59,400 bases of DNA, taken from the NCBI RefSeq assembly GCF_001194135.2, contig NC_068982.1, forward strand, positions 106,996,883 to 107,056,282. Reading direction: 5' to 3'. Shown here in pieces: positions 1-59,400 of the stretch. The translations under genes were made by a program, and so were the position numbers. The stretch's first letter is position 1. The number at the start of each line of letters is the position of its first letter. The notes under the pieces are model-generated. The model made no database searches, had not been told where the DNA came from, and saw only the letters and a program-made list of their open reading frames with translations. This DNA is from Octopus bimaculoides. Its lineage: Eukaryota.

Positions 1-38
<38 letters not shown>

Positions 39-1164
39 TAACAATATCATGCTGATGATTATTACATAGTTTGTATTCTGTCACCAAACCTTTTGCATCA
101 GTAGAAAAAATTTCTTAAATCACACAATATAATTAACTTACCACTGTAAACAACAGCACTAACATTTATAGATGGTCTGTTAGCTTTATCTTCTAAATCC
201 AGCTTCATCCATGGACATAGTTTAGAGCAAGTGACTTATTCTAAATATACTATATGAAGATTCCCTATCAAACCTAAATAAAAGTTGGCATAATGAAATA
301 TGAATAAAATTGATAAATAATGAAGCTTTTTATGATACAATACATACATAGCACTAATTAGAAATGTCTATCAGTTTTGAATAGATTTCAGAACAGCTGT
401 TTTATAACAAGCAGTTCAAGATCAGACAGAAAGTCTAATGGCCTGGGCCAATACTAGCCAAAACCTATCAAAGTAAGACATGGACTTAACTCACATTATT
501 ATTATTAACAACAACAATGGTTCCTAATTTAGGCATAAGGTCACCAATTTTAAGTGATGAGTGTTAATTCAGTACTTGATTGGTAACCATATTTTATTAG
601 TCCTGGAAGGTGAAAGGCAAAGTTGACTCTGGTGGAATTTGAATTTGAAATGTGGAGATGAACAAATGGCACAAGGCATTTGTCTCATGTGCTAATGATT
701 CTGTCAAGCCAAATAATAATCATTGTTATAATTAGGTACAAGGCCAGCAATTTCAAGGGGAAAGGTACCATTGACTCCAGTACTTGACAGGTACTTTATT
801 TTATTGATCCTGAAAGGATTACAAAGTTGATCTCAGAGGGGTTTGAATTCAGAATGTAAGATCTAGAATAAATACTGTAAGGCATTTCGTCTGGTGTACC
901 AACAAGTCCACCAATTCAAATAATAATAAAACACAAAAGAGGGGGGGGGGCGGAAAAGTGATATTTGAGATCTATACTATCAGGGTGCTTAGTTAAATGA
1001 GTAAATCTCATGAAAAGAATAAATCTGAAATAAAACAAAAAACAAGCAAAAAAAAACATGAAAGAAAACTCAAGACATAACTTTGTAGAAAGGATTCATA
1101 TATTACAAAGCAAATACAGAGACATTGGCCTGGAATGAAATAGAAATTCTAAAATAATTTGTTC

Positions 1165-2355
1165 CTATCTTCTGTTTTGTCGACCTGTTATTCTTACTGT
1201 GGCTAGGCCAGGATTTGCGTTTGCATTCATCTTATTTTGAACTGGCGGTAAAGTATTTCGAGGTAGTGGCAGGCGGCTTGGGCTTGTGGTTCCTGGAGGA
1301 GGGGGTGCTGAATACCCAGCGGGGGGAGGATAATGTGGTGGTGGTGGTTGCTGGTACAAGTTAGCTGAAGGTTTTCCTGGAGTTAATTGTGGCTTGTAAG
1401 CAGCTGGTGAATCAGCGTAAGGTTGGGTTGGCGGGGGTGGGTAGTTGGGTTGATAATTGGTCTGTAAGGGAGGAGGGTAGTTAGGGGCTTGGTAATTACC
1501 ACTGAGATTAGGTGGTGGTGGTGGAGGTGGTGGGCCACTTGTAGGAGGCACTGCTGTAGCACCCTGTGGAGGATATGTACCAGGTGGGGCAGGAGGAGGG
1601 TATTGATACAAATTAGCATTTTGTGGAGGCAAGGTTCCTGGTGGTGGATAGGGTCTGGTTGTGGGAGTAAAGGCAGCTGCTGGTTGCGGAGGGAATGGTG
1701 GAACTTGATAAGTTCCAGCTGGTGGGGGTGGAGGTGGATACTGTGATGCTGGAGGGTTAACCGATCCAGACTGAATATCAGCTACTTGCGATGGCCGGCT
1801 TTGGCTGATTAATGACTGAATAGACTGTGCTCCCTCATGTGACATGAAAGAGGAAGAATACATCTGTGATGTCATATATGGGTTATACTGGGAAAAGTTT
1901 TCACTGTTGACATTTTGGTTATCATTCACAGGAATCAGTGAACCTGAAGGCTGGTTCACAATATTTTGACCTGTAATGGCTCCGATTGGTTGACCGATAT
2001 TTTGTCCAGGTAACTGTTGTGATAGAGTTGGATTTTGCTGTTGAGAGGGTTGTGGCTGTAGTGGCAGGTTCTGTGATGTAGATTGAACTGTTATTGATGC
2101 TACAGATTTGGAAAATCCAGATGAAGGTGTATTAGAAGACACAGGGGAGGTCTTGGAGCTTGAACAAGAAGTAGATTGCTGCTGCTGCTGTTGTTGTTGT
2201 TGTAGCTGTGGTTGCTGCTGCTGAGCTGAGCTACGTTTGTTGTTGTTGTTGTCGTCATTAACTGGCATCTCAGAGGAGGATGATGATGAAGAAGAAGCAT
2301 CATTTCTTAAACTCCTGCTTTGTTTTGCAGGGGGTTCTGATGGAGATGGAGGTGT
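1165..2355 (-). CDS. CCNK: Cyclin K terminal exon: Ser/Asn/Gln/Pro-rich low-complexity tail, 396 aa
   Basis: Acceptor TTTTATTTCCTGCCAG at 2356; open to TAG at 1165; contains [23 protein letters not shown], resembling the vertebrate [22 protein letters not shown] segment, plus polyproline repeats. Confidence 0.9.
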   Translation of the reverse strand, partial: TPPSPSEPPAKQSRSLRNDASSSSSSSSEMPVNDDNNNNKRSSAQQQQPQLQQQQQQQQQSTSCSSSKTSPVSSNTPSSGFSKSVASITVQSTSQNLPLQPQPSQQQNPTLSQQLPGQNIGQPIGAITGQNIVNQPSGSLIPVNDNQNVNSENFSQYNPYMTSQMYSSSFMSHEGAQSIQSLISQSRPSQVADIQSGSVNPPASQYPPPPPPAGTYQVPPFPPQPAAAFTPTTRPYPPPGTLPPQNANLYQYPPPAPPGTYPPQGATAVPPTSGPPPPPPPPNLSGNYQAPNYPPPLQTNYQPNYPPPPTQPYADSPAAYKPQLTPGKPSANLYQQPPPPHYPPPAGYSAPPPPGTTSPSRLPLPRNTLPPVQNKMNANANPGLATVRITGRQNRR

Positions 2356-5300
2356 CTGGCAGGAAATAAAATAAAACAACAAAATTACTTTCCTATAAAA
2401 AATAACATAAAATATAAATAAATTTATGTAATTCATACAATTCTATCTTAAAAGAACAGCAATATCACAATTGAATAAAGCAATATTTTATTTTAGATCG
2501 AATATATCTGACATAGAGGCACAGAAGTGGCTGTGTGGTAAGTAGCTTGCTTACCAACCACATGGTTCCGGGTTCATTCCCACTGCATGGCATCTTGAGC
2601 AAGTGTATCCTACTATAGCCTCGGGCCGACCAAAGCCTTGTGAGTGGATTGGTAGACGGAAACTGAAAGAAGCCTGTCGTATATGTGTATGTGTGTCTGT
2701 GTTTGTCCCCCCAACATCGCTTGACAACCGATGCTGGTGTGTTTACGTCCCTGTAACTTAGTGGTTCGGCAAAAGAGACCGATAGAATAAGTACTAGGCT
2801 TACAAAGAATAAGTCCTGGGGTCGATTTGCTCGACTGAAGGCGGTGCTCCAGCATGGCCGCAGTCAAATGACTGAAACAAGTAAAAGAGTAAAAGAGTAT
2901 ATATTGGGTAAAACTGGCTTGATCATGACTGTGCAGCTTATCAATTACAATAATGTAATACAAGAGATTAAATACTTCTGATCGAAATTCTAATAGCAGT
3001 TTCACTGAAAATATCACTAAAATATGGTACAAGTTATTCTTCAGTATGGAAACAACACAAGCTGAACTGTTAAGATTTTCATATAATCCATTTCACTTAT
3101 AACCTAATCCTGGAAAAATGTGGTCAAAATCAGCAACCTGGAGAATATTGAGTTCCACCAAGTTGACACATCTTTAGCACACTACATGAAAATAAAGAGT
3201 GTACTGGAGCCTTTATTTAACCAATAATGGATAGTGGGCATATTTTCTTTGTTTATCTTTTACTTGTTTTAGTCTCTGGATTCTGGCCATGCTGAGGCAC
3301 CGATTTGAAGGGTTTAACAGAAAAAAAAAAAAAAAAAAAAAAAAATCAATCCCAGTACTTGTTTTTTGTTAAGCCTCTTCTTACCAAACCACAAAGTTAC
3401 AGGGATGTAAACAAACCAATATTGGTTAAGTGGTGGTATGGGGACAAACACGCACACACACAACAGACTTCTTTCAGTTTCTGCCTATCAAAACCACTAA
3501 CAAAGCTTTGGTCAGGCCTAAGCTATTGTAGAAGACACCTGCCCAAAGTATCATGCAGTCAGACTGAACCTGGAACCATGTGGTTGAGAAATCTTTAAAA
3601 TATGCAATACATTTTTATGATAAATTTAAGCTTCAACCAAGAACATTTTTTTCACACATGGAAGAGAAAAAATACACATATTTACAGCCTTGGATCTTTT
3701 AATAGCAGACATCTGTGGAGATTTACTAGACGATATGTTATTGCTTTGACGTGGAGCATTCATGGGTGGAGATTCTTCTCGTTTCTGAGAGTTTGTGGAG
3801 TATAAATCAAGAACTTGATGGCATATATCTGTGAAATAAGAGGAAAATATAAACCAATCAAAACATACAAAACAGGTAGAAAATTAATTTTTGTTTTGTT
3901 TCACTTTCGATCCCACATAACTTTGATACATTTCAAAAACTGAATAAATTCTTTGTCATTTTTAAGTTTACAGTTTCTCTTTTACTTCAAATAATCATAA
4001 GTCAAGTGAAAGGAACAGATTTCAATTCGAAAATGTAACAGAGCAAAACTAACTTAAGAGTGCACAGAAAATTAACCTTTCCAGTTTGTTCAGATTTGTT
4101 TCAGATAATTTTCACTTGAGGAATCTTCAAGTGTATTAAAAAATTATTGATCTGAATGAGAAAATGCTCGATTTAGAAAACTGCTAACAAACAAGCTCTT
4201 TCTTAACAAACAAGTTTTTAAAAAAAAGGCATAAGCCCTGCTTGATCTGTAGAAAAAGTGTAGATAGAAACTCCATAAGATGTACTCAGTGTAAACTATG
4301 GACACATAAGAGGTGCAGCAGCATCAAAGGAAGATAGCTTTCGTGCGCGGCAGATGCACAGGGGCAATAAACACTACAGATGCTCAGAAAACAGATTCCA
4401 TCACATGCCAGGGAGAGAAACTAGAAGTAGTTGATAGCTTCCGCTACCTATGTGACCAAGTTTGTAGTGGAGGGTGGGTGGATGCTCAGAGAGTGTTACC
4501 ATGAGAATAAGAATAGCCTGGGCAAAGTTCAGAAAGCTTCTAACCCTACTGGTGACAAAGGGCTTCTTGCTCAGAGTGAAAGGTAGATTGTACGATGCAT
4601 GTGTGTGAACTGCCATGCTTCACAGCAATGAAACATGGGCCGTGACTGCTGAAGACATGCGTAAGCTCAAAAGAAATGAAGCTAGCATGATCCGCTGGAT
4701 GTGTAATGTCAGTGTGCACACATGACAGAGTGTAAGCGCCCACAGAGAAATGTTGGACATAAGAAGCATCAGATGTAGTGTGCAAGAGAGACGTTTGCGT
4801 TGGTATGGTCATGTACTACAGATGGATGAGGAGATCTGTGTGAAGAAGTGCCACTCCCAAACAGTGGAAAGAATCTGGGATAGAGGGAGACCCAAGAAAA
4901 CACGAGATGAGGTGGTGAAGCATGACCTTCGAGCATTGCGCCTCACAGAGGCAATGACAAAAGACCGAGACCTCTGGAGATATGCTGTGACTGAGAAGAC
5001 CTGGCAAATAAAGTGAGTTCACAGCTGTATCCTACACCAGTGTGGCATAACCAGCCCACTCAAAAGTACCTTGGATCATACAGTGACATGCCGTGTTTGA
5101 GGAGACCTATTGTGTCAAGTACATCAAAATCAAATGGAAATTGTAGTTGTGATCCCCGTGCCGGTGGCATTTAAAGAGCACCATCCAAATGTGGCCGATG
5201 CCAGCACTGCCTTGACTGGCTTCCGTGTTGGTGGCATGTAAAAAGCACCAACCAATCGTGGTTGTTGCCAGCCCCCTTGGCACATAAAAAGCACCCACTA

Positions 5301-8300
5301 CACTCTGAATGGTTGACGTTAGGAAGGGCATCCAGCTGTAGAAACACTACCAGATCAGTCTGGAGTCTGGTGCAGCCTCCTGGCTTCCCAGACCCCAGTC
5401 AAACCGTCAAACCCATGCCAGCATGGAAAACGGACGTTAAACGATGTTGATGAACCTTGGAAAGGACAAAAGGTGAAAATCAACACTGGTGGAACTTAAT
5501 CCCAAAGAATTTTGTTCAGTGTTTTGTCAAGCTATCCAACCACTGCTTTTAATAACAATAATAGCAGCTACTGCTACCAAATTTCATGCCAGTATTGATG
5601 GACAGGTTTGTAACACAATATTTCCACATCTATCTGTGTTAATTGTAAGAGTTTATCAATAAAACCTAATATTCTGAGAACTTGCATATTTCCTTTACTT
5701 ATTATGCTTTGTCAGGTGCAGGTGCCTTATAGTAAACCTCCTTTGCATGTTTTATGTATTCACAATACATATCTATTTTAGTAAGGCTGTCTCTGAAGCC
5801 TAGAAATAAAAATTGTTAATAGATATTATTTCAAACTTGTAAAAAAAACAAAAAATATTACAAACCTTCCATAAGTTCCATGGTAATACCTTCTACAAAC
5901 CATTCCCACCATTTCATTCGGCTACCAGGTGGTTTACCATCCCATTCTTGGATATCAAATTTTGATAGTCGACTAGCTAGATACATGAGTGACACAGCAA
6001 TAATCTCTGCTTCCCACTGCAGACACAGTGTTGTACATAAACTGAAATGATAGCATGACATTATTTACATAATGAATTAAGGAAATAGAGTACAAGCAAC
6101 TTTTACTGGTTTCAATATTTTTAATCTTTGTATTAGTTTCCACTGGATTAGTCAACATTCCTTGATACATGTTGATCCTGTACCTCTAATGAATCTTGTT
6201 CGTTATTTACAAATCTAACATATTTTTCCCATGTTTTTAATGGTGGAATTTGATCCATGTAGCCTATACCATCAACTCATCACACCTTTTCATCCAGCAT
6301 ATTTTGTTCACACAAGAACAACTGTCTTTCATGCACTTAACAATTTTCCGTATGCCATCTATTTACCACACAGTAGACTTTTTCTTTTATTCTTTTATTT
6401 GTTTCAGTCATTTGACTGCAGCCATGCTGGAGCACCGCCTTTAGTCGAGCAAATCGAACCCAGGACTTCTTCTTTGGAAGCCTAGTACTTATCCTATCAG
6501 TCTCTCTTGCCGGACTGCTAAGTGACAGGGACGTAAACACAACAGCATCGGTTGTCAAGTGATGTTGGGGGGACAAACATAGACACACAAACATATACAT
6601 ATATGACGGGCTTCTTTCAGTTTCTGTCTACCAAATCCACTCACATGGCTTTGGTCGGCCCGAGGCTATAGCAGAAGACACTTGCCCAAGGTGCCACGCA
6701 GTGGGACAACCCAGAACCATATGGTTGGTAAGCAAGCTACTTACCACACAGCCACTCCTGTTTAACTTTGTATACATATGAAGTTATACAGTTTAGAGAA
6801 GGAACGGGCAATGTATTTATCTTAACCTATTTAAGAGAAGATTTATTATGTGGCTGTAAAACAAACTGTAAATGTCTGACTTTGTAAACATGTTCAACTT
6901 ACATAAGTATGGAACAAAATAGAAGAGATGTAAACAAAATGTAAATAATGTCCTAATGTCTTGCAAATATAGTAAATCAATAACTGATAGAAACTGAAAT
7001 ATATGACATGTATTTTCGTTTCTCATGTGTAGAGTCCAAATATATTTTAAATTATCCTTTTTGTTTTTATTTTACTGTAATTTTCTTTAATATAAGCCAG
7101 AAAAAAGAACAAAACACTTACTGGTCATTGATAAAAGTCCAAGCCATTTGTACCATACTCTGGATTTTAGCTTTGTCTCCTAAAAAATAAGAGATAAATA
7201 TCTTTTTGTATTAAGATAAAGCTGGCAATAAAAACGATTTCTGCACTGAAGTTCTTAAAAAGGGTCTTTAGACAAAGAAAATAAGTTATGATAATTCCAA
7301 TAACTTTTGGGCTTCTTCCAGAAACATATGCTGTGTATGTGGCAAGAGGCTTGCTTCCCAACCATGTGGCACCTGGAACAAGTTTCACCTACTATAGCCT
7401 GGGCTGACCAGAACCTTCTGAGTGGATTGGGTAGACAGAAACTGAAAGAAGCCTGTGGTATTATATATATATATATATATATATACATACACACACATAC
7501 AGTCTAACCTGTCAATAATGAACTTTTTGTTTCACGAAATTTTTGAAAGTTCGTAATTGAGTGAGTTTTTAATATAAATATGTCAATAACAAACTTTTTT
7601 TTTGAGAAAAAGTCATGAATTTAAGTTGTTTTCAGGTATTTATTTACCTTATGATTTTTTAATAACATTTTAAAAGAAAAGTTGGTTATTTTGACATTAT
7701 GAAAAAAAAACAAAAAAACGAAAAAAAGAAAAACAATGTAAAAACAAAAGATGTAAAAATTTAAATTTAAGATTTGTGTTCTTATCTATGATGCTCAATT
7801 CTTCTTTGCAGGTGTCATAAATTCAAAAATCTTTTTTTGTCTCTTTCTACTGTTAAGTAGGCTGTTACTATCTTTTTCTGCTGAACATGTGCTTTAAACT
7901 TACAGGATAAACCACTGAACTGAGAATTTTAAGTTCATTGATTAATTTAAAGTAGTTTTTAAAATCAGCTTTCCTCTTCCATATCATTATTTAGATTTGG
8001 AATTTATCATCTGACTTGTAAAATTTTTTGTTTCATCTGGATTTCATAACTTTTTAGTTCAGTTTAAGTAACGGTATCATACTTTAATTCCTTAAGTTCC
8101 TGAAGTACAACTCATATTCCCCATTTTCTAAACTCAATCCAACTGATGTTAAAATCTCCACTCATTTGAATTCTGTATTAGGAGACATGAATTTTTCCAG
8201 CAATTTACAATTGTCTCTTTTACAACCAAATCCCATGCCTGGACTGACCAAAAAATACCACCCAATAATGATGTTCCTTTTGAATTGACACTTTTGCATC

Positions 8301-11300
8301 TTTATTAACCAAACTTTTAATAAAAATCATACTGTAGTTGCACTTGAATGACCAAATTATTCCTTGGTCTAAAGGTTGTCAATTTGTAGTTGTGTTCAGG
8401 AGTAGAAAAAAAAGTTCTATATTTGAAAAGCTTTGTTGTTTGTGGCATGCTGCATTACCAAGGAGCAATAATACTGTTTTCTGTTCTTTAAAAAATTCGT
8501 AATCGATTTTTTTTAGGTAAAATGAAAATATGTTTTTCATCATCCATGCCATATTGTTGTTTTTATAATAAAATTCCCGTTCCAAAATGTCAATATTCTT
8601 GAAACAACGAGGTTTAAGACTTTTTCCAATAAAAAGGGGTTTTAACTTGTCACCAGTTGCACTACATGTTAATAATATTATAATTCTCTCTCTTGATTTC
8701 TTTAATTTTGTATTATCATTGTTAGGAAAAACATAACTTTTAGTCGGCAATTTTTTGTAGACCAATGCAGTTTCATTTGTGTTAAAGATATTTTCTGCAT
8801 TATATTCAATAAGTTTGGCTTTAAATTTACAACAAAATTCATTTATATCATTTTCAGACATGTTAACTTTAGTACCAGTTCGTTTTAAATTTAAATTATA
8901 TCTTTTTTTCATGTTTAAATTCTTTCCCGATTGAAGTATATCATAAGTACATATTTTTTTCTCTTTTTTTAAAGTTCAGATATTGTTGACTTATGAGCAT
9001 CACTGTCATACAAGTGGTGCTGTTAGGTTCCAGTCTTCCATGACAAACATGCCTGGCCAGGGGGAAATATTAACTTACTTAGAAGCAGATAAGGGTTGGC
9101 AATAGAAAGGGCATCCAATCATAGAATGTCTGCCTCAAAGAGTTCCTTCTAACCCAAGCAAATATGGAAAAGTAGATGTTAAAATGATGATGACATACAT
9201 GTGGCAGACTTCCATATTGTTTCTGTCAACCAATTTTTACCCACAAAACATTGGTTAACTTGAGACTAAGTTACAAGACATACACTCAAGGTGCTGCACA
9301 GTAGGCTCAAACTCAGAACAATGTAGTTGCAGAGTGAAGTACACAGCCATAAGCAGATGTGTAATACACATCCTGAGAAACAGATGTAAATGAAATGACA
9401 ACTGGCTTAAATAGGTAGGGAAATATTAAACCAATTATGATGTTAATAATTAAATAAACTGAAACATAAGTTTAACACACATATCCACCTAAGGAAAATA
9501 GTGGATGACTTAAATACTCATTTAATATAAAATGAGCTGTGAACAGGTCTTCCTGAGAGAAAAGTAATCACTGTAACTAACATTCCCATATAATATTGTG
9601 ACATGCTACCCTCGAAAAGGAAGTTTTCATACTATACATAATCTATAAATTACTCTAATTCATAGTAGAAGTTACCAAACTGCATTTGGACAAAATACTT
9701 CAAGTTACATAAAACAATTTTGTTATCATAAATTACATCTTTCAATGACTGTTAAGAGCAATAAGGAACTTACCTTTTAAAATTTTGGCAAATTTTAGAA
9801 GAAAACTATATGGATGCTCCAAACGCAAGTCAAATTTGATTGTCTGTAACAAAATTCTTTCAAGAGTCATCACTTCTTCCTAAAAAAGAGAGTAAAAGTG
9901 TAAACAAAAGCTTTGACAGAGATGCAGATGTGTGTACGAGAGAGACAGAGAGGGAGACTTTTAGCACAGATTACTGCTTGGAAACAAAATGTAAACCTGG
10001 GTATGAAATACAGGGGTTGGACAAAATAATGGAAACACCTTAAAATTGCAAACAAATTTATTTTAATATGGGGTAAGACCAACTTTGGCAGTAATTACAG
10101 CTTGAATTCTACGAGGTATGGACTTGTACAAAGATTGAATTGTTTCCAAAGGAATTTTTGTCCATTCTTCAGCTAAAACTGTCTCCAGTTCTTGTAGTGA
10201 TGATGGTGGAGGATATCAACTCCTTATTTGTTTTTCTAAAATGCACAATAAATGTTCAATAATATTGAGATCTGGAGACTGTGGTGGCCAGATAAGATGT
10301 TCAACTTCACTAAAATGTTCCTCGTGCCATTCTAGCTGTGTAAATTGGTGCATTGTCATCCTGAAAAATTGTGTTTCCCTCTGGAAACAGTTCCGCAACC
10401 ATAAGATGAATTTGATCAGATAAAATGCTTAAATGATCTTGACTATTAATTCTGCCATGAAGGGAAACCATTGAGCTGGTAGATTTCCAAGATATAACCC
10501 CCAGATCGTCACAGATCCTCCTCCATGTTTAACAGTTGGAAGAAGGCAGAGTGGATCAAAGTATCCAGATTTGGCCTCTCACATCTACCTTACAATGTCA
10601 AATTAAAAATAAACAATTGTATCATCAAAATCTTGAAGCTATGAAATAACGCATGATTAACTCAAAATACTGTGAATAAATCTTTTACAGTTGACAGATC
10701 AATCTGAATTCGAAAGGGTTAATGCAAACTTGTATTATATTTGAAATTGCAGGTCCTATGTCTTAATCATTTCAAGACAAAGATAAAACAGTTATAGCAA
10801 CAAAGTTCACTGCAAACACTATCATTTGTTACGAGTTAGACAAACCATGGCATACTAAGTGTATTAGATCACTGAATTACTTCAAGTAATCTTATGAATT
10901 TCTACGACCGTGGAAAAAAAAATCAATGGTAACAATATTTAGTTGTCATCTTTGACTTGCCAACAAGTGTTTTCCATTTTGTACATACAATAATCTGTAA
11001 ATGTAGAGGTTGAAAAAGAGATTTTCTAAATGCCTTCACTTACTTTAGGATCATCTCCAAAAACAGCAAACTGCTGAGGTGTCAGTAAACTTTGACATAT
11101 TTTAATGATATCTTTACATTTCTTTGGTGTTTCTTCAACCTTCCCAGCGAGGAATAAGCAACAAGCTCCAGTTACCTAATAACAAACACCAGAAAAATTA
11201 CTGAAATTTTTATAAATATAATATTCATATTTTTTTTAATAACTGCTAAATATAACTCATTCTATTACAAACATTATTAAAAATAGCAAATGCATTCTAT

Positions 11301-14300
11301 AAGAAAAATAAAAAAAAGACTGAAGCGTATTTGAAATGTGTGTATACAGTTAAAGGTAAAATTAAGCTATATGAAACCAAGATGATTTCTAAGACCATAA
11401 AAACGATTTTAGTGAAGCTTCGTTTTGATTTATTTATTTCCCAATGATTTAATACCAAATATCTTATAGATATTTTAATAATTTCCACACTACTAACCTC
11501 AACTTTAAAGTGTATATTTACACTATCCCTATCTACATTATGTTCCTGTCAAGTTGATGTCAAATTTCCATTTGATGTTCCAAAATATATTTTGTACAAG
11601 CTGAAGTCTCTAATCAAAACTTGACTTCAATTATGCAATTGGGCCCCTGACTGGTTCCATATGATGGCTAAATCTTCATAAACAAAAATTTTGCCTTTAG
11701 AAGAATACTGAATCTACATCCATCTTTCATGTAAGCTAATATGGGATGATATTTGTAAATTTAGATATATATCCAAATAGTATACATATGTATACTATTG
11801 TAATAGATTCTACAACTGATGCCCTTCCAACTGATTGCTCAACCATTATATGTAGGAGTAAAATTTGCTGTCAACATGAGTGAATGAACAAGCTGGTTGT
11901 ACCTCATCATAGCATACAAGACAAAGGCTGTGGTTAAATTTGTGCTTATATGTATGGGATGCTGCTGCAACACATACATTTTAAAATCTCAACCGAAAGA
12001 AGTTCATTCAACTGTTGGTCAATGATCCTCACCAACATTCTGCAATCACAAGCCTTGTGAGGCATAATTTCAACATTTTGCTTCTTTTATTATTATTACT
12101 ACAGCCTTGACTCTTCTGAACCAGCAAGTTGGATATCATTACCACCCAGGCCTACTTATCATTTGTATTAAATACTTCATCTAATTGTTCCTTCCTATGA
12201 CTGCAACCCCCATGGAATTTCCTCCCTATGTACACTTTTCCTGCAGACATTGACCTACAAAATGAATCTCAACCACATTAATTTCACCAGTCTGGGAGGG
12301 TTTATAAAAGCCAGAAGAACTGCCTCTCATCCGCCTTAACAGAATACCCTAGCCCAACAACTATTATATTTTAATAAGTATTTTTATTTTTTACTTACAT
12401 AACGATGGAACTCTCGGAATGAATGCAACATATAAAATCTGTGGAAATATACCACACCTGTACCACATGTATCAAATCTTCTGTGACAATGTTAAGAAAA
12501 ATAGGTTACATTAATCAAGCAAAAACAAAATGATTCTTTTCCTTATCACTTTCCTAAAATAAGAGAAAATATATTATGAAAAATAAATACGTAGATAAGA
12601 AGGTGATAAAATTTCTTAATCATTAAATGAGATGATTCCAGTTTAATCTCAAAATTATTGTGTGTAAGGAACAATGGAATCATGTACCAAAGTGTTAGTC
12701 CATTTTATGTCCACTTTTCCTGCTGGAAAGAGTTGGATGGATTGTCTAAATCAGATTTTATTTAGAGTTACTACCTTCCTAGGTGGGTTAGAGGATCACA
12801 TCTCACTCATTTTATTTTGGCTTGGTTTCAATGGCAGACAATGTGACTAGAAGGTGAGTTGATGAGAGAGCAATGACAGATGGATCAGCATAAGTGGTTG
12901 AAGGGAGCAAAGGTATCATGGTAGAAACAGAGAGCAATTGTGTGGAAGGGAATGATAGTTAGCAGTAGACAATGGCAAGAGCGAGTGATGGATATCAAGA
13001 GAAGAAGGAATGCTGATTAGCAGTAGAGAAATGGTAATGGTAAAGTGTATCAAGTACAAGTACACCAATGCAATTTCTTATACATAGGCCAAGTTATGAG
13101 AGAGTAATGAATTCTTTATTGCATTGAACACAGCTAGAGGATCATGGCAGCTAATACACATAGAACTGCTTCAAAAATCCTTCCCTCTCAGCAACAACTG
13201 TCTTGAATTCTCACCCATTCATGTTTTCCATGCAGTTGTTCTAACTAAACATTATTTTAATCTCATTAATTTCAGAGAATTTGCAAAGATCATGTGCAGA
13301 GCCACTTCTTACTCATTAAACCACAGAAAAAATATATACCTAAGCTCATTATGAACAGATCCACACCTGACATATAGATCTCATACTGCAGATAGTAAAG
13401 TATTCAATCCTAGCAGACTCCATGCCAAAACAAAGGCCATGACAACATCAGTACACAGATAATGCCATAGTGCAACTTCCACAGACAATTAATGACATGT
13501 AGACACATATGAGAATATTGCTCTACTGGCAACACAAAGTTTTGCATTAACAAGTACTCAACAGGTAGGAACCCTGTTTAGTCATTCATATATATGGATA
13601 GATGGAGGAAAATGTAAAGCACTTCCAATATCTGGGTAGTCATTTATTACAGAATGCAGATACCAATGAGATCCAACACAGAATAAAAACATACTGGTGC
13701 ACCTTTAATCATCTGGGGAGGTAGCAGTATATTTATTGTCATCATAGTTTTAACATCCAAATTTTAATGCTAGCATACTGGTTTTCAAGAATGCCAAAAC
13801 AAGGATACACAAACCCACACACAATAGATTTTTTTCCAGTTTTTGTCTACAAAGTTCACTCACAAGACTTTGGTTGAACCAAAAGCTTTAATAGAATGTA
13901 TTTGCCCAAAGTGCCATGAAGTGCAACAGAACCCAAAACCATGTAGCTGGGAAAGCAAATTTCTTAATCACAGAGACAATACTGCATTCGTAAATACCTT
14001 GTTTTTTTAAAAATGTATTTACTATCTTTTCAAACAGATGTACGAATAGCATTTTCTGTTATTAATGCTGTTGCATTATTCAACACTGGATTTGAACATG
14101 CCACATTACAAGTCAAATACATCCTCCATTCATTTTCCCCAAACCAATCTAATTGCAGCTTGAGTTTGTAGAATATAAAGTATTTTTGGGGTTTGTTTAT
14201 CTTGCAAATAAGAAAAAATATGAAGACATTATGAGCAATAGGTGCAGGAGTGGTTGTGTGGTAAGTAGCTTGCTTACCAACTACATGGTTCCGATTTCAG

Positions 14301-15061
14301 TCCCACTGCATGGCACCTGGGGCAAGTGTCTCCTACTATAGCCCTGGGCCGACGAAAGCCTTGAAAGTGGATTTGGTAGATGGAAACTGAAAGCCCATTG
14401 TATATATATGTGTGTGTGTGTGTGTGTTTGTCCCACCAACATCGCTTGACAACCGATGCTAGTGTGTTTACATCCCTGTAACTTAGTGGTTCAGCAAAAG
14501 GAACTGATTGAATAAGTACTAGGCATACAAAGAATAAGTTCTAGAGTCGATTTGCTCGTCTAAAGGCAGTGCTCCAGTATGGTCACAGTTAAATGACTGA
14601 AACAAGTAAAAGAGAATTTAAAGAACTAACCATCTCCTTTTATCATACACTGTCAATAATTATACTATATTTAGGACAAGTCAACTTTGGGTCTATGAAA
14701 TTCTTGTCAAGAAATAATGAGGCTAATGTTTATTAAGATAAATAAGAAATAAACATCATCTCAAGTCTATCAGTTGTGTTAATGCTTGAAAGGCCAATTG
14801 ATTTCACTGATAATATATGAATGAACAAGTCATAACTGACCAATCAGTTATTCTTGGAGCTCTAAAATGGTTCTTCTCTTTCATAAATTTCCACTTCAGA
14901 GTAGGTGACCTATAAGTAGGCGAAATTTAAATAATTATAATAATGAATGCTGTCTTACTAGGGAATTTACAATATATATATATATATATATATAACTAAA
15001 ACAATTCAGTAGTTGCAAACACAATTATATACATTTTTTTACAAGTTTTTTACTAGAAAAA

Positions 15062-15092
<31 letters not shown>

Positions 15093-15232
15093 TACAGTCC
15101 CATTTTTGAACCAGCATCTAAAATAAAACGAGCACCTTCTCGGCGATACCGTGCCTCAACTTCTGGTGAGATACCATCTTGATACGATGCAGTGTTTCTT
15201 AAGTCTTTCTTTTCAAAAAACCAACAAGGCAT
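1165..15232 (-). CDS. CCNK: Cyclin K, spliced gene with 8 coding exons (15096-15232, 12399-12480, 11044-11175, 9774-9879, 7122-7179, 5866-6041, 3686-3828, 1165-2355); 2025 nt, 674 aa
   Basis: Exons join in frame with GT-AG boundaries and give the cyclin K sequence: [22 protein letters not shown] / [11 protein letters not shown] / [25 protein letters not shown] / [18 protein letters not shown] / MAWTFIND / [16 protein letters not shown] / [11 protein letters not shown], followed by a Pro-rich tail. Confidence 0.96.
2523..2899 (+). mobile_element. tRNA-derived SINE family A (about 375 bp), full length
   Basis: A-box-like TGGCTGTGTGGTAAG, B-box-like GGGTTCATTCCC, CORE-like CTTGAGCAAGTG, internal (TA/TG)n, tail GAAACAAGTAAAAGAG. 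Confidence 0.85.
3686..3828 (-). CDS. CCNK: Cyclin K coding exon 7 ([27 protein letters not shown])
   Basis: 143 nt, TTTCACAG acceptor; donor GTAAAT is phase 0 and matches the next acceptor. The 3' boundary is less certain than the 5'. Confidence 0.85.
4300..5455 (+). mobile_element. 5'-truncated RTE-clade LINE (RT C-terminus plus 3' UTR), antisense in a CCNK intron
   Basis: Frameshifted [49 protein letters not shown]; 3' end GGACGTTAAACGATGTTGATG. Confidence 0.85.
5866..6041 (-). CDS. CCNK: Cyclin K coding exon 6 ([48 protein letters not shown])
   Basis: 176 nt, TTTCAG / GTTTGT boundaries, second cyclin fold. Confidence 0.95.
6378..6759 (-). mobile_element. SINE family A, full length, inverted relative to the 2523 copy
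   Basis: Reverse complement aligns end to end with 2523-2899, roughly 90% by eye. Confidence 0.85.
7122..7179 (-). CDS. CCNK: Cyclin K coding exon 5 ([19 protein letters not shown])
   Basis: 58 nt, TTTTTTAG / GTAAGT boundaries, phases match both neighbours. Confidence 0.94.
8290..8990 (-). mobile_element. pogo/Tigger (CENP-B-like DDE) transposase remnant in a CCNK intron
   Basis: [58 protein letters not shown], followed by QPLDQGII. Confidence 0.85.
9774..9879 (-). CDS. CCNK: Cyclin K coding exon 4 ([35 protein letters not shown])
   Basis: 106 nt, TTTTTTAG / GTAAGT boundaries. Confidence 0.96.
10100..10600 (-). mobile_element. Tc1-like transposase remnant
   Basis: [20 protein letters not shown] motif. 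Confidence 0.8.
11044..11175 (-). CDS. CCNK: Cyclin K coding exon 3 ([44 protein letters not shown])
   Basis: 132 nt, AG / GTAAGT boundaries, contains the cyclin-box LAGKVEE motif. Confidence 0.96.
12399..12480 (-). CDS. CCNK: Cyclin K coding exon 2 ([27 protein letters not shown])
   Basis: 82 nt, preceded by TTTTCTTAACATTGTCACAG, followed by GTAAGT; missed by the ORF track. Confidence 0.95.
14241..14615 (+). mobile_element. SINE family A, full length, inside the U12 intron. Partial or decayed copies at 3343-3592 (-), 7338-7500 (+), 13790-13975 (-), 36215-36400 (-)
   Basis: Same head, body and tail as the 2523 copy. Confidence 0.85.
15053..15090 (-). repeat. (TC)n microsatellite directly after the U12 donor, ending in TTTTTTCTAG
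   Basis: Read directly from sequence. Confidence 0.95.
15096..15232 (-). CDS. CCNK: Cyclin K coding exon 1 ([45 protein letters not shown])
   Basis: Acceptor TTTTCTACTGCAG, then AAAA ATG; ends phase 2 at the U12 donor GTATCCTTTT. Confidence 0.95.
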
Positions 15233-15413
15233 TTTTCTGCAGTAGAAAAAAAACAAAAACAATATATGTATTAGTTTAATGACAGTTATTCTTGAATTAG
15301 GCATTATATTATATTTACGATACATAAGTAGTAGTAATTTCTTACATTGGTACACATTACTAGAGGAGTGGTATAGTCAATTGAATAGACCCATGTACAC
15401 GACTTGTACTTAC

Positions 15414-15520
15414 TTTATCGACCATGAAGAGGGAAACGCGAAATCAATCCCAGACGGATTTGATTCAGAACAGAAAAACGAAACTAAATACTGTTAAGCA
15501 ATTAATCTATCATTCTATTT
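15414..15520 (-). other. Probable 5' UTR exon of CCNK (5' limit unknown)
   Basis: Consensus donor AAA/GTAAGT at 15413, 177 nt upstream of the acceptor preceding the ATG. An alternative donor AGG/GTAAGA lies at 16060. Confidence 0.55.
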
Positions 15521-18500
15521 TCTCTGCTAATTCTTTCTCTATTTAGAACGAAACCGATTTTTGATGAGGATTGTTATAGTGGATTGAATCGACCGTTTGC
15601 CCCCGGTATAATAAAATTAATGAAAAAGTCTATAACCCGGCATTATAAAAACTGTAGCTAAGAATGTTTAGTAATAATTTCTTACAAATGTTTCAGTCTA
15701 TAAAACTTCAAGGGAAGGATATTTGATTGTAAACTATTTATATCTTTCACAACTAATACGATTCGAGACAGGATAGCGGATTCTATTCGTTACATAGCGT
15801 TCGCCAGATGAACAACAATTACATCAAAAACGATAGTAATATAATAATGAGAATTAATAAACTAATAGTACCTCAATGAACTTTATAACTTTAATATAAA
15901 TTTTTCTTCAAAAGGACTCAACATTAAAAAGCTATATTAAAATTACGAAGTTTATACAGGAATAACAACCGACACGAAAAAGGAATGGCTTTACGGTAAA
16001 GATTATAGTTTCACGGCATACATGTATCACAGTTCTACCACGAATGAAATATAGTCTTACCCTGAGGAGAGTTATGGTAATCCGTCGGTTACTTTGGTTT
16101 GTATTAAAACTGGAATGTATCATGAGTATCAGAATAGGCTTAGTTGCAGAATTGCTTGAAAAGTAAGGATTACAGAAACAAGAAAAGTTACGAAACGTGA
16201 ACACTTAAATGATTACACAATTAACGAAACAGAGCTAGGGAGTGGATAAAGCTAGAGAACTAATCATAATATTAGTCACGCATTTCTATGATTTACTATT
16301 TATTATCTATAACGAAAACAATAGTTTTGATCAAAATATAATAATATTTAATTTTAAATAGCATTTATCAATTTTAAAGTCATCTAAATTATAGCATTAT
16401 AGAGACGATAGCTCAATAGTTTCTGAAAATCACAATGCAGACTTAACACGAAATTTTATATAAAGCTAGAAACCTCAGTTTCGAACAATTTATGGTTGTT
16501 TGAATTTTGCTAAATGTCTACCTTGAAAGTTATCTTTTACTATTTTTCCTTTGTTCAGATGTAAGATTCGCTGAAATCTTTTGCTTTAGGAACTTGGTGA
16601 AAGTTTGGATTGATTTATTCTCGGAATTTATAGAAAATAAGTAACTTCGATGCCTCGTGCCACGATTATTTTATATTTTGAAAGATATTTTCCGTAATTT
16701 AAAGTGTAACAACAGTTGTAAGGTTTGATTATTCTCTATTTCACATGTAAAATTGTAAAATACTTTCCCAACTTTTCTGTAAACTTTAATAAGCCTATAT
16801 TACGATATATAATGAAACCAGCTGAACATTTACTTTGTAGTAACACATTCAAGAAAGTTTTGCAACGCAGATTGCTGAAGTTATGGCGTCCAATGAAATA
16901 TATAACTGATTCACTGGTTTCATTTTCAGTTGCTCTTTCGAATGATGGTGGTTGTTCTTTATTCATTACGATTCTTATAAGTAATTTTCTTATCTATATA
17001 TAAACTTTATAATGTCCTTGAATTTACTTTATGATTTTTATTAGAAGTTAGTTTTAGATTATTTTCCAAAAATATACAATTAGCTTTCCTGTGATCCGAG
17101 TTCAACCGTATAATATTTATTACTTTTGTTTGGATAAAACGATCGGATAAAATTACATGCATTTCATAATTTCTCCCGTTTTATCTTCCGCAATGTAAAT
17201 GAGACTAGTCTCTTAATTATCGCCCAGTTACTTTATAATCTTCAATCAAAGCAATTAGTTTAACGACTTCCCTCTAGTTGGTAGTGGAAAGATATCAACA
17301 ATTATCCACCCCCTCTTCTGTTTTAAAATAATTTAAACGATTTATCTTAATATTTTAGTAAAGATGTTTCTTGAACTCAGCACTTCTTCGTCTCCACGGT
17401 CTCTGAAAGTAAGTTTCTACTTCACTAAAAATATTTTCCGGGCAATAAATAAAATTAAAAAAAAAACATGAAAGTGCTTTACAAAATGAAACAGTCAATA
17501 AACGAATGTAAAATATTGAACAGTAGTCACTGCAGGATCAATTTCCCCTCAGGTGGATGTAAAGATTAGTGAGGGATTGAAAAGGGGGCGGGCAAATTAT
17601 GTTTAATTCAATTAAGATTGTTTTAAGTTTGCTCACCAACACCAACCACCATGGTGGTGAAAAAAATTTTATTTTGCTTCCTTATTGGGGGTGGGGGGGG
17701 TTGAGGAGCAGAACTTGTGCTATCATTTCTTTAAGTATGTTTTTGTGGAACGGTTATTTAACAGTGTGAGAATGACTGGGCTATATATTAAATATCCATT
17801 GTGAAGTTCTCATTAAATTGGATCCACCAAATATTTTGTAATTACAAAACATGGTTATTAATTTCATAACAATATCGAACGTTAACAAAAAAGAAAACGA
17901 TTAGCAGGAAATACATAAGGTACATTTACTTTTCTGCAAAAACGTGACCTTCTTCATCGCATTTGACTTAGTCTGGTTGTGGTGAAGATACGAAGCTCAC
18001 TAAATATCCACATCATGCATATTTAGAAGGTTATACTAAAAGAGTTTATCACAAGGAATTTTCACTAACTTTAGTGTATCATAGAAGATTCTTATTTATT
18101 ATTGGACGTATGACGTAGCGAACATGAAATAGCATTTGGGAGCCTATTTAAAGAAAACTGCCTAACATGTGAAAAGCATCTATTCAAAATGCAATTCAAA
18201 TTGGAAATGTCGGTGTCACCATTTAAATTAATTACAAAAAAAGTAAATAAATAAAATTGGCTTTTTGCTCATGAAAACACTTTCACTTTTTGACTTAGAC
18301 AAAAAAAATGTATATTTCACTTTCACGATGCCCTTGAAAACGAAGAAGCGTCTGACAAAGTGAATATTTTCACTTATTTGGGGCCCTAAAGACAAAGAAG
18401 TACTAATACCTAACTACAACGTTACTACACGTTGAAGAAAATCTACTTATTTATGTAGTTAACTTTAATATGATATTCAGTTTTCCTTAGATTGTCACAT

Positions 18501-19164
18501 TGGCAGAAATGGTGGCGCCCTTCCTTCCTTACGCACCCATTTGGTTATTAAACAGTGTAAGTCGAAGAAAACTTTACTTTGGCATTGGAACTAATGAGAA
18601 TTTATATATTACATTGTCTATGGCTCAATAGTTGTAGTTATTACAGTTGGATAGAAATATACCCTCCTCCCTAAAAAAAACAAAAAAAAAAAAAAAAAAA
18701 AAAAAAAACAGCAAACGACAAAAAATGATAATCTTTCTTTGAAAGCTAAAGTTTTAAAAACGATTTCTTATAACTTTCTGTAAGTACAAAAACAAATGCT
18801 GATTTTAAAAAGTTAAGCTTTTACATTTTTTTTTTAGAAATGGCTAATTAACTCCCCTTGTGATAGGGGATAGGCATTTTCTAGGAATTTCCAAACATTC
18901 GCCGAAAATGTGAACAGTATGAATCTAATCACTTTACATTTTTCTGCTTCAGTTATCTTTAAAATATTTTGTCTTATAATAATCAACAGTAATTCATTGT
19001 TTCAGTTTTCACTAATTTCCTTTTCACTTAACGACATTGTGAGTCTACAGACGTCACTCGTTGATGTTACTTCACTTTGTACCATCAAACTTGAGTGGAT
19101 TGATAGCTATTGTAGACTAAATCTAATGTATAGATTTTATTATTATTATATTTCGTCTGTCTCT

Positions 19165-19555
19165 CTGTTCTGATTTCAAATTTAGCCGAGGTCGACTTTG
19201 CCTTTCATCCTTTCGGGATTGATAATATAAGTACCAGTGAAACATTGGGGTCGATGTAAATCGACTAGTCCCCTCACCACAACACCACCAAAAATAATTC
19301 TGGCCTTGTGCCTTTAGTAGAAAAGATAATTATTGGTAAGACAGCAAGTTGGCAGAATCGTTAGCACGCCAAGCATAATGCTTAGCGGCATTTCGTCCCT
19401 CTTTACGTTCTGAGTTCAAGTTCCGCTGAGATTGACTTGGCCTTTCATCCTTTCGGGGTCGATGAAATAAGTAGCAGCCAAGCACTGGATTCCATGTACT
19501 CAACTTACCCCTCTCCAAAATTTCAGGCCTTGTACTTATAGTAGAAAGGATTATA
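19165..19555 (+). mobile_element. Two head-to-tail SINE family B copies; more at about 540-910 (-), 26190-26580 (+), 28415-28630 (+)
   Basis: Repeated GAGGTCGACTTTGCCTTTCATCC core and GTAGAAAGGATTAT tail. Confidence 0.8.
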
Positions 19556-19849
19556 TGATTATCTATTTTTATTTTATTCTATTGCTCACTTTTGAGAGAA
19601 TCTCATAGCTTGCACAGTTAACATGTTAAATTTGGACAGAAGAGCTGTTTGGGTCTTTTTAGTTTTCTTCCAAACACAAATTTTGATATGAAAATTTTCA
19701 AAAAATCTATTGTTATGTAGCTTTACATGCTGATGAATATCGCAGTCATTATTTTGGAAAATGAATATTAAAGAAGTTAGAAGCATTTAAATTTACGTAT
19801 TCTTAGCTAATGAATTCCAAGCTAGTTGTCCTAACAGCAGAAGTCATAA

Positions 19850-20205
19850 CTGTTTGTTGTGAAAGAATTGACAAGCACTAGGTTTTGCGAGAGGGAATTA
19901 GGGATTGGTATGACAACCCCAGTAGACAATAAGAAATTATTTACGGGAAATCTTTGCGGAAGTGCATACTCGCATATTCCCGAGATACCATGGTACCAAT
20001 TTCGCCGTAGAGGGATGAAACGCAACGTTGAATTTGTAAATTCTCAGGGCGAGACCCATACTCAACAGGTAGAAAGTATTTAGGCCTGTCTTAAGCGAAG
20101 GAGTAAGTGGCACTGTGACACCCATCGTTCTGTTGTGGACTCGTATCTCTGCGAATTTATGTGGTATCGCAAGTACGAAAAATGCGATCTATTTGAAAAA
20201 AATAT
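19850..20205 (+). mobile_element. Merlin (IS1595/ISXO2-like) transposase remnant, internally deleted
   Basis: VEFVNSQGETHTQQVESI*ACLKRRSKWHCDTHRSVVDSYLCEFMW, with TAG where Trp is expected. Confidence 0.8.
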
Positions 20206-20614
20206 TTTTCTTTTATTGACAGTCCATGAGTTTTCGTTTCATTTTGACTTATTTCTAACCTGTTTGAAGCAAGACCCGTAACTATGGCAGTAATATCTTT
20301 ATTCTAATTTTTATATATAGATCTTCAACTGATTGGAAGAAAACTAAAATCATCTTCATTGTCTTCATTACATTCCATGTAAAAGAAAAAAAGAAATTAT
20401 TCATTATTTCAAAATTGTTTTCTTTAATTAAATTCTTTTAGAAAAAATGTCAAAATTTTTATTCATTCTTTTAATTTTTTTTTTTTTTAATCTAAGGGTC
20501 TGTAACGTTTTCAGTTTTAAAAATTCGTCTTTCATTCAATTCTCACTGTTCCCTTTTTGTTTTCATTTTCGAAAATTTGTATACAATCCTGTGGATAAAC
20601 AACGATACACTGGA

Positions 20615-20628
20615 GTTGCCATGGCAAC
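20615..20628. promoter_or_regulatory. Perfect palindromic RFX X-box GTTGCCATGGCAAC
   Basis: Exact X-box consensus; ETS-like ACTTCCG at 20639 and reverse CCAAT (ATTGG) at 20671 nearby, in sequence I do not recognise as repeat. Confidence 0.65.
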
Positions 20629-21486
20629 AACAGTTTCGACTTCCGCTTGTAGGGACACTGGACTTATTCCATTGGCTAAAATTACGTTACTTTAAAATGT
20701 TTCTAACTTCTTTGCTAGTGACTTTTCTAAGAAAAAAAAAAAAAAAAAATGCAATTTTCGTCACCAGCATGCAAAACTACATCAGTGTGGAAAATTTGAA
20801 AACAATCCATTGAAAAATCTTAGTGGTTGGAAGAAAAGGAAAAAGATCTCTCAGACATCTGTGGAGCTCTCCACATGCCTGTTAATACGTACAGGTATGG
20901 GCTTGTTGGTAGTTTAAGTACTATATTATGTTATAAATTAATAAATTCCAGTTCTTGACATCTGGAGTAAATGAAAAGAAATTATCCCAGTATATTTTCT
21001 TCAAGAAAGCTTGAGAAGTTGAGCAGGATTACCATTATATCACAATTATAAAAGAATCATCTCTTTGTCTCTTCTGCCATTACAAAATTGGACTTGCAGA
21101 TTGGGTGCCATCTTTATGTAATTTCACTTTTCTCACTCATCTCTTCTCTTTCGATTACCCCTCCTGCAACTTGTTCTCTATGCTAAATTATTTTAACCAA
21201 TCATTCCCCAACATTTCTCAGGTATTTTTTTCTTCATTTCCCTCTTAGTGACCTTCAACATTTCAAACTAATAGCTAATGTTCACAGTGCATCCTTATCA
21301 CTAGTTAATGTTTAAATTCCATTTTTGTTATAAATTAAAGTGTTCCTAATGTTTTACTATTTCATTATGTTCACTTGGTTTTAATAAAATTATTGCTTCA
21401 TTTATAAAAATAAAATTGTTGTTATAACATCGTTACTCATATGTGTGTTTGTCCTGTTACAATATTTTCATTTGAGCATTATATTA

Positions 21487-22260
21487 CATCATCATCATCG
21501 TTTGACGTCCGTTTTCCATGCTGGCATGGGTTTGACTGAGGTCTGGAGAGCCAGCGGCTGCACCAGGTTCCAATCTGATCTGGCAATGTTTCTACAGCTG
21601 GATGCCCTTCTTAACGCCTACCACTCTGAGAGTGTAGTGGGTGCTTTTTATGTGCCACCGGCACAGGATCCAGTCAGGAGGTACTGGCATCAGCCATGTT
21701 CAGATAGTGCTTTTTATGTGCCACTGGCATGGGAGCCAGTCGGGTGGACCTGGCATCAACCATGCTCGGATGGTGCTTTTTACATGCCACAGGCATGGGA
21801 GCCACTCATGGGGCACTGGCCACAGCTATGATATTGGTTTTAGTTTGTATATGATATCAGCAGTACTCTTAAATGGAGCGGACATGCATGGTTGCAATCT
21901 CACTTTAGCTGCCAGGTCTTCTCAGTCACAGCATATCTCCAAAGGTCTCGGTCTCCTGTCATTACCTCTGTGAAGCCCAATGTTCAAAGGTCATGCTTCA
22001 CTACCTCATCCCATGTCTTCCTGGATCTACCTCTTCCACAGATTCCTTCCACAGTTAGGGATCGGCACTTCCTCACACAGCTATCCTCATTCATATGTAG
22101 CACATGACCATACCAGCACATTTGTCTCTCTTGCACACCACATTTGATGCTTCTTATGTCCAACTTTTCATTCAGGGCGCTTCCAGCGGATCATATAAGT
22201 TTCATTTCTTTCAAGCCTACACATGTCCTCAGCAGTCATGGCCCATGTTTCACTGCTGTG
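21487..22260 (-). mobile_element. Second 5'-truncated copy of the same RTE LINE
   Basis: Reverse complement of the 4.7-5.45 kb sequence, with the same 3' UTR repeats and a (GAT)n tail. Confidence 0.8.
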
Positions 22261-24264
22261 AATTATTTTAGAGAAAAGTATGAAATATGTATATACATGT
22301 AGCCAAGAAACAAGGTTAGTCATTTTAGGAGCAGAACAAACAAAGAATTATTTTAGAGAATAGATGAGTTTGAATGAATGAGGCGATTAAAAAACAAGAG
22401 AAATTCTTAGCTGTGCTTATTTTCGCGTGTCATCAAATGGCCAATCAGTGTAGGAAGAGCAAGATGTGAACTTTTGTAGAGCTTTCAAAACTTAAGAAGA
22501 AAAGGGAGTAAGAAACCACTGTCCATGGATTATCCACTGACCAAAGACGTTATCTGGATGCTTGAAACAGGACTCTGTTAAAGACAGCTAAGGGCTAGGT
22601 GGTGATGTTAAGCTAGGCAATGGAACTACACCTGAACATGAACATTAGAAGGTAAAGAGTTCATAATAAATAAAGGTTATAAGTGCTATACATTTGTTGA
22701 CAATTCCTTATGTTGTAATAACAGAAATTCATTTGTTTTGTATTTCATTTGATGAGTCTATAGGAAGGGGCAATGTCCATAGCCTTTGCAGGCCTTCCAA
22801 GAGCAGCAAGACTGATTTCTTAAATGTTACTTTTAAACCATTACAAGCAAGTAAACACCTGAGTGAGTTCTAGAGAGCTGACATTCTGAAAAGGAAGGAC
22901 TGGGCATAGTGTGGTTAGTGCAGGGCCTGAGAAACTGGATATAATGAGTGATGGAAGTGCATATGCAAGCCAACTCCAAAGAGCAGAGGCCATTGTAGAA
23001 AAGGCACAGAGGGAGAGAGAGAAAGAGGGGAGACAGTGCACCTGCAGTCCAGAGGCTGGAGTATGTCTGTGAATGACTTTATATCAATCAGTCGGATGCC
23101 TTTCCCTGGATGTGGTCTAGAATGTAAGTGTATGCAGCAACAGCATTGTCACAGATGTGCAAGCTTAATCTGAGCTTTGTGGAGTGTTGGTAACTAAAGT
23201 ATCTTCTAGCTCTTAAGAGGAAAAGATCCTTGGTGAGAGCAAGGCCCAACCTTTGGAGTGATTATGAGAGCTCTAGTTGCATGTTGCTTATATTTTAGGT
23301 GTGTATATGGTGCGAAGATGTTTCCTCAATAGGATTAGCATTTGTATTTTTTTTGCTGTTCAGAGATTGGCATATCCTATAGACAGTTACTGTAGGAAAT
23401 GGAGTGACTTGAAATTTACGTGCAATGTACCATAGAGAGGAGAGGAACAAATATAGTGATAAAAGTTAGTGCAGTAGTGCTGTGATTTTTGTTTTGATTA
23501 CATGACTTTGATTGTCTCGATTGCTGTTATTTGGCTGCAGTGCATCTGTGCAGAGTTTTGTTCTGTTTATGGCACAACGTGTTCAGTGTTAGTTTTTAGT
23601 TAGTCGAGACTATAGCAACTCGCTGCATAAAATTGTTATTGCGTTGAAGTTTAGTTGTGCTTATAATTTAATAATCTTTGTATTGTAGATTACTGTATTT
23701 TTAGTTGATTAAAACCTTTTAAACTTAGATATTCCAGTTTGGGTTTATAACAAGTAGCTTTTGCATTTTTACTGTTGAAAATCTAAATGTACCATTTTCA
23801 CCACCTCTGACATCAAATTCTATAAAATCTGTAACATTTACACATGCGATACTGAGATGTCACCTCAAGAATAAGCACAACTGTACCTCTACTGGTCTGC
23901 TTCTCAGATGTGGTGAATTCTTTGTTTTGTACCAGTTTTCATTCTTCTTCCAATTCTGCCTTAATAACTGTGTCATTCTTGAGTCATTTCCCTGATCAGA
24001 AAGGGTAATTGCGACATAGACTGTCAACTACTGTCCAGCCTTTCTTACTAACTGCATCGCCAAACAGCCTTGAACTCTCAGAGTCTTATTTGACTCTCAC
24101 AATTTGGATTTATTCCTAACTCCAGCTGATGTAGCCAACTCATTGAGCTGGCTATAGCAACATCACCCAAATAACAAATGCAGCTCAAGTGGATATTATA
24201 GATGTTTTCAATCTAGTTTGGATTCTTTGCCATCAAATTTGAATTCTTTGCAATCATATATATC

Positions 24265-24440
24265 GTGCCGGTGGCACATAAAAGCACCCACTACACTCTC
24301 GGAGTGGTTGTCATTAGGAATGGCATCCAGCTGTAGAAACTCTGCCAAATCAGATTGGAGCCTGGTATAGCCATCTGGTTCACCAGTCCTTAGTCAAATC
24401 GTCCAACCCATACTAGTATGGAAGGCGGACGTTAAACAAT
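24265..24440 (+). mobile_element. Short RTE 3'-end-derived fragment; similar pieces near 9030-9190 (+) and 52070-52260 (-)
   Basis: Shares GTGCCGGTGGCACATAAAAGCACCCACTACACTC..GGACGTTAAAC and the GATGAT tail. Confidence 0.75.
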
Positions 24441-24475
24441 GACGATGATGATGATGATGAGATTATATATATATG

Positions 24476-24511
<36 letters not shown>

Positions 24512-25692
24512 TAGATAGATATTGATATGGCAGGCAACAATCCTGATATATCACCTTAGGCCTGGCTGCTCCATACACAAGGGCTTGGTACATAACCCTT
24601 GCCACTTGTAAAGACTACAGCCTCACCTATGCTGACAATCCAACCTAACATCACCAAATCTGGTTACTCTCACTGAAAGGCTGTTGCTGCTAAATTGTTA
24701 GTTCCCTGCTTCCTGTTACTAAACTTTACTTGTTTTCAAAGAAGAGGTCCCTTGTTCCACACAGTTCAAAGGTACAAGTCAAGTAGATGATTTGTTAACA
24801 AGAAAAGTAACAACAGCACTACTTGTAAATGATGACTTTTGTAAAAAGGTGCACAAATGTAAACAAACACATAAGTCTCAGTCAGCCCAGTGCTATAGTA
24901 ATCTGTTAAGGCTCTCCAATAAGGTAGGACTAATACTACTAATCAGACTAGATTGAAATTATTACTCACTAATTAATGAATAACAGAATAAAAGTGTGAA
25001 AAGGGTCATTGAATTGGCAGCACACTCTTGTAAGTGCTACATAGTGGAGGATTTTGGGGGTAAAAGTAGTAGCTAAGTCTTGTATATGCTCTACCTCATA
25101 TTTGATGTGAGATTAAATTGTGGAGAAATACTGTAGTGTACCTCTTCAACCAATGAACAGATACTAAAGTGATGATGATAAAGATAGAAAACGTCTTTTC
25201 ATTGCTTTTATTATTTTTATGCCGGCACACTTGTATTGCAGATTTGCACTGTTGCTGCTTATATTGTTGGAACAAATGATTTACCAGTAGAATGTTCCTT
25301 CTTACTATGAAATAGGAGTGGAGGAGTGGAGGCTTCCATCTTCTAATTAAATTGATGCAGAGTTGTGTATCTTATTTAAGAGCACAAGAAACTTCTTTCA
25401 TTGTTTGATCTGCTAGAAATAGCTGCCAAATCTCCTTCAAATTATATGTCTGGAAAACGACAAGGGATAGGTGACATCGGTATCTTGGATAATGTAGTTA
25501 TGAAAGCTTTAAACATCCCATCTGGTAGTTGGTATAACCAGAATGTGTGGGGTTCCTTGGTTGTCCCTGTGAGGAACTCCCCACTTTTGGAGAATTTTAT
25601 TGTTAATTGTCATTGTTATTTTATTGCTTACTTGATTTTTGTGTCCTCAGTTTTGTATTCAGACCTTGTGGCCAATAAAGAAATTATTATTA

Positions 25693-25723
<31 letters not shown>

Positions 25724-25734
25724 TATTATTATTG

Positions 25735-26190
25735 AGTGAGAGAGAAGTGCATGCCATCAAAGTGACACTGGGGTAAAATATACGAAGCCCAATATACCCA
25801 TCATGACTACCCGTCTGGATAAGGGTACACCAGGCACATGCATCACAGCCATGTGTGCCCGACATGGTGATCTCATATCAAGATAAACAGCGCATGACCT
25901 TGAAGGTGGGGCCCAGTTAGAATTTTCTTCAGGTTGAGTAGCCCATTCCATTCAAAAGGTTCCTGAATAAGGTTTGTTTAAGGATGTTGAGCAAAGCACC
26001 CATGTTTCCAAAGGTGAATTATTCAAACCCCAAAGAATTCCTCTCAACACATGGCTATGATGCTCCCCCACTACTTCTGCTCATGATCAGAGATGCACAT
26101 ATCGTCAGCCCCCAAGGGACATGCTCAACTGGTTATGGTCAAACAACTGACAAGCAAATCTGTGGTAATAAGCAGAATATTTGCTGGTGA
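25735..26190 (-). mobile_element. Interspersed repeat whose 3' end abuts (AAT)n; probably the 3' UTR of a non-LTR element
   Basis: Sharp boundary with the (ATT)n run at 25681-25735; no coding motif, so the family call is inference. Confidence 0.45.
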
Positions 26191-26799
26191 GCTTGCCAGA
26201 CAAAATACTTTGCATTCTGAGTTTAAATTTTGCCGAGGTTGACTTTATACCTTAAAGATTGATGAAATAGGTATCAGTCAAGCACTGGGGGTCAATGTAA
26301 TCAACTAACCTCACTCCATCAAAATTTTAGGCCTTGTGCTTGTAGTAGAAATATGATTATTATTATTAAAGCAGTGAGCTAGCAGAATCAGTAGTATATC
26401 AGACAAAATGCTGGAAGAAATGCAGTATTTCTTCTGGTTTTATGGTCAGAACTCAAATTCTGCTAAGGTTGACTTTGCCTTTCATCCTTTCAAGGTTGAC
26501 AAAATAAGTGGGCCAGTATAATCAACTAGTCACTACCTCCAAAGTGTGAGGTTCTGTGTCTATTGTAGAAAGAATTATCATCATTATTATTACTATTATT
26601 ATTAGACAAGAGCACGATGTGGTTGCAATCAATGTTTTATTGGTTGAATGATATTTTGACAGCTAACCTGTCTTTGTCTATTGTGCTCTTTATATTGTCT
26701 ATTTACCTTTGTGAGGTGTTATGTCAATCCTTTTAAAATATTATCATTATTATCATTATTATTAATATTATTATTATTATTATTATTGTTGTTGTTGTT

Positions 26800-28415
26800 G
26801 TTGCCTTTGCACAGCTTCTAATGCTGGAGATGTACTACAGTGTCAGATGTTCACTACCAGGGAATTAAGATAATACCTCTTGTTTTTCGAGCACCTTCCG
26901 GAGTATTTGAGCAGTTCCAAGCAGTGCTGTTTTCTGCAAGTGCTCCACCCTTATTGCAGCCCTTATTTGTTCCACGTACTTCTCAAGATTTTTGCTCACT
27001 GTTCCAAGGGCTCCAACAATTATTGGTACTACTGCTACCTTTTACATCGACCACAACTGCTTAACTTCCCAAGCTAACCTGTCATATCTCTCGACTTTTC
27101 TTTCTTCCTTATCGCATACCTTGTTGTCGGCTGGGTATGTTATGTCTATGATCCAGCATAGTTTGTTTTCTTTCTCAATTAAGACTATGTCCGGCTTCCT
27201 ATTTTCAATCTCATGGTCGCACTGAATCATAAAATCCCATAGGATCTTTGCATTTCTATTTTCGACGATGCCTTCAGGTTTGTGGTCATACCAATTTTTT
27301 GCTCTGTCAAGTCCATACTTGTTGCAAAGTGTTCAATGGACAAGCCTGGCTATATTGTTGTGGGATCTCTTACATTCCTTCTGGGCTAGTGGCGTACATT
27401 GGCTGGTAATATGCCATACGGTTTCACCGTTTTGTCCACAGATTCTACACTCATCACTTTCTGATGTGTTGTCTATTCTGTATTTTATGTAGTTTGTTCT
27501 TAGTGCTTTCTCTTGGGCAGTACAGATTAGGGCTTCCGTTTCCACTTTTAAATAACTTTTAGCTATCCACAGCCATCTTTTTTCTCTGTCTGTCTTATTT
27601 TCAACTTCCCTATGAAATTGTCCATGCATTCTTTTCTTTATCCACCTATTTTCAGTTTCATTCATTTTCAATTTCTTGTATAGTGCTTTATCTTTGCAAT
27701 CTTTCATCCTACACAAGCCTGACCTTCCTACTTCTAATAATAGCTGTTCTGTGGCATTTTTTACATACCATGCTATGTTGTTTTCTTCTGCTCTAATGCT
27801 ATGTTCACATCCAATAAGTCCTCTTCCCCCTCATTTTCTTGGTACATACAGTCTGTCTGTGTCACTTTTTGGGTGGAATGACCCATATCTAGTTAGCAAC
27901 TTCCTTGTCTTTCTGTCTAAGCTGTTAAGTTCGTCTACTGTCCATGCGATTACCCTTGCTCCATATCTAAGGAGTGAAACCACCCAGATGTTGATAGCTT
28001 CAATCTTATTCCTTCTGTTTAATTTCAACTTTATGATCAGTCTCAGTCTGCGTAAGTACTCCACCTTAAGTTTTTCTGTTATTTCTTTCTCCATTAATTT
28101 ATCTATTTCCAAAGTCTCCAAGTACTTATAGCCCGTCTCTTCTATCTGCTTCATAACCTCCCTCAACGGTATCATTAGTCCATCCATACATTTGATTTTG
28201 CCTCTTTTCAATACTAACACATCACACTTTCTCAGTCTGAACTCCATTCTGATATCAGCACTGAAGGTATACACCATATCAATGAGGGAACTGACTTGGG
28301 CTTCATTATTACCATAAAGCTTGAGGTCATCCATGAATAGAAAATGGTTGACTTTTTGTTGGCAGCTTTTGAATACATACCCAGCTTTTACTTTCCGCAG
28401 AATCAGTGTCAGTGG
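26800..28415 (-). mobile_element. 5'-truncated R4/Dong-like non-LTR retrotransposon (RT, CCHC knuckle, REL endonuclease)
   Basis: FMDDLKLY; CRICGQNGETVWHITSQC; RKPDIVLIEK..IIDI; QKTALLGTAQILRKVLE; 3' end runs into (CAA)n(TAA)n. Confidence 0.88.
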
Positions 28416-28635
28416 TGTGGTGGGCTGGCAGAATCATTAGCACTCCAGATGAACTTCTTAGTGATATTTCACCTGTCACTACATTCTGAGTTCAAATTCT
28501 GCTGAGGTCAACTTTGCCTTTCACTCTTTTAGTGTCGATAAATTAAGTACCAGTGAAACACTGGGGTCAATGTAATTGACTTGTCCCCTTACTCCAAATT
28601 TCTGGCCTTGTGATTTTAGTAGAAATTATTATTAC

Positions 28636-28690
<55 letters not shown>

Positions 28691-28985
28691 GAGGGTGCAT
28701 GGCTTAGTGGTTAAGGTGCTGCACTCATGATATAATGATCCTGATTTCAATTCCTGCTGGTATGTTGTTCTTGAGCAAAACACTTCATCTCACATTGCTC
28801 TGTGATCACTTCGACACATGACATGTGAGGTACACCTTGCACCTGTTCAGACAATGTCGATTTGATGGAGAGAGTGAGCTAATGTGCTGCACAAACATTT
28901 GGTCACTATAAACAAATCATTTGTGTAAGTTGTTCAGCTAAACCTGAACGCTCATATGTCATCTTTGACAGGAGAGTTCGTCATT
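28691..28985 (+). mobile_element. tRNA-derived SINE family C, directly after an (ATT)n run
   Basis: GCATGGCTTAGTGGTTAAG A box, decayed B box, CORE-like CTTGAGCAAAACACTTCATCTCAC, ATT tail. Confidence 0.65.
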
Positions 28986-30059
28986 ATTATTATTATGTTA
29001 AAGTGTTTCTTAGTTGGCAGGAAAGTGAATTTAGATCTTTTATGTTTCAGTATCATGAAAAAGTTTTAGAGTATTTACATTCTTGTTAAGTTGTTGTTTA
29101 AAGGCTGATCAAAGGCATTCTAGCTTTGACCATCTCAGAGTCACATTATCTAATTTATCTCCTTTTTTTTTTAAGATGGCAAAATGTGAATTGCAGAAGA
29201 CATGGCTTTTATGCATATTAAGTTCTTAATCTTGGCCTTTTAATTAACTATTCATCATTTTTCTTCTTCTACTACACATTCAACTGAAAATTTTAATTCA
29301 TGTAGAGTAATAATGATGACTACTTTTTTTGAGATTTGAAATAATTTGAATACTTTTCCTTTCTCATTATTTAAAGTAATATCTAAAGTTGATTTATTTA
29401 TCTGGCTATATAATGTTTTAACTTATTCTCGTCTGTTTTCATCTAACATGAAGGTGAAAGTTCAGGTCTTTTAGGAGATCACAATGAATAGAGGAGGCTC
29501 ATAAGAACTAATTTTTGTTGGTATTATTACAAGTTTGTTGATCAAGTATTTAATATATGGTCTGTGAGGTGGAATAATAAGTATGCCAAGAGAGCTGTGA
29601 AAATCAAATCAGCTGCAATGGAAATATTGCAGAAATAGCAGGTTCAGAGGATTTGAAGTCATTGTAATGATTATAGTAAAGGTAGATGGGGGATGCAGTA
29701 TGGTAGGTAAGCTTGAAAATTAACAAATATGGATTTACTTTATTATCACTTCAAATAGGAAGGAGTGGGAGCAGTGCCAATGACTTTTGCAAAACTTCTG
29801 CGTAGTGTTAGCTAAGGGCCTATGTGTGGCTGACAAAGTATGAATAGGAGAGACAGATAAAAGTGTTATCTGACTATCCAGTTCAGAGGTGCCAAGGCTG
29901 TTGTAGAGACAATAAATAATTAAAAAGGCCTGAAGGTGAATGTAGTTAAGTTTAAGGTACTGGTTGTTGAAATTACAGAACCATGGTAAAAATGTCTTTA
30001 CTCTGAATACAAAAAGATAGTAGTAAGGAATTAATATTATATAGTTGGCTCAAGTGAAA

Positions 30060-30900
30060 GGGCTTTATGACTTCTGAAAACAAGAAACATACATCATTTG
30101 TACAGGACTAGAATGCAATATAAGCAAACTGCTGGATAATTCTTTTGTCTATACGAACTTCAAATTAAAACAAACCAATATGTTATTCCTCTCTGGCACA
30201 CAAATTTCTCACCTAGCTCTAATCTATTTCTGCTGTCCTGATGATATTATATTCCAAGTTATCTGTGATGACAGAGCATACATTATCATTGTGGCTTAAC
30301 TCATATCTGAATGTTAGCAACTGAAACTTTCATATCTTTTGAATCCAAGCTGATGTGTTGGCTGAACTCTGATCTCTCCTGGTGAAGCATATCTTCAATA
30401 TAGCTAAAACTTTATGGCAAAAGATCAACCTTCTTCAGAGCGAGAAAATACTCCTAGCTATCAAAACTATTCAACTTTCTACAAAGGTTGAGACCCACAA
30501 TAGATTACTTCTCCCATATCTGAGATGGTGCCTTTACTATATACATAGACATTCCAAGCTGAATCCAAAAAATGGCCACCTGACAGTTTGGCAAAAATTC
30601 ACTCACTATCGTTCTACAAATTCTGCCTTTCTACCACTTCTACAATAGTGCTTACTCCTAGGAGATAGCTTGTCTCATATTTACTCTGCTCTGGTACTCT
30701 TGACTCAGTTACCTATATTGTCTCCTGCAGTCAGAGCCATATGAACAACTCCATCCAATCCTTTCTCTCAGAATTTGATCCTCTGGAATTCCTTTCCTGC
30801 ACATATTTTCCCCCTCTGTTGTTGACATGTAACTGCTCCAGTGGAACATTAATCATGTCAACCTCATTAGCCTATACATAATATCCAGTACTTTTAAACA
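30060..30900 (+). mobile_element. Decayed CR1/L2-like LINE ORF2 3' region; weaker similar remnants at about 25390-25620 (-) and 31800-32150 (-)
   Basis: KHIFNIAKTLWQKINLL..LLAIKT resembles the CR1-group ORF2 C-terminus; heavily mutated. Confidence 0.45.
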
Positions 30901-33485
30901 AAGACAATATTTCCTGTGTAGGCCATAAAAAATTTCAATACTGAACAAAGCAAAAGTCATCTAACTCCAACCTGTTTCCACCATACTAATGACACTATAT
31001 TTCAATGTCTCTGTCATTACGTTGCATTAATTCTTACTGTGGTTCAACTCTCTCATCTAAATGTTAGCAGTTGAGACTTCCAAATACATTGGAATGTCTG
31101 TCCCCTTAGTTCATCTGTTGCCTCAAACATCTTTGCAAATTTCTGTAACAATCAGTTGACTATCTCTCTTCTTGCGTTGATAACATCTTACATCTCTCTG
31201 AAGTCATTATCCTCAGTACCTCAATACATACAACGCCTCTCTTAAAATGTTTCTTCCACTGCTGGAATAGAAGTTGATGTAGTCCCTTGAACACTCTGCA
31301 CTAGGAAGTCTTTACCCTTTAGGTTTTACATCAAAACTCCAAATAATTTTGGCTTCTTTTTCTCCTCTAAACCCAACCCCTTGATCAGCATCACAGTTTA
31401 TGCTTCTATTAAATTGTCTGATTGCCTAATTGCAGCAATATCTTCATTATCCTACTATATAATATTGTATTTGATTGTACATAAAATGCACTTTTTTTTC
31501 CCCAAAATATATTTCCAAAATCACCTTGAGTCCTACATGTGAAGTTGAGCCTTCCACATGCTAATTTTGTCTCTGACACTTTTTAAATCTAATTTTTATC
31601 TAGTCTCTTCTACATAGCTTGACTCCATAATAATATTTTTTTAAAGCATTATTAATATTACTTATACTGTAATGTTTTGTAATATACTACTAGGTTGCTC
31701 GATATATTACATGCTTTAATGTACTATAAACATTTTGCTTGAATATGTGTTGATGAAACTGAGGTTTGTCTAATATACCCAAGCATCTTTTATGCCATAA
31801 AATATAGGACATTTGCTTTGTAAATTATGTTTCACTTCGAGGTAGCTAATTGAGTAGCTTTTCACCAGTTCTAAGCATAGCAACCAATATACTTTACTCA
31901 TAAGTTCTCTGAGAAAGCCAGTCAGGTAACCAAAATCCTTTTTCTGTGTACCTCTCTCCCCAGTCTTCACACAACCAAACCCCATAGATCTGAATACTCT
32001 TAAGAATGTATTTGCAGCTGTACTGCAGTCTTGTAGGCAAACATTGGGAGGAAATATCATGCTATCTCTAACTTAGAAGTGGTCATCCAAGCAACATCTA
32101 TAGTGACATCTGTGTAGGAAAAATTAGGAGTATTTATGGCTGGAAGTGACAGTGAAAAGGTTGTTTATGCACAAAAGGTAGAGTATGGAAGAATTAAACA
32201 GAAGTTATATCCATATCCAAAAATTATTTAATAATCCTTAGTATCATAGAAACTATTGGTGTGAATTCATAACAGAATATTTATATTCTCTCAATATTTA
32301 TAGCTCTCGGTACCACCACGACCAAATCCTGTGCAAAAAAAGAAAAGAAAAATATTGAGCATTTTATTTTTCATCAATAACTGAGATAAGAAACTTTTTT
32401 AAAAATACAAAGATTTATAACATGATTAAGGAATGGTTATGAGTTATTAGATTCATTGAGTCAGATAACTTGAAATATATTTTGGACGAAATTATAGAAT
32501 GCCTCACCACTACCACCACCGTTGTTATTGTTTTATTTTATTTTATACATGAATATTGTGCTAAGCCCCACTTGTCCCTTGTGTTGTATTGTCCCTTTTT
32601 GTTTTGTGTTCAGCCATTGTGACCAATAAAGGAGATCAGTATTGTTGTTGTTGTTATTTTGTTTATTACTTTGATGAAACCTCTCAGCTTATTTTGCTGG
32701 GTATGATAGTAAGTGTCAGATGCTCACAGCCAGCATATATACGATAAGAACTCAGCAACTTAAAGCTGCTGCCTGGAGCAGAAACAAAATGTTGTAATTT
32801 GCAATTAAAGCTTGGTTTTTCCATCATCGTGTTGTATAACTATTTTAATTTTCATATTAATCTTATACAATAGCGGAGTTTCGCATGTTTATCTAGCTCA
32901 GGGATAAACCTAGCTGTAAGATGGTATATGGTAGCTGATGATAATATAGGAGTTTTTAAACGAAAGTCATGAGGTATCACCCTGACTGTATTCTGTCTGT
33001 CCGTCCGTCCATGCATGCATACATAGTCAAATCGAATAATCAAGTATTAGAAATAATAATAACAATCAACAAGAGCACGTGAGAATTTTTAACCTTTTGC
33101 ACATAGCTCTTCGTCAGAAAAGAAAACGGAAAAGTCCACAGAAGGAAAAATATCACCAACAGCACATGTGTAGTTACATTGCTGAAGTGACTGGAAGTGG
33201 AAAAAGATAGCGAAAGTGGTTTTTTTGGGACCGGAGAATGCAAGATGGCCAGTGTGTATGGTAGTATCTGTGTGCGTATGTGTTTGTGTTTATGTGAATG
33301 ATGTATAATACCTTCCTCACTATTTTGTTGCAGCAATTAAACATTGCTTACAAGGGAAAATAACAAACGCGAAATTTACAGAGTTATTTCCCTTCAATAC
33401 TGTTTCGCTAAATCTGAAGTTGGCTTCAAATTTTGACAAAAGGGCCTGCAATTTCAATGGGAGGTAAGTTGGTGTTACTTTGGAG

Positions 33486-33893
33486 GTGTGATATGCAAGG
33501 GAGATTACTTTAGGTTACATTTTAGTTTACTTTTCAATTTCTAAAAACCCGTAAAATGTTAGCTAAAGATTTCTACAATGTGATCAGCGAAGAGACGAAG
33601 GCAGTTGCATTTTTCCAAAAAAACCAGTACTAAATTCACATCATTTCTTAAGAAAAAGAAAGGTGTCATTTTAGCATGTGATCTACAATTTAAAGGGAGA
33701 TTACTTTAGGTTACTTTTTAGTTTACTTTGTTTTAGTGCTACTTTCCGTGTGATCTACGTAAGCAAATTTACTTTGGTGGGTGATCTACGCGCTTATTTT
33801 TAGTAAGAATTTTGAAAAAATACATTTACAATGCTAAGTATGGACAAAATAATTTAAAAGGTAAGCTAAAGTAATCTCCCTTGTAGATCACAC
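33486..33893. mobile_element. MITE-like element with 28-bp inverted repeats and internal copies of the same motif
   Basis: GTGTGATATGCAAGGGAGATTACTTTAG versus CTAAAGTAATCTCCCTTGTAGATCACAC (26/28); extra direct copies near 33677 and 33747; no clear TSD. Confidence 0.6.
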
Positions 33894-33899
33894 ACCAAA

Positions 33900-34780
33900 A
33901 TAGCTAGAATTTTCGAAGCAGTGATGCCTTCTAACGCCGCCGTCATTTTTTCTTCACTCCTTCTACATCTGCAAGGACGAACAGAAAAAAGTCGCAGGGA
34001 GCAAGATCGGGCGAATATTGAGGGTGGTTAAGCGAGGTCATGCAATTTTTGACAAAAACTCTCACACACTCAAGGTGGTGTGCGCAGGCGCTTTGTCGTT
34101 ATGAAACCNNNNNNNNNNNNNNNNNNNNNNNNNNNNNNNNNNNNNNNNNNNNNNNNNNNNNNNNNNNNNNNNNNNNNNNNNNNNNNNNNNNNNNNNNNNN
34201 NNNNNNNNNNNNNNNNNNNNNNNNNNNNNNNNNNNNNNNNNNNNNNNNNNNNNNNNNNNNNNNNNNNNNNNNNNNNNNNNNNNNNNNNNNNNNNNNNNNN
34301 NNNNNNNNNNNNNNNNNNNNNNNNNNNNNNNNNNNNNNNNNNNNNNNNNNNNNNNNNNNNNNACATTGAATGTTTCCATTGACTTGACTGCTGTTTCGTT
34401 TCCGGGTCGTAGCCGTAGCACCAGTTTTCGTCACCAGTGATGATCTTTGAAAAAAGCTCCGTATCAAGGTCTGGACGTCCTGCAATTATCACCACTGAGG
34501 AAACCATTGATCGAGTTCACCATGTGGTTTGGATGAGAAGCGATTAACTATAAATCAGATAGCCAATGGTATTAACATATCCCGTGAGAGAATAGTGAAT
34601 ATTCTCCACAATGACAAAGTTTTCTGCTCGGTAGTTAGCTATTTAGAAATAGATGTAACGTAGTGAGGCTGATTAACATTATCAATTCATGAAACACATT
34701 CAGTCGTGGCTGATTTTAATCTTCTGTGAACAGGCGAGACACAAATTTTGCTGCAACTCTTTTCATTCGTATGTTGAATA
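33900..34780 (-). mobile_element. mariner transposase remnant spanning a gap, interrupted at 34465-34685
   Basis: MKRVAAKFVSRL, LFSKIITGDENWCYGYDPETKQQSSQWK, FHNDKAPAHT, and a decayed YSPDLAPCDFFLF-like stretch. Confidence 0.85.
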
Positions 34781-35327
34781 TGTCTATTGGAGTGATTATC
34801 ATCTTTATGAGGATGAGCTGAAAACATCATAGGCTGTGAAAACATCATGAAGGAGTGATGCTAGAGCTGTGAAACCTTACATGCATTCAACGCTTCTTAT
34901 TAACTGTATTGCTAAGCGACTCCTGTGGGAAATGAACAAAGTTTGGCATCGTGATGTTATCAAGTACCTGCAGAAAAAGTGTTCAGCGCCCAACAGCATT
35001 CATGCTAACATATTTACTACATGAGGAGATGACGCTCAATCTTTATCAATAGTGCAAAAGTGGGCAGCTGAATTTAGGAGAGAAGGGAAGAGTCTTGAAG
35101 ATGACCCAAGGTCTGGACGTCCTGCAATTATCACCACTGAGGAAACCATTGATCGAGTTCACCACGTGGTTTGGATGACAAGCGATTAACTATAAATCAG
35201 ATAGCCAATGGTATTAACATATCCCGTGAGAGAATAGTGAATATTCTCCACAATGACAAAGTTTTCTGCTCGGTAGTTAGCTATTTAGAAATAGATGTAA
35301 CGTAGTGAGGCTGATTAACATTATCAA
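34465..35327 (+). repeat. 221-bp direct repeat (34465-34685 and 35107-35327)
   Basis: Two mismatches found by eye (CCAT/CCAC, TGAG/TGAC). Confidence 0.9.
34880..35270 (+). mobile_element. Second mariner remnant (N-terminal HTH region), opposite orientation
   Basis: VQKWAAEFRR..SLEDDPRSGRPAIITTEETIDRVHHVV..RLTINQIANGINISRERIVNILH. Confidence 0.8.
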
Positions 35328-36463
35328 CAATATGTCTGAGGGAAAATACCTCAAGGAGTATGATCAAGCTACTCTGAGGTGTACCTCATCAGCTTAGATT
35401 GTAAGACAGTCGCATAGTCTTCATACAGCATTAAGATCTTCCTTAATTAATTACACTTTATGAAAATGGAAAAACCAGGAAATTAAAACAAATATTTATT
35501 TCGATGCCTAACGTTTTTAATTTAGTTCGATTATGTCAATAAAAAAGATAATTTCTGTAACAAGTGATTATGACTTTATCGCTGCTTAGAGCGAGAAATA
35601 CAACAGGCTATTATCGATGACTAACACGGCGATTGAGATTGGGGAACCGAAAAAGTAACAAATATTTAGCTATGCTATTTTGTTACATCCCTGTATACAA
35701 ATTCCTTCGGGTTTGACTTTTCCTTTCAATCTTCCAAAGTCAATAAAATAAATACCATACAAGAAATGGAGTCGGTATCGTCAATACCCCCAGGCTTCAA
35801 TTTGTGGCCTACTCCCTGTGTTAGAAATATTTCTAGATAGCAACACAAATTTAAGCATTTTTACAAGAAGTTAGAATTAGTAGAATTTATCTTTTGTTAT
35901 ATTTAGCTACGGATCTTTGCATTTCTGACTTTAAATCACGCCGAAGTTGGCTGTGCTTTCATACTTTCCATTCGACAAGATAAAGTAAAAGTTATTTACT
36001 GAGGTCGACTTACTCGACCATTCATTTCTTCTAAATTGTGGATATCATCAATAATAAAAACAGGAAGTTTTCAATTTAGCAGATATAACAAAATCATAGA
36101 CGCAAGGTGGAAAATAAATACAGCAAAGCATTACATTCTCTTCTCGTTTTCTTCAATTTTCTTCAGTTAATGTCTTGTTAAGCCTACAGTATATATATAT
36201 ATCTTTATCTTTTATCGTTTATTTGTTTCAGTCATTTGTCTGCGGCCATGCTGGAGCACCGCCTTGAAGGGTTTTATTCGAAGAAATCGACCCCATTACT
36301 TATATTTTAATGTCTAATAATTCTATCGCCTCATGCCGAATTGCTAAGTTACATGGACATAAATACACCAACGCCAGTTGTCAAGGGGTGATGGAAGACA
36401 AACACAGGCACACGCACGCACACGCACGCACACGCACACACGCGCACACACACACACACACAC

Positions 36464-36503
<40 letters not shown>

Positions 36504-36648
36504 NNNNNNNNNNNNNNNNNNNNNNNNNNNNNNNNNNNNNNNNNNNNNNNNNNNNNNNNNNNNNNNNNNNNNNNNNNNNNNNNNNNNNNNNNNNNNNNNN
36601 NNNNNNNNNNNNNNNNNNNNNNNNNNNNNNNNNNNNNNNNNNNNNNNN

Positions 36649-36714
<66 letters not shown>

Positions 36715-36715
<1 letters not shown>

Positions 36716-37436
36716 TGTGTATATTCTCCTCTTTCTCTTTTTACTTTAGATTAAATTTTGATCGGTTGCTTACTTGGTAGTAAGGTTGTGAAGGAAAACA
36801 TCTTGTTTTGTTTGTCATCCTTTAAATCTTAAGAAGGTCATGCAGACTTTACAGTCCCAGATATAGTGATCATTTGTAGAGTATGAATTAAAGATTTGCA
36901 TTGTTTTGCCGAGAACACATGTTCAACCATACTTTTTTCCTGAGGGATTGGTATGTATCCTGCTACTCTAATAATAGACATGAGGCTGAAAGCGTATCTT
37001 GGATACTAGATTTGCAAACTCCTTATTAGTGGTCCATAAACGTCGTCTTTCTTATGTATTTTTCGAACTGCATTACTGTTCACAGTCAGCTGATTTTCAC
37101 AACAGAACATATCTTTTTCTTGCGGTTCCACTAAACATTATTTGGTCGGTTGTATTTTAGCTTATTGACTCTTTTACTTTTTAAATTCCATTAATATTCT
37201 TTTGACTCATCAGTCTCAATGTGGTCAATTCCATCTGTATGTATTTCGTTTTTATTATCCTGTTCCAGATCATTCTGTTACTGCGTTATTCCTCATGGGA
37301 AGATAACATCTGGAAGATATTTTCTCACAATTGGCACAAATGTAGTTGATGTCTTCAGTCTTGGTCTCGCACAACCTACATTTGTTGTCTGCTTCTTATG
37401 CTGTAGGTACTTGGTGGGGATCTCTCTTCCTTGAAT
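36715..37436 (-). mobile_element. Older R4/Dong-like 3' fragment (copy B)
   Basis: Decayed IQGREIPTKYL, CCHC knuckle remnant, DDVYGPLIRSLQI*YP, TISGTVK; ends at (AC)n. Confidence 0.7.
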
Positions 37437-37467
37437 TGTATGTATGTATGTATGTATGTATGTATGT

Positions 37468-38000
37468 CTCTTCTAGTTTTTAATTATAAATCTTGCACTG
37501 AGGAGGAAGCCGGTCTCCAACAAAGATATAAGGCTCCATTTTTGGGATGTAGTCAACACAGACAAGTTCACATTTGGAACTTGAGAAAAGTTTAGCATAT
37601 TTTTACTGTTCCACTCATAGATTGCACTTGTAATGTACGAATCAACCGGTCAATTTCTCTTTCTGAAAATCCCAGTTTATACAGATTCTCCTTTAAGCAT
37701 TTACTAACAAAACCTAGTGCTCCAATTATTACTGGTATGAATATGAATTCATATTCTGGATATTGAAGCTGGAGGTTTCGAAGAAGTTGTCTATAGATAT
37801 ACTCTTTTTCATTGATTTTCAAAGAGATATCTATATTTGCAGAACAGCTGACCCCTAAGATGGTACATACCTTTGCCCCTCCATCCCAAACAACAATACT
37901 CGGCCTGTTATGTTTACATTTGACAGAAGTTTTGATGAGAATATTCCACCAGTATTCTTTGGTTGGTGTTTATGAATGTATTCCATAACAGAAGGATTTT
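37468..38000 (-). mobile_element. R4/Dong-like 3' fragment (copy A), flanked on both sides by (ACAT)n
   Basis: KEYWWNI..KHNRPSIVVWD..KINEKEYIYRQLLRNLQLQYPEYEFIFIPVIIGALG..MSGTVKIC. Confidence 0.8.
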
Positions 38001-38439
38001 GTATGTATGTATGTATGTATGTATGTATGTATGTATGTATGTATGTATGTATGTATGTGTGCGCGTGTGTGTGCGTGCTTGCATGTGTGCATGCGCGCGC
38101 GTGTATCAAAGACAAGAAGGTATTTTCCATTTGTACATGATTTAAATTTAATTCGCATGTAAAATATGGTTGTGATCTGATCTTTTAGATGTCTTTCCTG
38201 AATAGAGATGGCTGATAAGGGATAGAAAAAATTTATGGCTTAAATTTTCTATTCTTTTAAGACATCACTTTCCACCAAGCTCTTTAAAGTCCATAATGTT
38301 TAGGTTACGTATTTTAGACAATATTGTTTCTACGTTCATGCACCACATTCAGAAACAAGCATTTTAAACATCACCTTACTTATCTACTCAGGAGATTCTG
38401 TCTTTCCATAGGAGTTGTATACTGATCATCATTTACACC

Positions 38440-38700
38440 ATCTGACAGTATCCAAAAAAAACTTTATAGAGCCCACCGTTAACTGCTTCAAGGGACGTTA
38501 CAACAAACGCATGTAGTCTTTTAGATAGTGGATCAGGGAAAACTACTTCTTTGTGTCGATTTATCTGGGAACTCAAGGATGAAGGCTACGGTCACCTTAC
38601 TATAACTTTAAATTTTATTGACAGTGATATTTCATATTCGAACAGATTACGTAACAGTAAACTTTACTTATCTTAAAAGTAGTGGATGTTCAAGCAACTA
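38440..38700 (+). mobile_element. Decayed Penelope-like GIY-YIG remnant
   Basis: FKGRYNKRM*SFR, then TSLCRFIWELKD in another frame. Confidence 0.5.
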
Positions 38701-39429
38701 ACGATATCGATCAGTAGAAAGTCTCAAGTATTGTTTCATCGTCTGCAAAAACCAGCATTCTTCCTGTTGGATTTTCTGCTGCTTTGAACATCCCGAGATA
38801 AGCGATTACAATTTACAAAATTCTCGACTACGAGATATGTGAAGTAGTTTTAGCTTCCCTTTTTGATGAATATATATCTCAACCGGATCGCTTCCATCAC
38901 AGTTTACTGGTCCGACTTAGGACCTGATGTATTTTTGACTACGTGATTACTTTCATCCGTAGGAACCCATCTTACTAACAACCAATAAAGGCTGCCTTCA
39001 CCGGTGGTCTGTGCTTAGATATCAATTCCTGAATGACACATGAAATATCACAAACATGTTTTGTGTGTGTGTGTGAAACTTGAAGTAAAGTACTAGTGAA
39101 TCATCTTCTATTTGCATATCAATATAAACTCTACTGAATGCAGTGAGTGCTCTTTCGCCTGTAGTCATATGTCCACACACGCGTGCACGCGCGTGTATGA
39201 ACTGTTACAGCTATCGTTTCAACCTCAGATCATCACCAAGAGTACTTAATGACTTGAGATCCTATCATGTATTGAGTTATGTTAATTTAGTAATTTTAAA
39301 ACTTCAAAAATTTATATTGTTTTCAGCTATTTTTTTATATTTAATATTATTACCTACTTAAAAAAAAAAAAGTATGTGCAAAAATTAGATTACTGAGAAA
39401 CATCCTTTTATATTGTTTAACCTTCAACT

Positions 39430-39436
39430 TCTATCC

Positions 39437-39486
<50 letters not shown>

Positions 39487-39649
39487 TTTTTTTTCGATCC
39501 CTTTTGATTGAACCCCCCCCTTTTTCCTTCCTACGATCCCTTTTGATCGACACCCCCCCTTTTTTTTTCCTTGCCCCTCCCAAAAAGAAAAGCTCTACAT
39601 TGTATTTGTCCCATCTTCGTTGAGCCCTGTGTGGCTAATAAAAGAAATG

Positions 39650-39713
<64 letters not shown>
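39430..39713 (+). repeat. Two (CTAT)n runs enclosing a duplicated CGATCCCTTTTGAT..CCCCCCTTTTT motif and a retroposon-like 3' end
   Basis: Read directly; internal end GAGCCCTGTGTGGCTAATAAAAGAAAT. Confidence 0.7.
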
Positions 39714-39884
39714 GGTCTGTCTGCCTGTCAGTCTGTCTGAAAGTCTTTAAATACACTTAAGACTGTCTTACCTTTTGCTCCAAATTTAGATGAGTAGCAT
39801 GGATGATTGCAGTAAGGCTTGCCTTCGTGCTAAAATGAAAATAGAAATAAAAGTAAAATTAAATAAACAAAAAACAAAAAGCAG

Positions 39885-39958
39885 ACGTTTCCTTTATGCA
39901 AGGCTACGTTTCCTTTATGCAAGGCTACGTTTCCTTTATGCAAGGCTACGTTTCCTTT
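39885..39958 (+). repeat. 21-bp tandem repeat, 3.5 perfect units
   Basis: ACGTTTCCTTTATGCAAGGCT x3 plus ACGTTTCCTTT. Confidence 0.95.
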
Positions 39959-40687
39959 TTGACAGAGCTACTGTAACTTTACAGAATTGTAACAAACTGA
40001 AAGTACAATTAGAAATGTGATGTTGAAATTGCAGTCAAAAGGCGACAACATTAAACATTGTATACAGAAAAGATGTAGCGTAAAATAAAGACTCTGAATT
40101 CTTTGCTTGCATGCAATAAATACATTACTGGCATTCACTGCATTTAGACTCTTGTAGGAAAATGTTACCCATGGTAGCTAAACTTTTGGGTAGACTTGGC
40201 ATAGATTGTAGAGAACTAATTCAGAAACTGTTTTATATTTTAAAATTAAAATGCTGCAGAAACCGAGTTAAATTTCCTTCCAAAGAATATGGTACTAATA
40301 TTAATAAATATAATATATATTTGAGCCGATTCATTTGATTTTACTATACCTTACTCCTTTTCAAATCATATGTATCATACAAATTAAAGGTGAACATCTT
40401 AATTCACTTTTCGAAAAATAGTCTTCTTCCTTGCAGAAAATGTTTGAGGGGTGTATCTCGAGATTTGTAAGCATCAAGAAAATTTCAGTTGAACTATGAA
40501 ACATATAGATGTATATCATTATACCATAGTTGTACATGAAATGGTAATAGGAAGTTGTACAGTAAAGTTTATTATATTTTATTAGTTATTCATCTCTGAA
40601 ACGAAGTAACTTTTTGCCAATCAAAACAGGAACGATTTGTTTGAATTGGTTTGAATAAAACCAAACAGCGAATATTTTTATCTGATT

Positions 40688-42169
40688 TTAAAAAATCAGA
40701 GTCTTCTCATTTTCTTCTTCTAGCTTCAGAAGATTATATTTTTTCTCATCAGCAATGCATTCAGTCAAGCGGTCATCATAATCATTGTTGTCTGATAACT
40801 TGCAATCTTCGTGAATGCCGGTAGAAACAAGCACTGCACAATTCAATGTCTCATGGAATTCCTTTTCTGGAAAGTTATTTTGATGTAATCCCTCTGACGA
40901 AGGTGGTGAAGAACGACTTGATTGAAAGAAACCTTTCGTTGAACTAGAACTTAAACCTTCTCTTAAAGTTCTATCAGACCGATCGATCTTCATATTTGTT
41001 GTATTTGAAGAGGATGATGCGGAATAGTGAACATCTGGTTCAGCAGTAGGACTAGCCAGAGGTTCAGTATCTGTAAAATGATGTGAAAGTTTCGAGGGTG
41101 AAGACCTTTGAAATTCTAGAAGTTGTTGCAGGTTATTTTGAAAATCCGGAATTGCATTATCTTGTAAAGAATGCTCATTGTGATGATATTTCGTTGTATC
41201 GGAATCTTGTATATACGTTTGAGAGTTAATAGATGGTTCAGCAAATAATTTAATTGGTGGTACATGATTTTTAATAATAACATTTTTTTCATTGTTTTTG
41301 TCAATGGCATCATTTTCTCCTTCACCTTTTACATTAAGTTCTTTTTCAAACCATTGATTGAATGCTTCATCAAAAGAAAATTCTTTTTGGGACATTTTCG
41401 AAGAAGGTTCTTTTTGTGGATCAAGCTTATAACTTGTTGAATTGGTTGAATATTCTGTACAGTGACTACTTTCAAGCATTGCTTCTAAAGCTTCAAATTC
41501 CCTTAATGACACGTTTGAAATAGATTCCAGTTTAAATTCCCCTTCCTCTTCATCTTGGAAAAGGTGTGAGATTTGATTGCGAACTTGTTCGGAATCTATA
41601 GGAGGATTATCTTCTGAAATCTGATATAAGAAATAGTCAATGGATGGGTCATTTGAAGAAAAATCATCCTTAACAGATTCTAATTTTTTAGTTTTCTTAG
41701 CAAATTCGGGTCTACTTTGTAGGTCTGAAGTTACTGAAGCTTCCACATCTTTTTTTACATCATCTGAATTATTATTTTTTAGCTTATTTGAGGAAACATT
41801 TGACACATCAGAATAAAGAGAAACATTTATTTCGAAAAATACTTTAATCCAGCAAGTAAAGGTCAGCAATGCCCTCTGACTACTTGCAATAAGTTGTTCA
41901 ACTGGAATCACTTTATCTACTTTTAATACATAAAATGCGTTCTGAAGTAGTTTATAATTGGATAGATATCCCGTCGGAGAAGGATCTAATTTGATTTTCT
42001 TCCCTGCGATTATTCCTGGGTGAATTAAATTAATAAGTCGACAATAGGCTGCACCGTTTGACAGGTTGTTGATATCAGAAAAATTTGTGCGAAGTTTACT
42101 ATTTACCCAAGTTAAGAGGCTTTTTCGACCACATTCTGGAACGCGTTTCGGAATTTTCAAACGGTTCAT
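40688..42169 (-). CDS. Intronless EB1/MAPRE-like protein, 493 aa: N-terminal EB-type calponin-homology domain plus long acidic Ser-rich region
   Basis: Uninterrupted 1482-nt ORF in AT-rich DNA; AAAATG start context; aa ~14-115 align by eye with the EB1 CH domain (LLTWVNSKL, NGAAYCRLINLIHPG, NYKLLQNAF..VDKVIPVEQL, FTCWIKVFFEIN). Confidence 0.85.
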   Translation of the reverse strand: MNRLKIPKRVPECGRKSLLTWVNSKLRTNFSDINNLSNGAAYCRLINLIHPGIIAGKKIKLDPSPTGYLSNYKLLQNAFYVLKVDKVIPVEQLIASSQRALLTFTCWIKVFFEINVSLYSDVSNVSSNKLKNNNSDDVKKDVEASVTSDLQSRPEFAKKTKKLESVKDDFSSNDPSIDYFLYQISEDNPPIDSEQVRNQISHLFQDEEEGEFKLESISNVSLREFEALEAMLESSHCTEYSTNSTSYKLDPQKEPSSKMSQKEFSFDEAFNQWFEKELNVKGEGENDAIDKNNEKNVIIKNHVPPIKLFAEPSINSQTYIQDSDTTKYHHNEHSLQDNAIPDFQNNLQQLLEFQRSSPSKLSHHFTDTEPLASPTAEPDVHYSASSSSNTTNMKIDRSDRTLREGLSSSSTKGFFQSSRSSPPSSEGLHQNNFPEKEFHETLNCAVLVSTGIHEDCKLSDNNDYDDRLTECIADEKKYNLLKLEEENEKTLIF

Positions 42170-42845
42170 TTTTTTGTTTAATGAAGCTAAAATATTTAAT
42201 TCCTTTCTTTATTTCTTTTTCTTCCCTGTTATCCACTCATTCTTTATTCTTTCTTTTTCTCACCGTCTTTCCTTATACTTTCCCTTATTCTTTTGGTTTC
42301 AATTTTTAAATATTTATTTATGACGTAAACGTATTCTCGTTCTTCGTTAGATTTTCTCTTTTCGTCTATTTAGATCTTTATTTGCAGTACAATGTATTTA
42401 TGCATTGGTTCTTGATTATTCCCGGAAAATGTTGGTCTTTTCTGTTATTGTCACAGTTTTTTAAACTTTGAAATGAAGTAGAAATTTCAAATTTGGTATA
42501 TAGATGTAAATTTTCACGTTGAATCTGATTTTGATTTTTACTTGTTCCAGGAAAATTTTTGAAAAATGTTGCAGAGGTTTAAAATTTGATAATTTTTTTA
42601 CCCAATCAGAAAACAGGATTTAGAAGCTGGCATTTTGTGCGTGATAGCTGTCTATGACAACATTACGACGACAAACATGTAAGAAGTTTTGAATTTTAAT
42701 AGATTTTAATAAATAAAGTCATGTGAATTGTTGGAACAGACAATTAAAGTAAAAAAAAAAAATCCTCAATGAATTTTTTTGCGAAAAATTACAAAAATAC
42801 AAACTACGTTAAATTACATAAAACGAACAAAAAAGAAAAAGAAAA

Positions 42846-43528
42846 CTAGTTCATTTCATGTAAGCAGTTAATACATTTTTTTGTAGTAAAACTGTGGTTC
42901 GCTGTGCTTTGTAGAAAATAATAACCATCAATTTCAAGAATGTGAACGTACGACCTCCACAAGTCGCTGAAGATTGCCGTTCCTTGAAAAACCGACAGAC
43001 ATATGCATTCCTCAAGTGCGTCGCGATTCCGACATAGCACTGCATGAAGAAAAAACATACCTGGTCTCGTGACACACTCTTCTGAAGATCCACTGCTCAG
43101 GTAGCAAGTACTCTTCTTCGGTTGTATTTACGTCTTGGGAAGACTGTTTAGTCTATCTCAACAATCTTCTCAAGACCGCCTATCTGAACTGGAGCACATA
43201 TTTCACAAACATAGCTGTTGTAATCAACATCTGTGCAATGACACATCCTCAGTTCTTCAACACAAAACCGGACTGAAGTCAATTCCTTGACCCATGAGGA
43301 ATAAAATAAAAGCAGTACAGTCCTAAGAGGAAGAGTGCCACTTTCCAATTATATATCTTTTCTAACAGACATACAATCGTTACATATTTTTCGGGAGCAC
43401 CACAGTAAATTTTCCTGTGAAGCATCTTTCTTGTTCATGTGGTGTCTTTTTGTATATATTCTTTAAGTAATAACACACTTTTCTTGTAAGTAAGAAACCG
43501 CATCCTCCTCGGTTTTCAATTTCTCCAT
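42846..43528 (-). mobile_element. Merlin (ISXO2-like) transposase remnant, N-terminal two-thirds
   Basis: MEKLKTEEDAVSYLQEK..WVKELTSVRFC..IVEID*TVFPRRKYNR..GTAIFSDLWRSY..ANHS, with stops and frameshifts. Confidence 0.8.
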
Positions 43529-43608
43529 TATATTCGAAAAGTTAACCAGTTGGTTGCAGTCACATTTAGGATGAAAAGGTCCAGGAAAACACACAGTTCA
43601 AAATTATG

Positions 43609-43839
43609 GCGGCGAGCTGGCAGAACCGTTAGCACACCGGGCGAAATGCTTAGCGGTATTTCGTCTGCCCGCTACGTTCTGAGTTCAAATTCCGCCGAGG
43701 TCGACTTTGCCTTTCATCCTTTCGGGGTCGATTAAATAAGTACTAGTTACGCACTGGGGTCGATATAATCGATTTAATCCGTTTGTCTGTCCTTGTTTGT
43801 CACCTCTGTGTGTAGCCCCTTGTGGGTAGTAAAGAAATA
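43609..43839 (+). mobile_element. tRNA-derived SINE family B, young full-length insertion with 18-bp target-site duplication
   Basis: TGGCAGAACCGTTAG A box, GAGTTCAAATTCC B box, central GCCTTTCATCCTTTCGGGGTCGAT; TSD ACACAGTTCAAAATTATG at 43591-43608 and 43840-43857. Confidence 0.9.
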
Positions 43840-44565
43840 ACACAGTTCAAAATTATGAAAATGAAGTGGTGACAGGACAGCAATCGAAAATATCCATTCG
43901 TTTCTCAAAAAAAAAACCACAGATGAAAATAAATAACAAAAATGAAGTAGTACAAGCGTTCAGAAAATAGATATTTGACAAAGAAACTAGACTTGTCAAA
44001 GTAACTAGACAGGTAAAGACAATAGATATGGTAAGAGTTTTAAGCAGACTATACCTTAGTTTGTTACTATGGAAACAGAGACTCATATGTTTGTGGCTTT
44101 CGATTGATTAGAATTACTAAAAATTTGTAAACTTTAAATGCTATTAACTTTTTATTTATCAATTTGTTGCAAAAATGAATTGCATTTCCATAATTAGCAT
44201 ACAAAACTACAACAGTACACCAAATTTGAAAACAATTGGAGCAAAATTAAAAGAATTGAAAACTGTGACAGCAACAGAGAAGATCCGAACGTTGCCGAAC
44301 AACATTGACCATTTGATTTTCAAGTGTCCAAAAGAGAAATACTTCAGAATAGTTTCCCATCACCTTCTGTGGCCACCAAAGAATCTGAACTCAGGATTGC
44401 AAGCTAACAAAGCTGTTGCTAATTTTTCCAGTTTTGTTGTGAAAATATATAGTAATTACTACTTAAATTCGAATCTAGTAAGTTAAGTAATTCAGCCATG
44501 ACGAGTCAGTGGAGCTGGCACAATACAAACCAATGACTTCTATAATACATTGGTGGTCTAGAACA

Positions 44566-45455
44566 ATGTGGGTACGAGGGTGTGTTCTATGCTATGTTTA
44601 TCTTGCATAATTGACTGAAAATCCTAAGCGGTATTTCGTCTGTCTTCTGGTTCTGAGTTCAAATTCTGACGAGGTCGACTTTGACTTTCATCCTTTCGGG
44701 GTCGATAAAATATGTACCAGTTGAGTACTGAGGCCGATGTAATCGACTATCACCTCTCGCAAATTTCAGGCCTTGTGCCTTCAGTAGAAAGGATTATTTA
44801 CTCAGAAAGGGCAGCGAGCAAGCAGAATTGTATGCATGTCTGAAAAATTCTTGGCAGCACTTTTTCTTTACGTTCTAAGTTCAAATTCCCCCGAGGTCGA
44901 CTCTACCTTTCATCTTTTCGGGGTCGATAAAATAAAACCCAAGTTAAGTAGTGGAGTCGATGTGGGTACGAGGGTGTGTTCTATGCTATGTTTATCTTGC
45001 ATAATTGACTGAAAATCCTAAGCGGTATTTCGTCTGTCTTCTGGTTCTGAGTTCAAATTCTGACGAGGTCGACTTTGATTTTCATCCTTTCGGGGTCGAT
45101 AAAATATGTACCAGTTGGCTGTGTGTCAAAATCAAAAACCATTATTTACTCAGAAATTATTCTTTACAAAGCAGTTTTAGACAGATCTTAAGATTTGAAG
45201 ACATCTTCATACCTTGGGAAACTATCGACTATAATAATCCTTTCTACTAAAGGCACAAGGTCTGAAATTTGGTGGGAGGGGATAGTCGATTACATGGACC
45301 TCAGTGTTTCACTAGTACTTAATTTATTGACCCTGAAAGGATGAAAGGCAAAATTGACCTCGGCGGAATTTGAACTCAGAACGTAGCAACAGACGAAATA
45401 CCGCTAAGCATTTCACCCGGCGTGCTAACGATTCTGCCAGCGCGCCGTCTTAAAC
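44566..45455. mobile_element. Cluster of SINE family B copies (three +, one - at 45245-45455)
   Basis: Family B core repeated; includes a 158-bp near-identical direct repeat. Confidence 0.8.
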
Positions 45456-46716
45456 TATTGATTATAATAATAATAAAACAGCTCCTAAAAATTGCAAAAA
45501 AAAAAAAAAGAAAATATCCACTTTCTTCACAGATACGTTAATAGAAGTGGTAAGTGTGTGTAGTGCGAAGGAACATACAGGAATACTTCATTTTCATAAT
45601 CCGTATTGTGCTTTTTAAAGACCTATTATGAGTGACCACTGTTCGCAAGTAAACATGAAAACTGGACATGAGAAGACATGAGAAGACATGAGAAGACAAC
45701 ACGATCAATCTCATTTTTTATATATATATTTTATATTTATTGGTTTGATCTGAAGAAAAGAGCTGTTCTCATGCCATTTGCAGACACACTGAGTTCACTG
45801 AGATCGATGCTGTTGGCGTTCTTGACGATGACAGAGAAAACATGTGCAAGGAAGGAATGCCAACAAGGTAACGTTTTCACAAAAAAAAGGTCCAGGCATA
45901 GTGATTAATGCGGGGCCTGAAGGGTGCACACAATATGGGTGATGATAGAAAGAGGGAGGAGTGAATTAGGGGTATCTAGGTGGAGGTAGGATAAGACCTG
46001 TCACTTCTACAAGTAGAGGTAAAAACGTAAAGACAATAAACAGTACGCCTGTAGTCCGAACTTGTTGGTGAGCGACCTCATGCCACTCAATCGAGGGGAT
46101 TTTTCCCCCACTGCAACTGAAACCGGAGCCATTTAAATAAAGTGTATTGTTATTGCAGGAAGCGTTTAAATACAAGCATTTCAATAAAAATACATTGCAT
46201 TCAGATGGCTTCAAGAATGCTATAAGGTATCACACGAGCATTATGTGTCCGAACATTAGTATGTATACGGATGTAAATGTGAACGACCATGCATGTGTAC
46301 GTATGAGCCTATTCTTAAAGGTCAGCTAAGGACAATCGCATGTGTAACTAGCCACGAAGAACAAATCAACGGTTCAAAGAAATCAAATGCCAATCCCTTT
46401 AAAACGGCAACCACTTTAACAAAAGCAGAATCACCATCCTACTACGTCTACACATTCAAAGCAGTTTGCCAACAGTCCTTCAGCAACAACACACCTTGAT
46501 AAACTCAGTGGCTACTACTAACTTCAGGCCACGTTAGACAGAGAGGATGCTCTTAAAGTCGAGAATTTGAACTTACGGAGACAATATTTACATATCGCCC
46601 GAGGAAACACAACTAGATATCATAACGCTACATGTCCTTGTATATATACTTTTGTTATGAGTAATACTTTAGCGTTTGAAGCACACTAATATACAGTTAT
46701 ATATATATATATATAT

Positions 46717-47460
46717 NNNNNNNNNNNNNNNNNNNNNNNNNNNNNNNNNNNNNNNNNNNNNNNNNNNNNNNNNNNNNNNNNNNNNNNNNNNNNNNNNNNN
46801 NNNNNNNNNNNNNNNNNNNNNNNNNNNNNNNNNNNNNNNNNNNNNNNNNNNNNNNNNNNNNNNNNNNNNNNNNNNNNNNNNNNNNNNNNNNNNNNNNNNN
46901 NNNNNNNNNNNNNNNNNNNNNNNNNNNNNNNNNNNNNNNNNNNNNNNNNNNNNNNNNNNNNNNNNNNNNNNNNNNNNNNNNNNNNNNNNNNNNNNNNNNN
47001 NNNNNNNNNNNNNNNNNNNNNNNNNNNNNNNNNNNNNNNNNNNNNNNNNNNNNNNNNNNNNNNNNNNNNNNNNNNNNNNNNNNNNNNNNNNNNNNNNNNN
47101 NNNNNNNNNNNNNNNNNNNNNNNNNNNNNNNNNNNNNNNNNNNNNNNNNNNNNNNNNNNNNNNNNNNNNNNNNNNNNNNNNNNNNNNNNNNNNNNNNNNN
47201 NNNNNNNNNNNNNNNNNNNNNNNNNNNNNNNNNNNNNNNNNNNNNNNNNNNNNNNNNNNNNNNNNNNNNNNNNNNNNNNNNNNNNNNNNNNNNNNNNNNN
47301 NNNNNNNNNNNNNNNNNNNNNNNNNNNNNNNNNNNNNNNNNNNNNNNNNNNNNNNNNNNNNNNNNNNNNNNNNNNNNNNNNNNNNNNNNNNNNNNNNNNN
47401 NNNNNNNNNNNNNNNNNNNNNNNNNNNNNNNNNNNNNNNNNNNNNNNNNNNNNNNNNNNN
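46717..47460. other. Assembly gap; others at 34109-34362, 36504-36648, 48264-48839, 58009-58732
   Basis: N runs, mostly bordered by microsatellites. Confidence 1.
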
Positions 47461-47509
<49 letters not shown>

Positions 47510-48231
47510 CACAAACTGATAACTGCGGCCGTCACTTGGAATCAAAGATGACGTTGCTCGTAGGCGCAGGTACCAGCTAAATGTATGTTTGGTACACATG
47601 TATATATATATGTATATACAGATAATAGAAATACACACACACATACACACGCACACACACTGTTGGTTACACGTACATAACAGAAAGAAAATATGCGCTC
47701 CTAGTTCTTTTACGATACTCGGAAAATAAGATTAAACTGTTGAGTTATCATCAATGGTATTGACTTTAGGCACTTGAAGCTGTAATACTCATGCCTTTCT
47801 TAAGTCTGTAACTGAGTAAGTGAAACAGACATAGACGAGAATCGAACCTGGATCGCAAATTCGTCTTTCCGTATACAAATCAAGGAAGTTTGAGTAATTG
47901 GATCAATGATCCATTCTTACCTCAGAATGGCTTCCAATAGTGAGTATTTTTTGACATTTCGCACATTTCAAGCAAGGTCTGTGCCAGTCTTTTCCCATTG
48001 AAGAAACTTTCTCGGCTGGAAAAGAGACAAAAAGAAATAAAAACGAAATTTAACAACATAAAAATGGAGAATAAAATTTTCGGAGCTATATGTATGTATA
48101 TTATGTATGTATGTATGTTATCAATCAGTTTAATTTCTGTATTTCTTGTCCATAGAGAAAGAGCCGGACTCTAACATAGATTCAAGGCTCCTTCATTGGA
48201 ACTTTTATCAACATCATCTATGTATTTGTGC

Positions 48232-48263
<32 letters not shown>

Positions 48264-48839
48264 NNNNNNNNNNNNNNNNNNNNNNNNNNNNNNNNNNNNN
48301 NNNNNNNNNNNNNNNNNNNNNNNNNNNNNNNNNNNNNNNNNNNNNNNNNNNNNNNNNNNNNNNNNNNNNNNNNNNNNNNNNNNNNNNNNNNNNNNNNNNN
48401 NNNNNNNNNNNNNNNNNNNNNNNNNNNNNNNNNNNNNNNNNNNNNNNNNNNNNNNNNNNNNNNNNNNNNNNNNNNNNNNNNNNNNNNNNNNNNNNNNNNN
48501 NNNNNNNNNNNNNNNNNNNNNNNNNNNNNNNNNNNNNNNNNNNNNNNNNNNNNNNNNNNNNNNNNNNNNNNNNNNNNNNNNNNNNNNNNNNNNNNNNNNN
48601 NNNNNNNNNNNNNNNNNNNNNNNNNNNNNNNNNNNNNNNNNNNNNNNNNNNNNNNNNNNNNNNNNNNNNNNNNNNNNNNNNNNNNNNNNNNNNNNNNNNN
48701 NNNNNNNNNNNNNNNNNNNNNNNNNNNNNNNNNNNNNNNNNNNNNNNNNNNNNNNNNNNNNNNNNNNNNNNNNNNNNNNNNNNNNNNNNNNNNNNNNNNN
48801 NNNNNNNNNNNNNNNNNNNNNNNNNNNNNNNNNNNNNNN

Positions 48840-49233
48840 ACATTGTGGCGATTTGCCCGCCTCTCTGTCCCGTTTGTTTATTAGGAATTTGGTTGCTATT
48901 TCTTGTTCTTGAATAGCAAAGGCATACCCTTCAAAGTGAGAGTCGGTGACCCGATTGTTTGTCCACGATAGACTGCTCTGGTTGTCAATGTTGTTACCAC
49001 CCTGGATCTTTCTGTTAACGTATCCATGCATGATCTTCTGCTGGAATGCATTCATCCTCTCCTCTGATGTTATGTTACGGTAGAGTTTTGCAATTTCTTT
49101 GGGTAAGAGTTCAGGGTTGTCGAATAAGGAATGCTTGTCAAGTAGTTGCCTTCCCAATCTCATGATGGTATTTACCTCATGTCTGCAGACTTCATCAAGG
49201 GGTGCACTTCGACACTTGGTGGTTATGAGATGA
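48840..49233 (-). mobile_element. R4/Dong-like fragment (copy C), cut by an assembly gap
   Basis: KIMHGYVNRK..SHFEGYAFAIQEQEIATKFLINKR; 5' end abuts (ACAT)n. Confidence 0.75.
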
Positions 49234-49269
49234 TGTATGTATGTATGTATGTATGTATGTATGTATGTT

Positions 49270-50200
49270 CTGATCTAACCGAACCACTGCATTTTCTTCG
49301 TCTTACAATTATCTTCCCCTCTCCCCAATCAACGCAGATCAGTTGGTCCGATAGCCCTTCCTTACAATGTCAAAAATTCTGTAAAAGTAACTCCATTTGA
49401 ATGATAAAAATTTCATTCCAATAACTGTTAGCAGGTCCATATTTCACATCCATACCTCATCAGTGCAGTTATAAAAATTCCATTAACCTCATTTTGTTTT
49501 CAGTTGCAATGTTCTTGCTGCTTCTAAATCTTATCCATTTTTGCTATTTGTGTTCATAACAATTCACCTCACTATCTAGGCTTCAAACGCTGCATTTTCG
49601 TTAATTAGAGGTCCCAAGTCAATGAATATATCGACCGATTTCACACGAATGTCATTGATTTTGATTGTATTTATGTTGGAATCATTATTTGCTTGTTCTG
49701 AATGTTGTTCTCCTGTCGTCATAACCTGGCTTTTTGGCAGTAATTTCCATACCATATTTTCTTAATGCAACGTCTAGTCTAACTGTGGTATTAGATAATT
49801 CGCTTTTAAAACTAGTTATCATATCAAATGTTATCTGTAAATAATAGATTAGTGATCATGTTTCTGTTTGTCTTCACTGCACCTCAAAATCCTTTAGAGC
49901 ACGCGTCATGGTTTGTTCAGGAAGAAGATTAAGAAGTCCAGGTGATAATGAGCTGCTCTGGTAAATTGCAACGTACTTCTTTTCAAATCATTGCATTGGT
50001 TCATAGCTGTACAGAACTGACACTATTCTAATAAAATTTTCACAGTACTAAGATTAGATGCTTTGGGATGTTGTAATTCTTCAGTATGCTCCATAGTGCT
50101 TCTCTCCATACTCATTCAAAAGCTTTTTTGAAGTTAACAAATGTCGGGTATAATTGCTTTGGATTCCCTTCAAACTTGCTGTAGGGACGTTGACTAGATA
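49270..50200 (-). mobile_element. Decayed RTE-like LINE reverse transcriptase
   Basis: FVNFKKAFE*VWREALWSILKNYNIPK and YGCEIWT remnants. Confidence 0.55.
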
Positions 50201-50520
50201 GTTGTACTTGACTAACCAACTCGGCCAATCACTAGATCACGTGATAGCTGAATGAGGAGGCTTTGTATAATCTAATTGAAGACATTTAATATCAAACAAC
50301 TGAGGTTTTAACATCGCACTCAGGCCTCTGGTAACCGCTTCTACTACACATGCACACACACATGCATACATACATTTGTGCTTATGTATGCATGCCTGTG
50401 TATATGTTTGTTTATACATGCAAATATATATATAAAAGGGAAAATCTCAAATCGTAATTTGTCACTAGAACAAATGTAGTATTCACACACAGACAGTTAT
50501 AACGTATATTTGTGTGAACG

Positions 50521-50553
<33 letters not shown>

Positions 50554-50858
50554 AATAAATAAATAAAGAAAGAAAGAAAGAAAGAAAGATAGGTAGAAAG
50601 GAAGGAAGGAAGAAAGAAAGAGAGAAAGAAAAGAAGAAAGATGGTGGTCGGACAGACAGATAGACAGACTAGAGATTAATTTGAACATATTTCTTTGAAA
50701 TTTTTGAAACTAACATTTTGCTTTAGTGTTGTATGCATGGGCAGTTATTGAGGGCAAAGTGTCATGATGATTCACAAACACTTGTGTCAACAGACGTCTG
50801 TATGAAGGATCAGCTAACGCAATGTGAATAGTGTCGTTGATTCAGTACACAGTTCACA

Positions 50859-50902
<44 letters not shown>

Positions 50903-50914
50903 TACATGTATGTA

Positions 50915-50945
<31 letters not shown>

Positions 50946-52270
50946 GTATATATATATATATGTATGTATGTATGTATATATATATATATATACATATATG
51001 GGAGAGAGAGAATGAGAGAAAGAAGAGTATTTTAATACAGCTTTTCAAACAACGAATAATTTGTTGAATAATGTGTCATCGTGAAAAAGAGAGGGCGTTA
51101 TTAAGCACATGCCGAGTTTATTAATGACTTACTTTGTCAGTGTTGCTTTAAGACGTATCCGTGAAATGTGAAGTAACGCCCATCTACGTATGTAGTTCAT
51201 GTTGTTCAAGTATAGGAGTATGAGCCCTTACTTAGTGGTGTGTAGTGGTTAAATGTATATCATGGTGAACAGATGCAAAAGGAATGTGTATGCCTTTGAA
51301 GTAAACAAATGAGTGAATCGACTCATAGTTATAATAATTTATTCACTGGACTTAATTTGTTGTTGGTACACATAATTCTTCACTAGATGCAAAATGTTGA
51401 CAACTGCTACGAGTTGCTAGAAATAGAAACAGGGTACATCTGTGGAAATGATATGTCAGAAATGAATATGTTCGTGTGTGTGTGTGTACGTAGTTAATCT
51501 GAGACAGTAGTCTACCGTGGAACTTCGAACATTGCTCTGGTCTCTGCGAAAAGCTGTTGTAGACCTTTCTCGTTCGTCGGCTAGGCTTTTCTCCCCTGTC
51601 TGTCTGTTGACTACCGTATTAATAATCGTGGCAGCTAGAAGGACAGACATACTGCAGCAGAGTTTGCACCTAAATAGGTCAGCTCCTGTTCATTTGAACT
51701 TCGCCTGACATGGCTGAAGTCGTAGGTCAAAGGGAGATGATCAATCACTTTTTGACAGGACGAAGAAAACCTGTTTTCGCGCCTGTTGACTGTTGATCGT
51801 GGTGGTTTGGACGACCGAGAATTCTTAGATTCGGTTTCGAATCTAGGCTTGGAGAAGGAAGTATTAGTTTTTACAGGTGTATCAAAACCAGAGGCATAAA
51901 CTGATCCGGCGTAGATAAACGATCAAAGAATGGCGTACTATGGAATTATGGAATTGATTAGTCAATTGGAATGTTTTGTTTTTACTGGTTTTTAATTTGC
52001 TATCATTTCGGAGTAAACAAGTATATTACAAATATGTAATATATCATAAAAAAGAGCCATAAAACACCATCATTTAACGTCCGTTATCCATGCTGGCATC
52101 GGTTGAACGGTTCGACAGGAGCTGGCGAGCCAGCGGAGTGCTCCAAGTATCATTATATGCTTTAACATACGTAGTTTTTTACGTCAGGATGCCTTTCCTA
52201 ACGCCAACCACTCAACAGAGTATACAGGGCACTTTTTACATTGCACCAGGACTAATGAGGTCATCAAGTA

Positions 52271-52689
52271 CCGTGTATACTCGGCTATAAGTCGCACTTT
52301 TTTCCCTTGAAATTTTCATCTAAAGTTGGGGGTGTGACTTATAAGAACATCCTATAAAAAAAATCTTCAGATAATTTCTAGGTACAAGTCATGTCTGAAG
52401 TTCCGACACCTGGAATAACCGAAAAGGATAAAATTTTACATTATAAACAACGGTTTCTAAAATGTTTGGACTTAATGGGATAACAGCTGTAAGTCATCTT
52501 CAGCTTACTGAAAGCTCGGTTACCGAACAACAACTATATCGGAGCGATTTCTAATCGAACTTTGCTCTCCAGCATAAAAAAACGTCGCTGCGACTTATAG
52601 TCGGGCCAATGATAAAATTCCCGATTTGAACCATGTAAGTCGGGGGTACGTCTTATAGGCGAGGGCGTTTTATAGCCGAGTATTTACGG
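52271..52689. mobile_element. 419-bp pogo/Tc1-mariner-type MITE
   Basis: TIRs CCGTGTATACTCGGCTATAA and TTATAGCCGAGTATTTACGG (18/20 match), TA on both sides. Confidence 0.85.
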
Positions 52690-54404
52690 TAACTTGTAAG
52701 ACAAATTCCATCAACTGAGGCCGGAATAATATTGAGGGAGATATCTTTGTGCCAGATGATGCGAGGTTAAAGTATGAAAGAGGGACGGGAATAGGTGTTT
52801 TGCTATAAGGGAAATATATGGTCATCCCCGTTGGAAAAGAGAAAAGATGGTGGTAAAGATGTGTTAGAGTGTACCCTCAAGTTCCAGGAAGGCGAATATA
52901 TGGGAAGTGGTACAGAAGATTGGATAGGGTGAGTGGGTAAATAAGTTTGTTTGCAGGTGTGAGAGGTGAGTGGCAGATGAATAAAGATGCGGATAGAGGG
53001 AAATGCAGTGAGTTGTGAACACGGGTGAAGACATAGTTAATCGGGAATATCAGTTGGAGAAGAAGGTGGCGAAATAAATCTATTCTTGGTTACAACTGAT
53101 CTCGTAATAGTCAGTCCTTGATTGCAGTTTCCTAGTATGGTGCAGCTGAGATATATATTTCCTCTTGGATTGTAAGCAAGTCTATCGTAGCAACACACCC
53201 AATAACCTAACATTTATCCTAAACACATCGATAAACTGAAGTAAAGTAAAGTGCCCAGCCAGAAACACAAGGAAACGTGAACAATGATTTGAGTTTATGA
53301 TTCCTGGGCAGGAAAATTAATACCTGTACATATGACTAACTCACTCACTTTAAAAAAAAAAAAAAAGACTGTTATTCAAAAGAAAATGTCTGTTACTAAG
53401 AACGAAACGCAACCTGTTATAAGAACTAGTTTATTTGTTGCAGAGAAGATTTACTCAAAGGAAAAGAAACTCTTGAAGAAATAAAAGGTGGGAGCAAAAT
53501 AAGTAGAATGGTAAAAAAAGGAGAAACAGCCTGTTACAAAGACCACTTGTTAAAAAAGAGAAACAGCTTCTTACAAAAATGAACCAGCCGTCATAAAGAA
53601 ACAGCCTGTTACAACGTAGAGCCACTTCTATTTTTTCTCAAATTTCATTTTTTTTTGTCCGCTAATAGGAGTGGCTGTGTGGAAAGTATATAACTAAACA
53701 GCAAAGTCTTTTGTCCAGCACTTTACTCCATAACCTAATATCAATAATAATAATTATCAAAATTTATTTGAGTAGAATACGCTCAGCTCTGTGCAGTCAA
53801 AGATAATATGACCATTTTACAAAAAAGCACCTGCCACGAGAAAGCTTCAACGTGGTCACTCTATTTATTAGAAAAGGCAGCCAAACTTTTCTCAAATCAC
53901 ATCCCACATATTTTAAAAGGTGACATTGGTTGATGTTGTTTTAGATACACAATTTATGGGTAAAAGATGAGATTATAAACATTGGACTACTTTTGCCAAC
54001 AGGCCCGTTCGATTAGGATTGACCTGGAACCAAACAACAAGAAAGTTGATTTAAAAAATTCTAGCACAAACATTCCATATTAAATTAAGTTAAACTATTT
54101 CTTTCTTTTCTTGTGAATAATTTAAAACTATTTCATCGTTATCGTGATCTCATTGCCATCGTCATCGTCGTTAATGTCACCATTGATGATGTAATGAAGT
54201 TGTTGTCTTCATTAAGATTAAATTGCTAGTTTGTGAGTCATGCAGACGAAAATCATTAAAAAAAAAGGTCATGATTTGTTACACTTGACTTTAAAGAAAA
54301 CAAGTGTACAACATATGCAAGTCATTCAGGTGCATGCGAGAATAACTTTTTGCAGGCTGGGTGACAAAGCGTTTTCAACGAATTTAATATGGTAAACTTG
54401 AACC

Positions 54405-54440
<36 letters not shown>

Positions 54441-54764
54441 CATAGGTTTAAGTGGCAGCAATCTTTATTTATAAATAAGCCAAATGATAACGAATGCATT
54501 AGGATAATTTTAGTTCCATTACTAAAATAGAGATTGCTTACCTCGCAGGAGAGCTAAATACAATAAAGCACGTAGACCGATGCCCGACTACTTTTATCAT
54601 TCCACTAACTTTTAACATTAATATTACAAGTATAAGAAGTAGCCCACACTACGCTGGTTAAGTCGGCTGCCTCGTTATTCGATCTTATGAAGTACAGTAC
54701 CAGTTGTTTCATTAATAACGCATTTAGGTGTTAGTTATCTACTGTGCCACCTTCATATTTTATC

Positions 54765-55110
54765 TTTTATTTGTTTTAGTCTTGTACTGCAACCATGATA
54801 GTGCACCGACTCGAAGAGTTTAGTCGAACAAATCGACACTTGATACGTATTTTTAAGACTAATACTTATCCTATTGGCGTCTTTTTGCCGAACTGCAAAG
54901 TCATGGGGACGCAAACACGAGCACCGATTGTCAGGTGGTTGTGAGGGACCGATATAAAGACTTACACACAAACACACACATATGTCTATCAAATTTCGCC
55001 AACCAAATCCACTCACAAGGCTCTGGTCGGCCCTGGGCTATAGTGAAAGACACTTGCCTAGGGTGTCGAACGGTGGGACCGAACCCCAAACCACACAGTT
55101 GGGAAGTAAG
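54765..55110 (-). mobile_element. SINE family A, diverged copy
   Basis: Reverse complement of the family A body and tail. Confidence 0.75.
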
Positions 55111-55239
55111 CTAAGCTTAGAAGCCAAAAGGCTTGAAACAATGCCTCACGGGGAAGACTTACGAGGCGGAAATACCCAGGGAGGTGTGGTGAATGAAATT
55201 TGGTATCTGAAAGCACGTGGTTGGATGTATAAAAGATAA

Positions 55240-55385
55240 GTTAGGGTTAGGGTTAGGGTTATGAGTTATAGGGTTTTAGGGTTAGGGTTAGGGTTATGAG
55301 TTAGGTTATGGCAAAAATAATCATAACCCTAACCCTAAAACTAACCCTAACTCTAAAACCCAAACCCTAACCCTAAAACCCTAAA
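55240..55385. repeat. Head-to-head interstitial telomeric repeat, (TTAGGG)n then (CCCTAA)n, degenerate
   Basis: G-rich arm 55240-55310, 11-nt spacer, C-rich arm 55322-55385. Confidence 0.9.
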
Positions 55386-56208
55386 GCTTAAACCAGTACA
55401 AATGCACGAACGATGTTATAAATAATAGTACCGCCGATAGCTGTTGTTGACAAATAACGGCACTAATTTTATTCAAGGGAAAAGATCCCATGACACCGTT
55501 AAAACATGTTGTTTACATTTCACGGCAGTAATTGTTTTCACCTCAATAGACGTCAGTGATTGGTTGAAATTACCGAAATACGGCAATTTTTTTTTACATG
55601 AAATAACTTCGAATACAAAATTTTTTATCTGTTCTATAACACAAAATATACAAGTATACGAAGTTTGAAAGTGTTTCGGTACCAAAAACACTACATAAAA
55701 CATAAATGAAAAGTGGTGCCCGTCAATTCAGAAAGATCCGCTTCCACCAACCAAATGTCTTCGCGTGTGTGCGTGTGTGAGTATGCTTGCCTCTAGTGCA
55801 AAAAGGTACGCTGGCCTATCAGGGTCAGTGTCCAATCAGCTGTTCCAATTCGCCAGCGTCCAAGCAACCGTACCCAATCGCCTCATTCCACTGTTGAGCT
55901 TGACCGTGTAAGCGTTAACCATGTCTGCATTTTGCACTCCATTTTCTATTGATTGTGATAGCAAAATTCGCATATCATACACCGTACTCGCTAACAGTTC
56001 GCAGTTTACTCATTGTTGTCTAAAAACGTGCTGTATTGTACACACCCAAAACTGAATATACAATGTAATATAAATACACAATATCCTATAAATACACACG
56101 TCATCTTACACAAATACACAATGTCCTATAAATATACACGTCAACATAAAGGCCTTTGATCATTTCTAGATAGACACACACGCATGATCATACTAATGCG
56201 CACACACG

Positions 56209-56258
<50 letters not shown>

Positions 56259-56519
56259 TACACACATACACACACATTCACACATACATACAGATATACA
56301 TACACATTCCTGGGTGTGTGTGTATGTGTATATATATATATGTAAATATGTGTGGGGGTGTACACATACATACATTGTGATATGTGTGTATAGAAAAGAA
56401 GATGACGCAATAAGGAAAAAATGTTTTCAAAACAATGATACACCTCAGTGGAAAACTTGTAACAGTTGGTGTGTGTGTGTGCGTGCGTGTGTGTTTATGT
56501 GTTTGTGTGTGTGTTTCTA

Positions 56520-57130
56520 TATCTAGGGCAGAGAAACAAAGACTAGAATAGGATACAAAGAACTTGTGACAAAGAAAACAGGGCGAACCCCTTGTATAAA
56601 ACCGACAAATATCAAGGAGTGATCTTTGTAGAGGCCACAGCCCATGGAGAACTAGCCCGTAGATTTAGAAAAGCTCTGAAGGAGACCAAACTCAACATTA
56701 AGATTGTTGAAAAGCCAGGGAACTCCGTCAGATCACAACTATGTAGGACATACCCCTTTAAGAATACCATATGCACCAATGATAATTGCATAGTATGTAG
56801 CATTAGCCCTGGCATTAACTGTAGAACTAGAAATGTAGTTTACAGCATAAGATGCATAGAAGGTGCTTGTAAAGACATGAACATGACATATATAGGAGAG
56901 ACATCTAGGAACATTGCGGAACGACTAAATGAGCATTTGGGACAATATGACGAAAAACATAACAGTCCTCCATACTCTACCAATATGCCAAGGACCAAAA
57001 TGGAGGCAACCTGGGTCAACTTGACTCTGCATCTTATCCAAGCACCCAAAGGACCCAACACTCAGGCAAATACAGGAGTACGTCCTCATAAATGAAACTT
57101 TCCCAATACTAAATAGGAAATATACATAGT
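56520..57130 (+). mobile_element. Penelope-like element remnant with GIY-YIG endonuclease
   Basis: YKTDKYQGVIFVEAT..NCRTRNVVYSIRC..YIGETSRNIAERLNEH, then frameshifted RQIQEYVLINE. Confidence 0.85.
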
Positions 57131-57904
57131 AGATATCATACTCCCATTCCCACAGTTTACATAGGTAGAGTAGAATAGTTAGTGGGCTGTTATGTAGATA
57201 GATGTGTGTATGTATGTGTGTGGGTGTGTGTGTGCATGTATGTATGTATATGCACATGTATGTAAGCATATGCACACATGCACACTAACCCACACACATG
57301 CGCACAAACAAACAAAAAGAACTCTGTGTGAATAACGGACAGTCAAAACTATTGAAAAGGTTGCAAGACGCAACGAAAATTTTAGAAAAAAATAAAAAAA
57401 TAAATAATTGGAAATTTTACCGGTGAGTGTCTTAAATTGTAAGGCACTAAAAGAGAATAACTCTCCCCAGACACAACAGTATATATTGCGCACTCTACTA
57501 CTATTACTATCACTTCCCTGTCTATCTCTCTCCCTCTCTTGTTCTTCATCCTTTCTGTTTTTCTATCCCAACCCTCCCCTATTCTTCTCTTCCTTTCACC
57601 GTTCCCTCTCTCTCACTCCTTCTCCTTGACCCTCCCGTCGATGACACGTGACGAAAGGGATTCTTTCTTTCTATTTTCTGCCTTCCTATAGAGAAGACGT
57701 GCATTTTTTTTGTCTCTCATTCACATCTAACTAGCGTTCAAAAAAATAATAATTTTTCTATCGTCTTGGCCTAACAGCCCACACCGTTTGTTTTCACTGT
57801 TCTGTCTTGTTTTTACTGTCTTGTTCTCATTGTCCTGTTCTTGTTTATACTTTCACCCTCCGTAAAAAATTCCAAATTTTATTTAATTTGCTTTGCGGGA
57901 AGGA

Positions 57905-57980
57905 CTGTTCCAACGAAGTCGCGTATTGTCCTTGCCTTCGAAACGCGGAATAGATGGAACAGGGACAACTGAAGAAGGGA
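57905..57980 (+). ncRNA. Candidate hammerhead-like RNA with non-canonical strand order
   Basis: CUGAAGA (57969-75), GAAA (57940-43), GUA triplet (57923-25), stem I UUGUCC/GGACAA, stem III CGCGU/ACGCG, extra helix CUGUUCCA/UGGAACAG; stem II weak. Confidence 0.45.
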
Positions 57981-58732
57981 AATATTCTTTATGTTGCATG
58001 TCTCGTTTNNNNNNNNNNNNNNNNNNNNNNNNNNNNNNNNNNNNNNNNNNNNNNNNNNNNNNNNNNNNNNNNNNNNNNNNNNNNNNNNNNNNNNNNNNNN
58101 NNNNNNNNNNNNNNNNNNNNNNNNNNNNNNNNNNNNNNNNNNNNNNNNNNNNNNNNNNNNNNNNNNNNNNNNNNNNNNNNNNNNNNNNNNNNNNNNNNNN
58201 NNNNNNNNNNNNNNNNNNNNNNNNNNNNNNNNNNNNNNNNNNNNNNNNNNNNNNNNNNNNNNNNNNNNNNNNNNNNNNNNNNNNNNNNNNNNNNNNNNNN
58301 NNNNNNNNNNNNNNNNNNNNNNNNNNNNNNNNNNNNNNNNNNNNNNNNNNNNNNNNNNNNNNNNNNNNNNNNNNNNNNNNNNNNNNNNNNNNNNNNNNNN
58401 NNNNNNNNNNNNNNNNNNNNNNNNNNNNNNNNNNNNNNNNNNNNNNNNNNNNNNNNNNNNNNNNNNNNNNNNNNNNNNNNNNNNNNNNNNNNNNNNNNNN
58501 NNNNNNNNNNNNNNNNNNNNNNNNNNNNNNNNNNNNNNNNNNNNNNNNNNNNNNNNNNNNNNNNNNNNNNNNNNNNNNNNNNNNNNNNNNNNNNNNNNNN
58601 NNNNNNNNNNNNNNNNNNNNNNNNNNNNNNNNNNNNNNNNNNNNNNNNNNNNNNNNNNNNNNNNNNNNNNNNNNNNNNNNNNNNNNNNNNNNNNNNNNNN
58701 NNNNNNNNNNNNNNNNNNNNNNNNNNNNNNNN

Positions 58733-58802
<70 letters not shown>

Positions 58803-58804
<2 letters not shown>

Positions 58805-58950
58805 TCGAAAAATACTTTAGGAATGAGAACCCAGGTTCGAAATTTCCCCAAGACACCTCATGTAGTTTGGAGGGTATATCAGCCGAAACGTTGTGTTAAC
58901 AATAAACAAGATGAGGACAAATATCTGTCAACTGTAAATAATGTAAATAA
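58803..58950 (+). mobile_element. Penelope-like terminal repeat segment with a decayed minimal type I hammerhead
   Basis: GACAC-CTCATGT-AGTTTG..CAGCC-GAAACGTT-GTGTT: stem I and the palindromic AACGTT stem III are kept, but CTGATGA is mutated to CTCATGT. Confidence 0.55.
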
Positions 58951-58951
58951 T

Positions 58952-58986
<35 letters not shown>

Positions 58987-58999
58987 AATATACGTACAT

Positions 59000-59032
<33 letters not shown>

Positions 59033-59084
59033 AATATATACATACATACATATATATAAATAATGTACATACATTTGCCGAACT

Positions 59085-59150
59085 GCTACGTTATGTGGAC
59101 ATAAACACACCAGCATCAGTTGTCAAGCGATGTTGGGGGTACAAACACAG

Positions 59151-59193
<43 letters not shown>

Positions 59194-59330
59194 CGATGGG
59201 CTTCCCTCAGTCTCCGTCCACCAAATCCATTCGAGTTGAAGACACTTGCCCAAGATGCCACGCAGTGGGACTGAACCCAGAACCATGTGGTTGGCAAGCA
59301 AACTATTTTCCACACAGCCACACCTGCGCC
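59085..59330 (-). mobile_element. SINE family A, 5' two-thirds
   Basis: Head GGCGCAGGTGTGGCTGTGTGG on the minus strand. Confidence 0.8.
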
Positions 59331-59400
59331 TAATTTATTTTAATAGTAAATATGGCTTTTTTTTGCACACACGCGCGCGCGTACACACACACACACACAC

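What the first reader, a model, noticed from the sequence alone, without database searches (positions are those of the whole stretch)
40688..42169. Intronless, highly divergent EB1-like gene: CH domain kept, EBH domain replaced
Seen: a 493-codon ORF without stops among decayed repeats, with an EB-type CH domain followed by about 375 aa of acidic Ser/Asp/Glu-rich sequence, ending LEEENEKTLIF. Established: EB1/MAPRE proteins are roughly 270-330 aa, have CH + coiled-coil/EBH + EEY/F tail, and track growing microtubule ends. Against human EB1 as I recall it, basic residues K59/K60/K62/K76/K89 appear kept, but the GKFQDN loop (K100, Q102) becomes SSQRAL. Only a faint EBH echo remains (EKKYNLLKL versus ERDFYFGKL). 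Inference: a lineage-specific retrogene that may bind microtubule lattice without tip preference or SxIP partners, possibly germline-expressed.
Basis: partly seen in the sequence, partly recalled or inferred. Interest (0 to 1): 0.7.

Follow-up and report, generated by a model that had tools for sequence, protein, structure and literature searches.

The report
Cephalopod EB-like gene without partner-binding domain
An octopus gene nested in an intron of another gene encodes a diverged copy of the microtubule-end-binding protein EB1 that keeps the microtubule-binding head but has lost the dimerising, partner-recruiting tail; it belongs to a small, undescribed, probably cephalopod-only gene family.

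Summary
The ORF is real: window 40688-42169, minus strand, 493 aa. Residues 14-116 are an EB-type calponin-homology (CH) domain (phmmer against human EB1/EB3 CH structures, E about 2e-19). A confident AlphaFold model has EB1, EB3, Bim1 and Mal3 as its 15 best PDB matches. No EBH/EB1 domain is detectable in the protein, the window or any orthologous locus.

It is not a decaying copy. Full-length orthologues exist in two other Octopus genomes and in three more distant genomes. All are uninterrupted ORFs in the same intron of a CRIP-like LIM gene, on the same strand. AATAAA lies about 105 nt after the stop in all six loci.

dN/dS is 0.33 overall in the distant clade (0.08 in the CH domain) at dS 0.7. 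Within Octopus it is 0.34-0.38 for the CH domain and 0.6-0.8 for the tail.

A tandem double-CH paralogue exists in Argonauta hians. All family CH domains group together (100/100 bootstraps). They share a rebuilt tubulin-contact loop: EB1 K100 becomes N/S, Q102 becomes R/K, N104 becomes L/I. The Mal3 mutant Q89R, at the position of EB1 Q102, is reported to lose end tracking and gain lattice binding.

Most likely function, inferred only: a monomeric microtubule binder that is not a +TIP hub. Retroposition and germline expression remain untested.

The parts
40688..42169 (-). Complete single-exon CDS (493 aa plus TAA) of the EB-like gene
   Evidence: ORF list. Orthologous 494-aa ORFs in O. sinensis (LOC118762151, 89% identity) and in a Logan contig (82% identity). 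All indels are 3 nt long.
42131..42169 (-). Basic N-terminal segment MNRLKIPKRVPEC, carrying the family motif PKRVxxCGRK
   Evidence: P7, K8, R9 and C13 are invariant across all eight family CH domains aligned. Canonical EB1 has a non-basic N-terminus here (alignment).
41822..42130 (-). EB-type CH domain (residues 14-116)
   Evidence: Pfam CH E=1.4e-9. EB1/EB3 CH structures E about 2e-19. AlphaFold model pLDDT 91.3. Top 15 Foldseek PDB matches are all EB1/EB3/Bim1/Mal3, TM 0.75-0.83. 19 of 25 columns that are >=80% conserved in canonical EBs are kept, including the K89 equivalent K86.
41858..41887 (-). Rebuilt tubulin-contact loop A95-SSQRALLT-F104, equivalent to EB1 K98-GKFQDNFE-F107
   Evidence: Column comparison with 153 canonical CH domains: K98 to A, K100 to S (N in other members), Q102 to R (R/K in all 7 family domains shown), N104 to L (L/I in all), E106 to T.
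40691..41815 (-). Acidic Ser/Glu/Asp-rich tail (residues 119-493) with no recognisable domain
   Evidence: pI 4.7, net charge -31. No Pfam hit. AlphaFold pLDDT below 50 with a 3-sequence alignment, which is uninformative. dN/dS 0.6-0.8 within Octopus and 0.37 in the second clade.
40724..40795 (-). Only tail motif conserved across both clades: SD...L(T/A)ECIAxx(K/R)KY(N/D)L (residues 459-482)
   Evidence: Alignments of the Octopus proteins with P0007, P0159 and P0160. Not significantly similar to EBH.
40568..40583 (-). Two AATAAA polyadenylation-signal candidates, 105 and 115 nt after the stop
   Evidence: AATAAA lies 103-115 nt after the stop in all six A-type loci, including the clade whose flanks do not align with Octopus.
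42170..42400 (-). Highly conserved proximal upstream region (candidate promoter/5'UTR), with the CRE-like site TTACGTCA at 42321-42328
   Evidence: Nearly identical in three Octopus loci. The 5' flank is as conserved as the CDS or more so (94.7% and 93.1% against 94.7% and 90.9%). The second clade has TGACGTCA sites at -92 and -77 inside a block conserved at dS 0.7. Function is inferred.
47921..48016 (-). Upstream exon of the host CRIP-like LIM gene (aa about 14-45)
   Evidence: tblastn with CRIP1, E=3e-13. The O. sinensis locus is annotated with a 76-aa LIM gene spanning the locus on the same strand.
39770..39829 (-). Next exon of the host CRIP-like gene (aa about 46-65), about 860 nt downstream of the EB-like stop
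   Evidence: tblastn. ag/gt boundaries are visible in the sequence. The same exon follows the EB-like ORF in L003, L006 and L007.

Best explanation
This is a functional, single-exon gene that is probably restricted to cephalopods. It descends from the EB/MAPRE family and lies, in the sense orientation, inside an intron of a CRIP-like LIM gene. It appears to carry its own promoter-proximal conserved block and its own poly(A) signal.

Shown: the product keeps a well-folded, very basic EB-type CH domain. It has lost the coiled coil, the EBH domain and the EEY/F tail.

Inferred consequences: it cannot homodimerise the EB way, cannot recruit SxIP or CAP-Gly partners, and cannot heterodimerise with canonical EBs.

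Shown: the loop that in EBs contacts beta-tubulin helix H3 is rebuilt in a family-specific, conserved way (Q102 to R/K, K100 to N/S, N104 to L/I).

Inferred mechanism: the CH domain still binds microtubules, as a monomer. It has little or no preference for the growing-end GTP cap, like the Mal3 Q89R/Q89A mutants. The long acidic, largely disordered tail tempers lattice affinity by electrostatic repulsion and carries one conserved short motif (ECIAxxKKYxL) for an unknown partner. The protein would therefore be a microtubule-surface protein, or a competitor for the EB site, rather than a +TIP hub.
For: Gene reality and constraint:
- Full-length orthologues occur in six genomes of two deep clades. 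All are uninterrupted and sit in the same CRIP intron on the same strand.
- Every CDS indel is a multiple of 3. Of the 22 flank indels scored across the two comparisons, only one is.
- The chance of keeping the ORF open under neutrality is 0.03-0.06 for 79 substitutions and 0.003-0.009 for 135 substitutions.
- Within Octopus, dN/dS is 0.34-0.38 for the CH domain and 0.6-0.8 for the tail.
- In the second clade, at dS 0.71, dN/dS is 0.33 overall, 0.08 for the CH domain and 0.37 for the tail. The excess of synonymous changes has P=4e-17.
- AATAAA lies 103-115 nt after the stop in all six loci, and upstream blocks are conserved.

Domain content:
- EB-type CH by sequence and by fold.
- No EBH by Pfam, by a local HMM, by hhalign, or by six-frame search of the window and seven loci.
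- No SxIP motif in the A-type proteins.

Family:
- All family CH domains are monophyletic in 100 of 100 NJ bootstraps against 56 canonical EB CH domains.
- The loop signature is shared by every member.

Mechanistic leads from the literature:
- EB1 K89E abolishes tubulin binding (PMC7240100). The K89 equivalent is kept here.
- EB1 K100E/Q102E impairs microtubule binding (PMC5042579).
- Mal3 Q89E loses end tracking. Q89A and Q89R bind the whole lattice more strongly (PMC3368265).
- Monomeric CH-linker fragments bind weakly, and the acidic C-terminus of EBs repels the lattice (PMC3154886).
- The tandem-CH paralogue supplies two CH domains without a coiled coil, as a dimer would. Second-clade orthologues keep an EB-like basic linker after the CH domain.
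Against: - There are no expression data and no binding data of any kind.
- Within Octopus the constraint is weak. For the window against O. sinensis, tail dN/dS is 0.83 and is not distinguishable from neutrality (P=0.35). CDS nucleotide identity equals that of the 5' flank.
- Octopus has lost the basic linker, and several EB basic residues are gone (K66, K83, R84, K95, K98, K100). Together with a tail of net charge -31, microtubule affinity could be very low, or the CH domain may have another ligand.
- The whole H3-contact loop is changed, not only Q102, so single-residue Mal3 phenotypes may not transfer.
- Oligomeric state is not known. The full-length structure prediction was uninformative.
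- The organisms behind the second clade (SRR9969974, ERR3431203, ERZ21867824) could not be identified. 'Cephalopod-restricted' rests on the two named sources (Octopus sinensis, Argonauta hians), on the shared CRIP synteny, and on the lack of closer hits elsewhere.
Confidence: 0.55

Rival explanations
1. A neutrally drifting retro-pseudogene or chance ORF that happens to be still open.
For: It is intronless and surrounded by transposon debris. For the window against O. sinensis, tail dN/dS is 0.83 (P=0.35). CDS identity (94.7%) equals that of the 5' flank.
Against: The ORF is intact in six genomes, including a pair at dS 0.71 with dN/dS 0.33 (P=4e-17) and CH dN/dS 0.08. Indels are in-frame only. 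The neutral open-ORF probability is 0.003-0.06. Start, stop, poly(A)-signal position and an upstream block are conserved.
Confidence: 0.04
2. The ORF is not a separate gene. It is an alternative exon of the host CRIP-like gene or of a longer EB gene whose EBH exon lies elsewhere.
For: It is on the same strand as CRIP and lies between two CRIP exons. A possible ttttag acceptor lies 19 nt upstream of the ATG.
Against: An in-frame stop lies 13 codons upstream. Splicing from the phase-0 CRIP exon into that acceptor would read CTT CAT TAA, an immediate stop (sequence). The Met start (M-N/S-R-L) and the stop are conserved in both clades. The O. sinensis annotation lists it as its own 494-aa product. 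No EBH-coding sequence is found in 59 kb of window or in seven loci. A poly(A) signal lies about 105 nt after the stop in all loci.
Confidence: 0.08
3. A real gene, but the CH domain has been re-purposed. It no longer binds microtubules and serves as a protein-protein or actin-binding module. The conserved family-specific loop and N-terminal PKRV-CGRK motif would be the new interface.
For: The most conserved EB tubulin-contact loop is rebuilt and then conserved in its new form in all family members. Residues conserved in most canonical EBs are replaced: N104 (92%), E106 (78%) and Q102 (74%). Several basic residues are lost. CH domains are versatile binding modules (PMC7240100).
Against: K89, K59/K60/K62 and K76 equivalents and 19 of 25 conserved EB columns are kept. 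The domain is even more basic than EB1's. The structural neighbours are exclusively EB CH domains, and actin-binding CH domains match far worse (E>=0.02, TM about 0.5-0.6). Second-clade orthologues keep a basic linker, and the paralogue has two CH domains in tandem; both are arrangements that favour microtubule binding in EBs.
Confidence: 0.25
4. A still competent, autonomous plus-end tracker, that is, a minimal monomeric EB. It would compete with canonical EBs at growing ends and so act as a dominant-negative regulator of +TIP recruitment.
For: Monomeric CH-linker EB3 and Mal3 fragments can recognise ends (PMC3154886 and PMC3368265). An acidic C-terminal part favours tip over lattice. The CH fold and K89 are kept.
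Against: The Q102 position is R/K in all members, and the equivalent Mal3 Q89R loses end tracking. K100 and N104 are also replaced. Monomeric fragments of Drosophila EB1 and Bim1 do not track at all.
Confidence: 0.12

Closest known systems
EB1/EB3 (MAPRE1/3; yeast Bim1, Mal3), the canonical end-binding proteins
   Same: N-terminal EB-type CH domain: 35-38% identity, E about 2e-19, TM 0.8, RMSD 1-2 Å. K89, K59/K60/K62 and K76 equivalents are retained. The overall layout is a basic head plus an acidic C-terminal part.
   Different: No coiled coil, no EBH domain, no EEY/F tail. The loop GK(F/Y)QDN(F/L)EF is replaced by xN/SxR/KxL/ILxF. The protein is 493 aa, against 268 aa for the human EB1 chain in PDB. 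The gene is a single exon nested in another gene.
Engineered Mal3 Q89R / Q89A (the EB1 Q102 position) and EB1 K100E/Q102E mutants
   Same: A natural substitution of the same Gln by Arg or Lys, with loss of the neighbouring Lys. The mutants show that this contact decides end tracking against lattice binding.
   Different: Those are single or double changes in dimeric full-length EBs. Here the whole loop differs and the protein lacks the dimerisation domain, so the phenotype is a lead and not a result.
Monomeric CH-linker fragments (EB3-NL, EB1-NL, Mal3-143)
   Same: A CH domain without EBH-mediated dimerisation. Weak microtubule affinity and no partner recruitment are expected.
   Different: Those are artificial truncations with the native loop and a basic linker. 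The Octopus protein has no basic linker and carries a 375-aa acidic tail.
Tandem-CH paralogue: Argonauta hians hypothetical protein GAB1598528.1 (P0006), and P0005
   Same: Same CH subfamily (100/100 bootstraps), same PKRVxxCGRK motif and same loop signature. Also intronless and also lacking EBH.
   Different: Two CH domains in one chain and no long acidic tail. It lies at a different locus, not flanked by CRIP exons in the fetched DNA.
Other lineage-specific EB-type CH proteins without an EB1 domain, e.g. an uncharacterised 658-aa protein of Drosophila takahashii (P0102) and a Balamuthia 'mal3' of 689 aa (P0044)
   Same: N-terminal EB-type CH domain followed by a long tail with no Pfam EB1 hit. 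Loss of EBH has therefore happened elsewhere.
   Different: They are not close relatives: about 65-73 bits against 137-205 bits within the cephalopod family. I did not examine their loops individually.

Membership tests
EB / MAPRE (RP/EB) family | N-terminal EB-type calponin-homology domain | tested here: met
   Pfam CH E=1.4e-9. Only EB-family chains are hit in PDB, best E=1.8e-19. AlphaFold pLDDT 91, and the top 15 Foldseek hits are all EB1/EB3/Bim1/Mal3. Caveat: the alignment used for modelling contained EB sequences.
EB / MAPRE (RP/EB) family | C-terminal coiled coil plus EB-homology (EBH) domain (Pfam EB1, PF03271) | tested here: not met
   No PF03271 hit at E<=10, nor in P0005, P0006 or P0007. 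A local HMM built from 67 EBH domains scores 0.1 bits or less. hhalign probability 0.1-0.4%. No EBH exon in six-frame searches of the window and seven loci. For comparison, 63 of the 97 sequences in alignment A4 outside the cephalopod family do hit PF03271.
EB / MAPRE (RP/EB) family | Acidic C-terminal EEY/F tail (CAP-Gly ligand) | tested here: not met
   The protein ends ...EEENEKTLIF. The terminal F is preceded by hydrophobic residues, not acidic ones. Second-clade orthologues end ...EEHVKCQS.
EB / MAPRE (RP/EB) family | Conserved tubulin H3-contact loop GK(F/Y)QDN(F/L)EF, including Q102 | tested here: not met
   The loop is SSQRALLTF in the window protein. Q102 is R/K and N104 is L/I in all family domains, whereas canonical EBs have Q in 113 of 153 and N in 141 of 153.
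EB / MAPRE (RP/EB) family | Lys89 and the basic patch K59/K60/K62/K76 | tested here: met
   K86, K57, K58, K60 and K73.
EB / MAPRE (RP/EB) family | Autonomous tracking of growing microtubule ends | not testable with these tools
   Requires TIRF reconstitution or live imaging.
Processed retrogene | CDS uninterrupted by introns | tested here: met
   A contiguous ORF in the window and in all orthologous and paralogous loci.
Processed retrogene | Intron-containing parental gene in the same genome, with collinear mRNA-derived sequence | not tested
   The canonical octopus MAPRE gene was not retrieved. That metazoan MAPRE genes are multi-exonic is background knowledge, not a result obtained here.
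Processed retrogene | Remnant poly(A) tract and target-site duplications | tested here: inconclusive
   No A-tract follows the AATAAA in the sequence read. No search for target-site duplications was made. At this age (CH domain only 58% identical between clades) such marks would be erased.
Cephalopod EB-like CH family (proposed here) | PKR(V)xxCGRKxLxxW N-terminal motif, the N-x-(R/K)-x-(L/I)-L-x-F loop, and no EBH | tested here: met
   Alignments A2 and A3 and the column table. Monophyly in 100 of 100 bootstraps.

The most novel reading that the evidence does not exclude
Cephalopods evolved and kept a private family of intronless EB-derived proteins with two forms: single CH plus acidic tail, and tandem double CH. 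In both, the nucleotide-state-sensing glutamine is fixed as Arg/Lys and the +TIP hub domain is gone. That would make them natural 'lattice-mode' EBs. They would bind the inter-protofilament corner site independently of the GTP cap, and so act as structural MAPs or as competitors of canonical EBs in microtubule-rich cephalopod cells such as giant axons or sperm flagella. They would be driven by their own CRE-containing promoter inside the CRIP intron.
Probability: 0.25. Interest if true: 0.55.

Novelty: new variant of a known kind. Interest (0 to 1): 0.42.

Why it matters
EB proteins are the central adaptors of the microtubule plus-end network, and their CH + EBH architecture is conserved from yeast to humans.

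This family keeps the CH fold under purifying selection. It has discarded the hub domain and rewritten the loop that reads the tubulin nucleotide state. It therefore offers a ready-made comparison for what determines tip recognition against lattice recognition. The substitution is the same one that changes Mal3 behaviour in the laboratory.

It is also a clear case of a long-lived gene nested in the sense orientation within an intron. Its position is conserved across deep cephalopod divergence, and it adds to the list of cephalopod-specific cytoskeletal genes.

The practical stake is modest. It is a candidate for a short biochemical study, not a new principle. EB-type CH proteins without EBH have also arisen in other lineages.

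Tried and rejected
- Full-length AlphaFold with the 3-sequence alignment gave pLDDT 31 and says nothing about the tail.
- The search for homologous proteins with the CH-domain alignment A2 collected only 550 candidates and did not even recover known members, so that search was wasted.
- The full-length query in that tool was swamped by low-complexity words and found only the orthologues plus one weak hit.
- Searching papers for the run, assembly and gene accessions (SRR9969974, SRR11869384, ERZ21867824, LOC118762151) found nothing. The species of the second clade stay unidentified.
- Literature searches for a described cephalopod EB-like family, or for EBH-less EB paralogues, found none.
- EBH remnant hypothesis: both HMMER and hhalign place ERKYNFLKL / ECIAxxKKY on ERDFYFGKL, but with scores at chance level. 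It is rejected as evidence of homology.
- C-terminal F as an EEY/F equivalent is rejected because it is not conserved in the second clade.
- SxIP motifs in the tail, which would make it an EB client: none in the A-type proteins.
- CRIP-EB-like fusion through the ttttag acceptor is rejected, because it reads straight into a stop.
- ORFs just upstream (42846-43348, minus strand) looked transposase-like by eye but gave no Pfam hit.
- A first NJ/bootstrap script timed out and was redone with 65 sequences.
- The Logan contigs L002, L003 and L007 are not transcript evidence. L003 and L007 contain CRIP intron plus exon, and L002 runs 749 nt past the stop, well beyond the AATAAA.
Full report
**Observation**

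The window holds a 493-codon ORF at 40688-42169. It is on the minus strand; the plus-strand translation is full of stops. An in-frame stop lies 13 codons upstream of the ATG.

Pfam finds a CH domain at residues 14-104 (E=1.4e-9) and nothing else credible. It finds no EB1/EBH domain (PF03271) even at E<=10. phmmer against all PDB chains returns only EB-family CH domains. Human EB1 and EB3 score E about 2e-19 over residues 14-116, Bim1 1.6e-10 and Mal3 2e-6.

EB1 K59, K60, K62, K76 and K89 are kept as K57, K58, K60, K73 and K86. GKFQDN is replaced by SSQRAL.

The tail (residues 119-493) is Ser/Glu/Asp-rich, with pI 4.7 and net charge -31. The CH part is very basic, with pI about 10 and net charge +11.

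An AlphaFold model of residues 1-126, built with a 103-sequence alignment, is confident (pLDDT 91.3, pTM 0.86). Its 15 best Foldseek matches in PDB are all EB1, EB3, Bim1 or Mal3 CH domains (TM 0.75-0.83). Actin-binding CH domains follow only at E>=0.02. The alignment contained EB sequences, so the model leans toward that fold.

**Is it a gene?**

Two near-identical-length orthologues were found. One is Octopus sinensis LOC118762151, annotated 'uncharacterized protein', 494 aa, 89% identical. The other is a 494-aa ORF on a Logan contig from run SRR11869384, 82% identical.

Within Octopus the evidence for constraint is real but modest:
- Nei-Gojobori dN/dS is 0.34-0.38 for the CH domain and 0.61-0.83 for the tail, at dS 0.07-0.16.
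- The excess of synonymous changes is significant for the two more distant pairs (P=0.006 and P=0.013). It is not significant for the window against O. sinensis (P=0.11; tail alone P=0.35).
- CDS nucleotide identity (94.7%) equals that of the 5' flank.
- All three CDS indels in each comparison are 3 nt long. Of the 22 flank indels scored across the two comparisons, only one has a length that is a multiple of 3.
- Simulated neutral substitution keeps the ORF open in only 3-6% of trials for 79 changes and 0.3-0.9% for 135 changes.

**The decisive evidence comes from further away**

An exhaustive HMMER search of 1.84 billion representative proteins, using the three-orthologue profile, found 1218 hits at E<=1e-3. 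Only four clusters reached E<=1e-30. The scores then drop to canonical EBs at 88 bits or less. The three new clusters are:
- P0007 (632 aa): one CH domain plus a long acidic tail.
- P0005 (443 aa) and P0006 (415 aa): two EB-like CH domains in tandem. P0006 is Argonauta hians hypothetical protein GAB1598528.1.

A further search from P0007 added P0159 (657 aa, 90% identical) and P0160 (691 aa, 60% identical). P0160 comes from the same ENA assembly (ERZ21867824) as the tandem-CH protein P0005, so both forms coexist in one genome. All are uninterrupted ORFs in genomic DNA.

In the window, tblastn with CRIP1 finds exons of a CRIP-like single-LIM gene on the minus strand at 47921-48016, 39770-39829 and 32294-32329. 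The EB-like ORF therefore sits in a CRIP intron, in the sense orientation. This matches the O. sinensis annotation of a 76-aa LIM gene spanning the locus.

The same CRIP exon follows the EB-like ORF by roughly 840-1130 nt on the same strand in L003, L007 and L006, and L006 also has the upstream exon. Outside about 90 nt of the CH domain, this second clade no longer aligns with Octopus at the nucleotide level. CH identity between the clades is 58%. The nested arrangement is therefore old.

Within the second clade, at dS=0.71, dN/dS is 0.33 overall, 0.08 in the CH domain and 0.37 in the tail (P=4e-17).

The start (M-N/S-R-L-x-x-PKR) is conserved. AATAAA lies 103-115 nt after the stop in all six loci. 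A proximal upstream block is conserved within each clade. It carries the CRE-like site TTACGTCA at -159 in Octopus. In L003 and L007 it carries two TGACGTCA sites at -92 and -77, which are degenerate in L006.

I read this as a compact, independently transcribed unit. That reading is inference; I have no expression data.

**What has been lost**

None of the family proteins hits Pfam EB1. A local HMM built from 67 canonical EBH regions scores 0.1 bits or less on them. hhalign of the C-terminal alignment against the EBH alignment gives 0.1-0.4% probability. tblastn and six-frame HMM searches find no EBH-coding sequence in the 59-kb window or in any of the seven loci.

That segment, SD...L(T/A)ECIAxx(K/R)KY(N/D)L, is nevertheless the only tail motif conserved between the two clades. 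It probably matters for some function.

The terminal ...TLIF is not conserved in the second clade, so it is not an EEY/F equivalent. The A-type tails contain no SxIP motif.

**What has been changed**

All family CH domains form one group in 100 of 100 NJ bootstraps against 56 canonical EB CH domains. This includes A-type proteins and both domains of the tandem proteins. They share an N-terminal PKR(V)xxCGRK motif.

Of the 25 columns that are at least 80% conserved in canonical EBs, the window protein keeps 19, including the K89 equivalent.

The loop that in EBs reads GK(F/Y)QDN(F/L)EF is rebuilt and then conserved in its new form:
- K98 becomes A/D/G/E.
- K100 becomes N (S in the window protein).
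- Q102 becomes R or K in every member.
- N104 becomes L or I in every member.
- E106 becomes T or a hydrophobic residue.

Published work gives these positions meaning:
- EB1 K89E abolishes tubulin binding (PMC7240100).
- EB1 K100E/Q102E impairs microtubule binding (PMC5042579).
- Mal3 Q89 aligns with EB1 Q102 by my reading of the CKMQDNLEF and GKFQDNFEF motifs. It contacts beta-tubulin helix H3. Q89E loses end tracking, whereas Q89A and Q89R bind the whole lattice more strongly and lose end preference (PMC3368265).
- Monomeric CH-linker fragments bind weakly, and dimerisation strengthens binding. The acidic C-terminal part of EBs repels the lattice (PMC3154886).

**Most likely mechanism (inferred)**

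The protein is a monomeric microtubule-binding protein that uses an EB-type CH domain in a 'lattice mode', with little or no preference for the GTP cap. It cannot dimerise through EBH, recruit SxIP or CAP-Gly partners, or pair with canonical EBs. Its acidic tail tempers binding and presents one conserved short motif to an unknown partner.

Two family features fit a microtubule function. The second-clade orthologues keep a strongly basic linker after the CH domain, as EBs do. The paralogue supplies two CH domains in one chain, as a dimer would.

Against this reading, Octopus has lost the basic linker and several basic residues, and its tail is only weakly constrained. Affinity could therefore be low, or the CH domain could have acquired another ligand. 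I give that rival about 0.25.

**Other rivals**
- A neutral pseudogene is excluded for practical purposes.
- 'An exon of a larger gene' is unlikely. Start and stop are conserved, there is an upstream in-frame stop, splicing from CRIP into the only nearby acceptor gives an immediate stop, no EBH exon exists nearby, and the poly(A) signal is conserved.
- A still-competent minimal tip tracker is possible but disfavoured by the Q-to-R/K change.

**Retrogene origin**

The gene and all its relatives are intronless. That is what retroposition would give. I did not retrieve the canonical octopus MAPRE gene for comparison. I saw no poly(A) tract after the AATAAA. At this age such marks would have decayed. 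The claim is plausible but unshown. Germline expression has no evidence for or against it. CRE-like sites are only a hint of a regulated promoter.

**Novelty**

The O. sinensis orthologue exists in NCBI only as a predicted 'uncharacterized protein'. I found no paper describing it or a cephalopod EB-like family.

EB-type CH proteins without an EB1 domain do occur in other lineages. Examples are an uncharacterised 658-aa Drosophila takahashii protein and a 689-aa Balamuthia protein. Loss of EBH is therefore not unique.

I rate it a new variant of a known kind, of moderate interest. It is a natural experiment on the EB nucleotide-sensing contact and a long-lived sense-nested gene, not a new principle.

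**Limits**
- The organisms behind SRR9969974, ERR3431203, SRR11869384 and ERZ21867824 are unknown.
- 'Cephalopod-restricted' rests on the two named sources, the shared CRIP synteny and the absence of closer hits.
- The trees are NJ only.
- No expression, binding or oligomerisation data exist.

Noticed in passing
window 47921-48016, 39770-39829, 32294-32329 (minus strand): Exons of a CRIP-like single-LIM-domain gene (about 76 aa in O. sinensis) that hosts the EB-like gene in one of its introns, in the sense orientation. The first exon (aa 1-13) was not located. Two assembly gaps flank the 47.9-kb exon.
   Followed up: partly
L004 10001-11248 (Argonauta hians, GAB1598528.1); L005 10001-11332 (ENA ERZ21867824): An intronless paralogue with two EB-like CH domains in tandem and no EBH domain. 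It coexists with the single-CH form in at least one genome. It looks like a covalent 'dimer' replacing coiled-coil dimerisation.
   Followed up: partly
window 42321-42328 and 42170-42400 (minus strand); L003/L007 about -92 and -77 from the ATG: CRE/ATF-like sites sit in a conserved block just upstream of the ORF in both clades: TTACGTCA in Octopus, and two TGACGTCA in the second clade. The 5' flank is as conserved as the CDS or more so.
   Followed up: partly
window 40568-40583 (minus strand) and the equivalent positions in L001, L002, L003, L006, L007: AATAAA lies 103-115 nt after the stop in all six orthologous loci, although the flanks of the two clades do not align. A sense-oriented poly(A) signal inside the host intron means CRIP transcription must read through it.
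   Followed up: partly
L003 about 530-700, L006, L007 (protein residues about 117-200 of P0007, P0159, P0160): Second-clade orthologues carry a strongly basic linker (KNKERFRRKERTGKRRKK...) right after the CH domain. The Octopus proteins lack it.
   Followed up: no
window 34109-34362, 36504-36648, 46717-47460, 48264-48839, 58009-58732: Runs of N (assembly gaps), mostly bordered by di- or trinucleotide microsatellites. They explain the apparent GC troughs in the composition profile.
   Followed up: yes
window 39885-39958: A perfect 21-nt tandem repeat (3.5 copies, ACGTTTCCTTTATGCAAGGCT) about 60 nt upstream of the CRIP exon's acceptor. It accounts for the RFLYARL-repeat ORF on the plus strand.
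   Followed up: no
window 1165-2436 (minus strand): A 423-aa open frame rich in Gln and Pro (polyQ, PPPPP runs) with no Pfam hit. It could be an exon of a low-complexity protein gene or a chance ORF in simple sequence.
   Followed up: no
window 8382-8912 (minus strand); 56592-57092 (plus strand); 19149-19507, 28424-28689, 43604-45454; 2513-2897, 6383-6760, 14240-14624: Transposon debris: a pogo/Tigger-type DDE_1 fragment (E=4e-15), a GIY-YIG fragment (E=5.5e-6), and two families of short interspersed repeats. One of the two repeat families also matches the Argonauta locus at 80-90% identity.
   Followed up: partly
P0102 (Drosophila takahashii, 658 aa), P0044 (Balamuthia mandrillaris, 689 aa), P0039, P0112: Other long proteins with an N-terminal EB-type CH domain and no Pfam EB1 domain, so EBH loss has occurred independently in other lineages. 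Some other hits (DNMT3/PWWP or WD40 fusions) look like gene-model artefacts.
   Followed up: partly
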